IMG/VR virus record: IMGVR_UViG_3300017780_003084
Span: 26,330 to 90,329 of that record
Reading direction: 5' to 3' (one strand)
DNA from: a virus
Lineage: Duplodnaviria > Caudoviricetes
Length of the DNA stretch: 64,000 bases
Each line of letters starts with the position of its first letter. Positions within the stretch are counted from its first letter, which is position 1. The notes under the pieces were generated by a model that searched no databases, was not told the DNA's origin, and worked only from the letters and a program-made list of their open reading frames with translations. Positions 1 through 64,000 of this stretch are shown piece by piece. The position numbers and the translations under genes are program-made.

Positions 1-1662
1 CTTCATATAAGTGGTGTTACGCTCCATAACATCTTCAGCTTCTTTATTACGAGTGAATAGTAAATTACAAGCTGCAGACTTAATCAAACTTCCAGAGCCA
101 AAGATATCTTCTTCATGCATATCTGCACCTGTACTATTTGCTTTTTGCCCACTACCACTTTTACGAACATGCGTTACATTAATAAAAGTAACTTTGTGGC
201 TCTTTACAACACCCTTCATCCACTTACAGAATGAAGCTTGCTTCTCATTATCAAGCCCTTCTAATAAATCTGACACAGGGTCTAGGATGATAACTTTACA
301 TTCACAAGCAATGATTAGCTCCATAATCAAAGCTTTCATAGACTCCAAACCACCGTCACGATCTTCAATCAAGTGCCAACGATCTGTCCCATCAGGATTA
401 GTAAATAACTCCTGAGAAGCTGCCACAATATCAGGCCGATCTAAGAAAGCCAACTTATCTTCGATAGATTCGATAAGATCAATTTTTACACCTACATGCC
501 TACTGAGCATCTTAGTGCCGTATTGGTCTTTGTCACTCTCTAATGTCACTGTACCAATTCGATGAGGGCTATGGAAAACCCAGAAGTAATTACACTCATC
601 AACAATTGTACTTTTGCCTGTACCAGATGCACTCGCAAGATTCAAGATGACCCCAAGAGGAATACCACCTGCCATCTCCTTCTCCACCTCATGCATAAAT
701 GGAGGTAATGGAATCTTTGGAACCATCGCAGCTTCTCGAATACTAGCCAACAATCCACTTGTACCTACAATACCATCAGGACTATAAGGCTTTGCATCAT
801 AGAAAGAGCTTATGAATTGTTTCTGTTTCCCTTTTGTAAGCATTTCATTAACGTCCTTCATTGGAAGATTCATTACAAACATCTTACCTTTAGGAAGAAC
901 TTCTACAAGCTTTTGTACGGCTTTCTTTCCAGCTTCATCTTGATCGTAGCAAATGATAATACGCTCGAAAGTTGCAAGCCACTCATAATGTTTCTGAATT
1001 TGCTTGTAACTACCAGCTTCACCAATACCTGAGCTTACACAAGGGATAGCTGCAAAATCACTGTTACGACTCTTCCGATAATCTTCTAACATCTGGAATG
1101 CTGACATACAGTCTACTTCACCTGCTGTGATGACAACATATTTACCACCACCATTCTTCCACTTCCATTGTCCGAACAATTCACTATCTTTACCGATCTT
1201 CCCAACACTTCGGAAGTCTTTAGGAATCATTCTAATCTTATACCCTGCAGGTTTGTAATCTTCAGTGTACGGGTAGAATGTATCTGTTACTTCACCTGTT
1301 GTTTCGTCATACTTAAATCGGACAGCATACGCCTTGTAAGTTTCATCTGTAATGTCTCGACTGCCCTTACCACTTGTACCAGTTTGTTCCTTAATCTGGT
1401 CTGCTTGTTCCTGCGTCAATAGTTCCTTTGTACTCACTTCACTCTCCTCATAGTAATCCTCTTCGTCATCCCATCCCATTGCCTCACGATGCTCTTGACT
1501 AGCAATAGTCCAACCACAACTCCAACAGTGGGCAGACTCTGTACTAGCATAGACATGGAGGTTATTTCTGGAATTATCTCTTCCTTCTCGTATACAACGA
1601 GGACAGCCTGTCTTCTGCTCTCGTGTTAAATCAATTCCATGCTTCTCTGCTATTGCTGACAT
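1..1662 (-). CDS. DNA primase-helicase (T7 gp4/Twinkle-like), 3'-truncated by window edge
   Basis: Not in ORF track; translated by hand from ATG at 1662, open to position 1. Zn finger CPRC...CWSC, TOPRIM motifs AGEVDC and CYDQDEAG, Walker A ASGTGKST, IILDP, HVRK. Confidence 0.93.
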   Translation of the reverse strand, partial: MSAIAEKHGIDLTREQKTGCPRCIREGRDNSRNNLHVYASTESAHCWSCGWTIASQEHREAMGWDDEEDYYEESEVSTKELLTQEQADQIKEQTGTSGKGSRDITDETYKAYAVRFKYDETTGEVTDTFYPYTEDYKPAGYKIRMIPKDFRSVGKIGKDSELFGQWKWKNGGGKYVVITAGEVDCMSAFQMLEDYRKSRNSDFAAIPCVSSGIGEAGSYKQIQKHYEWLATFERIIICYDQDEAGKKAVQKLVEVLPKGKMFVMNLPMKDVNEMLTKGKQKQFISSFYDAKPYSPDGIVGTSGLLASIREAAMVPKIPLPPFMHEVEKEMAGGIPLGVILNLASASGTGKSTIVDECNYFWVFHSPHRIGTVTLESDKDQYGTKMLSRHVGVKIDLIESIEDKLAFLDRPDIVAASQELFTNPDGTDRWHLIEDRDGGLESMKALIMELIIACECKVIILDPVSDLLEGLDNEKQASFCKWMKGVVKSHKVTFINVTHVRKSGSGQKANSTGADMHEEDIFGSGSLIKSAACNLLFTRNKEAEDVMERNTTYMK

Positions 1663-1671
1663 TATCTCTCC

Positions 1672-2382
1672 TCAACAAACGTACCAATATCCAATTCCAA
1701 CATCCTCAAGAACATGTTCATCACTGAATAAGAAATCTTCAACTTCATCTCCTAGTTCATTTACAGACCTCACTTCAATGAAACTCCCTCCGTAAGTGTC
1801 TCGCGGAGATTTTGTTGACAACACTTCATAAACATAGTATTTCTTAAAGCCCATCAGTCCCCCTAATACTCATTATAATCAAATCCACAATTATTCGCAG
1901 CTCTTTTAACTCCCTCTCATCAACTATCAACTGCTTGAGAATCTGCTTATCTAGCTTCTGTATCACAGCCAGTTTTATAGCATCTTCCTTAGCTCCTAAC
2001 ATACTCCAAATGTCATACCCAAGTAATCCTTTGCTATGGAATATTTCCCACTCGTGTTTTATCCTTTGCTTTCTTTTAGCAATACGACTCTGCAGTGCGC
2101 TAATTAGTGTTAGTTTGTTCATGATTCCTCCACTTTATTAAACTTATGCTCCCACCATTCTTCATAAGTATAAATTTCTAATTGAGAACGTTTTTCATCA
2201 CCATGCAGATTTTGTGGGAATATATCAAAACCTAAAAATCCCTGGTTAGAAAATTCTCCCTTTTGCTTACACCAATCTTCAAAGTCACACAAAAGCTTTT
2301 CTGCAGAGGAATACTCTATGTAGTAATCATTGTCCCAAGAGTTGCAATAGTCATAGTAATTTACTGATAGTACGAGTTTCAT
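1672..2382 (-). other. Three small hypothetical ORFs (1672-1854, 1844-2122, 2119-2382)
   Basis: Tightly packed or overlapping, co-oriented with flanking genes, SD-like GGAG upstream; no recognisable motifs. Confidence 0.7.
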
Positions 2383-3755
2383 TCCACACCTCCATTCTTA
2401 ACACAATGTAATTGGTAAACACAGCGAGCATAACTGTCAGCTTCTTTCTTGTCAAGACGCTCTTCAATAAACACTGGCAGAAACAGAGAAGCAATCCTAC
2501 TATCACGCTTAGAAATAACGTCATTGGCTTTCACTGTAACAATAATACCGTAGTTTTGTATAGTCTCTGGAGAATACATTTCCCACCAAGCTTTACGTTG
2601 CTCATTTGAGAATCCTGTACCTAAATCTGACACAAGCAATCTATCACTAGAAGCCACTGTAAAGCTTCCCATCATACCTTTAGCCTTACCTGTACCTTCT
2701 GTCATACCAATCACTTGCAAATCTACTTCAAACTCGATTTTAAGTTTTACACAGTTTTTTGATGTACCGTCTTTCCACAAAAAGTCTGTTACCTTAATAA
2801 CAGCTCCCTCCATGCCCTCAGATGTGAACTTAGAATAAATCTTGTAAGCTTCTTCTAACGAATTAACGAGATGACGTTCTACAACCTCAACATTTGACAT
2901 ACTCTTAGTGATGTGTTCAAGTAAGTCTATTCGCTGGTAGTATTTACGAGCACTCACACCTGCTTTGAAATCTTCCACTGTCAAGCAGTCCCAAGCTGTC
3001 ATTTTAACAGTTTGATTTTCTGCTAACTCTCCACCTTTCAACACGCTATTAAGTATGCCATTACCTGTTTTACGATCTAGTAATACACCGTCTTCGTACA
3101 CAAGCATTTCTCCTACAGCTACAAAGCCATCAGGAAGCCCTGTAGCAACTTCTCTTGAGAAATCGGTAGGGTAGCAACTACCTGCTCTTGTAATCGCTTG
3201 TGGAGGCTCTCCTGCATTCTTTACGAGGTACGCAAAGCTGCCGTCACATTTTAGCTCTACATAGAACTCTGGGAGCTGTGAAAATTTCTTCTTAGCTTTC
3301 TCATCCAGTAAGCTGCAACGTTGATATCCTACTGAAAACCATAAATCAGGAAACACTTTCAAAATCATTGTATCTCCTACGCCAGCTCCGATAGACCGTT
3401 TCAGAATAAGTTCAATCAACTCTTTTGACTCTGGAGATACAGAAGCGTATAAATCGTTCAAGTAGTTCTTAGCTTTGTCTCCTGTGATTTCTCGTGTTGA
3501 AAGCACTTCCATCTCACTTAAAATATAGCGATAGTTTGGGTAATAACTTCCATTGTCTTCAAAATAATCTGACCAATCTAAATTCCAACCCCTCTTCTCA
3601 GAAACTTTGGATTGATAGTAACTAATAGCAGGACTATACACTGACTTCAAGTAAGCCTTCAACAGCTCATTGTCCTTATTAGCTTCCAAAATAGCTGTCT
3701 TAGCATTTGAGCCAGAAGCATTCTGTAGCTCTTTAATAATTGTGTATAAACTCAT
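2379..3755 (-). CDS. lig: ATP-dependent DNA ligase
   Basis: Motif I ELKCDG (KxDG), motif III VGEMLV, motif IV EGAVIK, motif V KLK, OB-fold GTGFS; T4/T5-like N-terminal DNA-binding domain. Confidence 0.93.
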   Translation of the reverse strand: MSLYTIIKELQNASGSNAKTAILEANKDNELLKAYLKSVYSPAISYYQSKVSEKRGWNLDWSDYFEDNGSYYPNYRYILSEMEVLSTREITGDKAKNYLNDLYASVSPESKELIELILKRSIGAGVGDTMILKVFPDLWFSVGYQRCSLLDEKAKKKFSQLPEFYVELKCDGSFAYLVKNAGEPPQAITRAGSCYPTDFSREVATGLPDGFVAVGEMLVYEDGVLLDRKTGNGILNSVLKGGELAENQTVKMTAWDCLTVEDFKAGVSARKYYQRIDLLEHITKSMSNVEVVERHLVNSLEEAYKIYSKFTSEGMEGAVIKVTDFLWKDGTSKNCVKLKIEFEVDLQVIGMTEGTGKAKGMMGSFTVASSDRLLVSDLGTGFSNEQRKAWWEMYSPETIQNYGIIVTVKANDVISKRDSRIASLFLPVFIEERLDKKEADSYARCVYQLHCVKNGGVE

Positions 3756-3846
3756 ATACTCTCCTTATCTGTAAATAAATTCCCCGACACAACCTAGATA
3801 GTAGAGTATGTCAGGGAATGTGTTAAGCTATTTTATAGAAGAACCT

Positions 3847-4228
3847 TCAAAGAAGAACTACTTTCTGTGTATATCCAAACTCTTCCGCATCACCATCATC
3901 TGTTGTGTAGTTATCCCATAAGCAAAACTCATTAGCTTTCTCTGCGGCTGTGAATGCGATTGAAGGTGTGGAAGTTCTCTCTGGAGATTGCCCATGATCG
4001 CAACAAGAATACACTTCCAAATCCTGCGGCATATCTTTCAGTAATTCAATTAGTTCAAATACTTTCATAATGTTCTCCTTAATCAGAGCTACTGCAACTA
4101 GAAGAACTGTCGCCAGAGCATCCACAGTCTTTGTAATATGATTCACGTTTCTTACGGGATTGCTCCTCTTTCAATTTAGTTAGGCGTTCTGCTTCACGTT
4201 CTTGTTTCGATTTGAATATGTTAAACAT
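3847..4228 (-). other. Two small hypothetical ORFs (3847-4068 MKVFELIELLK..., 4079-4228 MFNIFKSK...)
   Basis: Starts re-assigned to the ATGs that follow AGGAG SD sites; the ORF-track starts overlap upstream genes. Confidence 0.65.
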
Positions 4229-4241
4229 TGTTTTCTCCTTG

Positions 4242-5219
4242 TTATACAACAATATATTGCTTATCTTCACCACCATTGTAGCATTCACCTAGAAGAGTTT
4301 TACGATGTTGAATCCAGCCGCAATAGTTGCCACTCCAGAAATTGTAGTCTCGGTCTAGATGAGATATACCGACTTGCCATGTGCAATGTTCGTCTGGATT
4401 GTTGCACATGTAAGTTTTTTCATTCATAGGAGTTGCTTGATGTTCCAAGGCACTACTATGCTTCCGTTCATCACCTACAAGACGCTCATACAATTGCAAA
4501 CACTTTTCTAGGTCATAGTCTTCATTGCGATATGATACAGCAGCACAACGAGCAGCAGACACTTTGATTGCTTGGTCTAAAGTAAGAACTCTACAATCTA
4601 CTAATCGCTCCTCAATGTAATAAATAAATTTACCATCGTTGTCAAACGAAATGTCAACATAAGGCAAGTGCCACTCTCCAGCCTTCAACAACTGTGGAGT
4701 GCTACTATCATAAGCCTCTTTCATCTTACGAGCAAGCTCTGCAATTGTAGGGTCTGCCATCACGTCATCACGCAGCCAGAAGAAATTGTTATACTCTGTT
4801 GCAGATACAATAGCTTTAATCATCTGGAATGGCTCAGTTAAGCGATTGTAGATTTGTTTGTGATATCCAGCTTCTTTGAATGCCTTTGAATACTCTATGG
4901 TTAATTTTTTAGCCTCATTCCAACCCTCTTCAGGTGAAAGATGACGAAATGATACGTCTCCGTCAATTTGAATTTTCTTGGTGTGATTTTCTCCATTGTC
5001 CTGCATACCTTTCTGTGCAGCTCCGAATCGACTAGGAACTCCATCAAGCTGCTCTAGCATCTTGTCGAATGGAATAGCTCGTGAGCTTGCAGCATTGCGT
5101 GAGAACTGCCTGTGTGTCATAAATTCAGCCCAGACCAGACGAGGCACTTCAATCTCAAATGTCGTAAGTCGATTTCCATTTTCGTTAATACTGTCACATA
5201 ATACTTTTGCTTTAATCAT
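4242..5219 (-). CDS. thyX: Flavin-dependent thymidylate synthase (ThyX/Thy1, phage type)
   Basis: AEFMTHRQFSRNAASSRAIP matches the ThyX RHRxxS(x7)SxR signature; H-SALEHQATP and NYCGWIQHR are typical of phage ThyX. Confidence 0.88.
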   Translation of the reverse strand: MIKAKVLCDSINENGNRLTTFEIEVPRLVWAEFMTHRQFSRNAASSRAIPFDKMLEQLDGVPSRFGAAQKGMQDNGENHTKKIQIDGDVSFRHLSPEEGWNEAKKLTIEYSKAFKEAGYHKQIYNRLTEPFQMIKAIVSATEYNNFFWLRDDVMADPTIAELARKMKEAYDSSTPQLLKAGEWHLPYVDISFDNDGKFIYYIEERLVDCRVLTLDQAIKVSAARCAAVSYRNEDYDLEKCLQLYERLVGDERKHSSALEHQATPMNEKTYMCNNPDEHCTWQVGISHLDRDYNFWSGNYCGWIQHRKTLLGECYNGGEDKQYIVV

Positions 5220-5227
5220 ACACTCTC

Positions 5228-5986
5228 CTATTCAACCACATAATATTTATCAAACACAAACTCTGCCACACAATAACGATACTTAGCTCTATACGCCTCA
5301 GACACTCCATGATAGCTAGTAGCCTTAGCAATCCATCTGTCAGCATCTCCCTTACGCCTATAAAACTGAGACACTTGCTGCATTGTCACTTCATTAATGA
5401 CGCAATATGCTCTTACTTTGTCAATTTCTTTCATACGTCCTCCTTAAAGTCTTTCAAAATAATAGCTTTCTCTCCAGCACATTGAATTTTCTTTGTGCTG
5501 CCAACAGAGTTATTCCACCCAAAAGTTTTCACCACAACTGTGTGCAAGCTCTTATCAATAGCTGTCACTTTACGAATATTCTGCACAGCAGTTTTACCAT
5601 TCAACTCAGCATAAGCTAAATAGTCTCCCACTTTTATTTCTTCTCCAAACATGTCTTTGAACATATCACCCTCCAGCATTACGATTATTCATCTGCGTAG
5701 CTACTTCATCATAAACCATATCTGCAATATAGTCTTTCAGTAACACACCAAGCTGACTCTCAAATGTTGGTATTTGTTCTGGAATTTCATCCTTTGAACG
5801 AGGATTTAAAATACCAAGCTTAACTGCTACATCATAGTGCACAAGCTTCCTAATTTCAGTTGTATGGGCATAAGCTGAATACCCCGTTGTATTTTCTGGA
5901 ACAGATTTTAATGAAACATTCACAAAATCCTTCTTATCACCTTGTTTACCACTAATATCACAAATATATGTTGTTACAATTGCCAT
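5228..5986 (-). other. Three hypothetical ORFs (5228-5434, 5431-5679, 5666-5986)
   Basis: Co-oriented with overlapping start/stop codons and SD sites. Confidence 0.7.
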
Positions 5987-5998
5987 GTTATTTCTCCT

Positions 5999-6310
5999 TT
6001 AATCATAATTAATTCTCTCGCCCCAAGTATCTAACATCTGTCTCGGTACAATTGCTTCTGGACAGTCATCAATCCAAACTTGTACGCAAATACCTTTATC
6101 AAACATAAATTTCTGCTTAGGCTTTCCACATGTGAAATAGATGTCAATAAGATGCCCTAAGTCATCTAACACTTCCCTTCCATCATATTCTTCGCACCTT
6201 GCCGTAACACAAACTACAGTGTGACCTCGTGCAATTGCAGACTTGATAAACTCTGTCCAAAGTATTTTATCACGAGTGAAAGTATCATCATAGTCTATAG
6301 ATATAATCAT
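5999..6310 (-). CDS. Small HAD-superfamily phosphatase-like protein
   Basis: Motif I ISIDYDDTFT (DxDxT), motif II VTAR, motif IV WIDDCPE. Confidence 0.75.
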   Translation of the reverse strand: MIISIDYDDTFTRDKILWTEFIKSAIARGHTVVCVTARCEEYDGREVLDDLGHLIDIYFTCGKPKQKFMFDKGICVQVWIDDCPEAIVPRQMLDTWGERINYD

Positions 6311-6729
6311 TTCTTCTCCTTTTCTCTAGAAAATATTAAGTTTCCAACTCTTTTATGCTTATCAGCCCACTTGTGCTTACTCTTATAGTGGTTGAAGTAC
6401 AATGCTTGACTGGACAAGATGGGAGCCATATTATATGCTTTCCAGAACTTCGTCAAGAACATTTTATCTTTTACTATACGAATACTTGTACGAGCCACAT
6501 ACGGGAACTGGTTAGCCTTAAATATCGTTACATAAATCGTTTCACGATTCTTCCTAGACCTATTAAGCACAACGTCTAAGACAGAACGAATCGTTACAAC
6601 AGATTCTCCACGAGCTTCACGATAAGTGACGTACTGTAAGATTTGAATATCTGTAGGATGCTCCACAATAGCTGCCACAGAGCTTGCAGAAACAACAGAA
6701 AGCATTATAGAAGCTATTGTTTGTCTCAT
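6307..6729 (-). CDS. SleB/Hydrolase_2-like cell wall hydrolase with signal peptide
   Basis: N-terminal signal-like stretch; YREARGE, VVLNR, NQF, ALYFNH and GNLIF pattern of Hydrolase_2. Confidence 0.75.
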   Translation of the reverse strand: MRQTIASIMLSVVSASSVAAIVEHPTDIQILQYVTYREARGESVVTIRSVLDVVLNRSRKNRETIYVTIFKANQFPYVARTSIRIVKDKMFLTKFWKAYNMAPILSSQALYFNHYKSKHKWADKHKRVGNLIFSREKEKK

Positions 6730-9700
6730 GAGTTTTCCATATTCAAATAATCTACATAATTGTCAAGAACATGTTTAGCTTCTTCAATTGTTTCAAACTC
6801 CTCTTCATCGAATTGGCTAGTTTCATATTCAAATTTGTAGTAGCACCTGTCATCAATAGTGACAAATCTGAATACGTGCTTCACTTCTGTCTCTTTGAAG
6901 GAGTCAATTTCATTGTTGTTCATAGCTTTCCCACCAACTCAACAAACTCATCTGTATAGAATCCTTCTCCGTGATTCACTTCGAATATTTTATCATTCCA
7001 GTACATCTCATTAACTTTCATGTAGTAGTCTCCTAATTGTTTGTTAGTAGCTTCTAGCTCCATAATCTTTAAGTTAAGTTGTAAGTTGGTTTCATTGTCA
7101 GAAGCGCTCTGAGCTTCTAGTTTAGCATTCTCAATTTGCAATTGTCTACAAAATTCTAAAGCACAATCAAGCTCATCTTGTAATTCTTTAGTCATAATTT
7201 CTCCTTATTTGTTAATCAATGGAAGAATTCTACACAAGCAACCGATATGTGTCAAGCTTTAATTGTAGGGTGCTGTAAAAGCATACGAACTCCATTTCTT
7301 ATATAGCCAATGTTTATTTGCTTTAATAAACATATCAGCATTCCCAACAGAATCATAGAATGAGAAGTCTATTTTATCATCATCTTTCATAGGATAAGGA
7401 CAACCTGATAAAAGGATGTCATCTATGAACTTAATCTGACTTGGTGTGGCGCTCATTTGTAAGCCCTTTCTTAAACTCCACAGGAGCATAATAATTCCAT
7501 AATGTGAAGTCTTCATCATAGAGCTTTTGCATTCTCATTAGCTGTACTTTCTCTTCACGTCCTTTGCGAGTGATTCTGTACTCATCTGAGAAATCATGTG
7601 TCCAATCATGCAGTAAAAGACACTTCTCATATAGGGCTATTGACATAATCTTCCCACTCCTCTAATTTAGTTAACACATTCTTCCAAGACGTTCTATCAC
7701 ACCACTGTCCCATTGTGTACAAACCAAAAACAGGGTTATCTCTACGTTGTTCGTCATCTTCCTTGAAAGCATATTGAAGCTCTCGTAACATGAGCTTCTT
7801 AGTTTTATCTGGAACTGTGTCAAAGTTAGCTAGGAAGGCTTCTTCGAAGTCTGAGACAATATAGGATATACGCCCAAATGCATAGCGAAAGCTACAAAAC
7901 CATAATGTATCTAAATGTGGTTGTTTCATACACTCTCCATGACATGTAATAGACTTAATGAGTGTACAGATAACTTACCCGCATGCTCACGCGAAATCAA
8001 CTCTTTCAAATCTGCGTAATATTCCATGCCAAGTATCATTTCATCAGAATGATATATTCCATCAATAAGAACTTGTTGTGAGTCATCCCAATACCCTGCA
8101 CAATAATGGTAAACATATGTTGTCTTTTTCAAGTGATTGTTGTTAATTATCTCTTTCATACATTCTCCTTACGCTTAACAGAATGCACAGGATGTAAAAT
8201 ATACTTAACACCAAGCAGCTCCTTAGCCTTCTCAAGCTTCTCAGCATTAGCTTGCTGCAGAGTTGCTATAGGTGACAAATCCTGCATACGTCCTGTTATG
8301 TTGTGCTTCATATCTGAATGGCTTGGACACTTCCCTAGGAAGAAATTCATTATATCCATTTATAATCCTTTCGATGTGAGTTAATTTCTTTAAATGGGTT
8401 GTAAATGTTCATATTAGTCCTGTGGTTGGTTGTCAAAATAAATTTGTTTAGCTGCGTTGAATGCGCTATGTAAGACTCCCCATTCCACACAACATGAATG
8501 ATAGATGTGTGCCTTATCAGTTCCAATGTAGCTAAAACGTCTACGTACACTGTGTCTAGCCTTATGAACTCTCCAAGCTAAGTTGGCTAGGATTTTACGT
8601 TCTGTGCTCATACGTTCTCCTCAATAATTCTGAATGATAGTTCTGGGTCATGTCTGAGCGTTAACCCTGCTTCCCAAATTAGTTCTTCAAATACTTCACC
8701 ATCTCTGTCAACAAGATAACAGTGTTGCCAGTAACTTCGCTCTCCTGTAGCTTTAATGTAAAATTCTATTTTCATACACTCTCCTGATTATTGACTAAAA
8801 AGCAATTGCAAAGTTATTTCTGCAAACTCACGAGCTTCTTCTAGGGAAACAACACCATCAGTGTTACTGTTTTTAGGGCTGTACAAATGAACTCCATCTT
8901 TCTCAAATCTCACAGCAATACGTTTGAAGCTAACGTCACGTTTATCTTGTATTGCAATAGCAATTTCAACCAACTCATCTCCACTCCCTTCAATACAAGC
9001 ATCTGGTACAAGACGTTCAGACTTCATCCATTGTGTGTATTTACCTCCATACGGACTATCACACTCTTGCCACCATTCTTTACCATCATGTTCTGTTCTT
9101 ATTACAGTGTACCAATTATCTCCGCAATCATTAAGTTCAAGTCTCATTAAATCCTCCCAATTAATTTCATAAGCAAATTGCTAGGCTCAATTCTAGGTGT
9201 ATTATCAGAGTATGTCAAGAAGTTTGTGGAAGGTTGTTCCATTTCATCTATCCAAAATACATCACGAGTTTTCTCTATTGTGTATATTGTTTGAGTATAC
9301 CCTTGCGCTATCATAACTCTCTTCATCATTTCTACAGCAAGAGATTTACCACTGTAACTGCCTCCACCGACGATTAACACTCTCTTATCATCTTTTGTAT
9401 ACAGTTCTTCGTTCATGTGTCCTCTTTCGTAGATAAATTAGCAGCAGCTCTAACAATAGCACGCCTTACTGCCGCGCATTTATCGTCACAATGGTGATAC
9501 ACATCTTCACGAAACAACTCACTACTACCATACACAGAAGCTCTCTGATAACCTCTTGAGCACTCTACTTGCATATTCAGCCTTGCCATCAATCCAAAAG
9601 CATCTCCATTATTCAAAAGAGGGTTGAACATCCCAATACTAGATTCATAGGTGGCGTACATTTGACTCCACCTGTAGAGTTCAATTCCTGCAGCTTTTGC

Positions 9701-9742
9701 TGCTAACCCTATTAATGCTTTATCTGAGTCTGTAGTAGTCAT
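6726..9742 (-). other. Run of small hypothetical ORFs (6726-6923, 6920-7195, 7259-7519, 7431-7646, 7627-7929, 7926-8159, 8156-8359, 8414-8611, 8788-9147, 9147-9416, 9413-9742)
   Basis: Dense co-oriented packing with ATGA-type overlaps and AGGAG SDs; no confident function. Confidence 0.7.
7227..7255 (-). promoter_or_regulatory. sigma70-type promoter
   Basis: TTGACA-17 bp-TAGAAT on the minus strand. Confidence 0.75.
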
Positions 9743-10398
9743 TATGAGTTTCCTTTCATAGATATTTGCTTCTGCAATTGGTTCCACTTACTCTCAAGTT
9801 CCTTGAAAGCCTCAGCACAAGAATATTGCTTCTTGTATGTGCTGACAGTTTTCTCTGAGATTTGATGACGATGTGCTACATTCATACGAGAAACACCAGC
9901 TTGCAAGTCTGCTAGGATAGCTTTGATTTTGTTTGGGGAGTTTGTTTGTTGACGACCACAGATCACGCCCTGCGACTTCGCCCTAGCAATACCCTCCTTT
10001 ACTTCTTTACGGAGATTATCAATATAAACTTCTGCCAAACCTGCTAACACACCTACAATCATCTTACCTGCAGGGCTGTCAATGTCAACACCACCAATTT
10101 CCATGACACGTACAGTGACCCCTATTTTCTTGCAGTCACGTATAGTTGAGAGAATGTCGATAGTATCCCTGCCAAGGCGAGAAATACTTTTTATGATAAG
10201 TACATCCCCTATAACAAAATTCTTATACATATTACCAAACATTTTACGCTGTAGGGCTGGTATTGTACCAGATGTGCCTTCATCTTCTGGAACCCATACA
10301 TCTACTTTGAAGCCAGCTCTCTCAATGGCATCTTTCTGTGTCTCCATAGTCTGCTCTTTATCATCCGTACTTATACGACAGTATGCGTAAATTGTCAT
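9742..10398 (-). CDS. Small serine recombinase (resolvase/invertase family) with C-terminal HTH
   Basis: AYCRIST catalytic Ser motif, KSISRLGRD, GKMIVGVLAGLAE, EGIARAKSQGVICGR, then HTH. Start placed at ATG 10398 after GGAG. Confidence 0.9.
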   Translation of the reverse strand: MTIYAYCRISTDDKEQTMETQKDAIERAGFKVDVWVPEDEGTSGTIPALQRKMFGNMYKNFVIGDVLIIKSISRLGRDTIDILSTIRDCKKIGVTVRVMEIGGVDIDSPAGKMIVGVLAGLAEVYIDNLRKEVKEGIARAKSQGVICGRQQTNSPNKIKAILADLQAGVSRMNVAHRHQISEKTVSTYKKQYSCAEAFKELESKWNQLQKQISMKGNS

Positions 10399-10433
10399 TC
10401 GAATTTCTCCAAGAATTGTTGAATGGACGTATA

Positions 10434-12528
10434 TTATTCCCAAACGTCTAAGCTGTCAACCATTTTCTGTAACTTCTCTTTGCATCGTTTATCAATCTCA
10501 TAATCCAGAGCTTCTTTATCTTTCATTAAAACAACCCATTCATCTGTCTCTTTCAACTTTTTCTCTTGTTGCTCCATTTTTTGATTCATCATACGAGTAG
10601 CCCAATTCTCAAGAATAGGCTCTAACAATTCATGTCGAATTTCTACACCATTCAAGCTAATCTGAATATCCACTTTACGGACATCATAATCTGCAGCACT
10701 GGTAATTTTTGATAAATCTTTAAGTTCAGCTTGAAGAATCAAGTGAGATAAATATGTTGGTTTTTTAAATTCATTGTGTAAGTCGATTGTTGTCATGGCA
10801 CTCCTCATTTAGTTCTGATTGCACTTAGCTTCAGGGTCTTTCCTACCACACCCATATTTACATTCTTCACAAGACAGAGATGAGTTGTAGTGACAACCGT
10901 AGTCTCCATTCCATTCATCGTAATATCCTGTACACTTTGGATGTTTAGTAAGCAATTCTTCTGCCTCGATTAAAGTAGCTCCAAATCCAGAGTCCTCTAC
11001 AGAATCTAAAGCTGCTCGTAACTCATCTGGAGTCATCTCTCTGAGTTCTTGTAATACTTTATCTAGTGCTTCGTCTTCAGTCATTATTCCTCCCAATATC
11101 GTCTAGGTTCTGGTAGTGTATCCCACTGAAAATCTTTCATCAATTGTGTTATGAAACAAATTGCAGGATAGTTGTCAAGTTGAAACAACACTTGTGAGTC
11201 CTCGTCACAACCCTTCCAATAGCTGCAAACAAAATGTTGTCCTAACCTCATTTCTGAAGGGCATAAGGATAAGAATTCTTGTAAAATCATAACTTCGCTC
11301 CAACTGTAAGAAATGCCAAGTAGTTCTCATATTCCTCTTTAGAAATAATCTCCACTTCTTCTCCTGCGAAGAAATGTACTACATTACCTCCTAGTTTACA
11401 GAAGGAGTACATGCCATCTACGTGATCGAAGAAGAGGCATTCTCCATCAGGCTGCCTGCGTATATAGCTTTGTCTTGGTACGTTGTATAGTTTCATCTCA
11501 TTTCTCCTTTAAAATCTAATCGCGTAGCTGTGAAACAGTGTGAATTCTTCCAATCTTGTGTAGTAGATGGCATTGTTGCAGAGTTTGTATCTATGAATAT
11601 CTTCTGCTAAAACTTCTTTAATTCCAAACTTTGTTACAACAGGGTATGTTTTACCTTCTACAATCCTCACAGGGATCTTCACACTTGTCATCTCATTTCT
11701 CCTTCAATTTACCAACAAACCACACAGCTCCAACCATAGCTAAAGCTCCTCGGAAGAACCCGTTGAAGTGTTCTGATACTCCTTGTACCAAGACTGTCAT
11801 AATGGAAGCCAGCACAATAGCTACACACAGCTCAATAATAAACCACATGAATTCTTTCATTTGTTATCCTTTAGTTAATCAAATCAGCAAGACTCTCAGC
11901 TTCCACAATCACTTGGTAGAGTCCTTCGCTGCGAGAATTCTCCCAAGCCTTCTCAAACAACTTCTCGCGCTTAGGATGGTGTGTAATACCAAGTTCCTCA
12001 AATAAATCTTGCTTGAATTCTTTAAGCAAATTTGCTTTCTCTTCACTATATTGCTTTAGATGCTCTTTATAAGATTTTTCATCTAGCACAGTTTCTTTTA
12101 CAGAGAAGTCTGAGGGTTTTACCTCTGTGGCACAATTTCCAACACATACTCCAGCTTTGTAATAGTATGTTGTTTGGTAGTCTTGCTTGTTAGGATAGGT
12201 TGTTGTCATTGTTGTGTAGTAGGTCATGTTTTTCATTGTGTTCTCCTTAGTCTTCGTATTTATTAAAACTCATTTCAAGTTTAGCTCTTGCAAAAGCTTG
12301 AGTGTAACATTCATTAATCTTTTCTGCAAGCTCAAAATCTGAAGGGAAACATGTAGACATACCTACACTGAGCTTTCTAGAATTGACATAATTACTTATT
12401 CGGAGGTATTCCAATTTTCTACCTTCTTTATCCCATATAGAGTTGTATACAATAACGCCTGCACTAATCATAAACTTCTCAGAATTCTTTCTGTCACCTT
12501 CTACGTATATTTCCATACATTGTTTCAC
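10434..12528 (-). other. Run of small hypothetical ORFs (10434-10808, 10809-11096, 11084-11290, 11287-11496, 11509-11691, about 11691-11858 membrane peptide, 11871-12236, 12247-12528)
   Basis: Co-oriented and densely packed, with SD sites. Confidence 0.7.
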
Positions 12529-12735
12529 GATAATTCTCCTTAGTTAACAATGTTGAATGCATTTAAAATCAACAAGGTAGCTAATACTAGAGGGCAAAAC
12601 TTGAACAACATTTTATTTAGAAATCCTCTACCAACTGAGCAACTTATCCATAGTAGGTATACTGCTACGATAATTTGAACGATGAATGTGAAAGTTGTGT
12701 ACATTTAATTCTCCTGTGTTGTTGAATGTGTAGCC

Positions 12736-12887
12736 ATTATTACGTATTTAAAATAGGTTGTCAAGGGATTTGTTGAAATAATTTTGTCAGGAAAACGTAA
12801 CACAAATTTGCACGGTAACACAAACTCTGTTACTGAGCAAAATAATGTTACAATCAGCTTGACATACGAAATTAGATGAGATATTAT
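12736..12887. promoter_or_regulatory. Divergent sigma70-type promoters
   Basis: Minus strand TTGACA at 12764-12759 with an AT-rich -10; plus strand TTGACA(12859)-17 bp-TATTAT(12882-12887); transcription direction switches here. Confidence 0.7.
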
Positions 12888-12921
12888 TCTCACATTCGCT
12901 AACAAACACAAGGAGAAAATC

Positions 12922-13152
12922 ATGGAATTAATTATTGGTGGAAAATACAATTGGAAGCATCAACCTGAACGTTTAGTTTACTTAGGTCGTAACTGGAGCG
13001 GCAATGGTTATTGGCATCAGTTTGCTTTGGTAGATAAACCAGAGATAATATGGTGTGAAGTAGTGACAGATGATTTACGTATGTTCGAAGAAACTATTAA
13101 GCCTAATCTTACACGTAACCAAGCTAAAAAACTGAGAAGGAAATCAAAATGA
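12922..13152 (+). CDS. Hypothetical protein
   Basis: First ORF after the rightward promoter, AGGAG SD. Confidence 0.7.
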   Translation: MELIIGGKYNWKHQPERLVYLGRNWSGNGYWHQFALVDKPEIIWCEVVTDDLRMFEETIKPNLTRNQAKKLRRKSK

Positions 13153-13817
13153 AACTATTATACACAATACTCTTAACACTTTCCCTCTCAGCTTGTGGAG
13201 GAGGGAATTACGAAGAAGAATGCCCTGAGAAATTGCAATACACAACAGCTGTGTCAGCTCCTCCAGCAGCTCCATTGAAAATTGTCACAATAGGTGACTC
13301 TGAGACAGCAGGAGCTGTAAGCACTCCAACAGGATTTGTAAACATTCCAGAGGCTTCCTATCCTGCTCGTTTACAAGGATTGTTAGGCAGCAAAGCTGTT
13401 GTAACCAACTTAGGAGCTAACAGTGAGAACCTAGTTGAAGTTTGGGGAAATCAGTTCTTTGAGGCTGTTAAATTGCAGCCTGATATCCTAATTGTCTCTA
13501 CAACATTAAATGATGCTGGTGATAGTTTGGACATGGAACTGATACGTGTTATTTACAGCCTAATGCACATATACTACCTACCTAATACTCGTATCATTGT
13601 ATTGACACCGCTGAAGGCACATGTTAGTATCTCACCTACTGTGCTTCAAGGTTATACAAACAATCTCTACAGCATAAATGTGCCTAATGTAGAATTGTTC
13701 GATGTAGGTGCTTATGACACACCAGATTGGTATTGTGGACACGAGGACTTCCATCCTTGTGAATATGGGTATAGAGAGATGGCACGTTATGTAGCACAAT
13801 ATTTAAACATTAATTAA
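13149..13817 (+). CDS. SGNH/GDSL hydrolase lipoprotein
   Basis: Lipobox LSAC after a hydrophobic signal; SGNH blocks IGDS, NLGANS, TTLND and DFHP. Confidence 0.8.
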   Translation: MKLLYTILLTLSLSACGGGNYEEECPEKLQYTTAVSAPPAAPLKIVTIGDSETAGAVSTPTGFVNIPEASYPARLQGLLGSKAVVTNLGANSENLVEVWGNQFFEAVKLQPDILIVSTTLNDAGDSLDMELIRVIYSLMHIYYLPNTRIIVLTPLKAHVSISPTVLQGYTNNLYSINVPNVELFDVGAYDTPDWYCGHEDFHPCEYGYREMARYVAQYLNIN

Positions 13818-13828
13818 AGGAGAATAGA

Positions 13829-15208
13829 ATGACAAAAGTATTTAAAGCAGGTGATAAAGTGATTCGTACAGAATCATTTAATGTAGGAGGTGATTTTGGA
13901 TTTATGCAAAAAGGTAGAGAGTATGTTGTGAAATCAATGCCCTCACAATTGTTATTAGAAGTAGAAGGTTGTGGAATGCGCTATGACATTAGATGTTTTG
14001 AACTTGTACAGCCAGCATTCAAAGCCATGAAGTTTAGAGTGTATTCTCCAGAGCAGTCTAAAGAGATTCAGGAAGCTTTGTTTTCTATGGGATATGCTTG
14101 GGCTGCTAAAAACCAGCAAGTGATATATCTAGGTTCAAAGTGGTTAACTTCTTGGGATGATGGAAGTTTAGGTGTAGATGAACATGCATTCAATCTTAAC
14201 ACAGGTGAAGAACATACACTCAAGACTACAAAATCTTACGAGTTCACTCCTGTTACTCATGCAGTTATTGAAGAAACCACTGAAGAAACCATTGAGCTAA
14301 TGGGGCAGAAGTATTCTAAGAAAGAATTGGAAAATGCTTTGAGAGGGTTGAAGCCAATTGAATAGGAATTTTCAATTATTTTGAGATTCGTTGAACTTTT
14401 TCAAAGTCATTTGACCTAGGAAAATACGAATTGTCTTGGAAAATGTAATTTGAATAACACAAATGTGTAGGATATTGCGCTTTATAGCATAAATGCATCA
14501 TAATGTGCTAAATGTTACACATTTGCATCCAATGTATAGGAGGAAATATGGAGAAGATGTATTACAAAGATAGGGAGATTTTGCTAGTGGAGTGTGAAGA
14601 AGGTGTTTCACTGTGTAATGGCTGCGTGCTGGAGGATGAAAATCACTACACTAAAGCTATTAGCCCACAACAAAGTGTTAATGTATGCTGTCCTAAGTAT
14701 ACAGGGAAGTTTTATATATTTAAATTTAAAGGAGAAGAATTATGAAAGTTGTACGTAAAAAAGTTGAACCAGTGTTTATCCCAATCACCATCACATTAGA
14801 AACTAAGGCAGAGTATTACAGCTTGTTAGCTACTCTCGGCAGCAGTCATTTCAAGGGAGAGTTGCAAGAGCTTGATAACATGGGTATTACTGTTACTCCT
14901 GAGTATGAAAGCCCTTCTGATAATTTGCATGTAATGCTGCAAAACTTATTCAACGAAATACGAGGGGAAATAATATGACTATTAAAGTGACACAAGAAGA
15001 AGCTAAGTTTTGTCCAGTGACAATCGTTATCGATGATGGGCGTACAGCTAATTTATTGAAGCACTGTATTGGTATTTGTCTAAATACCTTTGATGCCTCA
15101 GATGTTAAAGGTATTGTATGCACAATCGAGACTCAACAAGATTATGATGAAAGCAGAAATGAATTGAAGTCATTAAAACTTGGGTTAGAAGACATCTGTA
15201 AACTATAA
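13829..15208 (+). other. Hypothetical ORFs (13829-14365, 14512-14745, 14742-14978, 14975-15208)
   Basis: Co-oriented with SD sites; the last two share an N-terminal F-x-P-(I/V)-T-I-x-(L/I) pattern. Confidence 0.7.
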
Positions 15209-15213
15209 ACAAC

Positions 15214-15251
15214 AAGCCCTGTCATTCCTTTCGGAAGCAGGGCTTTCTCTT
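15214..15251 (+). terminator. Rho-independent terminator
   Basis: AAGCCCTG...CAGGGCTT stem followed by a T-rich tail. Confidence 0.75.
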
Positions 15252-15986
15252 GTGTGCTATATGACTTTCTAAAATAATTTCAAATAAAAATATTTATAAA
15301 AAATTTTAAGGCCAACCTTCGCAGTATAATAATCATTCTCCCTCCCCATGAATTCCTCGTTTTCAACCAGCTTTGTCAAGGATGCTTTACATCAACATAT
15401 AGCTATATAACTATTTACGCATAGATGCAAATACGTATATAAGCATGTAAAGCACGTTTGACTTTTCTTGTAATTGCGCTGGCAAGCTTAGAACGATCAC
15501 AGAATGCCGTGTATGCTTGCGAGGACGTGCTAGAATCGTTTTAAAACACTAGGTAGGATACTTACTAACCTAACGCATTTAAACAGCTCAAAGAGGCTTA
15601 AAACACGTATTAGACCATAACGCGCAATATCGGATTAATAGCGCAATTCCAAGGAAGGCGAAACGAGGCATAAGCTAGCTTCTGAATAAGATAATAAGCT
15701 TATGAGTGCAATCAAGAAACCGATTGCGAAGGGAAATACTTTGATGCTGTAACAGGCTAAAGCTTTCTAGTTTTAGTCCGTTACAGAATTATTTATTCAA
15801 TTGCTGAAAAGATAGATTGGACTGTATCAACTCGCACCAATTCACCAAATCCGTCATCAACAAAGAAAATTGCAGCTTTAGATGTAGAGTAAATTCCACA
15901 TTTAAGTCTCGTGTATCTTGTTGTTTTATTCCAAGAATGTAAAAACATAATGTTTCCTTAAAGTAATTAAGATAATACCGCAAACA

Positions 15987-16111
15987 AATCATCTCATGTT
16001 TTCTTAAATACTGTCAATCGAATTTTAAGCAACGCATAAAACAACAGTATAAAACTATTTTCATTTATTATTAAAAATCGCTTGCACAAAATAATAATTT
16101 CATGAGATGAT
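15987..16111. promoter_or_regulatory. Divergent pair of early-class promoters
   Basis: Minus: TTGACA-18 bp-GATGAT (16017-15988). Plus: TTGCAC-18 bp-GATGAT (16082-16111). Both contain CATGAGATGATT. Confidence 0.75.
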
Positions 16112-17212
16112 TCTTCCACTGCAGCGAATAACTAAGGGCATAACGCAAGTTTGTAAGTCCACACAATAGTTGTTGTGATTTGCGAGAGGTTGAAAACCTC
16201 GGGGAAAACTTCGAGGGTGCCATTAATCCCTTACATAATGGACAGAGAATTGGCGGGGATTCTCAAGTAGTTTTAAATAGCACTAAACAAGGTTTTACGA
16301 AACTTTGGACAGAGTGATAAAATAGATGCAGCATGTGGGGAACTGGTAAAATCACGTTAAAATCCTATCTATTTTATTATGATGTTGTGTGCTAGAATGT
16401 TTAAATCAATTAAGGAAATATTATGTTCGAGACTGATATGCTGGAAAATATGCAAGCTATGAAAGGCACAAAATGAGTGATTTTTCAACACACCAAGCTA
16501 GTTATATTTTGTTTGTTGTATTTTTTGTTTTGGTTCCTCTCTTAAATTTTATTGAAAGTTATTTATGAATATTAGGCATAAAACAATGCGGTTATGGAAT
16601 TCTGGATTTTCTGAGTTAGAAATTATCAATCGTGGTGGATGTCAAACTATTTATAATGAATTATTTGCTACTTATGGATGTAAATCTATCCCGTTACATG
16701 TATTACATGGGCTAAAAAGGACTGAAAGTTATAGTTGCAATTTTCACAATCCACCAGAAGCTTTGCAATTACGTGAAATTATTTCAAAACATAATGAAAG
16801 TATTTAATATGAAAAATCGTAGATTATCAGGTAGGGAATTTTGCAGTCAATTGGATAGTTTATTCAGTGTAGCTAAATCGTGCAAATACGATGCGCAAGT
16901 AGTGCATGAAAGATTTGCAAGCATGTTGCAAGAATTAAAAACAAGAACTCCTAGCGGGAAACCACGATATGCATATTACTTAAGGCAATATGTCATTGGG
17001 TATCATGATGCTTTACACTCTCACATGTGGCAGAATGAGCTAGAATTCTGTTATGTTTATAACGGTGAATTGTATTCGACACATAAAGTCAGTAATCATA
17101 AAAATGCAGAATTGTTATTTTTGAATAGAGAAAATTCTAGTGCATTCATGGATAGTTTAGAACGTGGACACTACTGGAAAAATTCAAACAAACTATTTGC
17201 TTAAAAATTAAA

Positions 17213-17242
17213 TTGACAGAGTAGAATAAACTCTGAGATAAT
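17213..17242 (+). promoter_or_regulatory. Early-class promoter
   Basis: TTGACA-18 bp-GATAAT preceded by TGA. Confidence 0.75.
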
Positions 17243-19057
17243 TCGTTCTGTCTTAAACGACACAATTTTAAACACATTGAAAGAAATTATGAAAAATATC
17301 ACTTACATGCAAACAGAATCAGGACGCATTTTCACAACTTCTAGCCCACAGTATCACAAGCAAGATAAAAAGCTTACTAAAAAAGAAGGTGAACAGCTTT
17401 ACAAAGAACAATGCAGAAATGAATTATTATCACTGGTAAAACCTAATGATAAAGTATATGTTAATGTGGTTTCTGTGTCATCATCTGGCATGTCTAGAAA
17501 AATGAGTTTTCACATTATCAAAGACAATGAACTGCGTAGTATTAGTTATCTTGTTTCTGTTGTAGCTGGGTATAATACCGATAATAATTACAATCTTAAG
17601 GTGTCTGGGTGTGGTATGGACATGGGATTTAGTGTCGTTTATAATCTTGGGCGTTGCTTATGGCGTGATGGCACACCTGAATCACATGGCACTAGAAACG
17701 GTGTCGCTGACTTTGATGGCGGGTATGCTTTGAAATATTCTTACATTTAAGGTTATTTATGTCTTACACTAAATTAAAATCGCTTAATATAAATTGGGTA
17801 GATAAAATTGATGGCTTAACAGTTGCTAATGCTGTCGAATATCTTAAAACCCTAGATCAAGGCATGCGCTTGTACTGTTATCTTGATGGCGATACACATG
17901 GCTGCGATTTAGTATCTAGACTTATCTATGATGTGCCTATGACTAATAAAGAAATTCTGGTGCAATTGCGAGAAAAGCACGATAGGAATATAAAGCTTTA
18001 TCAAGATGCAATTGCCAGATATAAGGCTAGAAACGAACAACCGGAACGAATCTTGCAATGTGAAAAGCTTATTGCTGAACATCAAAACAAGCTTGATGAA
18101 TTGATTTTAAAATACTTGAAAGACTAACAACATGATACAATTTACAATCAATTACAATCCCAGTGCCCTAGCAAAGTGGAAAGCTGTAGACAGCTCCGGC
18201 ACAGTCTGGAAAAGCCACATTTACAAGCGTGGTATTATTGACTGGATTAGTGCGCAATGTGGCACGGCTCCGACGAAGCAATTTTAATTTAAGAGAGAAT
18301 AAAATGTTATTAGCAAAATTACAAATAGTTTTTAGTGAATTAGATCATTATGAAAATGGCTGTACAGGTCAACATTTCACAGGTCATTGGGATTTATCTT
18401 TTAATGCAGAGAATGAGCAAGTATTGATTGAAAAGATGACAGCCTATTTTCTATGCACTAGTGATTATTTCCAGTTCAATGCTTGTGATGAAGTAGGACG
18501 TACAGATATTCAACTGCAGACGGTAAATAAGTTTGACGAATTTCCGATGAATAAAGGAAATTTAGAACGCTTTAAAGATGGCAAGATAGAAGCATACCTG
18601 ACTACTTTTAGTTTTCAAGTTTACGAACAAAAACCATTTAATCTAATAACTAAGGACAGCTAACATGCAAACAAATTACAACACAATCAAAACAATGCGC
18701 AAGCCAAGCAAGCTGGAAACAAACGAGAAGCAAGTACAACAGGCTTACAAGGGGAAAACGTGGAAGCGTGACACAAGCAAGCGCAATTATGAGTTTAACG
18801 GGTTACAAGGGGTTTAAAATGAGTTTATTAAACAAGGTATACTGCAAGCGGTTTGCGCATTACTACAATCTAAAGCTAGATGTCTGTAAAGTATCTAAGA
18901 CAGTTACAATATCAAACAATGATTTCGTAGACGTGTTTAATAACTTCGACGAATTGCGGGATTTTTTCGATAAGCAACGCAATTTAATCACGCTTGGTAA
19001 AATTCCAAAGTGGTCTAAATACTGCGAAAATGAATTTAAAAGTATTTTTAAATAAGC

Positions 19058-19087
19058 TTGACACAATCTTTTAATTCATGAGATGAT
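19058..19087 (+). promoter_or_regulatory. Early-class promoter
   Basis: TTGACA-18 bp-GATGAT, again containing CATGAGATGATTCT. Confidence 0.75.
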
Positions 19088-19848
19088 TCTTTTAACGCAA
19101 ATTTGCGCATAATTAAATAGGGGTTAAAAATGGAATTATTCTTTGCTGTCTTTCTTGTCACAACATTTTCTTGTATCATCATCTCTGCGTTATTTGGAAT
19201 CGTTCTTAAAAGTAGTAATAAACGGAGTAATTACGCATTAGACGATGCAGTAGAAATGTTACAATTGTTTAGCCCATTTATTGGCTTGTTAGTTGGATTA
19301 ATTGCAGCTATTTGTAAATAATTTGCACAGAATCGAAAGCCTAGATTTTACACTAGGCTTCTTTCAAACATTACTAGGTATATTATGTCCTACGCTATTC
19401 CATATAAAGGTTTGACACGTTTTTTCAACTCCGAGCAAGATGCTGTCACATTTTGTAAGCTTGCTATGATTAAAACGGATGTTATCATTAAGGCGCAGTT
19501 ATCATGAAATTCTGTCCAATATTGAAACAGCAGTTTGATTATGCTTTTAACTCAATTGCTAACTTAGATTACTCTAGGTGTCTGGGAACAATACGTATTC
19601 GAGACCTCGAAAAGAGTGAAATATTCCTACATGGACAAGATGCTCATGATTTGTTAGATTTAGCTTATGATATGTCAGAAAATCGTTTCATAGAGGAAAC
19701 ATTCGAAGACTGTCTCATTCTTTGCTTATATTCACACGTTGACTTGTTAGGGAATTAAATTATGTTTGCTTTTTATAACTCATCACTAGGTATGATTAAA
19801 ATTTACAATCATGGCACAGACTGGCAACTAGTTTTCAAAGATGGTGGA

Positions 19849-19890
19849 GAACGTTGGTTTTCTATTTGGGAACGTTGGTTTTCTATTTGG
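19849..19890 (+). repeat. Perfect 21-nt in-frame tandem duplication (ERWFSIW x2)
   Basis: GAACGTTGGTTTTCTATTTGG at 19849-19869 and 19870-19890. Confidence 0.95.
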
Positions 19891-20430
19891 AAACATTCAA
19901 TAATGGACAGCTTAGAACGTGCAATTTATTCTGTTGATGATAGTTTTGTCCCTGATTTACTAGTTATTTGCGAGGTTTAAAATGTTTGAATTTGATATGC
20001 TGGCAAACATGGAAGAAATGAAGGGAAAATGATGAAAACACCTATAATTAACCATAAAGAATTATGCAGATTACTCGCACCCATCGACTGGGCTTATACA
20101 GGCTTTGATGACGGATTCTATTGTTTCCAAACTGGGAACTATTCGACAGGCTTCAAAGAAATGAAGTGTAAGCAGGAAGACTTAAATAAAGCTAACTTAA
20201 CTTTGATGGTTAAGCTTAATATGACGAGGGTGTGATTATGACAAACGAACGACTTTACACAATCCACTACAAGACAAAGGATAGAGTAGTAGATGCAGGA
20301 TTTGAGCCTATGACATTCAAGGAGGCTTTAATTGTGCGTCTTAAGTGCATTAGCTGGGGAATGCATCGAAAGCATAGGAGTGTAGAGATAAGGCGAATAA
20401 GCTAAGACAGATCAATTACAAGCAGCATGC

Positions 20431-20460
20431 AAAGCCTATCGAGTGATAGGCTTTTGTTTT
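20431..20460 (+). terminator. Rho-independent terminator closing the early block
   Basis: AAAGCCTATC-GAGT-GATAGGCTTT followed by TGTTTT. Confidence 0.85.
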
Positions 20461-20611
20461 ATGTGCTGTCACTTGGTAAGCGTTGATTGTTATATCATGG
20501 ACAAGGTAGATAACATGTGTGTGTGGTAGTGTCTTACACAGTGTCTTACATGGGCGTTATCGGTGTCATGCTGATACCATGTAGAGGTAAGGGTTATCCG
20601 ATAGCTTATAG

Positions 20612-20652
20612 TTATCCACATAGTTTGTATGTTATCCACAGGGTTATCCACA
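20612..20652 (+). promoter_or_regulatory. Cluster of three perfect DnaA boxes
   Basis: TTATCCACA at 20612-20620, 20632-20640 and 20644-20652, same orientation, in a non-coding gap. Confidence 0.8.
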
Positions 20653-21403
20653 GGTTAGGGTCAATCGCAACCTTTGCAGCTAGTAAGGGGGAAAGTGGTC
20701 TGACCAATTCAAAGTGGTACTACCAATTGATAAACTTCAAAACAATAACATTTACACAACACATACACTTATCATCTTGATAAGCTTGCCAAATACATCA
20801 CATCTACACTCGATTAGATCATATCATCGCAGTACCTTAGCCAGTCAATCTATCATAGCATCACTCTAACATCGCTCACAATACCGATTGTAAGCCATTG
20901 GAGGTATGCACAAGGCACGTTCTTGGGCTGTCCTATACGTCACTATATCCAATGATTTAAACGTCTGTAATCGCTTGCATTGCGACACCTAAACAGGTGG
21001 TTAGTTCCTATCCATGCGGGTTTCGATGATGTGGTAGATATTTTACAACTGTTCCACGGTATGTTCCACGAGGCTAGCGCCCTGTTAAACAACACTTGTG
21101 CCTCTGACCATTTTCAGACATCACTCCCTCACAGATATATTCCCACACAGCTCAAATATCCCTGCCAATAAATGTCACTTCCTGAAAAATTTTTATAGAA
21201 AATTTGACGTTTGAAACACTTCCAAGACACTCTTTACAGATATTTTCTGTACAGAATGCTAATAATTGTGTCTCGAACACAACAATAATTTACAATTTTT
21301 AATTTTCAGCGTATTGGGAAGAATTTCAGGAAGTATAGATAGCGATATCAATATGATTTAATATGCTTTAGGGAAGCGTCTTATAGTGGGAATTAGACGT
21401 AAT

Positions 21404-21461
21404 AAAACGATTTAAACGCTCATCCCATAGAAACATACTAGGACGACGTTTAAATCGTTTT
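21404..21461. repeat. Perfect 15-bp inverted repeat with 28-nt spacer
   Basis: AAAACGATTTAAACG (21404-21418) and CGTTTAAATCGTTTT (21447-21461). Confidence 0.9.
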
Positions 21462-21492
21462 GAGGGTGCTTTTGCTAGGATAAGAAGACTGA

Positions 21493-24400
21493 TTACTTTA
21501 CAAGCATAGCATCGTCAATAGCCTGACGTAGATTTGTTTTGTACTCATCACAATCATCAGAAACTTGTTGTGCATGGAACAAAGCTAGTGAGCCATGAAA
21601 TAATGGTTGCCTTACTTCAACACACTTTGACTCCAGCCAATCCATACGAAGTTTGTCTTTCATAAGATTATATGAACGTGGTTTCGAAGGTAGTTTTATA
21701 AATCCACGTGGGGTATTCTCGATTTCGTTGCTAATGTACTGAATGTTAGAATGCATTTCATCTTGTACTGGAGTAGTTAATGAATCTTCAACAATTGAAA
21801 TAATCTCCATAATTATAGCTACAGGGTCTGCATACTTAGTTTCTATGTAGTTACCATCATAGTCACACACATCTATAACAAACCCGCTATCTGAGTCGTG
21901 CATTGGAATAGTTGCAAGTACATATCTCAAAGCATTCTCAAGTTTGTCAATCTTATCCGCAGCGGCTCTTTCTAGTTGACTTAAATACTGACTACCAGCA
22001 TTTTCATCTTCATAGTCAGCATCATCCCGTAACTTATCTTGAATAGATTTATTCATACTCCCTCCTTCAACTCAAGCACAATTCCTGCTGCAGCATACGC
22101 ACTCCAAGTAGGATTATGTTCCACAAAATACTTCATTGACGTATAGTGCTCATTGAATGTCTCAACCTCCACACCAGCCTTCTTCAAGTATTTCCTCAGA
22201 ATCTTCACAGAAACACCCTCATCTCGTGAGGGCATTCTAATCTTCCACTTAGAAGCCAGTCCTTCCCAATATCCCATATCAAGATAGCTTGTCTTGTACA
22301 GATGCTTATTGACTTGAATGTCTATCTGCTTCTGCTTACGAGCTTCTTGTGCTTTAGCCAGAGCTTCTATTCGTTGCTCTGCCGTCATGTTGGTTATAAA
22401 TGTCATTCTATCCCCTCCCCTTCTGTATATGTGATTTTCTTAATTGCTACACACTGATAACCAAACTGCTGCTTTACAACTGCAGCTTCTAGCTCATCAA
22501 GAGAGTTATGAGCTTCTATCTGAATATTTCTATTATCTCCCCAATGCTTATAACGAAATATCTCCAACCACACAGTTTTCTCTTCTGGTTGTTCTATGAG
22601 GTCACGAGGACTGTCTCCAGATGCACTCATAGTTTCACTCCATTTACCATCTCTAGAGAAGTTACAGGCATACCCGTGAACTATTCCTATAACAGGGAAA
22701 TGCTCGTTGTCAGCATCAACACACAACACCCTAACATCTCTACCATCACGAGTTTTATATTTCTTATCCATTGATATTAAATTACTCATCTATTTCTCCT
22801 TAATCAAAACATAAACAACAATTCCCATAATAGGAATAAACATTAGCACAGGATATGCCAAGAATAAACAGAACACAATAGCCAGAATGACAAGATGCCA
22901 ATTCAGTAAGCCTAGGCATAACAGTGCGAGCAGTAGCCAAAACATATCACTCTCCCTTCATTTCTTGTATTGTAATATTCAAGTATTCCACATGCTTTGC
23001 TAAAGCAAGAATAGCTCCTTGGATATGCTTGTCTTTTTGCTCGTCACAAGCTAACGTATTAATAATAGCTTCGTTAGCGTCATTCTGAGCCTGTACAAAC
23101 TTATTCATACTGAACATGTATTCTGTGATTGTCTCTCGTAGGAGATTGATTTGAGCTTGCTGCTTGTCAATTGACTTATTCTGCCAATGGTTTGTAAAAA
23201 CTGTAATTAATACAATTATAACTACAGCTATTTGTATAATTTCTGTCATGTTATTTCTCTCCTTGTTTTACATTATTTAAAATACGATCTTTAGCTATGT
23301 TGAAGTTGTTTTCATTCATTATTTCTCTCCTACAAAGTTATTCAATTCCTTAATCTTAGTTTCCAATTCTTTTTGGTGATTCTCAATCTGAGCTTTCATA
23401 TTACCAACCTGCACCTTACGAACAGCTTTAATAATACTATCATCAACAGTGGCTCCCCATTTTAAAGCTGTTTCAATATAATGATAGTGCATATATTGAG
23501 GAGTTTTCTCGTAAATAGCTTTCACTTTGTCTGTGTAGTATTTAGCAAGCTCTTCTTCTGTCTTAATAAATATCACATCTCGGTTGCTACCACTACCATC
23601 ATAATACTGATTCATTTTATATGTCAAACTGCCATCACTCCTACCAAACAATGAAATGAGTTTGATTTCCATACTATAGCTGTCAGGAGACTTTAATTGC
23701 TCCATGAATAACTTGGGCTCATAAATACCAAAGTCGCTAGCTTCAACAATGTACTTGATATTACCAGCCATAACATCACACAACAACTCGAAAGCTCCTA
23801 CATCTATTTGTGTAGATAATGTATCGTACAATCGCTTTGTAGATTTGAAAGCTTTCTCATAGGCTTCACGTTCATGTTTTAGTTTACCAATAGAGTTTTG
23901 AATTTCATCTTGTTTTTGTTTCAGAGATTTTAAGCTTTCTTCCAGTTTCTTCTCTTCTTTGCTCTTCCATGTTTCTACATGGAAGTCGTGCAAACTCTTT
24001 GTGACAAATCGTTCACCACTAGGAAGTTCATCTCCTGTAGAGCTAACAAATACTTCTTGCACAATCCATTCTGTATTATTGAGTTGTCCTACAACAACCA
24101 CTTTTCGTCCATCTGATAAAAACTTTTGTTCCATATTATTCTCCTTTAAACTTCTTAATAAATTTATTAATTTTATACATAAATGTCTCCTTATTACGCT
24201 CTGGAGTTATTGTCTCATATTGCCACTTTCCATTAACCTTCTTTGTAGCTACTTGTAAAACCATATTATCCGTCTTAGACGTATAGACAGCCTTACGAGC
24301 TGTTGTATGGAACATGAAGAGTCCTCCATCCTTCTTTAAATTCGTCATAAACGGAGGAGCACTGCTGAGTTCTTCTCCTGTGTCACGGTCTATGAAGCGG

Positions 24401-24736
24401 TAACGAATGTTATAGTTTGCCATGTTATTCCTCCTCCAATGCTAAAGCTAACGGAGCTAATACTTCTTTAGCCCACTGTTTTCGTGTCATTCTTTGTGAG
24501 TAAAATGTTGTGTTACCAAATGTGTTAATCTCTTCATCAAAGCAGTCTAAGTTGTCTTCAATGTTTTGTTGGATAACCTCTGTCAACACATTGTAGTCAT
24601 TCTCATTGTACTTCGTGTTGTGCAAATCTCGCACAAGATACATCCCACAGATATAGCCAATGCGGTTGCATAAATACTTGTCATCTGTATTTAAGGTTAC
24701 AGCTTCCATCAATAAATCTACGTGTCGTTGTGACAT
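21493..24736 (-). other. Hypothetical ORFs (21493-22056, 22053-22406, 22403-22789, 22947-23249, 23319-24134, 24136-24423, 24425-24736)
   Basis: Co-oriented with AGGAG SDs; no confident function. Confidence 0.7.
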
Positions 24737-24811
24737 TTATTTCTCCTTTATGTTTTAAGAAAGCTCATAATATTGGCTACCAGCCATCATTGAGCTGACA
24801 TGAGGATAGTA

Positions 24812-26002
24812 TTAGAGATTGGGAGGGATGTCAAGAGAAATTTCTTTCAACCCTGCACATAATTCCAGCACTTCCTCTTTCCTGTCAATGCTAATACTCT
24901 CTCGTCTGAAGCCTTCGCAGGAGATTAAGCCAGTTTTGTGTAGAGCTTTGATAGAATTCTCCACTGATATCACTTTATTACCAGACCCTTCGAAGATTCT
25001 TGTTGAGAGGATTTTGTAGCCTAGCTCTTTTAAGTTCTTACGATGAGTTGTAAGTCTGTTGTCTAGTTTGTTTGTGATGCCATATCCTAGGATTGCTCCA
25101 AAGTCTGTTTGGATTTCTAGGAGGTATAGTGAGCCTAGTTTGGTTTTGTCATAGCCTGTTATTGGAGGGTTGCATTCTATACATTCGTAGCCTATCGCAG
25201 ATGTACTATCATGTACGCGAGAGTATAACCCATGTATCTTACAAACAAAAGTAGGGAACCAGTAGTTACCTTTCTTTACTGCACCAATAACAGATACATT
25301 CTCATTATTACCATCTGAAACCCTTCTTTTAGCCATTTCCGATATATAATCCCCAGATAACTTCTTCTTGGCAGAACAATAGCAAGGTATCTTACCTTTA
25401 TCAAGATTGTTCAAGGTACTTTCAAACAAACTCTCAAGTCCTTTGGATTCGCAAATCTTACAATGAAATCCGCACCAAACACTACTGCCGAATTTCTTGC
25501 CAGTATCCCATACTGCGTAAGATGGATTGTTCATGTTGTATTTAGATAGAGTTTCACTGGCAGAATGAGGAATTCCTAAGTTCCCATCTCCAGCAAAGAA
25601 ACTGTTGATCGAATTTATAGTGAATTTTATTCCCATCCTATTGCAGAAAAGATTTACTTCAGTATTACTTGGTTTTCCTGAAATTACTCCAAACCCTAAA
25701 AATTTAATTGGGAGGTTTTCGGAAACAATTTTACGATCAATCTTGATTTTATACTGCAACAAGGAAATTCTGGGATTTTTGGCACAACCACATGGAATAC
25801 TTCCTTTTCTTAAAGCAGTATAAACTTGCTCAAATACTGCATCACCATATAACTCAGGGTCTTTTGCACAAACCAGACATTTGACTTTTACATAACCGCC
25901 TTTAGCACGGCTAACAACTACAAGATTACCTTCATTAAATGTTTCTCCAACTCTACTTTTATTATATTCCCTCATCTCCATCCCATTTGTTATCTCTTTC
26001 AC
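24812..26002 (-). CDS. Free-standing homing endonuclease-like protein (Zn-ribbon repeats plus C-terminal GIY-YIG-like domain)
   Basis: Repeated CxxC...PCxC modules, CKIHG...CIEC, C-terminal LYLL...YGIT...RLxxH; start nested 41 nt inside the upstream gene. Confidence 0.65.
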   Translation of the reverse strand: MKEITNGMEMREYNKSRVGETFNEGNLVVVSRAKGGYVKVKCLVCAKDPELYGDAVFEQVYTALRKGSIPCGCAKNPRISLLQYKIKIDRKIVSENLPIKFLGFGVISGKPSNTEVNLFCNRMGIKFTINSINSFFAGDGNLGIPHSASETLSKYNMNNPSYAVWDTGKKFGSSVWCGFHCKICESKGLESLFESTLNNLDKGKIPCYCSAKKKLSGDYISEMAKRRVSDGNNENVSVIGAVKKGNYWFPTFVCKIHGLYSRVHDSTSAIGYECIECNPPITGYDKTKLGSLYLLEIQTDFGAILGYGITNKLDNRLTTHRKNLKELGYKILSTRIFEGSGNKVISVENSIKALHKTGLISCEGFRRESISIDRKEEVLELCAGLKEISLDIPPNL

Positions 26003-26777
26003 AATCTATATAGAAAGAAGCTTCATCAAAATAATTAAATAAATCCTCATCTACCTCTTTATCCACAGTATTTGAAGCCCAAACAAGAATATCAGGCTCA
26101 ACAACATATACTTTTTCCTCTATAGAAGAATTAGTATATATGCCTACTTTTTCATCACTATACTTTTCTACGCAAGTATATATATGGGATATAATAGCGT
26201 TACGGTTCTCAAACTCACTAACTAAGTTCTCAACCATGTTGATTGTTGATTGTGCATCTGTACCATTACCTAACTTACTGCCTGCATACGTTAATGAAAC
26301 AATAGCCCATCTCACACTGTTAGCGTAAGAAGAATCAAGATTAAATAAATCAATATAATTACTGACCTCATCCTCAATCCTGTCACTAATTAACTTTGTT
26401 GACTGCATTAATTCAGTAAATGATTGTTGTGCTTTGTGTGGCTGTAGCCAGTATGGGCGTACAAGACAGTCTTTGTGTTCACGTAGTTTTGTTTTGATAC
26501 GATTAAATATCTTATCTTCTTTTGTTTTGTCTTCCTTAGTGAATGTGTTTGTGTGCAAGGTTCTAATGATGTGTCGGACTTCAATATTTGTGATTCCTTC
26601 TTTGCTTCTTGCTTTATTCATTGTTTGTGCAAGAATTTCATCATCTGTTTTGTGTTTCTTCACTGTCTTGAGGTTTGTTTTGCACCATATTTCACTACAC
26701 CCTAGTGTTTGTGCAATCTCTTTGTATGTGCAACCTTCTTCCCTTAATTTTTGTGCTTGTTTGGTATCAACCTTCAT
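25962..26777 (-). CDS. N-terminal HTH DNA-binding protein
   Basis: LREEGCTYKEIAQTLGCSEIWC helix-turn-helix; own promoter TTGACT-17 bp-TACAAT near 26820-26850. Confidence 0.6.
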   Translation of the reverse strand: MKVDTKQAQKLREEGCTYKEIAQTLGCSEIWCKTNLKTVKKHKTDDEILAQTMNKARSKEGITNIEVRHIIRTLHTNTFTKEDKTKEDKIFNRIKTKLREHKDCLVRPYWLQPHKAQQSFTELMQSTKLISDRIEDEVSNYIDLFNLDSSYANSVRWAIVSLTYAGSKLGNGTDAQSTINMVENLVSEFENRNAIISHIYTCVEKYSDEKVGIYTNSSIEEKVYVVEPDILVWASNTVDKEVDEDLFNYFDEASFYIDCERDNKWDGDEGI

Positions 26778-26909
26778 TTATACTAATCCTTTCATATACT
26801 AAGTATATTTCTTAAAAGTATATTGTAGCACCCACTCTGCTTGAAGTCAACAATTATTTGTGTACATAGAATAAAACCCCATACCAATTAAGGCACAGGG
26901 TTTGTTAAT

Positions 26910-27005
26910 TTAAGCCTTCTCAACCCTCTCCCTAGCAACCTTAAAATACTTCTCATCAAGCTCAATTCCTATGAAGCTTCTGTTAGTGTTTTTACAAGCT
27001 ACTCC
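26910..27005 (-). pseudogene. Orphan second C-terminus of a DNA methyltransferase
   Basis: No start codon; reads GVACKNTNRSFIGIELDEKYFKVARERVEKA*, homologous to the C-terminus of the upstream MTase. Confidence 0.8.
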
Positions 27006-27754
27006 TTTATAATCAACTCAACATCTAAGTTATTCGTTGTAATACACTCCTTAACTCTACTACAACCTATTTTGAAATATTCTTTATCTAGCTCAATACC
27101 AATTGCATTTCTTTTAGTATTCATGGCTGCTACAATAGTTGTTGAACTACCCATAGTAAAGTCCAACACTGTATCTCCTTCATTACTGTAAGTCTTGATT
27201 AAGTATTCCATTAGAGCAACAGGCTTTTGTGTTGGGTGCATTCCTCTCTCGCAATCAAAACGTTGTACTGTCCTTGGATACCGAGTTGTGTCTCCTCCAA
27301 CGTAGTTTCTGACATTATCCCCGTTGTATATAGAACCTTGGGAAGCCCCTCTAGCAGAGTTTGTAGGAGAGTGCCCTTCTGTCTTCTGTGGATTGTACCA
27401 AATTCCAGAGGGCATAAACACAACTACATCTTCATGCGCTGTAAGAGGTCTTTTCTTAGCATTAGGAAAGTTTGTAGCTCGATTTTTCTCCCATACCCAA
27501 CAATACTTAAACCAAGGAAGATTACTAGAAATTAATGTAGTTGTAAATGGTTGAGAAGCTGTCAGGACAATAGCTCCATTAGACTTAATAATGCGCTTCA
27601 ACTGCTCCCACATAGGTTCTAGTGGAATTATTGAATCCCATTTACAAGCTGTTGTCCCGTAAGGAGGGTCTGTAACAATCAAATCAATACTCCCATCAGG
27701 AATACCCTTCATAACTTCTAAACAATCTCCATTGTACAATTCTATTTTACTCAT
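26999..27754 (-). CDS. DNA methyltransferase (N6-adenine/N4-cytosine, class beta)
   Basis: LYNGDCLE, catalytic DPPYG, HPTQKP, VLDFTMGSSTT, GIELD. Confidence 0.92.
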   Translation of the reverse strand: MSKIELYNGDCLEVMKGIPDGSIDLIVTDPPYGTTACKWDSIIPLEPMWEQLKRIIKSNGAIVLTASQPFTTTLISSNLPWFKYCWVWEKNRATNFPNAKKRPLTAHEDVVVFMPSGIWYNPQKTEGHSPTNSARGASQGSIYNGDNVRNYVGGDTTRYPRTVQRFDCERGMHPTQKPVALMEYLIKTYSNEGDTVLDFTMGSSTTIVAAMNTKRNAIGIELDKEYFKIGCSRVKECITTNNLDVELIIKE

Positions 27755-28165
27755 TGTTCACTCCACTCCATCTTCAATATCCACTTACCATTTCCAGCTC
27801 GTTTATACTCAGTCCAGACATTTTCTGCAATTAGCAAACTAATGACATCATCTAATGTATAAGGTTGCTCACAAGTAACAGTTCTGATAAGTGAGCTGTG
27901 GAATAAGTTACGTGCCATAGCAATTTCATGTAATAGGTTTGCTACAATAATTTCTGACTCTGGTTTCAATATGCTCTCCTTAACGTAAAATATCAACAGA
28001 TGTATAATTTAATTGGGTATTCACAACAACAGAGTATTTGATATTATCAGAAATATCTAAACGTACTCCGTATTCGTTATCCAACCCAAGTACAGCATCT
28101 TCCAAACCTTCGGAAACTAATTTATCAACCAAACTCTTTAAATCACCAATTGTAGCAAACTTCAT
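27751..28165 (-). other. Two hypothetical ORFs (27751-27996, 27980-28165)
   Basis: Co-oriented and overlapping; 27980-28165 is a paralog of 29688-29873. Confidence 0.65.
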
Positions 28166-28617
28166 TCCACCCCTCCTTTCAAAGATTTTCGTTTCTGCAT
28201 AATAAGCACACCTAGAGTATTCTTACCTTTTCCTGTCTTCAAGCAAACTCCCCAAAACTTGTCATTCCACATATTGCCTTCTTGAATAAGTATATCTCCA
28301 GTAGCTAATAATTTAGCTTTAAAGAATGGTTGGTTAAACTTTTGATCTATGCATTCTCTCATAATATCAACTTTGATGTCTTCCCAGTTATCTACCAACG
28401 TGATGTTTCTACTAGCTTTCTTTACCTGCCCTGCAGAGAACGTATCTTCACAAAAGTTTTTCCATCCTTCATCATCACTCTTAGCAGACATATACGCATG
28501 TTCTACGGAGTGAAACACTCTATCTTGTAACTTAATACTAACCTCTGTGAAGTTACTAAGCCAGCGGAATTCACCTTGAAATTCTTTAATCATAAATTTT
28601 ACCTCCTTCAATAACAC
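28162..28617 (-). CDS. NADAR (YbiA-like) family protein
   Basis: WLSNF, SVEHAYM, KFNQ...LLATGD, EGNMWNDKFWG, GKNTLGVLIM. Confidence 0.9.
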   Translation of the reverse strand: MLLKEVKFMIKEFQGEFRWLSNFTEVSIKLQDRVFHSVEHAYMSAKSDDEGWKNFCEDTFSAGQVKKASRNITLVDNWEDIKVDIMRECIDQKFNQPFFKAKLLATGDILIQEGNMWNDKFWGVCLKTGKGKNTLGVLIMQKRKSLKGGVE

Positions 28618-28895
28618 CTAATACACAAGTCGATTTCCACTGTTCCTTAGCATACGCTAATGTGTCATCAATATTCTTAATAGCCTCTGGAGATTCGTCT
28701 AGTAATTTACCTAGTGTTCCATCCGGCTTTCGATAGTAGTAATAAACCAATTCCATTTATTTCTCCTTAAGTTATTGTCACATCGACAGGCAACACTCTA
28801 CACAACAAAATTATCCTTGTCAAGATAATTCTCCATAAAATAAAAGCCCTCGCACATTTCTGTGAAAGGGCTTCAACTTCGTTAGAAGTTATTTC

Positions 28896-29420
28896 TTATT
28901 GTTTACAAATAGTGGCAGACAAGCTATCTCTGGTATAACGAGTAATATCACATTCTTTATACCCTACAGTATTCTTACTGTCATCCTTTAACACAACCCT
29001 CTGTGTATCAACCACTACTGTCTGTTTACTGTTGATAACATTTCTACCTACAGAGAATAAGTCAATTAGTTTATCTGTTGCTATAAAGCTACTTGACATA
29101 GCTTCATGGTCATACCAACCAAAGTCTCTAGGTGCTATGTTATTGATGACATATCCTTCAGCTTCTAAATACTCTAGAGCTTTGATTATCCCCCTGTTTG
29201 TTATTCCTTTAGGATTATATTGCTTTGGTAACATAGCTTCTGCTGTATCTCTATTGTAGAATATATTCTTTCCTTTATGAGCTAGTACATTAACGACAAT
29301 AACACCTATCTCTTGCTTATATCTACAATTCATATACCTTACTTTGCTACTAACTCCTCTAGGTACTTTAACACTGAGAGAGATGAATACACCACTCATG
29401 TCTATTACATCTATATCCAT
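28896..29420 (-). CDS. Hypothetical protein resembling the N-terminal part of a longer phage/MGE polymerase-like family; possibly truncated
   Basis: YNPKGIT...IKALEYLEAEGYV...SSSFIATDKL...VVLKD pattern; ends just before a terminator. Start at ATG 29420 after AGGAG. Confidence 0.4.
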   Translation of the reverse strand: MDIDVIDMSGVFISLSVKVPRGVSSKVRYMNCRYKQEIGVIVVNVLAHKGKNIFYNRDTAEAMLPKQYNPKGITNRGIIKALEYLEAEGYVINNIAPRDFGWYDHEAMSSSFIATDKLIDLFSVGRNVINSKQTVVVDTQRVVLKDDSKNTVGYKECDITRYTRDSLSATICKQ

Positions 29421-29687
29421 ATCTAATCTCCTTATCCTATTCAATGACACCCCTTATAGTTCCTTATTAGATACTACCCCTATAATAAGCAGAAATTGCA
29501 GTGCAAATGCCTTGAAAGCCTTTACCAGTATAGCTTTCAGCGATATTCTACATAATTTATTTCCAGTGTTTAGGCCGAAACACACTCTCTTAAAACTCCC
29601 AATACACCCATTCTACAACACACTCCCAAGATTTGTCAAGTACAAATAACAAATCCCTCGTATTTCTACAAGGGCTTTTCCTACTAC

Positions 29688-30159
29688 TCAAGGTTGGATG
29701 TCAATATATGTAACACCATGTTCGCTATGAAAAACATCGTATTTAACCATTCCGTCCTCACTTAAGTAAATTTGGTACTCATCGTTGCAGCCAATCAAAG
29801 CGTCACAGTACCCCTCCTCGACAAGTTTATCAACTAATTTCTTCAAATCCCTTAGAGTTGCTTCTTTACACATACTTTACTCCTTTATTTAACTTAAACA
29901 ACTGTTTCAACTTATGCCACTAACTAAACGTCTCTTTCTTCTCAACCTTCCGAAACACCCACTCTCCATTGTGCTTGTGAGTTGCCAGTTCAACATGCAG
30001 TCCATTAAACTTAGTTCCAAATGTCATTTTACGACCTCTGACACTCCACACAACAATTTCACCCTTCTTAGAAACCAGTGTCATGTGATCGTCTGAGCTA
30101 CTTACCACTTCCCCTGTGAGTGAGTTCACAACTCTGTATTTGAATCCTGCATTAGTCAT
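29688..30159 (-). other. Two hypothetical ORFs (29688-29873, 29920-30159)
   Basis: Co-oriented with SD sites, downstream of a TTGACA promoter near 30200-30228. Confidence 0.65.
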
Positions 30160-30255
30160 ATACGCTCCATAAATGTGTTTGTCGAATCGACAGAACGAAT
30201 ATTAAAGGAATCGAAGATAAATGTCAACACAACCCTCTAAGATATTTGAAATCTA

Positions 30256-30284
30256 TTGACAAAACCTCAATAATATGTTATAAT
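30256..30284 (+). promoter_or_regulatory. sigma70-type promoter
   Basis: Perfect TTGACA-17 bp-TATAAT. Confidence 0.9.
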
Positions 30285-30310
30285 AGACATCTTTAAAAAG
30301 GAAAAATAAA

Positions 30311-30976
30311 ATGGACTTGCAGACACAATCAGTTTGGGGCTTAAACAACCAAGAAGAAATTGTAGTAAAGTTGGGCACTGGTGGAGACTCTGTTGTTGGA
30401 GTCCTTCCTACTAATCAGATACCTGTTGATGCAGATGGTAAACTCGTGCTAAGAATACCAGAACTGGACTCAATAGGTTCTAGCCCTCTCAGTACAGGGT
30501 TCTTCGACTATAACGACAGTGCTACAGCCATAACACCTATTAGTGTGTTGGCGAATACATGGACTAAACTAACTAACAATGGTTTGGGAGCATTTACTAA
30601 CAAGACGTATAAACCCGCTGGTGTGGCTGAAGTATGGAATACTACAACGAATAGGTTCGAGTGGGGAGACTTGGTACTTGGTGACACGTTAGATATTAGG
30701 GCTGATATTGATATAATTACATCTGTTCCAAACCAAATAGTTAATTTGGCGGTATTCAATGCAGTGGGAACTGCAGGAGAGTATGAAATTGACCTAATGC
30801 CTGAGACAACCTATAAAACTGTGGGTATTAAGAAGATCATTACATATATTGGTATCTATATGGGTGATACCAATACGTTGAACAACCCTTCAGAGATACG
30901 GATTAGGAGTGACGCAGCTTGCTCAGTTAAAGTCAATGGGTGGTATGTGAGGTTGTTATTAGTGGGACAGCACTAA
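30311..30976 (+). CDS. Stand-alone beta-rich hypothetical protein, possibly virion-associated
   Basis: Thr/Gly/Asn-rich beta-strand composition; own promoter and terminator; orientation opposite to its neighbours. Confidence 0.6.
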   Translation: MDLQTQSVWGLNNQEEIVVKLGTGGDSVVGVLPTNQIPVDADGKLVLRIPELDSIGSSPLSTGFFDYNDSATAITPISVLANTWTKLTNNGLGAFTNKTYKPAGVAEVWNTTTNRFEWGDLVLGDTLDIRADIDIITSVPNQIVNLAVFNAVGTAGEYEIDLMPETTYKTVGIKKIITYIGIYMGDTNTLNNPSEIRIRSDAACSVKVNGWYVRLLLVGQH

Positions 30977-30980
30977 AAGA

Positions 30981-31015
30981 AAAGCCCCTTCCTTGCGGTT
31001 GGGGCTTTGTTGTTT
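30981..31015. terminator. Bidirectional terminator between convergent genes
   Basis: AAAGCCCC...GGGGCTTT with A-tract before and T-rich tail after. Confidence 0.8.
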
Positions 31016-31038
31016 ACACTTCAGGTGGTGATAAGTAA

Positions 31039-31788
31039 TCAATCATAAGCTGTTTCTAAGTCTTTAAAAGCCCTAGTAGCAGGGTCGTACTGCGGTGTAA
31101 GTACTTCCCCATCAACTTTCTTCTTACGTGGCTTAGATGGCTTTTTAAGCGCCTTCTGAGCGGCTTTCTCGAGCTTTTCTACTTGCTCCTTATACCAAGC
31201 ATTGCGTTGCTCAGAACGTTCCATCCAGCCTTGAGCATCCAACCAGATATTCTTTCCTAGCATCATTTCATCAAACTCTTGATCTGACAAGAATCCTGAA
31301 TAGATTTCCTTGTAATATTCGTACAAGAACTTCTTGTCAAAATCACTCTTAGCATGGTACTCATTTAAGTTACCAAAACTACCACTAGAACCGTTATGGA
31401 TCAAGCTGTTAAAGTTACGAGACAGTTCAAAACTATCTGCTTGTAATAATATGTGTGTTCCTGCTGAATGCACTCCTCCAGAGGCTACGATGTGTATTGG
31501 ACAAGCACATTTCTCCATAGCGTGAATGAACCCACCTGACACATCAACGTTACCACCACAACTTTGCAAACTAATAACTACTTGGTCTTCTTCTTCAGCA
31601 GCTTCAAGAGCTTCAATACCCATTGTCACTTGCTCCATACTAATAACAGGAGCGTGGAAGTTAATCTTGAACACCCCTGTTTTATTTGGGGTGTAGGACA
31701 CAGTGATACGGTTATTGTCTTGGTATTCTTCTGAAAAGTTATTACGAGCTTGTAGTTTGTTGATATTTTCTTTGTAATTTGGTTTCAT
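31039..31788 (-). CDS. ClpP-like (crotonase-fold) protease
   Basis: LQSCGGNV, catalytic HSAG and LIHNG, NIWLDA. Confidence 0.8.
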   Translation of the reverse strand: MKPNYKENINKLQARNNFSEEYQDNNRITVSYTPNKTGVFKINFHAPVISMEQVTMGIEALEAAEEEDQVVISLQSCGGNVDVSGGFIHAMEKCACPIHIVASGGVHSAGTHILLQADSFELSRNFNSLIHNGSSGSFGNLNEYHAKSDFDKKFLYEYYKEIYSGFLSDQEFDEMMLGKNIWLDAQGWMERSEQRNAWYKEQVEKLEKAAQKALKKPSKPRKKKVDGEVLTPQYDPATRAFKDLETAYD

Positions 31789-31797
31789 GTGTTCTCC

Positions 31798-32598
31798 TTA
31801 ATCTTTTGAGTAAGCAGAGATGACGCTCTGCACTACAGGATGTCTCTTACATTCTTGGTCTGTGAAAGAATGAAATCCTACGTGTGGGTATTTAGCACTT
31901 AAAAATCCTTCAGGGTCTTCTACAAAGAATCTGTTGATAGCATCTGCAAGACCATTGCGCTTACCATTACCTTGCAGAATCTGATTACTATCCCCTGCCA
32001 CCACCACAGTTGTCCCATCACCGATACGTTCTAATAGCAGCTTCAGAACTTGAGGGGATAATTGTTGTGCTTCGTCAATCAGTACAAGTTTGTCAGTCCA
32101 CGTAGCACCTAGTTGGAAGTTAGGGATTGTGAAATGAATTCGTGTGTCTCTGTCTGCATCTACAACACCCGCACCTAAGAATTTCTCAAGGATTTGTTTT
32201 GCAGGGAGGAAATGCACTTCAGTTTTTTGTGTCAAGTCCCCTTGCAAGAATCCAATGGTGTCTTCATTGAATTCTACTGGAGTGCGAATCACCATAATCT
32301 CTTTGTACCGATCTGCAAGGTATTCTTTGCAGAAGTGCCACAACACAGATGAGCTTTTGCCTGTACCTGCTGCAGCGTCTACGAATGTTAGTGTATTGCC
32401 AATTATTGTATTAATACACTCTTTCTGAGATTTGGTTGGAACGAAGTCATTAATTCTACCCATCTTATCTTCTTGCAACTTTGCATTCATTACAAAAGAT
32501 TGTCCACCAGTTCTGCTAATTTTTGTACTCTTGGTTATTGAACGAGCCATCGAGATTATCTCCCAGATTAAAGTTAAACTACCAAGCACTTGATACAT
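31798..32598 (-). CDS. phoH: PhoH-like ATPase
   Basis: AGTGKS, IGFLQGDL...K, LIDEAQQ, LLERIG, VAGDSNQ, RHPVV. Confidence 0.88.
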   Translation of the reverse strand: MYQVLGSLTLIWEIISMARSITKSTKISRTGGQSFVMNAKLQEDKMGRINDFVPTKSQKECINTIIGNTLTFVDAAAGTGKSSSVLWHFCKEYLADRYKEIMVIRTPVEFNEDTIGFLQGDLTQKTEVHFLPAKQILEKFLGAGVVDADRDTRIHFTIPNFQLGATWTDKLVLIDEAQQLSPQVLKLLLERIGDGTTVVVAGDSNQILQGNGKRNGLADAINRFFVEDPEGFLSAKYPHVGFHSFTDQECKRHPVVQSVISAYSKD

Positions 32599-32620
32599 GC
32601 TTGGCTTATACTACAAAATA

Positions 32621-33291
32621 CTACTGATTAAAATTACTTAACACTTGCTTCTCTAACAACTTCTCAATTGTCGTGCCAGATTCAATCGCTAATTGTGTAA
32701 ATGCCTTATACACATCCTTCGGAATTCGCACAGTAACAGGGAATAATGTTTCAGGTTGATTAACATGAACACCACTGCCAATCAAGTTGAAGTTCTCTGC
32801 AAACACTGTGTAGTTATCTGCTTTTGTGCGGATTGTATCGCCTGTAATTGGATTGAAGTCTGTCCTACTCTTACCAAAATTTCCACTATTCGTTGTCACT
32901 AAACATCCCTCCTTCTGAATTTACTCTACCATTTTCAATCTTTAAGACAAGATTTCCATCTTCATCTGTCCATTCTACTAACATGCCACCTTGTTTGCAT
33001 GACTCTAACACATCATACAGGTCAGCTTCTAGTAATTGTTTATTTTTCTTGCCCATTTGGTTTACGTCCACGAGGTTTTGGAGCTTCTGTTAGCTCTTCT
33101 TGTTGTTCTTGTATAGCACCACGAATTACTATAGCGTTATATTGCTGGTCAATCCAAGGATACTCTGAAGCTTCCTCTGAGATGATAAAGCCTTCTTTAA
33201 ATTTAGCTTGTAGTTCTAATGCAAATTGTCCTACAGAGCTTTCACGGATTGTGATTTTTTCCAAGTTAATTCCTTTCATTTTATTATTCAA
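32621..33291 (-). other. Three hypothetical ORFs (32621-32899, 32886-33071, 33040-33291)
   Basis: Co-oriented; 32621-32899 ends in a ribbon-helix-helix-like VTVRIPKDVY...LAIESG motif. Confidence 0.6.
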
Positions 33292-33516
33292 AATCTTCTG
33301 TAAACAGTAAATGCTCTACGAAGTCGTTTACATCGAGATATTCCAGTTCTACATATTCTTCCATTTAGTTCTCCTTGTTATGAAATTTAAAACATTCCTT
33401 CAGAAATTAAACTATAACACCTAAAGCCATGAAATGCAAGTATTTCTTTTCAACAACTTTAAATGGTTACTTGCCCTACTTATTGTTAGGTACTGTAATA
33501 ACTTATGGTTGTTATA

Positions 33517-33545
33517 TTGACAAATGACTCTAGATGTGTTATAAT
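33517..33545 (+). promoter_or_regulatory. sigma70-type promoter
   Basis: Perfect TTGACA-17 bp-TATAAT. Confidence 0.9.
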
Positions 33546-33584
33546 GCAATGGTTTATAGAGTCATTAACTAACAGAAAGAATAT

Positions 33585-33848
33585 ATGGCAAATTCGATAC
33601 CAGATTTAAATCTCACCCTTACAGATTGGGTAAATGTGTACGCGACTACAGGGATAGCTGTAGGTACAAGCATTGTCATTCAAAACAAGGCTTCAAACCC
33701 TGTGCTATTATACATTGCAGCTTCAAAACCTACAACGTCTTCTTATGATGGGTATGCCATTCGAAGTTTAGAAGCAGTTGTTGTTGATGCTGCCGAATCT
33801 GGCTGCTGGATACGTGGCAGCGGTGTAGTCAATGTTCAACAAGGATAA
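33585..33848 (+). CDS. Small beta-rich putative virion accessory protein
   Basis: First gene of the operon; all-beta composition. Confidence 0.5.
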   Translation: MANSIPDLNLTLTDWVNVYATTGIAVGTSIVIQNKASNPVLLYIAASKPTTSSYDGYAIRSLEAVVVDAAESGCWIRGSGVVNVQQG

Positions 33849-33850
33849 TC

Positions 33851-34552
33851 ATGGCAATTAGACCAATAAATAATGGTGGAAGTGGTAGTGGAGGTGGTGG
33901 AGCTGTTGCATCTCCTTACATGTATAACTTCTACAGCGATTTGATCGAACTCAATAGTGCGATGACAAGTTACGGTGTAATCACTACAGTGTCATTATCA
34001 GGTGGGACTTGTGCCACTTTAATTGAAACAGGATATGATGGACAGTTTACCTTTACATCCTCAACTACAGCTATTTCAGGTGGTTCCCTTAGAATTGCTA
34101 ACGGTAATATAACTCCGAGAGCAGGGGATATAACGCGATTATGGTTTAAAACTCCAGCGACAATGGACGCAAGCTCTGTTGTTAATTTTGGTTTTGCTGA
34201 CTCTTTCTTGACATCACCACAGAATTTTGTTGGAATGCAATTGAGTGGAACTTCTTGTAGAGGTCTAGTTATTACAGCAGGTGCGAGTACCCAAGCCAAC
34301 AATCCAATCACATTAAGTCCTTCTACTCGTTATTGTGCAGAAGTTAAGTATACTTCAGACACTCAAGCTAGTATTAAGATATATAGCAATACAGATGGTA
34401 GTGAATTAAACTCAAGTAGCTTCACTGTAACTGTTACTCGCAGAGTTCCTATTATGGTAGCAGTTAATAGTGGCACAGTTGCTAAAGACATTATTATAGC
34501 AGATGCAATTGATCTTCGATTAGTAAAACGTGGAACTAAATTACCAGAGTGA
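33851..34552 (+). CDS. Putative virion accessory protein (lectin-like beta sandwich)
   Basis: Gly-rich linker followed by a Ser/Thr-rich beta domain. Confidence 0.45.
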   Translation: MAIRPINNGGSGSGGGGAVASPYMYNFYSDLIELNSAMTSYGVITTVSLSGGTCATLIETGYDGQFTFTSSTTAISGGSLRIANGNITPRAGDITRLWFKTPATMDASSVVNFGFADSFLTSPQNFVGMQLSGTSCRGLVITAGASTQANNPITLSPSTRYCAEVKYTSDTQASIKIYSNTDGSELNSSSFTVTVTRRVPIMVAVNSGTVAKDIIIADAIDLRLVKRGTKLPE

Positions 34553-34617
34553 TTTCGAGGGAAACCTCACAACAGCAAATTTATCATACACATGGTAAAT
34601 AATTTATAAGGGAAATT

Positions 34618-35658
34618 ATGAGTAATAATGTAGTAGTTCGTAATTTAACAGCAGGGGCAACTTATGTTGATCTTCCGCCTAATGTAACCAAAGATGCTAG
34701 GATTGAGGTTACATTTCAAGACAATAAAAACGGGAATATTAAAGCAAAGCAAGATGCCAACAATCCATCTCGGTTACTTTTGAACACACCTCTACCTGCA
34801 GCTTGCTCTGTTGTTGTTGAGATAGAGCAAGATGAGTCTTTTAGCCCTTCTTATACAACTAAGGTTGCAGACTATGATGCTTCTCGTGGTTATGTGCGAG
34901 GGGCTTTAGTTTTCAACAAAGGTCGTGTCTATCGAGCATGTAACGACATTCCATTAGGTGTTGTTTTCAAAACATCGAATGTACCAAACGCAACAGGTCA
35001 GGTTTGGTACAATACAGCAGGTGACACTGGGACTGTTATTGAGTCTATTCTCAATCTTACAGTAAATGACGGATATTGGCAACTAGACGGTACAACAATT
35101 AACGCTCCTTGGTCTGCATTGCATACTGTAGCCACTCCAGACACTCGCCAAAAAGTATTAGTTGGAGCACACTCAGGTTTAGCTTCTAATGATTACAGAA
35201 GTCCACTTCAATACTCTGGTTCTTCATCAATTCAATTAGCAGTATCTAACCTTCCAACTGGTAATTTTGGTGTCTCTATTCCTTCAGATGGTGGACATTA
35301 CCCAAGTGGTTCTGTCTCAGTAAGTCAACATAATGCTTATAGATTACAAAGTTATCGCCAATTGACAAGCAATAATAATGTAACTCCTTGGTTTCAAAAA
35401 TCGTCCGATACAACAGGTAATCCTGATGGTGCTGGTGACAATGACGGTGGTGTATGGTGGAGACAATACCACAGAGGTCGTGAGGATTATTTTGTTTATG
35501 CCGATGTTCCAGCACAAGGTCATTCTGCATCATTTAGTGGTAATTATGTGAATAATCATAGTCATTCGGGTGCTACGGTGACATTGAATGCAAACTCGGT
35601 TGCTCCTATCTCAGTAATGCAACCTCAAATGTCAATCAATCGCTACGTTCGTTTATAA
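34618..35658 (+). CDS. Tail-collar-domain fibre-like protein
   Basis: YDASRGYVRGALV carbohydrate-binding-like module, WQLDG...DTRQKVLVGA collar motif, HSH motif and terminal VMQPQMSINRYVRL. Confidence 0.6.
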   Translation: MSNNVVVRNLTAGATYVDLPPNVTKDARIEVTFQDNKNGNIKAKQDANNPSRLLLNTPLPAACSVVVEIEQDESFSPSYTTKVADYDASRGYVRGALVFNKGRVYRACNDIPLGVVFKTSNVPNATGQVWYNTAGDTGTVIESILNLTVNDGYWQLDGTTINAPWSALHTVATPDTRQKVLVGAHSGLASNDYRSPLQYSGSSSIQLAVSNLPTGNFGVSIPSDGGHYPSGSVSVSQHNAYRLQSYRQLTSNNNVTPWFQKSSDTTGNPDGAGDNDGGVWWRQYHRGREDYFVYADVPAQGHSASFSGNYVNNHSHSGATVTLNANSVAPISVMQPQMSINRYVRL

Positions 35659-35673
35659 TAATAAGGAGAAAAT

Positions 35674-37194
35674 ATGACAATTTACATTAAAGAAGTATTG
35701 GTGCGTCTTGCAAGTATTCCTTCTGCTGGCTCATACATCACGTTAGAAGTACCAGAAGGTACTGAAATTGGGGCAACTATTACCGTAATTTTTTCAGATG
35801 GTAGTGGCGGAAATCCTTCTGTAACCTCTTATACCAGAGTTGGTCAGTACATTACTGTAGAAGTCCCATCAGGGGTTGGTGAGGCAGGGTTAGTGATGCG
35901 AATCGAGCAAACATCTGATTTCCAAGATGACTCTGTAGGTATTCAGGAAGTTACAGTTGTTGCAACAAACACCCTTAATGCTGGTAATAACGCTTCTGTC
36001 TCAGCAGATAATTCTGAGAAAGGCAAGGCAAAACTCACGTTTAACATTCCTAAAGGTAATACTGGTAAATCCGCTTACGAGCTTGCTGTCACAGCAGGTT
36101 TTGTGGGAACAGAAGCTGACTATTTAGCATCTTTAAAAGGTAAAGACGGGGTTAATGGTATTAACGGAACCAATGGTGTTGATGGTAAAGACGGTGTTGT
36201 AGGCAAGTCTAACTACGAGTTGGCGGTAGATTTAGGTTTTTCTGGTACTCAAGCTGAATACTTAGCATCTTTAAAAGGTGTCAAAGGTGATAGAGGTTTT
36301 ACTGGAGATACGGGTTTGTCTGCCTACCAATTAGCTGTTAGTAATGGTTTTGTTGGAAGCGAATTAGACTACTTAGTATCTTTAAACGGTGCAAAAGGGG
36401 ATAAGGGTGATCGTGGCGCAGCAGGTGTCGATGGTAAGGATGGAGTTAGTATAGGTGGTTCTCGTTACGACGAGTTGGCTGGTGGAACATTTTGGTGGAT
36501 TCGTCCTCGCTATGTAAACAAACCAAACAATATTTATATTCCAGCAGAACAGAAGTATGTAGATGGAGCAGAATACACAACTAAGTTTGTTGTTGAAGAT
36601 ACACTGCATACAGACAATGGTGTATATATCCCTCCAACTGAACGATTGACATTATCTCATCACGGACAAGCTATTAGAGTTGTTCCAACAAATACACAAG
36701 CTTTCTCTGTAGCGTCAGTGGGACGTATCAATCATGCAGCTTGGAAGACTACATCAATGCGTACTTGTAATTTCAAAGGTGCATATTTCGTAGAGATTGA
36801 CCCTTCTGTGGTTTCTGCGCAAGGTATTACAAGCGCAAATCTTGGAGACATCGAGGTAAGTGTCTCTCCAGTTAATGCTTCGGGTTATGATGTAAAGTAT
36901 AACTCTACTACAAATATTAGTATCAGTACGGAACGAGCCAAAGGTGTTCTTACTCCTATTTATATAGGTGCAATGAAAGACCCTGACGATGGTAAGGTTT
37001 ACTTGTTATTCCGTCCAGTGACTTATGCAAAACGTAGAAATACTGCTACTGTAGAAGACGGAGCCTCTTGGGACGGTATTTCTGAGGGCGACGGTGAAGA
37101 TGGCGGTTGGTTGTTGTATGATGAAGATGTACGTTGGTGGTCTACTAATGTTGCACAAGGGTTTCATTTTGTAGCAAAATTACGTAAACGTTAA
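35674..37194 (+). CDS. Collagen-like fibre protein
   Basis: Gly-X-Y runs alternating with three copies of G(K/L)S(A/N)Y(E/Q)LAV..GF.G(T/S)...YL.SL(K/N)G. Confidence 0.75.
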   Translation: MTIYIKEVLVRLASIPSAGSYITLEVPEGTEIGATITVIFSDGSGGNPSVTSYTRVGQYITVEVPSGVGEAGLVMRIEQTSDFQDDSVGIQEVTVVATNTLNAGNNASVSADNSEKGKAKLTFNIPKGNTGKSAYELAVTAGFVGTEADYLASLKGKDGVNGINGTNGVDGKDGVVGKSNYELAVDLGFSGTQAEYLASLKGVKGDRGFTGDTGLSAYQLAVSNGFVGSELDYLVSLNGAKGDKGDRGAAGVDGKDGVSIGGSRYDELAGGTFWWIRPRYVNKPNNIYIPAEQKYVDGAEYTTKFVVEDTLHTDNGVYIPPTERLTLSHHGQAIRVVPTNTQAFSVASVGRINHAAWKTTSMRTCNFKGAYFVEIDPSVVSAQGITSANLGDIEVSVSPVNASGYDVKYNSTTNISISTERAKGVLTPIYIGAMKDPDDGKVYLLFRPVTYAKRRNTATVEDGASWDGISEGDGEDGGWLLYDEDVRWWSTNVAQGFHFVAKLRKR

Positions 37195-37207
37195 TAAGTA
37201 GGATTAT

Positions 37208-37243
37208 GCCAAGGACTAAACCTCCTTGGTATTTTTATTTTCA
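37208..37243 (+). terminator. Rho-independent terminator
   Basis: GCCAAGGA...TCCTTGGT followed by ATTTTTATTTT. Confidence 0.8.
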
Positions 37244-37251
37244 CAAGGGGC

Positions 37252-37280
37252 TTGACAATAGCGTAAGTGTGGTTTATACT
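37252..37280 (+). promoter_or_regulatory. sigma70-type promoter for the packaging operon
   Basis: TTGACA-17 bp-TATACT. Confidence 0.8.
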
Positions 37281-37310
37281 TCATATTATAAGTAAATAAG
37301 CAGGAGATGT

Positions 37311-37685
37311 ATGAGCGACGTAGATAATTCAGTAGGAGAGATAGTACGGACAGGTGTTCAGAGTAAGAAGAATCCTATTACTGTTTTCAAAAGGGCTTTG
37401 AACAAACATAGCAAAACGGCAATTGATTATTTAGCTTCTATTATGGATGACCCATCAGCTTCTAGGAAAGATCGTATGGAAGCTTCTAAAGAGTTACTAA
37501 AATTACATGCAGATATGCTGAAAGCAGAATCAACTGAGAAAGCCCGTAATAAGGAATTTGCAGCAAAACATCATGAGTTGCTTGTAGGGATACAGCGTAA
37601 TGGTGGTGTTATTGTGGATGATAATGATGAAGACGATGAAAGTCAACCACTTTTAGATTTTGAAAATATCAGTGAGATTGACTGA
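37311..37685 (+). CDS. terS: Probable terminase small subunit
   Basis: Helical, size 124 aa, acidic tail, first gene of the operon containing terL; assignment is positional. Confidence 0.55.
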   Translation: MSDVDNSVGEIVRTGVQSKKNPITVFKRALNKHSKTAIDYLASIMDDPSASRKDRMEASKELLKLHADMLKAESTEKARNKEFAAKHHELLVGIQRNGGVIVDDNDEDDESQPLLDFENISEID

Positions 37686-37689
37686 TCAT

Positions 37690-38245
37690 AAAGAATATAG
37701 CTCACTTGTAAGAAGGAAAGTGTACTTAATCGGGTTAGACTAGTTTTACTCCTCCCGAAGAACGGACTTCTCGGCAACACCCTCCGTCTTTGTACAGCGC
37801 TATTTAATAAAGTACCTTATGGGACTTGGAGCCTTTTGGAAACAAAAGCAAATATGTGGTTGCAGCCACCTTATAGGATTGAGGAGTTCCTTATAAACCT
37901 CTTTAGATTGTAAATACAACAGCTCTCCGTCATTCTCCTGCCATGCACTCCTCATGGTTCTCCTGTGACGTTGTAGAGCTGTTCTGTTTACAATTTTCGC
38001 AACGGTGTTTCGTCCCATATCTGGTAATTGGAGCCGTAAGTATCGTGGAACATTGTTGTATTCGCTATTTGCGAATAGCGAATAAGTCCACATAGTCCAC
38101 TCTAAGATTTCATGCTTGGAGATTCGTGCTATGTGGGTGAGTTTTATTATGTCAGGGTATTGGAGAGGACAACCTCACAGAATCTCTAGTGCTTCTGATA
38201 TAATGGAATTTATTAACAGTCCTTAAGGACACAGCTTGTGAGGAG
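37690..38245 (+). ncRNA. Large structured non-coding RNA candidate (~560 nt)
   Basis: Many long stems with G-U wobbles on the plus strand (e.g. 37907-37926/37975-37994, CCACATAGT/GCTATGTGG, 38145-38155/38195-38205), a GAAA tetraloop, a long-range TATGGGAC/GTCCCATA pairing, and no credible ORF. Confidence 0.7.
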
Positions 38246-38251
38246 CGAAAT

Positions 38252-39223
38252 ATGACGAAGAGAATACATACCACAAAACCGCAGATCAAAGTCGGGGATG
38301 TTTTTAAAACTAACTGCTATGGGGATGTAGAAGTTATTGAGTATCTTGGTGCAAATAAAATTAAAGTAAGATTTGAGGTTGACGGATATGAAAGATATTC
38401 TACATCTGGTAACTTGCAAAAAGGCAAGGTGAAGAATCCAAACATACCAACAATCACACACGCAAAACGATTGACAAAAACTGTCAGTATAGGTGAAATT
38501 TATAAGAACACGAATGGATTACCATTTAAAATTGTAGAATACACAGATGCAAGTAATGTTAAAGTTGAGTTTGAATCAGGCTACATGACCACATGCACTC
38601 TTCAAAGAGTTCGTGAAGGGAATATCTCTGACAACTTATCTCCTTCAAGATTTAAAGGGTATTTAGGTACATTGCAAGGTATTGAAGTTAAAAACGTGGC
38701 AAAGACTAAAGAATATGCTCACTGGTCAAGTATGTTAGCAAGGTGTTTCTGTGAAGAGTATCGCAATAAATATCCTACTTATGAAGGTACAATGGTTTGC
38801 GATGAGTGGTTAAATTTTACTGTTTTTGCTAAGTGGTGCAGAGAACAACCTGAATTTTTACTAGGTCACAAGGTTTTCCTAGACAAGGATATCCTCAACA
38901 AAGGGAATAAACTCTATAGTACAGAAACATGTACTTTTGTGCCACATGATGTAAATACTTTATTTACTAAAGCTGATGCAAGTAGAGGTAAATATCCTAT
39001 AGGAGTATCCTACTGTACAACTCGAAATGTAATAACTGCTTGCGTTCGTATTGACAAACGGACGAAGTATTTGGGACGGTTTGAAAGTGCAACTGACGCT
39101 TTCTACGCATACAAGAAGGCAAAAGAATCTTATATTAAAGAAATTGCTGATAAATTTAAGTCGGTTATTTCAAAGGAATGTTACTTAGCTATGTATAAAT
39201 ATGAGGTTGACATAACAGATTAG
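38252..39223 (+). CDS. Free-standing HNH-type homing endonuclease with C-terminal AP2-like domain
   Basis: Two N-terminal beta repeats (VGDVFKTNCYG.../IGEIYKNTNG...), WSSMLARC, VCDEWLNF, LDKDILNKGNKLYS.ETCTFVP..VN, and C-terminal PIGV...KYLGRF...AFYAYK. Confidence 0.75.
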   Translation: MTKRIHTTKPQIKVGDVFKTNCYGDVEVIEYLGANKIKVRFEVDGYERYSTSGNLQKGKVKNPNIPTITHAKRLTKTVSIGEIYKNTNGLPFKIVEYTDASNVKVEFESGYMTTCTLQRVREGNISDNLSPSRFKGYLGTLQGIEVKNVAKTKEYAHWSSMLARCFCEEYRNKYPTYEGTMVCDEWLNFTVFAKWCREQPEFLLGHKVFLDKDILNKGNKLYSTETCTFVPHDVNTLFTKADASRGKYPIGVSYCTTRNVITACVRIDKRTKYLGRFESATDAFYAYKKAKESYIKEIADKFKSVISKECYLAMYKYEVDITD

Positions 39224-39230
39224 AGGTAAA

Positions 39231-41261
39231 ATGATTAAAAAAGAAAGAGTAAAGTTTCAGCCTTGTAGTGAAAAGCAGAGGCTGATTCTCATGGATAACA
39301 CTACAGATGTTATTCTTATTGGTGGTTAAAATGCTCTGCCTCCAATTCAAAAACAATTCTCTAATTAGGTGGAACCCCTTGAAATAGGGCAATACCTAGC
39401 GAAGCCTAGAAATAGGAACGTGTGACGGTCAGCCAAAAGGCGTAGCATCAAGTGATGTGAAACGGGAATCAGGCGAAAGCTGGAAGATATGACCTCATCT
39501 GTATAGTAATATACAGCAGTTTAATAAACGGCAGTTACTTAACGAGAAACTGTGAAGACATCCGCTTGGGAGCTGGCGGGGGCAAATCGAGGATTTGCCT
39601 TACAAAAAATTTAGATGGGATTAAAGACCCTAAATTTAGATGTGTAATCCTAAGACGTTTTGAACCAGAACTCAAGCGTCAGGGTGGATTAATAGATGAA
39701 TCTAAGAATGTTTATCCACACTTCACAAAAATACCTTACAAAAGCCAACAGAAATTGTGGGAGTTCCCTTCAGGTGCAACAATAGGATTCTCTGCAATTT
39801 CTTGTGATGATGACTTAGGAAGTTGGCAAGGTAGTCAATTAACGCGTAAATATTGCGCCTTTATTTAGAGATAGATAAAGCAAACTCATTGAACTCAGGG
39901 GAAGCATAGAAAATGTTATCCTGATCTAAGCCTAAAACAAGCAATATTGTTAGTGATAGGAAAGACCAACGACTATCCCGAAAGGGAGTACACTCAAGCG
40001 AGTGGAAGCGGTGAGAGTCCTCCTCTGAGGATTATGATATAGTCTGAACTATATAGGGATATATAGCAGCTTGAATAAAGCGAGATGAGTCTAGCGAACT
40101 CATTTGAACATTTTGATATTAATTGATGAAGCAGCAGATAAGTGGACTGAGAAGCAAGTGTTGTTCTTGCAATCACGTTTGCGTACAGTGGGTTCTGATA
40201 TCCACCCACAATTAATTATGTCTTGTAATCCAGACCCAAATAGTTTCTTATTCGATTGGGTGAAATTCTGCCTAGACGAAGATACAGGCGTACCAAAAGA
40301 AGGGACAGAACATATTATTAGATGGTTCTGTGTAGAGGATAACAAAGCTAAATGGGCTACAAGCCCTGAAGAGTGTTATGAACTATATGGGGCTCCTAAG
40401 AATCTTATCTATGCTCATGGTATGACAGAAGAGCAAATGAATGCATTCTCTAGAGAAGAGAAGATGCGGTTATTCATGCCGAAGAGTTTCAGATTTATCC
40501 CAACTGGAGTATTTGATAACGTATATCTTTTACCTCCGAAAAATAATAGTTATTTAGCGTCTCTACTCTCTCAACCTTATGTAAATCAGTTAAAATTTTT
40601 ACATGGAAGTTGGACTGCACGAGAGCTTGGGAGTTCTTACTTCGACAGAAAGTGGGTTCAAATTGTTGACCAGCCTCCTGTAAATGCCACAGCTAGGATA
40701 CGTTCTTGGGACTTCGCTTCAGAAGAAAAGACAAAAACTAACAACCCTGACTGGACAGCAGGTGTAAAAATGTCTAGGGATAGATATGGCATTTACTATA
40801 TCGAGAATGTTGTTAGAGTACAGATGCGGATTGATGGTGTTTTAAAAACTGTTATTGAGACTGCCAAAGCTGATGGTGTTGCTGAATGTGAAGTTTGTAT
40901 TCCAATTGACCCTGCAGCAGCAGGTAAGAGTAGTGCTCACTTCTTTCAGAAAGTATTGGCAGAGAATGGTATTCCTTGCAAGAAAGCTCAATCCTCTGGT
41001 CACAGCAGTAAGCTCACAAGATTTAAGCCGTTTTGTGCATTAGCTGAGAGTGGTAGTGTTCGTGTGGTTAAAGGTGACTGGAACGATGCATTCTTTGCAG
41101 AGCTTGAAGCATTTTCTGGTGACAAGGCAATTGAGAGAACCCAGAAGAACGATCAAGTTGATGCTTGCTCAGATAGTTTTAATCAATTAGCAAGACAATT
41201 GCAACTACCTGTGTTTTCTGTACCCTCCTTAACAAAACCCTCACCAGTCCCAACAATATAA
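39231..41261 (+). CDS. terL: Terminase large subunit, three exons: 39231-39326, 39569-39847, 40116-41261 (506 aa spliced)
   Basis: Splicing restores Walker A ILIGG|GAGGGKS and Walker B WQGSQLTR|ILIDE; nuclease motifs WDFAS, IPIDP and DQVDA in exon 3. Confidence 0.92.
39327..39568 (+). mobile_element. ORF-less group I intron 1 (242 nt, IA2-like)
   Basis: 5' exon ends in U pairing with IGS GCCUCC (U-G at the splice site); P10 GCUCU/GGAGC; P7.1/P7.2 hairpins; P7 GGUCA/UGACC; terminal G at 39568. Confidence 0.9.
39848..40115 (+). mobile_element. ORF-less group I intron 2 (268 nt, IA2-like)
   Basis: P1 GCGU/GCGC with U-G; P10 AAUAU/AUAUU; canonical ACGACUA (39969-39975) and GAUAUAGUC (40036-40044); terminal G at 40115. 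Confidence 0.9.
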
Positions 41262-41303
41262 CCTGTAATTATACCATAACTAATATATCTTGCAAGAAAT
41301 TAC

Positions 41304-41332
41304 TTGACATTTTTAACAGTAAGTGGTATAAT
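41304..41332 (+). promoter_or_regulatory. sigma70-type promoter for the head operon
   Basis: Perfect TTGACA-17 bp-TATAAT with a TG extension. Confidence 0.9.
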
Positions 41333-41373
41333 TACACCAAATTAAATAATAAGCATTACAAGGAGCAATAAAT

Positions 41374-42888
41374 ATGCCAGAAGCGAACGCGCCTGATGGC
41401 GTTGCATCAGCTCTACAGCCTGACAGTGGAACTATTATACCACGTATAAAACTATCGTCAACAGGTTTTTCTACCTTACGCACAGCTAACGGACGCATTT
41501 ACGAAGAAGCTAATGCCGCCTTCAGAATGCCAGCTCGTATCAAAGTAGTGGAAGAAATGAGACTCAGCCCTCCTGTAGCCATAGGAATGAACGCTATTAG
41601 AATGCTTATGAATCGTGCAGAAATGTATGTAGAGCCTTTTGATGACACTCCTAATCACAGAGAACGTGCAAAGTTCTTACACTCTTGTTTGCACGACATG
41701 GAAGAAACATTCCAGCAAACAATGCAGAATACTTTCCCTGTTCTTGAATATGGCTTCCACGTATCTGAAAAAGTATATCGTAGACGCTTAAAAGTAAATG
41801 GTAGTAAATACAATGATGGTCTTGTAGGGCTTAAATGCCTTGCAACTCGCCCTCAAGCTTCCATTGAAAAGTGGAATTTCTCAGAAGATGGTAGAGAGCT
41901 TGTCAGTGTATCACAGTCTATTGTAAATTTGGAGAATAGTTATAGATTTCAAAATCTCACAGACAAAAATGGTTTAATTGTTATCCCTCGCGAGAAGTTC
42001 GTCCTCTTCAATGTTGACCCTACTAACGGCAATCCTGAAGGTAACTCAGTTCTTAAAGCAGCTTACTTAGCTTACAAGCAATTAACATTGCTAACAGACA
42101 ATATGATGACAGGTGTTGCCAAAGATACACAGGGTCTTCCTGTTATTGGTATCCCTCCTCAGTTTATGGCTCCAGATGCTAGTGACGATCAAAAAGCTGT
42201 CTATCAGATGTTCATGAAGATTGTTGATGATTTAGCAAGTGGCACTCAGCGCGGTATTGTCATGCCAAAGTCTTACGACATGGATTCCAAGGGTGAAATG
42301 TTCACTGTGGAATTGTTAGAGTCTAAAGGTGGTAAGGCTTACAACGTGTTAGAGATTATCAAGACACTTCAAGCTAACATTCTTTCTGTGCTGTCATGTG
42401 ATGCTGTCAAGATGGGGAGTGATACTGCAGGTTCGTTGAGTTTAGAGGATGGCGACACAAATTTGTTGGCGATGGCTGTTAGTTATCGCTTAATGGAGAT
42501 TGCTAATGCTTTGAACAAGGATTTAGTGCAGCAGCTATGGACACTCAACGGATGGGACTTGTCAGAAATGCCTCAGATTAAATTCAAGGATGTTTCTAAT
42601 GTATCTCAGGAAACTTTCAGTAAGTTTATACAACGTGTGGCTTCAACAGGTCTGTTAGAACTTGATCGTGGTGTCATGAACCGTGTACGAGAAGTTGGTG
42701 GATTTGATTTGCTTCCACATGATCTTCCAATTCAAGAAGATATGTTATCAACAACTATGACTGGAAAAGCCTCTAGTGCATCAGAGGGTATGGAGGTCGG
42801 GGTTGGTAATACTGTTGAGGGTGGAACGTCTAAAGGTGGTGGTAAGAAGACTGACAATTCTGTAAAAAATAGTGAGAACAAAGGATAA
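41374..42888 (+). CDS. Portal protein
   Basis: 504 aa directly after terL; YGFHVSEKVY, NPEGNSVLKAAY, GLPVIGIP and GSLSL patterns of DUF935/Felix O1-like portals. Confidence 0.85.
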   Translation: MPEANAPDGVASALQPDSGTIIPRIKLSSTGFSTLRTANGRIYEEANAAFRMPARIKVVEEMRLSPPVAIGMNAIRMLMNRAEMYVEPFDDTPNHRERAKFLHSCLHDMEETFQQTMQNTFPVLEYGFHVSEKVYRRRLKVNGSKYNDGLVGLKCLATRPQASIEKWNFSEDGRELVSVSQSIVNLENSYRFQNLTDKNGLIVIPREKFVLFNVDPTNGNPEGNSVLKAAYLAYKQLTLLTDNMMTGVAKDTQGLPVIGIPPQFMAPDASDDQKAVYQMFMKIVDDLASGTQRGIVMPKSYDMDSKGEMFTVELLESKGGKAYNVLEIIKTLQANILSVLSCDAVKMGSDTAGSLSLEDGDTNLLAMAVSYRLMEIANALNKDLVQQLWTLNGWDLSEMPQIKFKDVSNVSQETFSKFIQRVASTGLLELDRGVMNRVREVGGFDLLPHDLPIQEDMLSTTMTGKASSASEGMEVGVGNTVEGGTSKGGGKKTDNSVKNSENKG

Positions 42889-42890
42889 CG

Positions 42891-43727
42891 ATGTCACATG
42901 AATTAATTCGACTTATGGGAAGTGTAATAAATTCGCCACAACTCATCACACAAGATAGTTTTGCACCAATCCTCGATTACTTAACCTTGCGCAATACAGG
43001 TTTGATTGATATGAGAGATACCTCTAAAGAATCTCCTAAGAAGCCAGAGCATGTTAAAGCAAATTCTGGTAAATCTATTGGTGAGATTCAAGTATCTGGG
43101 GCTTTGACTTACAAACCTGTTCAAATGATGTGTGCTCCTGATGGGACAAGTTACCAACAACTTATCACAGACACAGAGCAACTAGTCTCGCAAGGCGTTA
43201 AAACTATATTATACACGCATTCGAGTGGAGGTGGAGAAGCTGCACATTGTTTTACTACAGCCAACCGACTACGTGAATTGGCAGATGAGAATGATGTAAC
43301 TCTTGTGACTTACATTGATGAAATGTCAGCTTCAGCAGCTCTTGCATTAGGTATTGTCTCTGACCATGTAGTTATTCATCCGAGTGCTAAGACTGGCAGT
43401 ATTGGTTGCGTTTGTGCAGTCGTAGATCGTAGCAAGGCTTTAGCAGACGCTGGATTGAAACCAATCTATATCAGCTCAACTGCAGGAAAAACGCCATTTC
43501 AGTCTGACGGTTCATTCAGCCAAAGCTTTTTGGACAATCTTCAATCAGAAGTAACAGAACTTGGTAATCAGTTTGCACAGCACGTAGAAAAATATACAAG
43601 TATTCCAGTTGATGAGATTCTTGCACTGGATGCTCAAGTATTTAATGCTAAACGTGCCAAAGAGCTAGGACTTGTTACAGCCGTGATGAACCATCAAGAA
43701 TTCGCAGATTTTCTTGCAAACCTTTAA
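42891..43727 (+). CDS. Prohead protease (S49/SppA-like)
   Basis: SSGGGE, SASAALALG, TGSIGCV. Confidence 0.88.
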   Translation: MSHELIRLMGSVINSPQLITQDSFAPILDYLTLRNTGLIDMRDTSKESPKKPEHVKANSGKSIGEIQVSGALTYKPVQMMCAPDGTSYQQLITDTEQLVSQGVKTILYTHSSGGGEAAHCFTTANRLRELADENDVTLVTYIDEMSASAALALGIVSDHVVIHPSAKTGSIGCVCAVVDRSKALADAGLKPIYISSTAGKTPFQSDGSFSQSFLDNLQSEVTELGNQFAQHVEKYTSIPVDEILALDAQVFNAKRAKELGLVTAVMNHQEFADFLANL

Positions 43728-43735
43728 GGACAAAT

Positions 43736-44263
43736 ATGTTAGACCATTTGAAAAAGTATTTTTCTACGCAAGTAGAAACCACCCCTGCGCAAGCAGACAT
43801 TGAAAAGGAAGTCGTTAATATGACTACAGCAACAGAGCAGCCAATGGCGGCTGAAAACAACTCCGCAGACTTGGTAGCACAGCTTGCTTCCTCTACATCT
43901 GCTTTAACTGAATTGCAAGCTTCTTTTGCAGAGCTTACTTCTAAGTTTGAAACAGCTCAAGCTGCTTTGACAGCAGTAGAAAATGAGAAGCAAGAATTGG
44001 CAACTAAGGCTGTAGAAGCCCGAACAGCATCTCGTAAAGAATCCCTAGAAGCTGTAATTGGAACTGCTAAAGCAGCTACATTACTAACTTCATTGGAAGT
44101 GTTGGATGACACAGCGTTTGCTGCTGTTGTATCAACTATGAAGGTCAATCTCGATGCAGAAGCAAAGAGTGAAGCTTTCACTGAAACAGGCGTGGCAGCA
44201 GAAGCAAACTCAGACGTGCAAGTAGCACACTTCAAAGATTATATTAAAAAAGGAAATAAATAA
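43736..44263 (+). CDS. Scaffold protein
   Basis: Ala/Glu-rich coiled coil between the protease and the decoration gene. Confidence 0.7.
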   Translation: MLDHLKKYFSTQVETTPAQADIEKEVVNMTTATEQPMAAENNSADLVAQLASSTSALTELQASFAELTSKFETAQAALTAVENEKQELATKAVEARTASRKESLEAVIGTAKAATLLTSLEVLDDTAFAAVVSTMKVNLDAEAKSEAFTETGVAAEANSDVQVAHFKDYIKKGNK

Positions 44264-44652
44264 TGACTAAATTAGCAACACTCGGCAAAAAACTTTCAGG
44301 TGTATTAGCATTTGAAGATATGCCAGAACACGGTTTTTGCCGTAAGACAGTAACAGTGACTATCCAAGCTAATATGGATGTTGGTGCAGTTTTGCATTTA
44401 ACTGGTGGTAAGTATGTTTGGGTGCAACAATCCACTCACGCTGCAGCTACTGACGTGTGTGTATTGATTGACCACATGAAAGACATTCCAAGCTTGGCAG
44501 CAGGCGATCACCAATTAGCAGTGTTATATCGTGGTAGTGCTGGGGTTGTAGATACTGGCTTGTTGTACAAAGATACTTTGTCTGGTGCTGAGAAATTGGT
44601 AGTGCAAGGTAAGTTGGAAACAAAAGGCGTAGTAACGCGCACTGCTGTTTAA
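44263..44652 (+). CDS. Head decoration protein
   Basis: 129 aa immediately before the major capsid gene; lambda gpD-like position and size. Confidence 0.7.
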   Translation: MTKLATLGKKLSGVLAFEDMPEHGFCRKTVTVTIQANMDVGAVLHLTGGKYVWVQQSTHAAATDVCVLIDHMKDIPSLAAGDHQLAVLYRGSAGVVDTGLLYKDTLSGAEKLVVQGKLETKGVVTRTAV

Positions 44653-44678
44653 TAGATAAAAGAATAAGGAATAAATAA

Positions 44679-45719
44679 ATGAACATTCGTGATTACTTCA
44701 ATAGCTTTAAGAATGCCGACTTCGTAGACGGTATCACTAACACACCTTTGCAATACGGTTATATTAATAGCCAAAACATGTTCAATGTTAAAGGTACTAA
44801 CCAAACAGCGATCATCTTTGATAAAGATGCTACTACTACAACTTTGTTGCCTCAAGTAAATCGTGGTGATAAGTCTGCGACGCAGAATAAAGAACGTGGC
44901 GCAGAAACATTCGCATTGAAACTAGCATACTTCAAACATGAAGACCGCTTGACTGGCGAAGATATTCAATCTTGGCGCAAAGTTGGCTCTACAGAAAGCC
45001 AAACATTGGCTGCTGCTACTGCCGACAAGTTGACAGATATGCGTCGCACTTGGGATCAGACTAATGAATACTTGAAATTGCAAGCACTCAAAGGTATTGC
45101 TAAAACGCCAGATGGTACAGTATTAGCAAACATGTTTACAGAGTTTGGTATCACTCAAACTCCTGTTGACTTCTTGTTAGGTACTTCTACTACTAACGTA
45201 GACCAAAAGATTCGTCAATTGAAGACAGCAATTTCTAAGAACTTGCAGAATGGCGGGGCTATCTCCGGTATTGACGTATTGGTTGACCCGTTGTTCTTCG
45301 ACAAGTTGATTTCTCATGCAAACATGAAGACAGCTTACCAATCTTATGTAAACTCTGGTAAACAGTTGTTACGTGACGATTTGTCTAGCTACATGAAATG
45401 GGGCATTATGGATAGCTTCAACTTCCGTGGTGTGAACTTCATCTCCTACGATGCAACATTCAACTTACCAAATGGTTCTACAGAAGACGCTTTCGCAGCA
45501 TCCTCTGGTACAGCCTATGCAACAGGTTCAAAAGACTTGTTCCGTGGCTATAATGGTCCAAGTAACAAGCTTTCTGCAGCTAACGAAGTTGGTCAAGAAA
45601 TCTACATGAATACTTATGTTGATCCTAAAGATGAATTCGTAGAGTTTGAAATGGAAGCAGCTCCATTGTACTTCTGTACACGTCCTGCATCATTAATCGC
45701 AGTTTCTTCGTCAAACTAA
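44679..45719 (+). CDS. Major capsid protein (phage_cap_E-like)
   Basis: 346 aa with highly biased codon usage; EYLKLQALKG, FTEFGI and EAAPLYFCTRP patterns; followed by a terminator. Confidence 0.9.
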   Translation: MNIRDYFNSFKNADFVDGITNTPLQYGYINSQNMFNVKGTNQTAIIFDKDATTTTLLPQVNRGDKSATQNKERGAETFALKLAYFKHEDRLTGEDIQSWRKVGSTESQTLAAATADKLTDMRRTWDQTNEYLKLQALKGIAKTPDGTVLANMFTEFGITQTPVDFLLGTSTTNVDQKIRQLKTAISKNLQNGGAISGIDVLVDPLFFDKLISHANMKTAYQSYVNSGKQLLRDDLSSYMKWGIMDSFNFRGVNFISYDATFNLPNGSTEDAFAASSGTAYATGSKDLFRGYNGPSNKLSAANEVGQEIYMNTYVDPKDEFVEFEMEAAPLYFCTRPASLIAVSSSN

Positions 45720-45739
45720 TTAACACAGTCTGTTAATAA

Positions 45740-45770
45740 AATACCTTCTCAGAAATGGGAGGGTATTTCA
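45740..45770 (+). terminator. Terminator after the capsid gene
   Basis: AATACCTTCTCA-GAAA-TGGGAGGGTATT. Confidence 0.7.
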
Positions 45771-45798
45771 GTTAGTAGATTTCTTCAAAGGATATAAC

Positions 45799-46218
45799 AT
45801 GGCAGTCATAGACGCAAGTACAAACTTAGGGCGTGTACGCTTGAAAATTGGTGATACGAGCGATTTGCCTATTCTCAGTAACGGAGTAATAAACCAGACA
45901 CTTATCGACAACAATAACAGTGTTTCTCGTGCCACCACAACATGTGCTCAATATATATTAGCCTTGCTGAGTCAGAACTCGCATCAAAAATTAATTGGCA
46001 TAGAAATCTGGGGTTCTGAAGCTTTTAACAACTACTTGACATATTTAATGAAAGTAGTTCTTAATCCTAACCTAGCACAAATCTGCCCTATTCCATACTC
46101 TGCAAGCAATGACACAGTTCATCCTTTGATAGAATTCCAAAAAAATTGGGATGGTAACTTCCACAATGGAACGCAGAGTGAGCAGCTTGCCTTGGATAAT
46201 ACTAGCGTGTACTCATGA
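45799..46218 (+). CDS. Head-tail adaptor (positional call)
   Basis: RVRLKIGD motif; first gene after the major capsid gene. Confidence 0.6.
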   Translation: MAVIDASTNLGRVRLKIGDTSDLPILSNGVINQTLIDNNNSVSRATTTCAQYILALLSQNSHQKLIGIEIWGSEAFNNYLTYLMKVVLNPNLAQICPIPYSASNDTVHPLIEFQKNWDGNFHNGTQSEQLALDNTSVYS

Positions 46219-46616
46219 GAATAAACTTAAATCAATTCCACAATGTTGTAAGGGATATGTTAGGTGCATTTAAAGGGGTTGGAACTCTTAACGTGTTTTC
46301 AGATGGAACATACACAGACGGTGAAGTTGTGAGCACAAAGACTACGTATCAAGTTGAGCAAGGAATGTTTGACTTTCCACAAAGCAATTCGGGGATGGGT
46401 TCAAAGTTTGGTACGTTGATTGAGGATGGTGACAAATATTGTCTCATGCGCCCTGTAAATCAAACAGACCCAGATGCTACACCCCCTGTAATTAAAGCTA
46501 ACAGGGACTCAATAACAATAGATAATGTAGAGTGGAAAATCTTTGCATTAAAGACAGTCAATCCTAGTGGAATAAATGGGAATGATTTTTTATTTGAATT
46601 TCACTTGCGCAAATAA
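46215..46616 (+). CDS. Head closure/neck protein (positional call)
   Basis: Beta-rich, GTLIEDGD...ITIDNVEW...VNP pattern. Confidence 0.6.
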   Translation: MRINLNQFHNVVRDMLGAFKGVGTLNVFSDGTYTDGEVVSTKTTYQVEQGMFDFPQSNSGMGSKFGTLIEDGDKYCLMRPVNQTDPDATPPVIKANRDSITIDNVEWKIFALKTVNPSGINGNDFLFEFHLRK

Positions 46617-46619
46617 TAT

Positions 46620-47567
46620 ATGGTGAGACAATACACTACTGATATTTTCAAAGATGTTGCTGAGAAGGCACACGGAAATAAGTATGATTACTCGAAAGTA
46701 GATTACACAAAAAGTACAGAGAAGGTTGTGATTATCTGCAGCCAACACGGTGAATTTAGTCAAGTTGCTGCGGAACATGTAAGAGGGAGAGGTTGTGATA
46801 AGTGTGGGGGTACTGCCAAATCCAATAAGGAAGAGTTTGTACAGAAATCCAAAGAAGTTCATAACAGTAAGTATGACTACACAGAATCTGTGTATGTGAA
46901 CGATTCAGTTAAGTTAAGGATATTATGCAATAAATGTTCTCTTACATTTGACCAATCCCCAAACAATCACTTGCAAGGTCACGGTTGCCCTTATTGCATG
47001 GTAGAAATCATTAGCGAAAAACAGAGGTCTAACACTCCTGAGTTCAAGGAAAAGATAGTCTCTTTATATGGGAATAAGTTTGATCTAAGTAAAACTCAGT
47101 ACGGTAAAAATTGTAAGGAAAAAGTAATAGTCACTTGCCACACTCACGGAGATTTCCGAATCACTCCTACTGATCTTATAAGTGGAAATGGATGTCCTGC
47201 TTGTGCTAAGTATGGTTTTAGAGATAATATAAAAGGGTCTCTGTATGTCGCAACGTCAGGGGATTTGACTAAGGTTGGTCTTACAAATACTTCCGCTGAA
47301 AAAAGGATACAACAGGTTTCGAGAAGTTCAGGCTTGTGCTTTCAACTTATTAAAGTGTACGACACTCTACCAACAGGTAGTTTACGTGAGCTGGAGGGCA
47401 GTGTTCTTTTACATTTAAAAAAGCGATACAAGAATCCTGTAAACAAATTTAACGGGTATACCGAGAGCTTTTGTGATGTAAACTTAATAGAACTTCTAAA
47501 CACCATAGATACTCAAGTATCTAACATAGACAATACAAAAGGAAATAAACATGAGTCTTCAGTATAG
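46620..47567 (+). CDS. Free-standing homing endonuclease-like protein (three Zn-ribbon repeats plus GIY-YIG-like C-terminus)
   Basis: KYDYSK...C..HG.F......H..G.GC..C three times; LYV...TKVGLT...RI; overlaps the next start by 17 nt. Confidence 0.75.
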   Translation: MVRQYTTDIFKDVAEKAHGNKYDYSKVDYTKSTEKVVIICSQHGEFSQVAAEHVRGRGCDKCGGTAKSNKEEFVQKSKEVHNSKYDYTESVYVNDSVKLRILCNKCSLTFDQSPNNHLQGHGCPYCMVEIISEKQRSNTPEFKEKIVSLYGNKFDLSKTQYGKNCKEKVIVTCHTHGDFRITPTDLISGNGCPACAKYGFRDNIKGSLYVATSGDLTKVGLTNTSAEKRIQQVSRSSGLCFQLIKVYDTLPTGSLRELEGSVLLHLKKRYKNPVNKFNGYTESFCDVNLIELLNTIDTQVSNIDNTKGNKHESSV

Positions 47568-50500
47568 TATTTTGGTAAACAATGCGCGTCTTGACGCAAT
47601 TGAAGCAACAATAGGAACATCTCCTAAATTACGTGGTTACACAGGTTCTATGCCTGCGAACTGTGCAGCCGCAGCTACAGGTACACTGTTATTCGAGATG
47701 TCCCTCCCTTCAGATTGGATGGCAGCAGCATCTGGCGGCATTAAAGTTAAGGCTGGTTCTTGGGTTGATACAGCAGACGCTGTTGGGACGATTGGTTATT
47801 GTCGTATTCTTGATACTGCTGCCAGCGCCACAGGTCTACAGGGAGACGCAGGTATGGGTAGTGGAACATTTAACTTCGACAACACATCATGCGCAACTGG
47901 ACAATCTGTTACCATTAACACATTTCAACTAACAGCGGCTAATACTTAATTATGGCAGCTAAAGGCACTATAGAGATAAATTTCTCAACAGGCTCCAACG
48001 AAGCTTCGGTAGCTGTCACAGGTCAAACTGCGATTACATCTTCCAACGCAGCAGAAGCTTGGATTATGCGAGAAGCCTCTACAGACCACACTGCAAACGA
48101 TCATGCATACGCAGCCTTGTTCATGGCTCTCACATGCAACACTCCTACAGACGGTGTAGGTTTTACAATATACGCTACAACCACTGAGAAGCTTTCTGGA
48201 AAGTTTTCTCTTCGGTGGGTGTGGGCTTAATAAGGAAACAGCATGAGCTTAGATAGTAAAATTTTTGGTAGTACAAGTAATAATGGAGTAGAAGCAGACG
48301 TAGGGGGTCATCTAAAAACTACTACGTCGCTCGACCCTAGATATATGGGTGGTTCAAGACAGTTTAATGAGAATGACACTGGAAGTATCACAGGAAATCC
48401 TTGGCTCCACTCATCTGAAGTAGACACTGATTTCAGGTTGCGTGTGTCTCAAGATATTATTTTAGATGAAGAAGTATTTAACTACGTAGCTCAGAACACT
48501 GGTAAACACTCTCACGCAACTACTACAATGACAAGCTCGTGGGCTGCTGGACAGTTCACCACAAACTCTACCAGTATTGCCACAACAAATACAGGTGTGC
48601 AGTTACTGACGTATGCCACATTTCCTACTACGGGGACGCAGACGCTAAGTGCTGACATGATTGTTGGATTTAGTGCTCAACCTAATGTAAACACATTCGT
48701 AGAGTTTGGATTCATGCAAGCCACATCTACCACAGCACCACCTACTGATGGTTGTTTCTTTAGGTTGAGTTCAGCAGGTTTGCAAGGTATCTTATCCAAT
48801 AATGGTACAGAGACTTCTACAGGGGTGTTCCCCTTATCTGGTGGCACTGGTACATGGGCTTACACAAATAACAAGAGGTATCAGTTCATCTGCTACCTTG
48901 GAGGTGTTGCGGCTTATTTTTGGGTGAATAATGGTGCTTCTACTGAATTACTGGGGAGCATACCATTACCAGCAGCGCAGCACAGACTTGTTATGGCTGC
49001 GGGTGTGCAAATAGGACTCAAACACCGCATTATAGGTGGTACTGCAGGTAGTGTATTTCAGGTACAATTAGGCTCTTACAATGTCCGTCTCGGTGGTTCA
49101 AATCTATCTACTACCCCATGTACACAAGGTAATCGTATTTACGGAAGTTATCAAGGACAATCTGGTGGGACAATGGGTTCTTTGGCAAACTACGTCAATA
49201 GTACCAACCCTACAGCAGCAGTCCCAACTAATACCACAGCGGCATTAGGTGTTGGTTTAGGAGGGCAATTTTGGGAAACAGTTTCGCTGGCTGTTAACAC
49301 TGATGGTATTATTTGTTCATACCAAGTTCCTGCTGTATCTCTGAACGGTACATCACGTAGGTTAGTTATCTGTGGGGTGTACTTAACTAGCTATGTACAG
49401 ATGGTGGTTGCGGGTGCTCCTTATGTTGCTCAATACTCATTAGCTTGGGGACATACAGCCGTGTCTCTTGCGACAGCAGAATCTTCTACAGCAAAAGCTC
49501 CAAGACGTATATCTTTACCGTTTACACAACTTGTAACAGCAAACCAAGCAGTGAGCACGTTAATACAGCAACCATCAACATTTTGTGATTTAGGCGAGGC
49601 TCCTATTTTCGTTAATGCTGGTGAATTTATTCAATTAGTGACAAAACACGTTGGGACTGCTGGTACCACTGGAGTGGTTGCCCACAATGTAACATTCGTC
49701 TACGGATGGGAGTAATTTCTTAGGAGCTTTAGATGTCATTACTGTTAGCTCTCTTAAATAATCTCCCTGCAATAACAGGGTCTGTGGATATAACAGAATC
49801 TGCAGACTCTCTAACAAGTAGCTCCTCGTTAGAAGCATCTGCTAGTTTAAGTCTTTTAGAAGAGTCTGATGGACTTTCTGCCCAAGCACTTGTAAACATT
49901 ACATCTAATTCAACAACTGCAGAGCAAGACGACTCAGCAGTTGTAGCAGGTGGAGTAGGGATAACTTCAACCTGTAATACTACCGAAGCGTTAGACACTT
50001 GTACAACAACTGGTGTATTAACACTTACATGCTCTACCAACTCAACAGAAGTTGGAGATAACTTAAGTAGTTTAATTAGTAATTCCATTGTAGCAAATTT
50101 AATAGCTACAGAGCAACCTGACACATTGGTAGCTACGGCAGTGATAGGATTTCTCGGTATTATTGGTGACTTGTCAATTACAGAGCAACCAGATATTTTA
50201 GCTTCAATTGCTACATTGATTGTAGCTGCTAACTCAGACATCTATGAGCTACCAGACGGAATTACCTCAACAGGAAGTCTTAGTGTTGTTGCTGGTGTTT
50301 CAACAGTTGAATCTGGAGATGTGCTAACAAGTAGTGGCGTAGTTTTTACACCTCTTGCTTATGTACTAAATGCATTGCGAAAACAATGTGTTAGTCGTGA
50401 GTGCAGATTCCTTATATTAAAAGAACAAGACAGATTCTTCGTTAGAAAGAAACGTCTAAAACTTGTTGATATAGGATATGAAGATAGATACAGAGTAATA

Positions 50501-50817
50501 ACGTATAAACAAAGAAAAGTGAAGGTAGGATAATGTCTTGTAAAATAGAGAAAGAATTTGAACATGCACCCCTTGCCAAGCTTGACTATGGCTTTGATTG
50601 GACATTGTGGCTTGAGGATGCAGAAACCATAACTTCAAGCGGTTGGGTAGTTCCTGCAGACCTCGTAAAAAGTAATGAACAGAATTTGACTGGGGTAACA
50701 TCTGTGTTTGTTGAAGGTGGTGTTGAGAGTACAAGGTATGAGATTATCAATTCAATTACAACCTCTATGGGACGTAAAGACTCTAGAACAATCACATTAT
50801 TTTGCAAGCCGAGGTAG
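47551..50817 (+). other. Five-gene putative virion accessory module (47551-47949, 47952-48230, 48243-49715, 49733-50533, 50533-50817)
   Basis: Thr/Gly/Ala-rich beta proteins inserted between neck genes; 49733-50533 has E..D.L repeats; 50533-50817 has the LDYGFDW pattern. Confidence 0.6.
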
Positions 50818-50824
50818 TCAGCTA

Positions 50825-50853
50825 TTGACTTTCTACCACTATCATAGTATAAT
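50825..50853 (+). promoter_or_regulatory. sigma70-type promoter for the tail operon
   Basis: TTGACT-17 bp-TATAAT. Confidence 0.8.
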
Positions 50854-50867
50854 TATAGGACAAACAA

Positions 50868-51302
50868 ATGGGAAGCTTTGCAGACAGCATTAAAGCAAAC
50901 ATCAAAGAGCTTCAGCAAGAAGTCAATGACAGGATATTAACAGAAGCTTCCAAGACATTTATTGATGTCACAACAGGGACTCCTTCTGATTGGCAGAACT
51001 CTCCTTATGCTAAGGGTTTATTATCTAACCAATGGTATGTTGCAGAGAACAAATTGTCTAGCGAATTAACTGATGCTAAAGACCTTCACGGTAGTGCTAG
51101 TTTGAACAGAGCTAACTCAATACTCAACTGGAAAACATTCGTTGGTAAAGACGGTTATGTGTCATTTACTAATAACGTGCATTATGCAATTAACGCTGAA
51201 GTGTCAGGTTGGAAAACCGAAGATAATCCTAATTGGCGAAATGCTAAACCTTATGCAATGGTTGAACTAGCTATGATAGATGCTAAAAACAGGATGGGTT
51301 AG
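50868..51302 (+). CDS. Neck/tail completion protein (HK97 gp10-like)
   Basis: GTP...GLLSNQW...FTNNVHYA..E..GW...PYAMV pattern. Confidence 0.65.
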   Translation: MGSFADSIKANIKELQQEVNDRILTEASKTFIDVTTGTPSDWQNSPYAKGLLSNQWYVAENKLSSELTDAKDLHGSASLNRANSILNWKTFVGKDGYVSFTNNVHYAINAEVSGWKTEDNPNWRNAKPYAMVELAMIDAKNRMG

Positions 51303-51303
51303 T

Positions 51304-51705
51304 ATGACACAAAGAACAATACGCTTAGAAGTAGAAGCTAAAGTGAAAGCTTGGGCAGCAGCTCAATCTCCCGCAATACCAATTGCTTACGAGAATGTAG
51401 CATTCACAAAGCCTGATACAACATTCATAGAACTATACCTCATTCCTGCAACAACTGTCAATAAAACTGTAAGTGCAGCTAGAAAGACATTAACAGGATT
51501 GATACAGTTCAACATATACACAAAAGAAGGTGTTGGCACAAAGAAGTCAGAAGAACTTGCACAAACTCTCATAGACCTCTTCCCTGTAGTTCCTAAGACT
51601 GGCTCTGTCAGTATAGAACAAACAGGTAGCATTATGAACACCCTTTACGAAGCACAATGGCTCGTAACTCCTGTACGCTTCAGGTACAGACAAGAAAATT
51701 ATTAG
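51304..51705 (+). CDS. Tail terminator (DUF4128-like)
   Basis: IAYENVAF.KP...GLIQFNIY...G.G...VTPVRFRYR; start at ATG 51304. Confidence 0.7.
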   Translation: MTQRTIRLEVEAKVKAWAAAQSPAIPIAYENVAFTKPDTTFIELYLIPATTVNKTVSAARKTLTGLIQFNIYTKEGVGTKKSEELAQTLIDLFPVVPKTGSVSIEQTGSIMNTLYEAQWLVTPVRFRYRQENY

Positions 51706-51768
51706 TAGCAAATTTGCCCCTCAAGGGCTTTATCTAGCCGTAAGGCAAATTAATAAAGGAAATAAATT

Positions 51769-52212
51769 ATGGCAGTCCATACCGCAGCAGGCACCAAGTT
51801 CTCTGTCTCAGCATCTTTACCAGCCACAAATGATGCAGCAGGTTACTTAGCACTTACATACACAGAAGTTGGTGAAGTAACTAACATCGCAGATTTTGGC
51901 GCAAACTCTAACGTAGTCAATCACTCTCCGTTGAGTGACCCAGTTATTCAGAAATACAAAGGCAGTGCTGATATGGGTGGTGGTAGTTTAGATTTTGCTT
52001 CACTAAAAACAGATGCAGGTCAAGTCCTGATGAAGACAGCCGCAGCTTATAACACATACGCTCCCTACGCTGTAAAAGTTGAAGAGTCTGACGGCACTAT
52101 CAGCTACTTCAAAGCATTGTTTACATCATTTGTCAAGAAGATTGGTACTATTGATAATGTAGTTGCAGCTTCTGTCAACATGGCTATTACATCTAAAGTT
52201 ATTGAAGTTTAA
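51769..52212 (+). CDS. Major tail tube protein (siphovirus)
   Basis: AGTKFSVS...YTEVGEV..I.DFG...KYKGS.D.G; no sheath gene in the module. Confidence 0.85.
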   Translation: MAVHTAAGTKFSVSASLPATNDAAGYLALTYTEVGEVTNIADFGANSNVVNHSPLSDPVIQKYKGSADMGGGSLDFASLKTDAGQVLMKTAAAYNTYAPYAVKVEESDGTISYFKALFTSFVKKIGTIDNVVAASVNMAITSKVIEV

Positions 52213-52293
52213 TAATTAGCAACAAGGAAGGGGAACATAGATTCCCCTCTTATAACATAAATTAAATTCTCTCAAACTATAAAGGTATAAAAC

Positions 52294-52698
52294 ATGTCAT
52301 TTAAATTAAGCTCACTTAAAGCTAAAACCTCTGCTGTTCCTGTCGTTGTTCTCCACCCATCTGTTGGTGAATTGATTGATGACAAAGGTAATAAAGTCAC
52401 CCTCCACATCTTTGGTAAAGCTTCTAAACAATATCGAGATTACACAGAAGCACAGACAGACAGCTACATTGCAAAACAACAAGCTAAAGTTAAGTCTAAG
52501 CCAACAGGTAAAACTTTGTTAGCGGATCGTGTCAAGTTCATCGCAGCTATGACGGCAAAGATTGAGCATCTGGAAGCTGAAGACGGTAGTGAACTCGATA
52601 ACACAACATCTCTGGAAGAATTGTACTCTAACCCAGAATTCCATTGGTTGCTGGAATTTGCTGAAACAGCTTTGGAAGATAACGCAAATTTCTTCTAA
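52294..52698 (+). CDS. Tail assembly chaperone (G)
   Basis: Position between the tail tube and tape measure genes; ends at a slippery site. Confidence 0.8.
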   Translation: MSFKLSSLKAKTSAVPVVVLHPSVGELIDDKGNKVTLHIFGKASKQYRDYTEAQTDSYIAKQQAKVKSKPTGKTLLADRVKFIAAMTAKIEHLEAEDGSELDNTTSLEELYSNPEFHWLLEFAETALEDNANFF

Positions 52699-53141
52699 CC
52701 CTGTCTGATGAGCTTCTACTCTTTGCAAAGCAATTAGGTTGGTATCATAGCACACCTGAAAAGGAAAAGAAGAGTAGAGCTGCAAAATTATTAGAACAAA
52801 ATCAAGGACTAGAACTCTCTTTGCCGCCATGCACAGCCGAGTTTCTAGTCCTTTTGTTTTATGAAGTAGGGCTTTGTGGGCAGGGTATGAACGGGGTCAC
52901 TCCTTTAACGTGGCAAGAAATAAAAGCTTGGAATGAAATTGCAGATAAAAGACTAACTCCTTGGGAAGTAGTGACTATTCATAACATGAGTGAAGCGTAT
53001 GCTCATGAAGTTCACGCTGGAACAGACCCTTTGAGACCTTCTCCAATCACTGTTGGGACGGAAGTATCAGAAGATAATAGAAAAGCTGTTGCGAGTGCAT
53101 GGAAGCAGATGAAACAATCAGCTAACGAGAAATATAAATAA
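52294..53141 (+). CDS. Tail assembly chaperone GT, -1 frameshift product
   Basis: A-AAT-TTC slippery heptamer at 52686-52692; the -1 frame is open through 53141 and contains PLTWQEIKAW. Confidence 0.8.
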
Positions 53142-53155
53142 TAAGGAAGCCTAAT

Positions 53156-56100
53156 ATGGCAATGACACCGAGCCAACTATCAATTATAGTGAATTCAAAA
53201 GGTATTAAGGACGCTACAGATGAGCTTAATAACTTATCCAAAGCAGCATCCTCTGTGGATAAAGAAACTAGAGATTTTGTCATTGCTCAACAGAAGCTTT
53301 CAGTAACTAGTAAGAGTTCATCAACAAGCTCACAATCAGCAGCTCGTGGAGTTACAGTACAAGAGCTTGCGATGATTAAAGCTCACGATGCTGCATTGAA
53401 AATGAACTCTTCAATAGATAGACAAATTGCAACTCAAGAGAGGATGGTAAGAGGTGTTTCTCAACAAGAGCTGGCAATGACAAAAGCTCACGAACAAGCC
53501 TTGAAGATGAATACTGCTTTTGATAAGCAAGCAGAATCATTAAAGAATGCAAACCACCACGGGAGTATTTTTAACAATACACTGAAGTCTATGGCAACAG
53601 CAGCCCTAGCTTACATGGGAGTTAATTTCGCTGTAGGTGTTATTAAACAGGCAGACGCTTGGGCTATGATGCAATCTAAACTTGCTTTAGCTACAGGTAG
53701 TATGGATTCTGCTAAAGTAGCTCAAAAAGATTTGTATGATTTAGCACAAAAGCTTAGAATACCTTTAGATGAGTCTACAAAATTGTTTACTCGTATGGCT
53801 CATCCAATGATGCTGATGGGTAAAACTGCTAAAGACACTATGCAAATGGTGGAAGCTCTTGGTACTGCTTTAAAATTATCTGGTGCTACAGGGCAAGAAG
53901 CATCTTCTGCAATGCTGCAATTCTCTCAGTCTATGAATGCGGGTAGGTTAAATGGTGGTGAATTTAACTCCATTGCAGAGGCTTCTCCAAACATCTTAAG
54001 AGCGATTGAAGCAGAGCTTCGTAGGACAGGTCAGTGGGCTGATAACACAACTGAAACTCTTAAAAAGATGGGTAGTGAAGGTAAGATATCCTCTGAGTTA
54101 CTTGCACGATCTTTACAGAACGCATTACCACAAATGCGTAAAGACTTTGAAACTCTTCCGTTGACTTTTGACGGAGCAATGGAAAGATTGAAGAATTCTT
54201 GGCTCAAAGCTGTTGGTGAAATGGGACAGAATACTAAGTTCACTCAGGAGCTGGCTAAGTCTTTGGCTACACTGGAGGAAAGTTTACCTCGCATTGCTAA
54301 TACATTAGGAACTGTGTTCAACTTTTTAGCGCAAAACTTAGGCACGATTGCTACAGTGATAGGTGGTCTGGTGGGAGCTGGATTAGTTAGCTGGGCTTAC
54401 TCATCTAGAGAAGCGTTGATGGGTATGGTCACTGTTATGAGAACTCTTACAGCATCAGCTCTAGCTTTCATGGCTACCCCTATAGGAATGGCTATAGCTG
54501 CTGTTACATTAGCTGTCGGTGCAGGTGTGTATGCTTATAACAAGTATACAGAGGCTCAAGAAGCCAGTAAGAAAGCTGCAGAAGATTTAGGTAAGATTTC
54601 TCCAGATATTGTAAAATCTATGGACGCTGAGTATGAAGCTGCTTTAAAGCAGTACAAGGTTTTGTTTAAGATCAAGGAAATCAAAGACGAACTAAAATCG
54701 CAGGGTGAAGTAGCTTCCATTGATAAAGCCAATGCTGAAGTTCTTGAGTTAGTTGCTAAAGCTCAAGCTGCTATAAAAAGAGGCGATAAAGAAAATTCTG
54801 ACATGTACCAAGAGAAGTTAAAGATTGCTGCTCTTGAGTTAGGAAGACTCAAAACTAAAGACGATGAGATTAAGGCACTTCAGCGAGTAAATGGACTTGA
54901 GGCAGAACGCCAAGCTAACGCTAAGCGTGTTCAAACATTATTTGATAAATATGATAATAACTCAGATAAACGTGAGAAGGAATTGGCACAACTAAAAGAC
55001 CTTGTACTTACTGAAAAAGAAAGATCAGAATTAATCAGTAAAATTAATCTTAAATATGCTGATAAGGCTTCTGTAGATAAGTACAAAACTCTGCGAGAAT
55101 CCACTATCGCTTATTCTAACACACTAGAAGAGTTGAAACAGAAATACACAGAACTACAAAAGTTTGGTGTAGATGACAAGCGTACAGCATCTGAAAAAGA
55201 GCTAACTAAAGTCCAACTAGAGTTGTCTCAAGCAACAGACAAAGTTGTTAAAGCAGAGAAGGAAAAGCAACTAATCATCGCTAAAGGTAAGGTTGAGCTG
55301 GAGGATTTAATTCTAGCTGAAACTAAACGTCAGAAAGAAGCTCAATTATCCTTGGAAACGTACACAAAGGAAGCTGACTCTGTAGAGAAAGCTGCAGAAC
55401 AGCAAGAAATGTTGCTACAAGCTTATGGTAAAACTGAGGGAGAGTTACAAAATCTCCGAATGATTAAAGAAGAAAATAAACTTCTAGACATGGCTCAACG
55501 TGGTGTTAATGACGAACTCCTCACACAACAACAGCACATTGTGGACGGTTTAGCTAGGGAAAGTAAAGCACGTAATGAGTTAGGAGTTAAAAAGGATTCT
55601 AAAGAACTTGCAGACAAATATGAAGCCGACTACCAAGCAGCTAACAAGAAGATTGCAGATGGCTTATACAGCGCAATTGGCAAAGGTGGTGAGAGTGCTA
55701 TTAAGAAGCTCATTCAAGATATTAAGTCTTGGTTTGCCCGTTTAGTTCTTAGCCCAATCATCAACCCTATATCTAACTTCGGTGCAAGCATTATGTCACC
55801 GAATGCTGCTAGTGCCAGTGGAGGTGCTTTATCAGGCATGTCTAACTTAGCAAGCTCTGCTTCTAGCTTCCTTAATCCTATGACGTGGGGTTCTTCAGCA
55901 GCTACTGCCCTCTCTAACGGAATATTTGATGCGGGGGCTGCACTAGGTAGTGAGTTTATGATGTCAGTTTCTAGTGCAATGGGAGGGGGAGCTGTTTCTG
56001 GTATGGCAGGTACTATAGGTTCTGCTCTCTCTGGGATAGCTACAGTAGCTCCATACTTAGCTGCAGCAGCAGTGTTGTACAAAGGCTTGTCAATGGGTGA

Positions 56101-58135
56101 AAAACAAATGACAGGGACTACTGTAACAGGTTCTCTTGGTACTAATGATTTGATGAGAAATACTTCTTGGACACAACAAGGCGGCTTCCTCAGAAAAGAC
56201 AAATCAGGTGTTTGGAATACAAAACTTGCTGACAGCACTACCACCACAGTAGATGGTAAAACTTACAGTGATCCCGCAAGTATGGCATCCGACAAAGTTA
56301 TGTTAAATCAATTGAACACTATGTACGATGCTGTCAAAGCTTCCACGACTGAGTATGCTAAAGCTTTAGGCTTAAATGCTAATTCAATTAAAGACAGAAC
56401 TGATAACATCAACTTTGCATTTGGTAAGTCTGCTGATGAGACAGCTACGAATATCAACAAAGCATTTGAAGGTGTTTCAAACAATATAGCAAGCTCATTA
56501 TTAGGTGAACTCACCCAATTAGCTCAAGTGAATGAGTCTTCTTCTGCAACAATGATGAGATTGGCTAAAGATATTACTATAGTGAATGGAATGTTCAAAG
56601 CTCTTGGATATTCATTATTCGATTTAAGTGTATCTGGAGTCAAATCCTCTGAAGCAATTATTGCATTGTTTGGTGGGCTAGATAAGTTTCAAGCAATTGC
56701 TTCAGATTATTATGAGAAGTTTTACGATGAATCTGAGAAATCTAAAGTTAAAGTTGATGCTGTCACTAAGTCAATTAAAGAATTGGGGTATGAACTTCCT
56801 GAATCTAGAAAAGCTTTTAGGGCGTTAGTAGAAGAAGCAAAGTCACTAGGAAAAAATGATTTATATGTTTCTTTGATGAAGTTATCTAATGCTTTTGCAG
56901 AGATTACTCCTGTGGTTGAAAAAACAGCGGAGGGTATTAAAGATGCAGTTAAAGAACTCCCTCAAACTGTTAGAGATGTCTTTACAAGCCTATCTAAAGA
57001 CGCTGAACGTTGGTTGTCTATTAGAAACCAAGCAGCTTCGTTGAAAGATTCTATTCAATCTGCAATGGGTAATCCTCAAAAAGACCCTGCAATACGTATG
57101 AAGCAGCTTTGGGATGCAATGTCTAAGGATATTACTCCAGAGCAGAAGTTACAGTTAGCTGGTGAATTGAAAGACCTCACTCTAGCAAAGTATCAGCTTG
57201 AAAAAGACTCAATGACTAAGCTTATTGATTTTGGTAAGCAGCTAAAGGGATATGTTGAAGGATTGAAACTGGGCGCTTTAAGTCCTCTTACAGTTGGTCA
57301 AAAGTTAGCAGAAGCTCAGGCTCAATATCAATCAACTCTAGCAAAAGCTCAAGCTGGTGATACAAATGCTCAAGGTGCTTTGTCTGGAAAAGCTGACGCT
57401 TATTTAGGTATTGCTCAAACAGCATTAGCTTCTAGTAGTGGTTATATTGATATATTCAATAATGTGACTACTAGCTTAGATACTTTAGGTGTGAAGAGTA
57501 TGTCTGCTGCAGAGCAAGCTAATCAACTCGCAACAGGTCAATTATCAGAGTTGCAAAAGTTAAGTGATTTTGTATCTGGGATTGAGACAACAGCAGGCAG
57601 TTATTATAACAATAGCTTATCTGCACTATCTACTCAGATATCTCTGATGGACGCAATGTATCAGAAGATGGGTATATTTGACGGAATGCTTGCAAGTATC
57701 GCAGGACTTCCTGCAGAGATAGCAGCTTCTTTATCTGGTAGTGCAACAGCTTCTGTATCTAACGATAAGTTCATCAAAGATTTATACCAAAGTGTTGAAG
57801 GTAGAGTTGGCGCTCAAGTAGATCAAGCAGGTTATCAGTATTGGATGAAAGCTTTGCAAACTCAAAGCAAAGAGCAAGTGGGTAATAATTTTGTTATTGC
57901 TTCAGCTCAGAATGCGCAAGTAAAAACTAACCCTACTGCAAATTTGGAATCACGTATTAGCGAACTCACTACAGAGGTGGCTAATTTACGAGCAGATCAA
58001 AAAGAACAGACAGGTGCTCTGATTGATGCAGCAGTGTTCACAAGTGCAAACAGCACTGACGCTATTGTAAATGCTACAAAAGAATCTGCAAAAAACAGTA
58101 AATGGGATTCTGAATTTAAAGCAGAGCTTGTATAA
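53156..58135 (+). CDS. Tape measure protein
   Basis: 1659 aa, Ala-rich and helical; tape-measure N-terminal domain AMLQFSQSMNAGRLNGGEFNSIAE. Confidence 0.95.
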   Translation: MAMTPSQLSIIVNSKGIKDATDELNNLSKAASSVDKETRDFVIAQQKLSVTSKSSSTSSQSAARGVTVQELAMIKAHDAALKMNSSIDRQIATQERMVRGVSQQELAMTKAHEQALKMNTAFDKQAESLKNANHHGSIFNNTLKSMATAALAYMGVNFAVGVIKQADAWAMMQSKLALATGSMDSAKVAQKDLYDLAQKLRIPLDESTKLFTRMAHPMMLMGKTAKDTMQMVEALGTALKLSGATGQEASSAMLQFSQSMNAGRLNGGEFNSIAEASPNILRAIEAELRRTGQWADNTTETLKKMGSEGKISSELLARSLQNALPQMRKDFETLPLTFDGAMERLKNSWLKAVGEMGQNTKFTQELAKSLATLEESLPRIANTLGTVFNFLAQNLGTIATVIGGLVGAGLVSWAYSSREALMGMVTVMRTLTASALAFMATPIGMAIAAVTLAVGAGVYAYNKYTEAQEASKKAAEDLGKISPDIVKSMDAEYEAALKQYKVLFKIKEIKDELKSQGEVASIDKANAEVLELVAKAQAAIKRGDKENSDMYQEKLKIAALELGRLKTKDDEIKALQRVNGLEAERQANAKRVQTLFDKYDNNSDKREKELAQLKDLVLTEKERSELISKINLKYADKASVDKYKTLRESTIAYSNTLEELKQKYTELQKFGVDDKRTASEKELTKVQLELSQATDKVVKAEKEKQLIIAKGKVELEDLILAETKRQKEAQLSLETYTKEADSVEKAAEQQEMLLQAYGKTEGELQNLRMIKEENKLLDMAQRGVNDELLTQQQHIVDGLARESKARNELGVKKDSKELADKYEADYQAANKKIADGLYSAIGKGGESAIKKLIQDIKSWFARLVLSPIINPISNFGASIMSPNAASASGGALSGMSNLASSASSFLNPMTWGSSAATALSNGIFDAGAALGSEFMMSVSSAMGGGAVSGMAGTIGSALSGIATVAPYLAAAAVLYKGLSMGEKQMTGTTVTGSLGTNDLMRNTSWTQQGGFLRKDKSGVWNTKLADSTTTTVDGKTYSDPASMASDKVMLNQLNTMYDAVKASTTEYAKALGLNANSIKDRTDNINFAFGKSADETATNINKAFEGVSNNIASSLLGELTQLAQVNESSSATMMRLAKDITIVNGMFKALGYSLFDLSVSGVKSSEAIIALFGGLDKFQAIASDYYEKFYDESEKSKVKVDAVTKSIKELGYELPESRKAFRALVEEAKSLGKNDLYVSLMKLSNAFAEITPVVEKTAEGIKDAVKELPQTVRDVFTSLSKDAERWLSIRNQAASLKDSIQSAMGNPQKDPAIRMKQLWDAMSKDITPEQKLQLAGELKDLTLAKYQLEKDSMTKLIDFGKQLKGYVEGLKLGALSPLTVGQKLAEAQAQYQSTLAKAQAGDTNAQGALSGKADAYLGIAQTALASSSGYIDIFNNVTTSLDTLGVKSMSAAEQANQLATGQLSELQKLSDFVSGIETTAGSYYNNSLSALSTQISLMDAMYQKMGIFDGMLASIAGLPAEIAASLSGSATASVSNDKFIKDLYQSVEGRVGAQVDQAGYQYWMKALQTQSKEQVGNNFVIASAQNAQVKTNPTANLESRISELTTEVANLRADQKEQTGALIDAAVFTSANSTDAIVNATKESAKNSKWDSEFKAELV

Positions 58136-58155
58136 CATAATATAAAGGAAATAAA

Positions 58156-59631
58156 ATGGCAATATCAGACGCAGAATACATCGCATGGTTTTCAACACCT
58201 TCGGCTTACAGGTGTATTCTCGTCGAAGCCAGTGCGAATGTTGGTGGGAGTGAAACTACTCGTTATTTGTCCAACAGAGGATATGTAACAGGGATTAGTG
58301 AATCTCCTGCTAACACAGTATATAGGGCATTAATCTCAGGTGGTGTCAAGCTATCTGAGACTCTTTCTCTAGAGACATCAGGCACATTGTCTTACGGAGA
58401 AATTGAGCTTGACAACTCTGATTCAACTCTCGATAGTTGGTTAGTAGATGTGTGGGAGAACAGAAATGTCTCTGTTTTCTTTGGGGATTCTCGTTGGGGA
58501 AGAAGTGATTTCAGACTTGTATTTAAGGGATTGTTAGGGGGTATTAGCAGTCAACGAAGAGAAAGTTTGAGTTTGTTCCTCAGAGATAACCTACAGAAAT
58601 TAAATACTCCTGTCACTGATATAAAGCTTGATGGCAGTACAGTTAATAAAGATAAGCTACTCCCTTTAACTTTCGGAGAATGTCATAACGTCAGTCCATT
58701 ATTGACAAACCCTGCAACTCACGAGTACCAAGTGCATGCTGGAGCTATAGAAGATGTTATAGAAGTTAGAGATAATGGTGCTCCTATAACAGTAACAAAA
58801 TCTTTAAGTACAGGTAAATTTTCACTTGTTGCAAGTCCTGTTGGCACAATCACAGCTTCTGTACAAGGAAGTAAACCTTCCAGCTATACAAACAAAATAG
58901 CAGACAGCATAAAATACTTAGTAAAGACTTATGGAACTGCTGCAAACAGGCTAACAGACGCTGACATAGACTTAACTAACTTTGCAGCTTTTGCGAGTGC
59001 CAATACTACGCCTGTTGGTTTATATTTATCTGATAGAACAAACCTACTAGAAGCATGTCAAATGTTAGCTGGTAGTGTGGGTGCTCAAGTCACAATGACG
59101 AGAACTGGACTTCTACAATTACTAAGAATAGATTTTCCACCTACAGGAACTCCAAGGCTTCTAGGTAGAGATGATATTGTAGAACATAAACTTGATGTAG
59201 ATAATAAGCTAGAAGTATCTTCTGCTGTAAGAATCGGGTTTTGCAAGAACTACACAGTGGAGAGCAATCTTCAGACAGTTATCCCAGAAGAACACAAAAC
59301 TTTATATGCTCAAGAGTGGCTTACAACCACTCAATCTGATAGCACAGTAGCTACAAAGTATAAGCTTTTAGTAGAACCTGTACAAAAAGATACGTTATTA
59401 CTAACGGGTAGTGATGCAGCCTCTGAAGCAACAAGGCGCTTAAACATAGTCAAACAACAACGCATTGTTTATAAGATGACATGCTTCGTTAGTGCATTTG
59501 ATATTGTGTTAGGGCAAGCAGTAACTCTCAAGTATCCTAGATTCGGACTAGATTTTGGGGTGTTAGGTGTTGTAGTCGGATTAGAGCCTGATTGGATGAA
59601 CTCTAGAATTAACGTGAAAGTGATGGTTTAA
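58156..59631 (+). CDS. Tail tip/hub protein
   Basis: Follows the tape measure gene; PLTFGECHNVSP and LGQAVTLKYPRFGLD motifs. Confidence 0.7.
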   Translation: MAISDAEYIAWFSTPSAYRCILVEASANVGGSETTRYLSNRGYVTGISESPANTVYRALISGGVKLSETLSLETSGTLSYGEIELDNSDSTLDSWLVDVWENRNVSVFFGDSRWGRSDFRLVFKGLLGGISSQRRESLSLFLRDNLQKLNTPVTDIKLDGSTVNKDKLLPLTFGECHNVSPLLTNPATHEYQVHAGAIEDVIEVRDNGAPITVTKSLSTGKFSLVASPVGTITASVQGSKPSSYTNKIADSIKYLVKTYGTAANRLTDADIDLTNFAAFASANTTPVGLYLSDRTNLLEACQMLAGSVGAQVTMTRTGLLQLLRIDFPPTGTPRLLGRDDIVEHKLDVDNKLEVSSAVRIGFCKNYTVESNLQTVIPEEHKTLYAQEWLTTTQSDSTVATKYKLLVEPVQKDTLLLTGSDAASEATRRLNIVKQQRIVYKMTCFVSAFDIVLGQAVTLKYPRFGLDFGVLGVVVGLEPDWMNSRINVKVMV

Positions 59632-59633
59632 TT

Positions 59634-61271
59634 ATGGCAACAGTTGTAAATGACAGAGATGTATTACTATTAGCAGCTTCTCCGAGACTGCTATGGGCAG
59701 GTGTCAGAGGTGTTGCTTTAACTGCAGATACGACTTCGTTTAAAGTTAGTGGAGGAAGTCCGACACCTTCTACAATCAACTTATCAGCAACTCTTAACGG
59801 AGTAAATGGTACTGTCTCTTGGGGAGTGGTATTTGGTAGCGCAAACTTAACAGTCTTGGGAGCTACGGCAACGTTATCTTACCCTAATATGTTCAGTGAT
59901 GTTATTACTGTAAGAGCCTCTGTAACGGATGGTGGGGCTGTATGGCAAAGTAGTATAACAATCACCAGAGTAGCAGACGGTTCTACAGGCGATGCTGGAG
60001 CTGCAGGTTCTACAGGCGCTGCGGGAGACAAAGCTAGAATAGCATATACACTAATAGATGGCTTTTCTTTATCAGGCTCACCTTCATCTACTACTGTATC
60101 TGGGGACACATTCCCCACTACTGGTACATGGGGTGAAACTAGAGCTTGGACATCATCACCCTATACAGCCAGTGTAGGCCAAGCAGTGTTCCAATCTACA
60201 GGTACATATAATCCTGTCACTAATCAAACTACGTGGGTTGTACCTTATCTAAGTAATCTCAAAGTAGGAACTCTTTCTGCTATTGTTACAAATACAGGGA
60301 CATTAGTGATTGACTCCACAGGGTATTTAAGGGGTGGTCAAACTGCTTACAATACTGGGGACGGGTTCTGGCAAGGGTATGATGCAGGTGTTTATAAGAT
60401 GTCTATTGGTACTGCAGATAACAGTTTAACTTATGATGGAGACAAGTTAGTAATTGACGTGTTTGGTGGATTTGTGCAATTCGGTAAGACTGGAGTCAGT
60501 GCTTCTGTTTTACAGACTAATCGAGATACTAGTACTGTCTTACCTGCTGTATCTATTTTTGACACATCAACATCCTTATCTGAAGCACTTTATGTAACAA
60601 ATAGTAGTTCTTTTACTGGCAGCACGATGGTAGGACTCCGCGCAACAAAAGGGGAGGCTATCAGGGCTATCACAGATCAGTCTACTCAATACTCTGGTGT
60701 CTTCCAGAATTTAGGCTCAGGTAAGGCGTTAGCTATAGCAGGAACAACATATTCTGGATATTCTGGTAGTGGTAATGGTGTTATGAATATTGTTGATGGA
60801 TATCTCCCATTTACAGGTATTCATATTTCAATGATAAATAAGGGGTCTACTTATACTGTAGGGGATATAGTTAGGTCTGTAGAGGTTCTTACAAAGAAAG
60901 ACATAAGTAATACTTTGCTAAGAGTTGAGGTTGTTAATTCTGCTAAGAATAAAGCTGTCTTTGGAGTTATTAATAGTGTATCAGAATATGAAAATTACCT
61001 TGACTTTGATCTGACAACATGGTATAATTACCAAGAACTTTATACTGGACTACATATTAATTCTGTAGGAGAAGGTTGTATAAATGTATGCGGAATTAAC
61101 GGAGATATAGAAGCAGGCGACTTAATTACTTCTAGCAATATGACAGGTAAAGGTATGAAACAATCAGACGATATTGTTAGAAGTTACACTGTAGCAAAGT
61201 CCACAGAAGATGTCAAGTTTGATTTTCCAGAACAAGTAAAAATGATAGCATGTACTTATATGTGCGGATAG
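59634..61271 (+). CDS. Tail tip/fibre-like protein
   Basis: Thr/Gly-rich; YLSNLKVGTLSAI repeat pattern; C-terminal GEGCINVCG...GDLITSS...GKGMKQ...TVAK motif. Confidence 0.65.
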   Translation: MATVVNDRDVLLLAASPRLLWAGVRGVALTADTTSFKVSGGSPTPSTINLSATLNGVNGTVSWGVVFGSANLTVLGATATLSYPNMFSDVITVRASVTDGGAVWQSSITITRVADGSTGDAGAAGSTGAAGDKARIAYTLIDGFSLSGSPSSTTVSGDTFPTTGTWGETRAWTSSPYTASVGQAVFQSTGTYNPVTNQTTWVVPYLSNLKVGTLSAIVTNTGTLVIDSTGYLRGGQTAYNTGDGFWQGYDAGVYKMSIGTADNSLTYDGDKLVIDVFGGFVQFGKTGVSASVLQTNRDTSTVLPAVSIFDTSTSLSEALYVTNSSSFTGSTMVGLRATKGEAIRAITDQSTQYSGVFQNLGSGKALAIAGTTYSGYSGSGNGVMNIVDGYLPFTGIHISMINKGSTYTVGDIVRSVEVLTKKDISNTLLRVEVVNSAKNKAVFGVINSVSEYENYLDFDLTTWYNYQELYTGLHINSVGEGCINVCGINGDIEAGDLITSSNMTGKGMKQSDDIVRSYTVAKSTEDVKFDFPEQVKMIACTYMCG

Positions 61272-61276
61272 GAATT

Positions 61277-62110
61277 ATGAGCAACCATTTAAGAATAGTT
61301 TATAATAATGCAGCAGACAGGAGTTCAATCACTGCATCTTCAACAGCAGGGAGTTTGGTTGCTTCTAATCTCCTGAAAGAGCGTAAGAGTGATATTTGGA
61401 GAAGTACATCCACAACAGCAACATTGACACTGACATATTCAACTGCAGAGTTTATCGGAATGGTGGCATTCCCGTTCTGCAACCTAACATCTGCGTCAAC
61501 AATACGTGTCAGAACTTACACAAACGTAGCCGATTCTACCCCAATTGTTGATACAGGATATGTTAGTGCTGCTGCATCAACTCCTTTAGGGTTGTGGGAG
61601 TGGGGTAACGTACCGCTAGGAGTCAATGCTTACTCATATGGTGGCGCAGTATATGGCAGAGTTTGGTTTGAAACAAATCCTGTCAAGAAAGTTGTTATTG
61701 ATATTAACGACAGTACAAATACTACTGGGTATATTGAAGCTTCAAGACTTGTGGCAGGGACTTATTTCGCTCCTGAACGTAACGCTGAACTAAATGCTAC
61801 ATGGGAAATTAATGAAACTTCTAAGAGCGAACGTAATGATGCTTCTGACTTAATCACAGATTTAGGTTCAAAGAGTAAGAAGATAGGATTTTCTTTAGAG
61901 CACATGTCCCCTTCTGACAGAAACTCTGTTATGAATATTCTAAAAGGAAATGGTATGTCAAGACCTATCTTTGTTAGTTTATACCCAGAAGATAGTGACT
62001 CCACCATAGAACAATTATACCAAGTATATGGAAAACTACCACAACAATCTTCTGTTGGGATTGCCTATTGGAATACTTATAACACAACACTCACAATAGA
62101 GGAATCATAA
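61277..62110 (+). CDS. Distal tail/tail tip protein
   Basis: YIEASRLVAG and PIFVSLYPE patterns; lies in the tail tip cluster. Confidence 0.6.
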   Translation: MSNHLRIVYNNAADRSSITASSTAGSLVASNLLKERKSDIWRSTSTTATLTLTYSTAEFIGMVAFPFCNLTSASTIRVRTYTNVADSTPIVDTGYVSAAASTPLGLWEWGNVPLGVNAYSYGGAVYGRVWFETNPVKKVVIDINDSTNTTGYIEASRLVAGTYFAPERNAELNATWEINETSKSERNDASDLITDLGSKSKKIGFSLEHMSPSDRNSVMNILKGNGMSRPIFVSLYPEDSDSTIEQLYQVYGKLPQQSSVGIAYWNTYNTTLTIEES

Positions 62111-64000
62111 TGCCAACATTTTATGCAGGACAACCCGATTACATAGTAAAACTGAATGAGCTTGCCGTGAAAGCCACTGTAAGTTTAGTTGGAACCACCA
62201 CAGACAGTCTATCTTTAACAACAGGCACTAAAACATTCATCACAGATACTTTACTACAACTCCACCCGACAAGTCGAGTAAATATTACAAGAACTTCTGA
62301 TGTAACAAAATACATGTCTGGAGTTGTACTCGCTTACGATCAAAACACAGGGGCAATGTCTGTAGATGCTCAAACAGTTAATGGTATTGGAACATTCTCC
62401 GATTGGACTATCACACTATCTGGAGCAGCAGGGGCTGCAGGTGCTGCGGGTATTACTGATAATATTAGTATTGGTACTGTCACATCAGGCACAGCAGCGG
62501 CTAGTATAACAGGAACTAGTCCTAACAAGTATTTGAATTTAACATTACAAGCAGGTGCTAAAGGTGTTAATCCTCGTGGCGCTTGGAGTGCTGTTACAGC
62601 ATACTCTGTTGACGACTTAGCATATGACGCTGGCAGTACATGGAGACGCATTGTAGCAGGAACTACAGGTATAGCTCCCAGTTCAGACACTACTAACTGG
62701 GGGATATTCGCGCAGAAAGGCACAGATGGCGCTGGCGCTGTTGCTAGTGTCACAGCTAGTGCTCCTTTGGCTTCAACAGGAGGTGCAAATCCTAATATCA
62801 CTCTCATACAGTCAAACACCTCTACAGATGGTTATCTATCTTCGATAGATTGGAATACGTTTAATGGTAAGCAAGCAGCTCTAGGCTTCACTCCGATGTC
62901 TGCATCTGAGACAGCAGCAGTATCAAAAACCATGCACAGCGGCACAGTAGTTGCCGCAACTATTTACGACACGTCCAAAGATTCTGATGGGGGAACATGG
63001 CGCAAGCGTTGTCAGCCTACGAGCTGGTATAAAGAGCCAATCAACGGTTTGTGGCTTGGTCAAGCTGCAACAGCGGCTGCGGCATGGGCTATGACTGGTG
63101 CGGTTACTGGCTCTTACTTTCAGAACTCCACTGATGGTAAGTTCTATGTTTTAGGTGCTTCTAGTCCTGCTGTGACAGAAACCTTCCGAGGCAACACAAG
63201 AGAGTTTCCAGCAGTTGTGGAGATCGTTGTGGAATCAGATGAGGTTGTAATTTATGATGCAACTAAGGCTGATTGTCCGATGTGGATAGTGTTTAAGCAG
63301 GGGGCGGCAGACTGGCTAAGTAGCCAAGCATTAGGCTGGGGTGCATCCTTATCGTCGGTAGCTGCACTTAACGGAATTATATGCGTAGGCAGCGCTATGT
63401 CTGATGGTGGAATCACACGAATTAATTTCGCAGCAGATGTAGCTATTAAACAGATACCTAATACATCTTATGGTGGTAAATACAAAGGTAACTTAGTACA
63501 GAGAAATAACTCTCTAGGCTACAACAATAATAGTCCTACGGGCTACTCAGGGATAGTCAGCGGCATAGTCAACTCCGTTGCCGTAACAGTTCTAGCTGGC
63601 GCACCGATTGACGCGGCTACTGGCTTGCCAGTCCCAACTGTAGCAGTAGCTACGGATGGTGGCGTAAGTGTCATCAAACACGATGGGACAGTAGTAAGCA
63701 GCGCATACACTACCACATCATCAACCGTATCATTTTCAAAAAAGGGACGGTTAGTAGTCGGTAGAAAAACGGCATCAACGAATCAAATTCACGTAATACC
63801 AGAGGGCTATACATCAATTTCTACAAGCTATGACCCTTCCAGCACTCCGGCTATTTTACCAGCGGTATCGAATGCTTACGCAGGGGGGATATTTCTTAGT
63901 GATTCAATTGCGACCATGTACCCGACTGGTATTTCAATTATCAAGGAAAATCAAGCATCTCAAGCGGCGGGAATGGTCGCGCACATCACAAAAGACTATA
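62110..64000 (+). CDS. Tail fibre/receptor-binding protein, 3'-truncated by window edge
   Basis: Not in ORF track; ATG at 62110 overlaps the upstream TAA; the stretches I translated read in frame, with short Gly-X-Y runs, RGAWSAVTAYSVDD, and YDTSKDSDGGTWRKRC...SWY fibre motifs. Confidence 0.85.
   Translation, partial: MPTFYAGQPDYIVKLNELAVKATVSLVGTTTDSLSLTTGTKTFITDTLLQLHPTSRVNITRTSDVTKYMSGVVLAYDQNTGAMSVDAQTVNGIGTFSDWTITLSGAAGAAGAAGITDNISIGTVTSGTAAASITGTSPNKYLNLTLQAGAKGVNPRGAWSAVTAYSVDDLAYDAGSTWRRIVAGTTGIAPSSDTTNWGIFAQKGTDGAGAVASVTASAPLASTGGANPNITLIQSNTSTDGYLSSIDWNTFNGKQAALGFTPMSASETAAVSKTMHSGTVVAATIYDTSKDSDGGTWRKRCQPTSWYKEPINGLWLGQAATAAAAWAMTGAVTGSYFQNSTDGKFYVLGASSPAVTETFRGNTREFPAVVEIVVESDEVVIYDATKADCPMWIVFKQGAADWLSSQALGWGASLSSVAALNGIICVGSAMSDGGITRINFAADVAIKQIPNTSYGGKYKGNLVQRNNSLGYNNNSPTGYSGIVSGIVNSVAVTVLAGAPIDAATGLPVPTVAVATDGGVSVIKHDGTVVSSAYTTTSSTVSFSKKGRLVVGRKTASTNQIHVIPEGYTSISTSYDPSSTPAILPAVSNAYAGGIFLSDSIATMYPTGISIIKENQASQAAGMVAHITKDY

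Follow-up and report, generated by a model that had tools for sequence, protein, structure and literature searches.

Among the regulatory RNAs of virulent phages, the function of only very few is known, and the RNAs of the T4 tRNA region have gone unexplained since the 1970s. Among the latter are RNAC and RNAD, two non-tRNA RNAs whose roles are unknown (PMC3014915). Pseudomonas phage PAK_P3 produces two late small RNAs of ~100 nt near its tRNA genes, both of which rank among its most abundant late transcripts (PMC4933390), and one of them, sRNA2, is located between two tRNAs and just upstream of a gene with a terminase-type Walker A motif (PMC4933390; KC862299 annotation). The T4 protein RegB destroys the GGAG sites of early mRNAs (PMC3014915). 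The small RNAs of the cuckoo/CcsR type carry anti-Shine-Dalgarno (anti-SD) motifs in their loops, and CcsR is processed out of the 3′ UTR of an mRNA that encodes a small protein (PMC4615179, PMC8034643). The predicted hairpin described here, H1, shares its position with T4 RNAC/RNAD and PAK_P3 sRNA1/sRNA2, that is, beside a phage tRNA cluster and on the same strand, a class that is positional and not a sequence family.

Organization of the terS-terL gap

The source genome, that of an uncultured phage, is a complete IMG/VR virus record of 90,329 bp (IMGVR_UViG_3300017780_003084), and the window, the whole stretch of DNA that was analyzed, is a 64,000-nucleotide part of it. The plus strand carries, in this order, a tail-fibre-like gene, a terminator-like hairpin, a sigma70-like promoter, a terS-like gene, the gap under study, an HNH endonuclease gene that forms the 3′ boundary of the gap, and terL. 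The features of the locus are as follows.

37252-37280, plus strand: sigma70-like promoter TTGACA-17-TATACT of the unit of terS, RNA slot and terL, matching 11/12 consensus positions
37311-37685, plus strand: terS-like gene, 124 aa, weak match to phrog_641 (terminase small subunit)
37686-38251, plus strand: terS-terL gap, 566 nt, a string of hairpins
38252-39223, plus strand: free-standing HNH homing endonuclease gene, 323 aa (phrog_953, E 5.5e-59)
39301-39516: group I intron 1 of terL (RF00028, 41.7 bits)
39838-40066: group I intron 2 of terL (RF00028, 81.5 bits)

The promoter that the preliminary description had placed at 37252, upstream of the gap, is sigma70-like, and CTTGACA-17-TAnAnT was kept upstream of terS in 11/11 relatives; judged from its sequence, it is probably active and strong. 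The terS-like protein is 45-90% identical among relatives, and the large terminase is of the PAK_P1/FelixO1-like kind, with at most 42% identity to those phages. Two group I introns (Rfam RF00028) interrupt the terL gene, both matching inside terL and outside the gap, and a terL exon hidden in the gap was ruled out, as exon 1 starts at 39231. Comparison of the gap's nucleotide sequence with 50,697 phage records returned no match, nor did a companion protein search with terS, and the terminator scan found no intrinsic terminator after H1 or H3.

Protein genes within the gap were rejected as well. The minus-strand ORF at 37800-38093 (97 aa) had no Pfam or PHROG match and was not conserved: a comparable frame occurred only in locus L009, where the DNA is 92% identical, the minus-strand frame of L006 was unrelated, and six other loci had no ORF of at least 70 aa there. 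Moreover, the substitutions under this ORF were stem-compensatory and not synonymous. Two plus-strand ORFs of 50 and 36 aa were likewise unconserved and without a family.

Folding of the gap gave -179.3 kcal/mol on the plus strand (z -5.9), and 0/100 shuffles folded as well, versus a z of -1.9 on the minus strand; the earlier assignment of the RNA to the plus strand was thus right. The best fold is a string of hairpins, H1 to H5, with smaller hairpins upstream of H1. All stems listed in the preliminary description were found in the sequence at their places, and most were also part of the minimum-free-energy fold, namely the TTTTG/CAAAA stem (37834-47), the GTGGT/GCCAC stem (37856-69), the long hairpin (37905-37996), the 10-bp palindrome (38060-83), and the nested hairpin (38088-38136). 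The wobble-rich arm was recovered too (38137-38213), but it comprises 30 bp and not 22. The pairing GTACTT/AAGTAC (37722/37810), however, lies outside the best fold, and AAGTAC is missing in L007, the sole locus that shares the module. The proposed pseudoknot of 37818-25 with 38012-19 fared no better in the comparison: the words TATGGGAC and GTCCCATA do exist, and GTCCCATA does not vary among the five loci with H2, but its partner TATGGGAC was found only in the window and was absent from 4/4 of the other H2-bearing loci, so that this pairing was rejected.

Consistent with the earlier failure to recognize a known family, Rfam covariance models run against 37200-40400 and 37686-38251 at E<=10 matched no family in the gap; the only matches inside it were chance ones to miRNAs or CRISPR repeats (E 0.24-9.8). 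When the whole window was compared with Rfam at the gathering score, ROOL, GOLLD, OLE, and RNase P remained unmatched in the gap. These data support a gap that is non-coding, selected as a plus-strand RNA structure, and absent from Rfam. It is divided into the following modules.

37686-37810, plus strand: module A, small hairpins; present elsewhere only in L007 (96% identical)
37811-37855, plus strand: module B, with TATGGGAC and a TTTTG/CAAAA hairpin; unique to the window phage, relatives having no homolog
37856-37904, plus strand: module M2, hairpins GTGGT/GCCAC and GAGG/CCUU; common to six loci
37905-37996, plus strand: H1, a long hairpin of ~92 nt with three anti-SD-like motifs; universal in 11 loci
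37997-38059, plus strand: H2, optional, 14-bp stem with the invariant word GTTTCGTCCCATATCT; only in L004, L006, L008, and L009
38060-38083, plus strand: H3, optional 10-bp perfect palindromic hairpin; L003, L004, L006, and L022, degenerate in L009
38088-38136, plus strand: H4, nested hairpin; essentially unique to the window phage
38137-38213, plus strand: H5, 30-bp G-U-rich hairpin of the homing-endonuclease cassette

Relatives were collected by terS searches with a single sequence and a profile, which yielded ten related loci, one of them new from a terS scan of metagenomes. Their terS-terL gaps measure 310-880 nt and are mosaics, in which modules occur in differing combinations in 10 relatives and H1 alone is present in all; the other modules were each found in 1-7 loci. 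In two relatives the gap is only ~310-380 nt, with other neighbors around H1. Module M2 also occurs in L003, L004, L005, L008, L009, and L022; L007 and L010 have a tRNA-Gly gene at its position, and in L009, M2 and H1 are separated by a tRNA-like sequence. The place of H4 is occupied in 9 relatives by a two-hairpin leader module before terL or the endonuclease cassette. H2 varied too little in sequence among its carriers for covariation to be informative, and H3 is a single copy in the window, which speaks against a repeated operator. No enclosing long-range helix was conserved across the relatives' gaps.

The relatives also placed tRNA genes in this interval. A tRNA-Trp, a tRNA-Gly, or a degenerate tRNA-like sequence was found in the gap of five of the eight close relatives, and phages with 63-72% terL identity carry 1-9 tRNA genes in the slot upstream of terL. 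Neither ARAGORN nor the Rfam tRNA model detected a tRNA in the whole genome of the window phage, and one relative likewise has none; a derivation of the hairpins from decayed tRNAs was rejected, as the gap gave no tRNA-like signal at E<=10. H1 lies directly 3′ of the encoded CCA end of a tRNA-Gly or tRNA-like sequence in L007, L010, and L009, and in the genomes G002 and G004 the end of the tRNA is the start of the H1 match. The mosaic, the tRNA content, and the lack of a conserved enclosing helix thus indicate that the gap is the tRNA/small-RNA slot of this clade and not a single ornate RNA.

The gap is therefore a chain of independent hairpin modules shuffled by recombination, and the unity of the ~560 nt that the preliminary description had proposed is unsupported, since the modules occur independently in relatives. 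Its observation that nearly the whole region folds was real and beyond chance; its interpretation as one RNA was not. A likeness to the large ROOL or GOLLD RNAs also falls away, as only the ~92-nt hairpin is common to all relatives, and nothing points to the suggested role in packaging, the tRNA/small-RNA slot accounting for the location. A caution follows for similar cases: an intergenic region that folds well need not be one ornate RNA, and relatives can resolve it into mobile modules.

The conserved hairpin H1

H1 was detected with an HMM and then with a covariance model, with one copy in each of the 11 loci, and an alignment of the 11 sequences (A2) was evaluated for covariation, as the preliminary description had proposed for homologs of the whole region. 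The hairpin covaries and is kept in all 11 loci. Seventeen of its 28 predicted pairs showed compensatory changes, with substitutions on both sides, and 97.7% of the cells were paired, compared with 38-50% when the partners were slid by 1-3 columns; the slid controls contained 0-5 compensatory pairs, and none of 500 shuffles reached the observed values. The paired cells included 33 G-U but only 2 A-C combinations, the plus strand was the more stable one in 11/11 homologs, and the covariance model scored 97-104 bits on the plus strand versus 19-31 bits on the minus strand, with a single copy per genome. The excess of G-U pairs, the plus-strand stability, and the model scores together indicate that selection acts on the plus-strand RNA of H1 and not on duplex DNA.

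Three motifs stand out in this hairpin.

37934-37939, plus strand: 5′ internal-loop motif UCUCCU, predicted ~100% unpaired in all homologs
37946-37952, plus strand: apical loop CACUCCU, predicted unpaired; CUCCU in 11/11 homologs
37959-37964, plus strand: 3′ internal-loop motif UCUCCU, with the same sequence as the 5′ motif

The two UCUCCU motifs face each other in a symmetric 6x6 internal loop above a lower stem of 25 bp, and relatives show CCUCCUCCU, CUCCUU, or CUCCUCCUU in the apical loop. While the stems vary in every segment, the three CUCCU motifs are fixed, and the CUCC motifs were predicted to be ~100% unpaired in the 11 homologs, compared with a mean of ~35% of positions unpaired. H1 is a phage hairpin RNA that is supported by covariation, is not yet catalogued, and has loops of the anti-ribosome-site type.

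Beyond the 11 loci, a scan with a degenerate H1 pattern recovered only 8 known IMG/VR phage contigs and nothing from genomes of bacteria or archaea. Phages more distant within the group carry weak H1 homologs or analogues in the slot, with unrelated stems and CCUCC-bearing loops. In the tRNA slot of the wider clade, nine long hairpins with unpaired CUCC were found in 7 of 11 loci, and equal-length coding controls gave one such loop among 28 comparable hairpins (1/28). A minus-strand covariance-model match of 29 bits in L061, far from the slot, was considered unreliable. Taken together, we hold it highly probable that the gap is a modular slot and that H1 is a selected plus-strand RNA hairpin within it.

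Candidate targets of the H1 loops and alternative explanations

Ribosome sites were scanned in the 30 nt before each start, with gene calls for the whole genome made by a crude heuristic of our own, and were compared between leftward genes (n=102), which comprise the bulk of the small and replication-type genes, and rightward late genes (n=37). GGAG preceded 79/102 leftward but 8/37 rightward late genes (p 4e-9, Fisher), that is, 77% of the leftward non-structural versus 22% of the rightward late genes, and AGGAGA or GGAGAA preceded 39/102 versus 2/37 (p 1e-4, Fisher). Many leftward sites read AAGGAGAA, the exact complement of the internal loops of H1, and the rightward late genes have mostly AAGGA(A/T) sites. 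The median predicted duplex of loop and site was stronger for leftward than for rightward late genes (-10.0 versus -6.2 kcal/mol; p 6e-6, Mann-Whitney). The split between strands was replicated in two complete relatives, G002 and G004 (45/59 versus 16/43 and 56/70 versus 10/37), and was weak or not significant in four wider-clade genomes (G005-G008).

Furthermore, GGAGAA sites were more frequent in four genomes with a UUCUCCU loop (72/239) than in three with other CUCC-containing loops, for example, CCCUCC (21/154; p 1.5e-4), a comparison that is not phylogenetically independent, three of the four genomes being close relatives. That the loop word and the ribosome-site word covary across the wider clade is therefore only suggestive, and the loop words vary too little for a proper covariation test of loops and targets. 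CUCC and GGAG form the generic Shine-Dalgarno pair, so that any pyrimidine loop is expected to be complementary to many start sites; moreover, the terS, endonuclease, and portal genes also carry GGAG sites, and the H1 RNA would thus not be strictly selective. The conserved promoter, in turn, resembles a host sigma70 promoter and so does not fix when H1 would be made relative to its presumed targets.

Given these sequence features, we infer a mechanism in which transcription of the slot would start at the conserved promoter before terS and follow the plus strand, and H1 would be released from the terS/tRNA precursor by those nucleases that in relatives mature the neighboring tRNAs. The loops of the released hairpin would then base-pair with GGAG/AGGAGAA ribosome-binding sites, and since these sites lie mainly on leftward non-structural genes, H1 would lower the translation of those genes, largely sparing the AAGGA-type sites of late structural genes. 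This full statement, a modular slot with a processed H1 that masks GGAG-type sites, is put forward tentatively, as a serious possibility of which we remain slightly more doubtful than convinced. It is open to test, given three predicted exposed anti-SD words and a plausible target class, GGAG-type sites occurring on non-structural genes about three and a half times as often as on late genes. A broader version, in which H1 acts as a timer that, as a co-transcript of the packaging genes, shuts off the leftward replication and non-structural genes with the late genes still translated, and in which hairpins of the same design are general in the tRNA slot across 85-94-kb uncultured phages, is conceivable but doubtful. 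If true, the timer would be an RNA counterpart of T4 RegB.

The alternative that survives best is that the hairpins serve processing or protection only, as RNase III or RNase E sites, mRNA stabilizers, or a Rho shield, with CUCCU being incidental or a binding site for a protein such as S1. An untranslated stretch of more than 500 nt within an operon, nearly all of it paired, fits this account, as do the 14- to 30-bp stems of H1, H2, and H5, which are typical of RNase III substrates; the 25-bp lower stem of H1 could equally be an RNase III site, H1 adjoins tRNA 3′ ends in relatives, and interchangeable modules are expected if the fold alone matters. Nevertheless, it leaves unexplained the three fixed CUCCU loop copies amid varying stems, the recurrence of CUCC-loop hairpins with unrelated stems in the slot of the wider clade, and the match to one class of ribosome sites. 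We therefore consider processing alone rather unlikely, though a reading to be taken seriously beside the masking of GGAG-type sites by H1.

A second alternative is control in cis, in which the H1 loops or other pyrimidine runs of the leader would pair with the ribosome site of whichever gene follows, terL or, in the window phage, the endonuclease gene, and so hold down its translation from the long transcript. This brings in the 3′ end of the gap, in which two further elements were noted.

38196-38204, plus strand: TGATATAAT, extended -10-like word (TGnTATAAT-like) in the 3′ arm of H5, read from the sequence
38240-38245, plus strand: GAGGAG, ribosome-binding site of the endonuclease gene, examined by fold prediction

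H5 was present in 5/5 loci with the endonuclease gene and in 0/6 loci without it, and the endonucleases of these loci differ in their N-terminal halves. Five of its pairs showed compensatory changes, and its fold was more stable on the plus strand (-25 to -30 kcal/mol) than on the minus strand (-9 to -21 kcal/mol). H5 is thus a separate element, the leader hairpin of a mobile homing-endonuclease cassette. The word TGATATAAT, whose counterparts in relatives are TGACATAAT or CGATATAAT, is possibly the endonuclease gene's own promoter; the promoter scan did not pick it up because its -35 region is poor. For the full leader, the GAGGAG site was predicted in all five loci to be 79-96% paired, its partners being pyrimidine runs farther upstream; for a transcript that begins downstream of H5, it was predicted to be ~50% free. 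Long-range fold predictions thus hint, weakly, that the site may be masked on read-through transcripts.

These predictions are what favors control in cis, together with L059, in which only ~10 nt separate the end of the H1 homolog from the next gene's ribosome site, and with the T4 genes I-TevI, e, soc, and 49, which are controlled likewise (PMC3014915). The predicted partners of the site, however, lie in M2 or module A and not in H1, and are not the same from locus to locus; the next start lies anywhere from ~10 to more than 600 nt from H1, and long-range minimum-free-energy pairings are unreliable. Control of the next gene in cis is thus unlikely.

The remaining two explanations are both highly improbable. 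A single large ornate RNA of ~560 nt, with peripheral domains that are optional and with a possible role in packaging, would agree with a whole gap that folds well on one strand, such RNAs can have optional domains, and the lack of an Rfam match would make it new; but no closing helix or pseudoknot is conserved, only 92 nt are common to all relatives, two of which have gaps far shorter than 560 nt, one module goes together with a mobile endonuclease gene, and tRNA genes interrupt the region in relatives, so that the comparison appears largely to refute this reading. A DNA-level site in the inverted repeat, recognized by the terminase (pac) or another protein through TCTCC repeats about one helical turn apart, would lie next to terS, has four TCTCC/CTCC words 10-14 bp apart, and could count the palindrome H3 in its favor, whereas the 33 G-U versus 2 A-C cells and the systematically weaker minus-strand fold show that selection is on one RNA strand and not on DNA as a duplex or a cruciform.

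H1 and its neighbors among described systems

Some known RNAs could be set aside. The large ornate RNAs ROOL (RF03087) and GOLLD (RF01998) and the phi29 pRNA are, like the gap, phage-borne, non-coding, and highly structured. However, the gap matches neither the ROOL nor the GOLLD model and has no conserved multi-domain architecture; its conserved unit measures 92 nt, compared with 400-800 nt in large ornate RNAs. This kind of RNA was rejected for the locus, as only H1 is common to the 11 loci and long-range helices are not shared. A phi29-type pRNA was rejected too, given no Rfam match and a terminase of the PAK_P1/FelixO1-like kind in a genome that is not phi29-like, and so was an identity of the gap with OLE, RNase P, or a group I or II intron, none of which gave a covariance-model match at E<=10.

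Closer to the 3′ part of the gap is the leader of T4 I-TevI, in which, as with H5, a long hairpin lies directly upstream of the start of a homing endonuclease (PMC3014915). The -10-like word in the 3′ arm of H5 and the predicted masking of the site recall the control of I-TevI, but H5, unlike that leader, has no ribosome site inside the hairpin.

With the small RNAs of PAK_P3 the likeness of H1 is one of place. The H1 covariance model (R1) found no homolog in the PAK_P3 genome, and there was no sequence similarity; furthermore, PAK_P3 sRNA2 has a tRNA T-loop-like stretch, which H1 lacks. T4 RegB is an analogue of the proposed H1 by its aim, being a phage device directed against the GGAG sites of one temporal class of genes. 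RegB, however, is a protein that cleaves the site, whereas H1 would be an RNA that masks it, and the two are not homologous.

By design, the nearest relatives of H1 are the cuckoo small RNAs of Alphaproteobacteria (RSs0680/CcsR1-4, alpha-r14/SmelC397/NfeR1; Rfam ar14). Similarly to H1, they combine a conserved pyrimidine loop word with variable stems and carry several copies of the word per RNA, and CCUCCUCCU occurs in the apical loop of H1 relatives. The layouts differ: H1 is one long hairpin with two motifs in its internal loop, whereas cuckoo RNAs consist of 2-4 adjacent similar hairpins, an arrangement not found in the gap, where the loops of H2-H5 are without an anti-SD motif. The words differ as well, (U)CUCCU in H1 versus CCUCCUCCC in cuckoo RNAs; the window has UCUCCU twice and CACUCCU, so that the anti-SD core of CCUCCUCCC is common to both but the full word is not. 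Furthermore, H1 is phage-borne and sits beside tRNA genes, whereas cuckoo RNAs are encoded on alphaproteobacterial chromosomes or plasmids, and the Rfam ar14/CcsR models found no match in the gap at E<=10. H1 would thus resemble the cuckoo RNAs by its proposed mechanism and is not a member of their family. If that mechanism were confirmed, phages would be using a small-RNA design in the style of their hosts to switch translation between gene classes, and the non-tRNA RNAs of phage tRNA clusters, of the kind seen in T4 and PAK_P3, would gain a function.

Leaders and hairpins upstream of terL and the endonuclease genes

A leader of approximately 115 nt, which comprises the plus-strand hairpin H5 and a ribosome-binding site, was common to five loci, where it precedes homing endonuclease genes and is 88-90% identical.

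Loci carrying the H5 leader
Window 38137-38251
L003:5635-5759
L022:1979-2103
L007:6116-6226
L018:2150-2260

The endonucleases behind this leader have unrelated N-terminal halves (323/324-aa type versus 269-aa and 310-aa types). Such a pattern suggests that ORFs have been swapped behind a shared H5 leader.

A different, two-hairpin leader module, starting with (U)GAGGnGAGAGG, was found 5′ of terL or of the endonuclease cassette in nine relatives, among which its stems covary; it was absent or unrecognizable in the window and L009.

Loci carrying the two-hairpin leader module
L008:5600-5688
L010:992-1071
L018:2090-2165
Also L003-L007 and L022

In L008 and L010, the module also holds a tiny ORF (MATKVLAGS...), and the differences between the two appear synonymous; the ORF may be a micropeptide or a structural coincidence.

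The H2 hairpin contains a 16-mer, GTTTCGTCCCATATCT (window 38009-38024), that was invariant in all five H2-bearing loci (window, L004, L006, L008, and L009), with variable loop sequence next to it. No partner or function for the 16-mer was found in these loci.

Gene boundaries and ribosome-binding sites

Features flanking the terS-terL gap
37206-37232, terminator-like hairpin plus T-run, directly upstream of the terS promoter
39231-41261, terL, three exons separated by two group I introns
39301-39516, intron 1, without ORF (41.7 bits, under the gathering threshold)
39838-40066, intron 2, without ORF (81.5 bits)

The terminator-like hairpin, also present in L008, closes the tail-fibre-like gene preceding the terS promoter. 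Intron number at the two terL places varies among relatives (0, 1, or 2), with Rfam matches in L003, L004, L005, L007, and L008. Across the whole phage genome (window -26071 to 63543), and likewise in two complete relatives, two ribosome-binding-site classes occurred: GGAG/AAGGAGAA predominates in leftward non-structural genes, and AAGGA(A/T) serves rightward late structural genes. One cluster of 14 small rightward genes, at genome 42.8-47.6 kb (window ~16.5-21 kb), lacked GGAG entirely.

tRNA-like sequences and synteny with PAK_P3

Two relatives carry sequences in the slot that matched the Rfam tRNA model.

tRNA-like sequences in the terS-terL slot
L009:5578-5646 (48.7 bits)
L005:5468-5535 (35.6 bits)

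ARAGORN recognized neither, and both are candidates for decaying or atypical tRNAs. In Pseudomonas phage PAK_P3, sRNA1 and sRNA2 were defined by RNA-seq (PMC4933390). In this region (KC862299 85348-86699, equal to L073:1349-2700), they flank the phage's tRNA genes directly upstream of gp164, whose product has a terminase-type Walker A motif at its N terminus. This sRNA1/sRNA2-tRNA-gp164 order is the same synteny as in the terS-terL slot of the window phage.

Follow-up and report, generated by a model that had tools for sequence, protein, structure and literature searches.

A conserved hairpin RNA upstream of terL in a phage genome displays CUCCU motifs and may bind Shine-Dalgarno sequences

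In LhrC, three redundant CU- or C-rich sites pair with Shine-Dalgarno (SD) sequences, and several mRNAs could be bound at once (PMC4132741). RNAIII and the cuckoo RNAs also present CU- or C-rich loops, a precedent for pairing with the SD (PMC4615179). The cuckoo RNAs, which are encoded on bacterial chromosomes and whose function is still unknown, carry CCUCCUCCC in every hairpin loop of two to four adjacent hairpins, with the motif present two to four times per RNA (PMC4615179). In phage T4, early mRNAs are inactivated by RegB through SDs of the GGAG (A-rich) type, a fate from which all late mRNAs and most middle ones are spared, and the role of two small stable RNAs from the tRNA region, RNAC and RNAD, is unexplained after fifty years (PMC3014915). 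Phage PAK_P3 produces abundant late small RNAs (sRNA1 and sRNA2) in its tRNA region, sRNA2 being tRNA-like (PMC4933390). Y RNAs are defined by a GNCGAAN0-1G (GGUCCGA-like) Ro-binding motif in the basal stem and by a location within ~4 kb of rsr/TROVE on the same strand (PMC4201824). In virulent phages, a role has been assigned to few small RNAs.

We analyzed a 64-kb stretch of phage DNA (the window), in which an earlier note had marked a symmetric hairpin with CUCCU motifs at 37928-37970. Its letters and coordinates proved exact (CGTCA at 37928-37932, CCATG at 37941-37945, CACTCCT at 37946-37952, CATGG at 37953-37957, and TGACG at 37966-37970), as did the identical 8-mers TTCTCCTG at 37933-37940 and 37958-37965, a direct repeat 25 bp apart, and the additional CTCC motifs at about 37749, 37781, and 37924. 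The hairpin itself is real, but it extends well beyond the marked letters, which form the tip of a 92-nt structure at 37905-37996. Its internal loop is symmetric as described, although not 8x8, as ViennaRNA adds one pair on each side and leaves a 6x6 loop (UCUCCU / UCUCCU). The parts of this hairpin, hereafter hairpin D, are as follows:

37905-37996, + strand: whole hairpin RNA D (P1-P2-P3-internal loop-P4-apical loop), ~92 nt, identified by MFE and CM matches, one copy per genome
37905-37916, + strand: P1 5' strand, 12 bp with 37985-37996, AU-rich and including G.U pairs, with compensatory changes at most P1 positions
37917, + strand: C of a C.C mismatch with C37984, present in the per-sequence MFE folds of 13/13 distinct homologs
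37918-37926, + strand: P2 5' strand, 9 bp with 37975-37983, from the fold and homologs
37928-37933, + strand: P3 5' strand CGUCAU, 6 bp with GUGACG at 37965-37970, covarying
37934-37939, + strand: internal loop 5' strand UCUCCU, complement of AGGAGA(A), P(unpaired) 0.76, CUCCU core in most homologs
37940-37945, + strand: P4 5' strand GCCAUG, 6 bp with CAUGGU at 37953-37958, covarying
37946-37952, + strand: apical loop CACUCCU, 7 nt, P(unpaired) 0.97
37959-37964, + strand: internal loop 3' strand UCUCCU, from the fold, homologs, and P(unpaired)

The MFE of the 92-nt hairpin is -38.1 kcal/mol (z = -8.65), a value reached by none of 200 shuffles. It is predicted to be a rigid rod of ~34 bp (P1-P2-P3-P4) displaying two or three single-stranded CUCCU motifs, with CUCC spaced every 12-13 nt. 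The probability of being unpaired is 0.76-0.97 for the motif bases, even with 1.1 kb of context folded. Three or more copies of CTCCT on the + strand within 43 nt occur in this single stretch of the 64-kb window, and we take the feature to exceed chance. The two internal-loop strands could also stack as pyrimidine-pyrimidine mismatches, which would make them less accessible than predicted.

CM matches to hairpin D were identified in 19 of 19 related loci, representing 13 distinct sequences, at 68-110 bits, with 1 copy per genome in the 5 complete phage genomes, which are mutually related and not independent replicates. Stem cells were paired in 99.1% of cases in the 13 distinct homologs, versus 85% in shuffles and 38-50% in slid controls. 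Compensatory changes were found at 15 of the 25 outer pairs, and none of 500 shuffles reached the observed covariation score. The inner stems covary too across the 13 distinct homologs; P3 is replaced in relatives by CACUGA(U)/(G)UCAGUG and other pairs, and P4 by GGCACG/CGUGCU, CCGUG/CACGG, CUGUG/CACAG, or CACG/CGUG. The most conserved letters of the hairpin are the unpaired CUCCU motifs. The earlier note had looked to homologs for conservation of these loop motifs, and the motifs are indeed kept while the stems change around them: CUCCU is present in the apical loop and in at least 1 internal-loop strand of 13/13 homologs. The loops themselves vary in length, from 6 to 9 nt for the internal loop and from 7 to 11 nt for the apical loop (CUCCU always within, e.g., CCCUCCU, UUCUCCUCCUU, and CUCCUCCUU), the register of CUCCU to the stems shifts, and the internal-loop motif is lost from 1 strand in the related loci L010 and L048.

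Across the homolog folds, we counted 56 G.U pairs on the + strand and 0 on the - strand, which argues for a + strand RNA and not a DNA site. Further, the + strand fold was more stable than the - strand fold by 5-15 kcal/mol in 13/13 homologs, so the view of this element as an RNA of the + strand finds support in every one of them. Coding potential was considered and rejected, as the open reading frames at 37800-38093 (- strand) and 37943-38095 (+ strand) are incompatible with indels of 1, 2, 4, and 5 nt and with the compensatory stem changes. Rfam at the gathering threshold, run on the whole window, returned nothing on the hairpin, and at E <= 10, run on 37200-39900 and the L048 region, it gave no hairpin match and no Y RNA model; the matches obtained in those searches were tRNAs and the terL group I intron only. 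No homolog of the hairpin DNA was found by megablast and blastn against 50,697 phage records. Judged by comparative sequence analysis, hairpin D is a well-supported new phage RNA family outside Rfam.

Hairpin D always lies between ORF124 and terL, in a small-RNA and tRNA cluster whose features in the window are:

37252-37280, + strand: sigma-70-like promoter TTGACA-17-TATACT upstream of ORF124 and the RNA cluster, 11/12 consensus matches
37311-37685, + strand: ORF124, conserved gene directly upstream of the RNA region, SD CAGGAGA, 19 protein clusters
37686-38251, + strand: non-coding region with RNA modules, between ORF124 and the terL side
37856-37901, + strand: element B, a hairpin (GUGG-UUGCAG-CCAC) followed by an H-type pseudoknot with an A-rich loop 3, its stems covarying by eye
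within 37856-37901, + strand: pseudoknot stems of B, S1 AGGA/UCCU and S2 GAGG/CCUC, covarying by eye

A promoter of the form TTGACA-17-TATAAT/TATACT precedes ORF124 in 12/12 relatives examined; it resembles a strong host-type promoter and does not fix timing relative to the early genes. ORF124 proteins belong to no Pfam or PHROG family, and their AlphaFold model is all-helical, with no significant BFVD match and no recognisable RNA-binding fold; the gene is a small-terminase candidate by position only. The non-coding region ranges from 311 to 836 nt in relatives, with 0-6 tRNAs and changing module content, modules A, E, F, G, and H each being found in some relatives only, while B and D alone are universal. 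Element B is always upstream of D, with a tRNA or other insert between them in some relatives, and in L048 it occupies the gap between tRNA-Met and tRNA-Tyr. By eye, its stem S1 varies among AGGA/UCCU, GUCAGA/UCUGAC, and GUCAG/CUGAC, and S2 among GAGG/CCUC, GAGAAG/CUUCUC, GGGAAG/CUUCUC, and GGGAU/AUCCU. Pairing of the D loops with GAGGAG of B was ruled out, because B stem 2 covaries locally and the D loops are unchanged.

As the final element, hairpin D comes after the tRNAs, and in all homologs a short U run follows it. P1 begins 1-2 nt past the CCA of tRNA-Gly in L007, L010/L052, L048, and L049; in the window itself, where no tRNA is present, none lies directly 5' of D. Regulatory RNAs of the 3'ETS-leuZ type derive from a tRNA 3' external spacer, directly 3' of the tRNA in a polycistronic precursor. 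On the 3' side, a purine-rich box (GGAGAGG / AGGAGAAG) is present 20-90 nt from D in most relatives, with an exact AGGAGAA in L005 and L007, and is absent from the homologous place in the window. A homing-endonuclease cassette of 0.7-1 kb, with its own promoter-like element, separates D from terL in the window, L048, L050, L051, L003, and L047, and no obvious promoter was seen by eye between D and terL in the shortest relatives.

The earlier note took AGGAG to be the SD of most genes in the window. We found it instead to be the SD of the early/middle class, the late structural genes using AAGGA(A/U). Of the 83 minus-strand (early/middle) genes, 62 (75%) had GGAG in the SD window, versus 7 of 39 structural genes (18%; p = 3.6e-9), with gene starts from our own crude caller, which chose starts partly by SD strength, equally for both classes. 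AGGAGAA, the commonest SD heptamer among opposite-strand genes, was present in 17 of 83 minus-strand genes versus 1 of 39 structural genes. Genes with AGGAGAA include those that start at 24736 and 6310 on the - strand, and genes with AAGGAA those at 44679 and 53156 on the + strand. The GGAG split between the gene classes repeats in 4 related complete genomes. It could also have another origin, such as module ancestry or expression tuning; RegB was dropped as its cause, as no RegB homolog was found in this phage.

The complementarity of the CUCCU motifs to AGGAG-type SDs is as the earlier note described, with UUCUCCU the exact complement of AGGAGAA and GAGGAG the complement of the apical loop. 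The predicted duplex of the loop with AAGGAGAA has an energy of -10.0 kcal/mol, versus -8.4 for the 16S tail, and the duplex of the loop with AAGGAAA reaches -4.8 kcal/mol only. The ORF124 SD CAGGAGA is likewise the complement of UCUCCUG, and by lineage the SD and the loop read CAGGAGA/UCUCCUG, AAGGAGG/CCUCCUU (L048), and GAGGAGG/UUCCUCCUA (L010), a comparison of three lineages only. CUCCU complements nearly any bacterial SD, and complementarity by itself is therefore weak evidence.

Our favored reading, to which we give somewhat less than an even chance, is that hairpin D is a multivalent riboregulator occluding GGAG-type ribosome-binding sites. It would be transcribed on the + strand from the conserved sigma-70-like promoter, along with ORF124 and, where relatives have them, as many as 6 tRNAs. 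Processing of the tRNA type would probably release D as a discrete stable RNA, a step proposed because the basal stem begins directly after the tRNA-Gly CCA in several relatives. The CUCCU motifs would then act as anti-SD mimics, pairing with GGAG-type sites and keeping 30S subunits off the mRNAs that carry them. Targets would be the opposite-strand early/middle genes and ORF124 itself, and the late AAGGA(A/U) genes would be bound poorly; given this poor binding, we propose that the RNA turns down one SD dialect and spares the other, which would follow the logic by which RegB cleaves GGAG sites in T4, with RNA pairing in place of cleavage. The earlier suggestion of a multivalent SD-binding regulator is partly supported, with respect to predicted motif exposure, conservation, and SD complementarity, with its target class narrowed to early/middle genes. 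The tolerance of homing-endonuclease cassettes before terL, and of tRNAs between B and D, suggests that such action would be diffusible rather than local. A bolder version, which we regard as unlikely, is that a trivalent anti-SD RNA from the tRNA operon silences only the AGGAG(A/G) dialect while sparing AAGGA(A/U), an RNA-only counterpart of RegB that would drive the early-to-late translation switch, and possibly host shut-off, with no nuclease.

The structure of hairpin D is clear, its recognition motif is simple and conserved, and its proposed target class (GGAG-type versus AAGGA-type sites) is concrete, falsifiable, and located in the phage's own genome. Should the riboregulator model hold, it would mean that phages can use an RNA mimic of the 16S tail to time translation, it would supply a rationale for non-tRNA RNAs within phage tRNA clusters, and the trivalent rod could become a compact and portable tool to repress translation in a class-specific way. 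Should it fail, D is still a clean covarying example of a phage non-coding RNA for Rfam.

Other readings account for parts of the same evidence. The rod, symmetric pyrimidine internal loop, C.C mismatch, and CU-rich apical loop might be read by a protein and not by mRNA, making D a platform or decoy; the partner could be ribosomal protein S1, Rho, whose primary sites are YC-rich, host Ro60/Rsr, a protein of the cold-shock or KH kind reading the 3' tail of 16S, or a phage protein such as ORF124. The identical internal-loop strands give a two-fold symmetry that suits a dimer, the 12-13 nt spacing of CUCC is in keeping with this reading, and the C.C mismatch of all homologs, for which RNA pairing offers no account, hints at recognition by a protein or nuclease. 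We nevertheless doubt it, as the varying loop length and CUCCU register, with the strand motif lost in L010 and L048, fit a short pairing seed better. Further, no TROVE/Ro60 or RtcB gene was identified in the 90-kb genome (TROVE, PF05731, searched at E <= 1), the hairpin has neither the GNCGAA Ro-binding motif nor a Y RNA model match, and the helical model of ORF124 lacks a recognisable RNA-binding fold. A slightly smaller chance goes to D being a processing, stability, or termination element, whether a site of the RNase III type, a hairpin protecting the 3' end, or a weak terminator that splits the tRNA/small-RNA unit from the terL mRNA, with the CU-rich loops secondary. In the RNase III sites of phage T7 (R1.1 type), an internal loop breaks a duplex of about two turns, and P1 and P2 of D form a duplex of ~22 bp with internal loops that is compatible with RNase III geometry; the position of D after the tRNAs and before the U run fits as well, as does the lack of an obvious promoter before terL in the shortest relatives. 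What this leaves unexplained is that CUCCU is the most conserved sequence and is repeated in 3 unpaired places. Identity as an intrinsic terminator was rejected, as the stem base is AU-rich, the U run is ~4 nt and partly paired inside P1, and a terminator consensus scan gave no call; terL would moreover need read-through if it has no downstream promoter.

The constant position of D between ORF124 and terL, the downstream purine box of most relatives, and the ORF124 SD that complements the loops could also be read as a cis leader of the packaging genes, whose loops pair with the terL ribosome-binding site or the purine box and set translation of terL or ORF124. We hold this to be improbable, since the homing-endonuclease cassette parts D from terL in the window and 5 of its relatives, and the purine box is absent from the homologous place in the window. 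The tRNAs between ORF124 and D are presumably excised, and a lasting cis link is therefore unlikely. Taken as a whole, the 566-nt region is more stably folded than its shuffles (z = -5.9), as would be expected if a single large "ornate" RNA of ~560 nt filled the intergenic region and the loops made internal tertiary contacts. However, the differing module content, the interleaved tRNA genes, the wide length range, and the absence of any long-range partner covarying with the loops, together with the local covariation of B stem 2, make such an RNA very improbable. Hardly credible at all is a DNA-level site (pac/cos, origin, or operator) in which a cruciform or direct repeats are bound by the terminase small subunit; the packaging genes are adjacent and TTCTCCTG is a direct repeat, but the stems covary while the DNA sequence itself is not conserved, and both the G.U asymmetry and the greater stability of the + strand fold point to RNA, single-stranded and of one polarity.

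Set beside the described systems, the riboregulator reading of D comes closest to Listeria LhrC and Staphylococcus RNAIII/RsaE, in which redundant pyrimidine loop motifs block initiation at purine-rich SDs; D may act likewise, as far as the placement of its motifs goes (PMC4132741, PMC4615179). With this class of SD-occluding small RNAs with CU- or C-rich loops (RNAIII, LhrC, RsaE, and 6C), D shares a pyrimidine motif predicted to be unpaired, redundancy of a conserved motif (every homolog having CUCCU two or three times) on varying stems, and complementarity to a definable set of ribosome-binding sites; homology to a described family was not found in Rfam (E <= 10) or the 50,697 phage records. 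LhrC, RNAIII, and RsaE are small RNAs encoded on Firmicutes chromosomes, and their UCCC motifs are distributed over separate hairpins, a single strand, and a terminator loop, whereas D is phage-encoded, has CUCCU, and consists of one 34-bp rod in which the apical loop and both strands of the internal loop carry the motifs, with no sequence or Rfam relation to them. D resembles the cuckoo RNAs of Alphaproteobacteria in that an anti-SD-like pyrimidine motif is the sole conserved sequence while stems drift by compensatory change (PMC4615179). Unlike them, it is carried by a phage, nests its motifs in one hairpin, and has the core CUCCU and not CCUCCUCCC; membership in that family was rejected, as D is a single hairpin with motifs in one apical and one internal loop. 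This phage is T4-like in its split between early GGAG and late non-GGAG genes and in having a small RNA in the tRNA region, but RegB is a protein nuclease without a homolog here, and the analogy would be one of function. Like Y RNAs of the YrlB/Yrn2 type, D is ~100 nt long, with a long end-to-end stem, a pyrimidine-rich loop, and tRNA-like neighbors (PMC4201824); Y RNA identity was rejected, as GNCGAAN0-1G is absent from D and its homologs and no Rfam Y RNA model matches D.

By TerL (37-42% identity), the nearest cultured phages are those of the Pakpunavirus/PAK_P3 type, which have a tRNA cluster on the terL side. In the Pakpunavirus PA10, short hairpins with CCUCC-rich loops are present inside the tRNA cluster upstream of terL, with no sequence or CM similarity to D. 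PA10 thus has hairpins with CU-rich loops in the same genomic position yet no SD split, a counterpoint to the pairing model. The genus is 93-100% identical, which leaves no usable variation for covariation in the PA10 hairpins. Nothing comparable was found upstream of terL in Nankokuvirus, Otagovirus, and two Ounavirinae phages. A scan of metagenomes with the ORF124 profile identified 3 loci, one of them new, and 1 further locus came from scanning IMG/VR for exact patterns of element B. The descriptor TTCTCCT-N-CTCCTC-N-TTCTCCT gave at least 120 matches in IMG/VR, and among the matches only the known family folded into the D architecture. One of these matches, L087, is a simple CU-loop hairpin adjoining tail-fibre genes.

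We identified a single 92-nt hairpin RNA, D, at 37905-37996 (+), with a folding energy of -38.1 kcal/mol against a mean of -14.7 for shuffled sequences (z = -8.65; 0 of 200 as stable). The earlier note had reported a symmetric hairpin at 37928-37970, and its letters and coordinates proved exact when the sequence was re-read, although it is only the tip of this larger structure, whose elements run from base to tip as follows.

Elements of the fold of D
37905-37916 with 37985-37996, +: stem P1, 12 bp
37917 and 37984, +: C.C mismatch
Stem P2, +: 9 bp, then a small junction
Stem P3, +: 6 bp, CGUCAU with GUGACG
Symmetric internal loop, +: UCUCCU on each of its two strands
Stem P4, +: 6 bp
Apical loop, +: 7 nt, CACUCCU

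The fold was unaltered when the full 566-nt intergenic region was folded, and the motif bases were unpaired with probabilities of 0.76-0.97 in 1.1 kb of context. Three CTCCT motifs (+) lie within 43 nt, the sole such stretch in the 64-kb window.

Loci of related phages were gathered via homologs of ORF124, the gene upstream of D, from IMG/VR, JGI, ENA, Logan, and NCBI assemblies, and a covariance model was built from 9 D hairpins. In each of the 19 loci spanning the stretch from ORF124 to terL, this model placed D between the two genes, on the + strand (68-110 bits), and 5 complete genomes had exactly 1 copy each. Folded singly, 13 distinct D sequences had the same architecture, with the C.C mismatch in 13 of 13, and showed whole-helix replacements in P3 (CGUCAU/GUGACG to CACUGAU/GUCAGUG) and P4 (GCCAUG/CAUGGU to GGCACG/CGUGCU, CCGUG/CACGG, or CUGUG/CACAG). 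Standard pairs filled 99.1% of the cells in a model-based alignment of the 13 sequences (shuffles, 85%; slid controls, 38-50%), 15 of 25 outer pairs had two-sided changes, and the covariation score was 0.555 versus 0.265 (reached by 0 of 500 shuffles); because the model itself shaped this alignment and the sequences are kin, more weight was given to the independent single-sequence folds. G.U pairs numbered 56 in the + strand folds and 0 in the - strand folds, the + strand fold was more stable by 5-15 kcal/mol in 13 of 13, and all tRNA genes of the same region in relatives are on the + strand. D is a conserved + strand RNA. Indels of 1, 2, 4, and 5 nt exclude overlapping ORFs, and D matched no described family in Rfam or in DNA comparisons with phage records; it is a real, new RNA family.

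The unpaired segments of D are nearly all pyrimidine in the 13 homologs, and a check of loop-motif conservation, suggested in the earlier note, found CUCCU in the apical loop and at least 1 internal strand of every homolog.

Loop variants of D across relatives
5' internal strand: UCUCCU, UCUCCUU, UUCUCCU(U), GUCUCCU, UUCCUCCUA; degenerate CUUCAUUU in L048/L049
3' internal strand: UCUCCU, UUCUCCU, UUUUCCU, UUCUCCUA, UUUCUCCU; degenerate GCUUUCAU in L010
Apical loop: CACUCCU, CCCUCCU, UUCUCCUCCUU, UUCCUCCUCCU, UCCUCCUCCUU, UUUCUCCUU, CUCCUCCUU

CUCCU is kept, but neither its register against the stems nor the length of the loops is fixed; a short seed for base pairing would suit this pattern better than an invariant protein interface.

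Genes were called crudely over the whole genome, with starts picked by 16S-tail duplex score under the same procedure for every gene. The Shine-Dalgarno (SD) window contained GGAG in 62 of 83 minus-strand genes (~75%; replication, early/middle) versus 7 of 39 plus-strand structural genes (Fisher p = 3.6e-9), AGGAGA in 27 of 83 versus 2 of 39, and AGGAGAA in 17 of 83 versus 1 of 39. SDs of structural genes are mostly AAGGA(A/U), and the early/middle GGAG-type SDs are often AAGGAGAA (whole genome G000, window coordinates -26247..64000).

Examples of the SD dialects
24736, -: AAAGGAGAAATAAATG
44679, +: AATAAGGAATAAATAAATG

The split was repeated in 4 related complete genomes, which are kin and not independent samples (GGAG p 5.5e-10 to 3e-7); SD usage compared between gene classes of Pakpunavirus PA10 showed no split, so it belongs to this lineage rather than to the phage group at large. 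UUCUCCU and AGGAGAA are exact reverse complements of each other, and the apical loop of D is complementary to GAGGAG. By nearest-neighbour energies, an internal-loop strand pairs with AAGGAGAA at -10.0 kcal/mol (16S tail at the same site, -8.4) and with late-type AAGGAAA at -4.8 kcal/mol (16S tail, -5.9); CUCCU is complementary to nearly any SD. The gene classes are sharply split by SD type, and the D loops are complementary to one class. The earlier note had matched the loops to AGGAG as the SD of most genes in the window; the complementarity to GGAG-type SDs holds, but GGAG is confined mostly to the minus-strand class. The ORF124 SD is CAGGAGA in the window lineage, the complement of UCUCCUG; in two distant lineages it is AAGGAGG (L048, with apical loop CCUCCUU) and GAGGAGG (L010, with loop UUCCUCCUA), a suggestive co-variation of SD and D loops across 3 lineages only. 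In T4, the nuclease RegB inactivates early mRNAs at GGAG(A-rich) SDs, sparing all late and most middle ones (PMC3014915); no RegB homolog was detectable in this phage genome.

The window is the final 64 kb of a 90.3-kb IMG/VR phage record, and D sits in a 566-nt non-coding region between ORF124 and an HNH endonuclease gene.

Features around D
37252-37280, +: ORF124 promoter, TTGACA-17-TATACT, directly after a terminator-like hairpin
37311-37685, +: ORF124, without family
37856-37901, +: element B, a small hairpin (loop UUGCAG) and an H-type pseudoknot whose third loop is rich in A
38252-39223: free-standing HNH endonuclease gene, downstream of D
39232-41261, +: terL, interrupted by two group I introns that lack ORFs

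Exon 1 of terL runs from 39232 to ~39325, ending ...VILIGG, and exon 2 begins GAGGGKS from ~39566; the first intron, with no Rfam match at the gathering threshold, was deduced from this junction, and the second (39838-40066) matched Rfam at 81.5 bits. TerL shares 37-42% identity with that of PAK_P1- and PAK_P3-group Pseudomonas myoviruses and 35-36% with that of Felix-O1-like phages. ORF124 in relatives opens a rightward packaging/structural block opposite leftward PhoH and ClpP genes, and a near-consensus sigma-70-type promoter (TTGACA-17-TATAAT or TATACT) lies 5' of it in every relative examined; this promoter looks strong and host-type. By position alone, ORF124 is a small-terminase candidate; its AlphaFold model is helical, and structure comparison gave no significant match. 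A terminator-like hairpin with a T run (37206-37232, +) ends the tail-fibre genes, with the ORF124 promoter next; in most relatives the tail-fibre genes are missing at this spot, and ORF124 is opposite a divergent leftward operon.

The intergenic region is modular, with B and D as its sole universal modules; others come and go, and relatives vary from 311 to 836 nt in length and from 0 to 6 in tRNA genes. B, upstream of D in all relatives, had no Rfam match, and both of its pseudoknot stems covary by eye (3 variants). The order in L048 is tRNA-Cys, tRNA-Trp, tRNA-Met, B, tRNA-Tyr, tRNA-Thr, tRNA-Gly, D, with B exactly spanning the 70-nt gap between tRNA-Met and tRNA-Tyr, and P1 of D starts 1-2 nt past the tRNA-Gly CCA in L007, L010/L052, L048, and L049. 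Given this layout, B and D appear to act like separate genes of a tRNA operon, presumably freed by tRNA processing. An 11-bp perfect palindrome at 38060-38084 (+), TATTCGCTATT-TGCG-AATAGCGAATA, is kept in 4-5 relatives, matches at 25 of 25 bases a region of S-RIM8-group Synechococcus phages that is annotated as tRNA-Ala, and resembles an anticodon arm that carries UGC and has been extended; either a tRNA remnant or an operator is conceivable. The hairpin at 37999-38060 (+), CAACGGUGUUUCG... with ...CGUGGAACAUUGUUG, has many G.U pairs, small compensatory changes, and a variable interior, and is kept in L004, L006, L008, and L009. A conserved module 5' of the HNH gene (38137-38251, +) consists of a long hairpin with many wobble pairs and, after it, an extended -10-like TGATATAAT. 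It accompanies HNH/AP2-type endonuclease genes in L003, L007, L047, L048, and the window, and it probably serves the mobile cassette as a promoter and leader of its own.

D is a rod that exposes CUCCU motifs kept in all homologs, and the tRNA/small-RNA cluster that holds it follows a conserved promoter of host type. We tentatively read it, with a little under an even chance, as a riboregulator that may bind GGAG-type SDs of early/middle mRNAs and lower their translation; of the SD-binding regulator proposed in the earlier note, the conserved exposed motifs and the SD-class complementarity are supported, which bears that interpretation out in part. D would be released as a stable RNA species and would bind GGAG-type SDs of phage early/middle mRNAs, ORF124 included, and perhaps also host mRNAs, with up to 3 mRNAs per molecule; translation of the bound mRNAs would fall, and late AAGGA-type mRNAs would escape. 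Diffusible action is favored over local alternative folding because D and terL can be parted by homing-endonuclease cassettes, and B and D by tRNAs; the same insertions weaken the case for a cis-acting leader pairing with a downstream purine box or the terL or ORF124 SD, which we consider quite unlikely.

The C.C mismatch in all homologs and the two-fold symmetric loop, unexplained by SD pairing, hint at a protein or nuclease partner. They would suit a platform or decoy for S1, Rho, a 16S-tail reader, or host Ro60, a somewhat unlikely role given that the variable loops better suit a pairing seed; against a phage Ro60 system, the genome is without a TROVE or RtcB gene, and D has neither the GNCGAA motif (PMC4201824) nor a Y RNA model match. 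That D marks the end of the tRNA unit as a weak terminator, shields a 3' end, or is an RNase III site is compatible with its geometry but unlikely, as a consensus scan calls no terminator there and the conserved loops are left unexplained. That D is one arm of a single ornate RNA of ~560 nt is very improbable, B and D looking like separate genes, and a DNA site (cruciform or packaging site) is out for practical purposes by the G.U polarity, + strand stability, and + strand tRNAs.

On the riboregulator reading, D is a new family that varies a regulatory type already known, and its proposed targets, GGAG-type SDs, are specific enough to be tested. Its closest systems in function would be sRNAs with CU- or C-rich loops that occlude SDs, including LhrC, with three redundant CU-rich sites (PMC4132741), and RNAIII and related sRNAs and cuckoo RNAs, in which CCUCCUCCC loops are fixed and stems drift (PMC4615179). 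D would have in common with them the principle of exposed pyrimidine loops directed at SDs, but a phage encodes it, its motifs are nested within one rod that uses the two strands of a symmetric internal loop, and its setting is that of a tRNA operon. The features that define cuckoo RNAs, Y RNAs, and intrinsic terminators are absent from D. Its setting recalls RNAC and RNAD from the tRNA region of T4, with roles unassigned (PMC3014915), and two abundant late sRNAs adjoining tRNAs in PAK_P3 (PMC4933390). PA10 (L057, KY000083.1) has a tRNA cluster directly upstream of terL, with several tRNA-like pseudo-tRNAs and two CCUCC-rich-loop hairpins, L057:2606-2650 and 2860-2925 (UCCUCCG; UUUCCUCCUCCUUUC, with CU-rich flanking strands). 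These fold weakly (z = -1.5), do not match the D covariance model, and lie in a region invariant across Pakpunavirus, which leaves no variation for covariation; we treat them as a loose parallel. An unrelated 90-kb phage contig (L087, IMGVR_UViG_3300014732_000001) has at 650-700 a hairpin, GCAACC-[UUCCUCCUCAUUC]-GGUUGC, with UUUCUCCU and UUCUCCUCCCC on either side; it occupies a non-coding gap that precedes tail-fibre genes and is possibly another anti-SD-type RNA.
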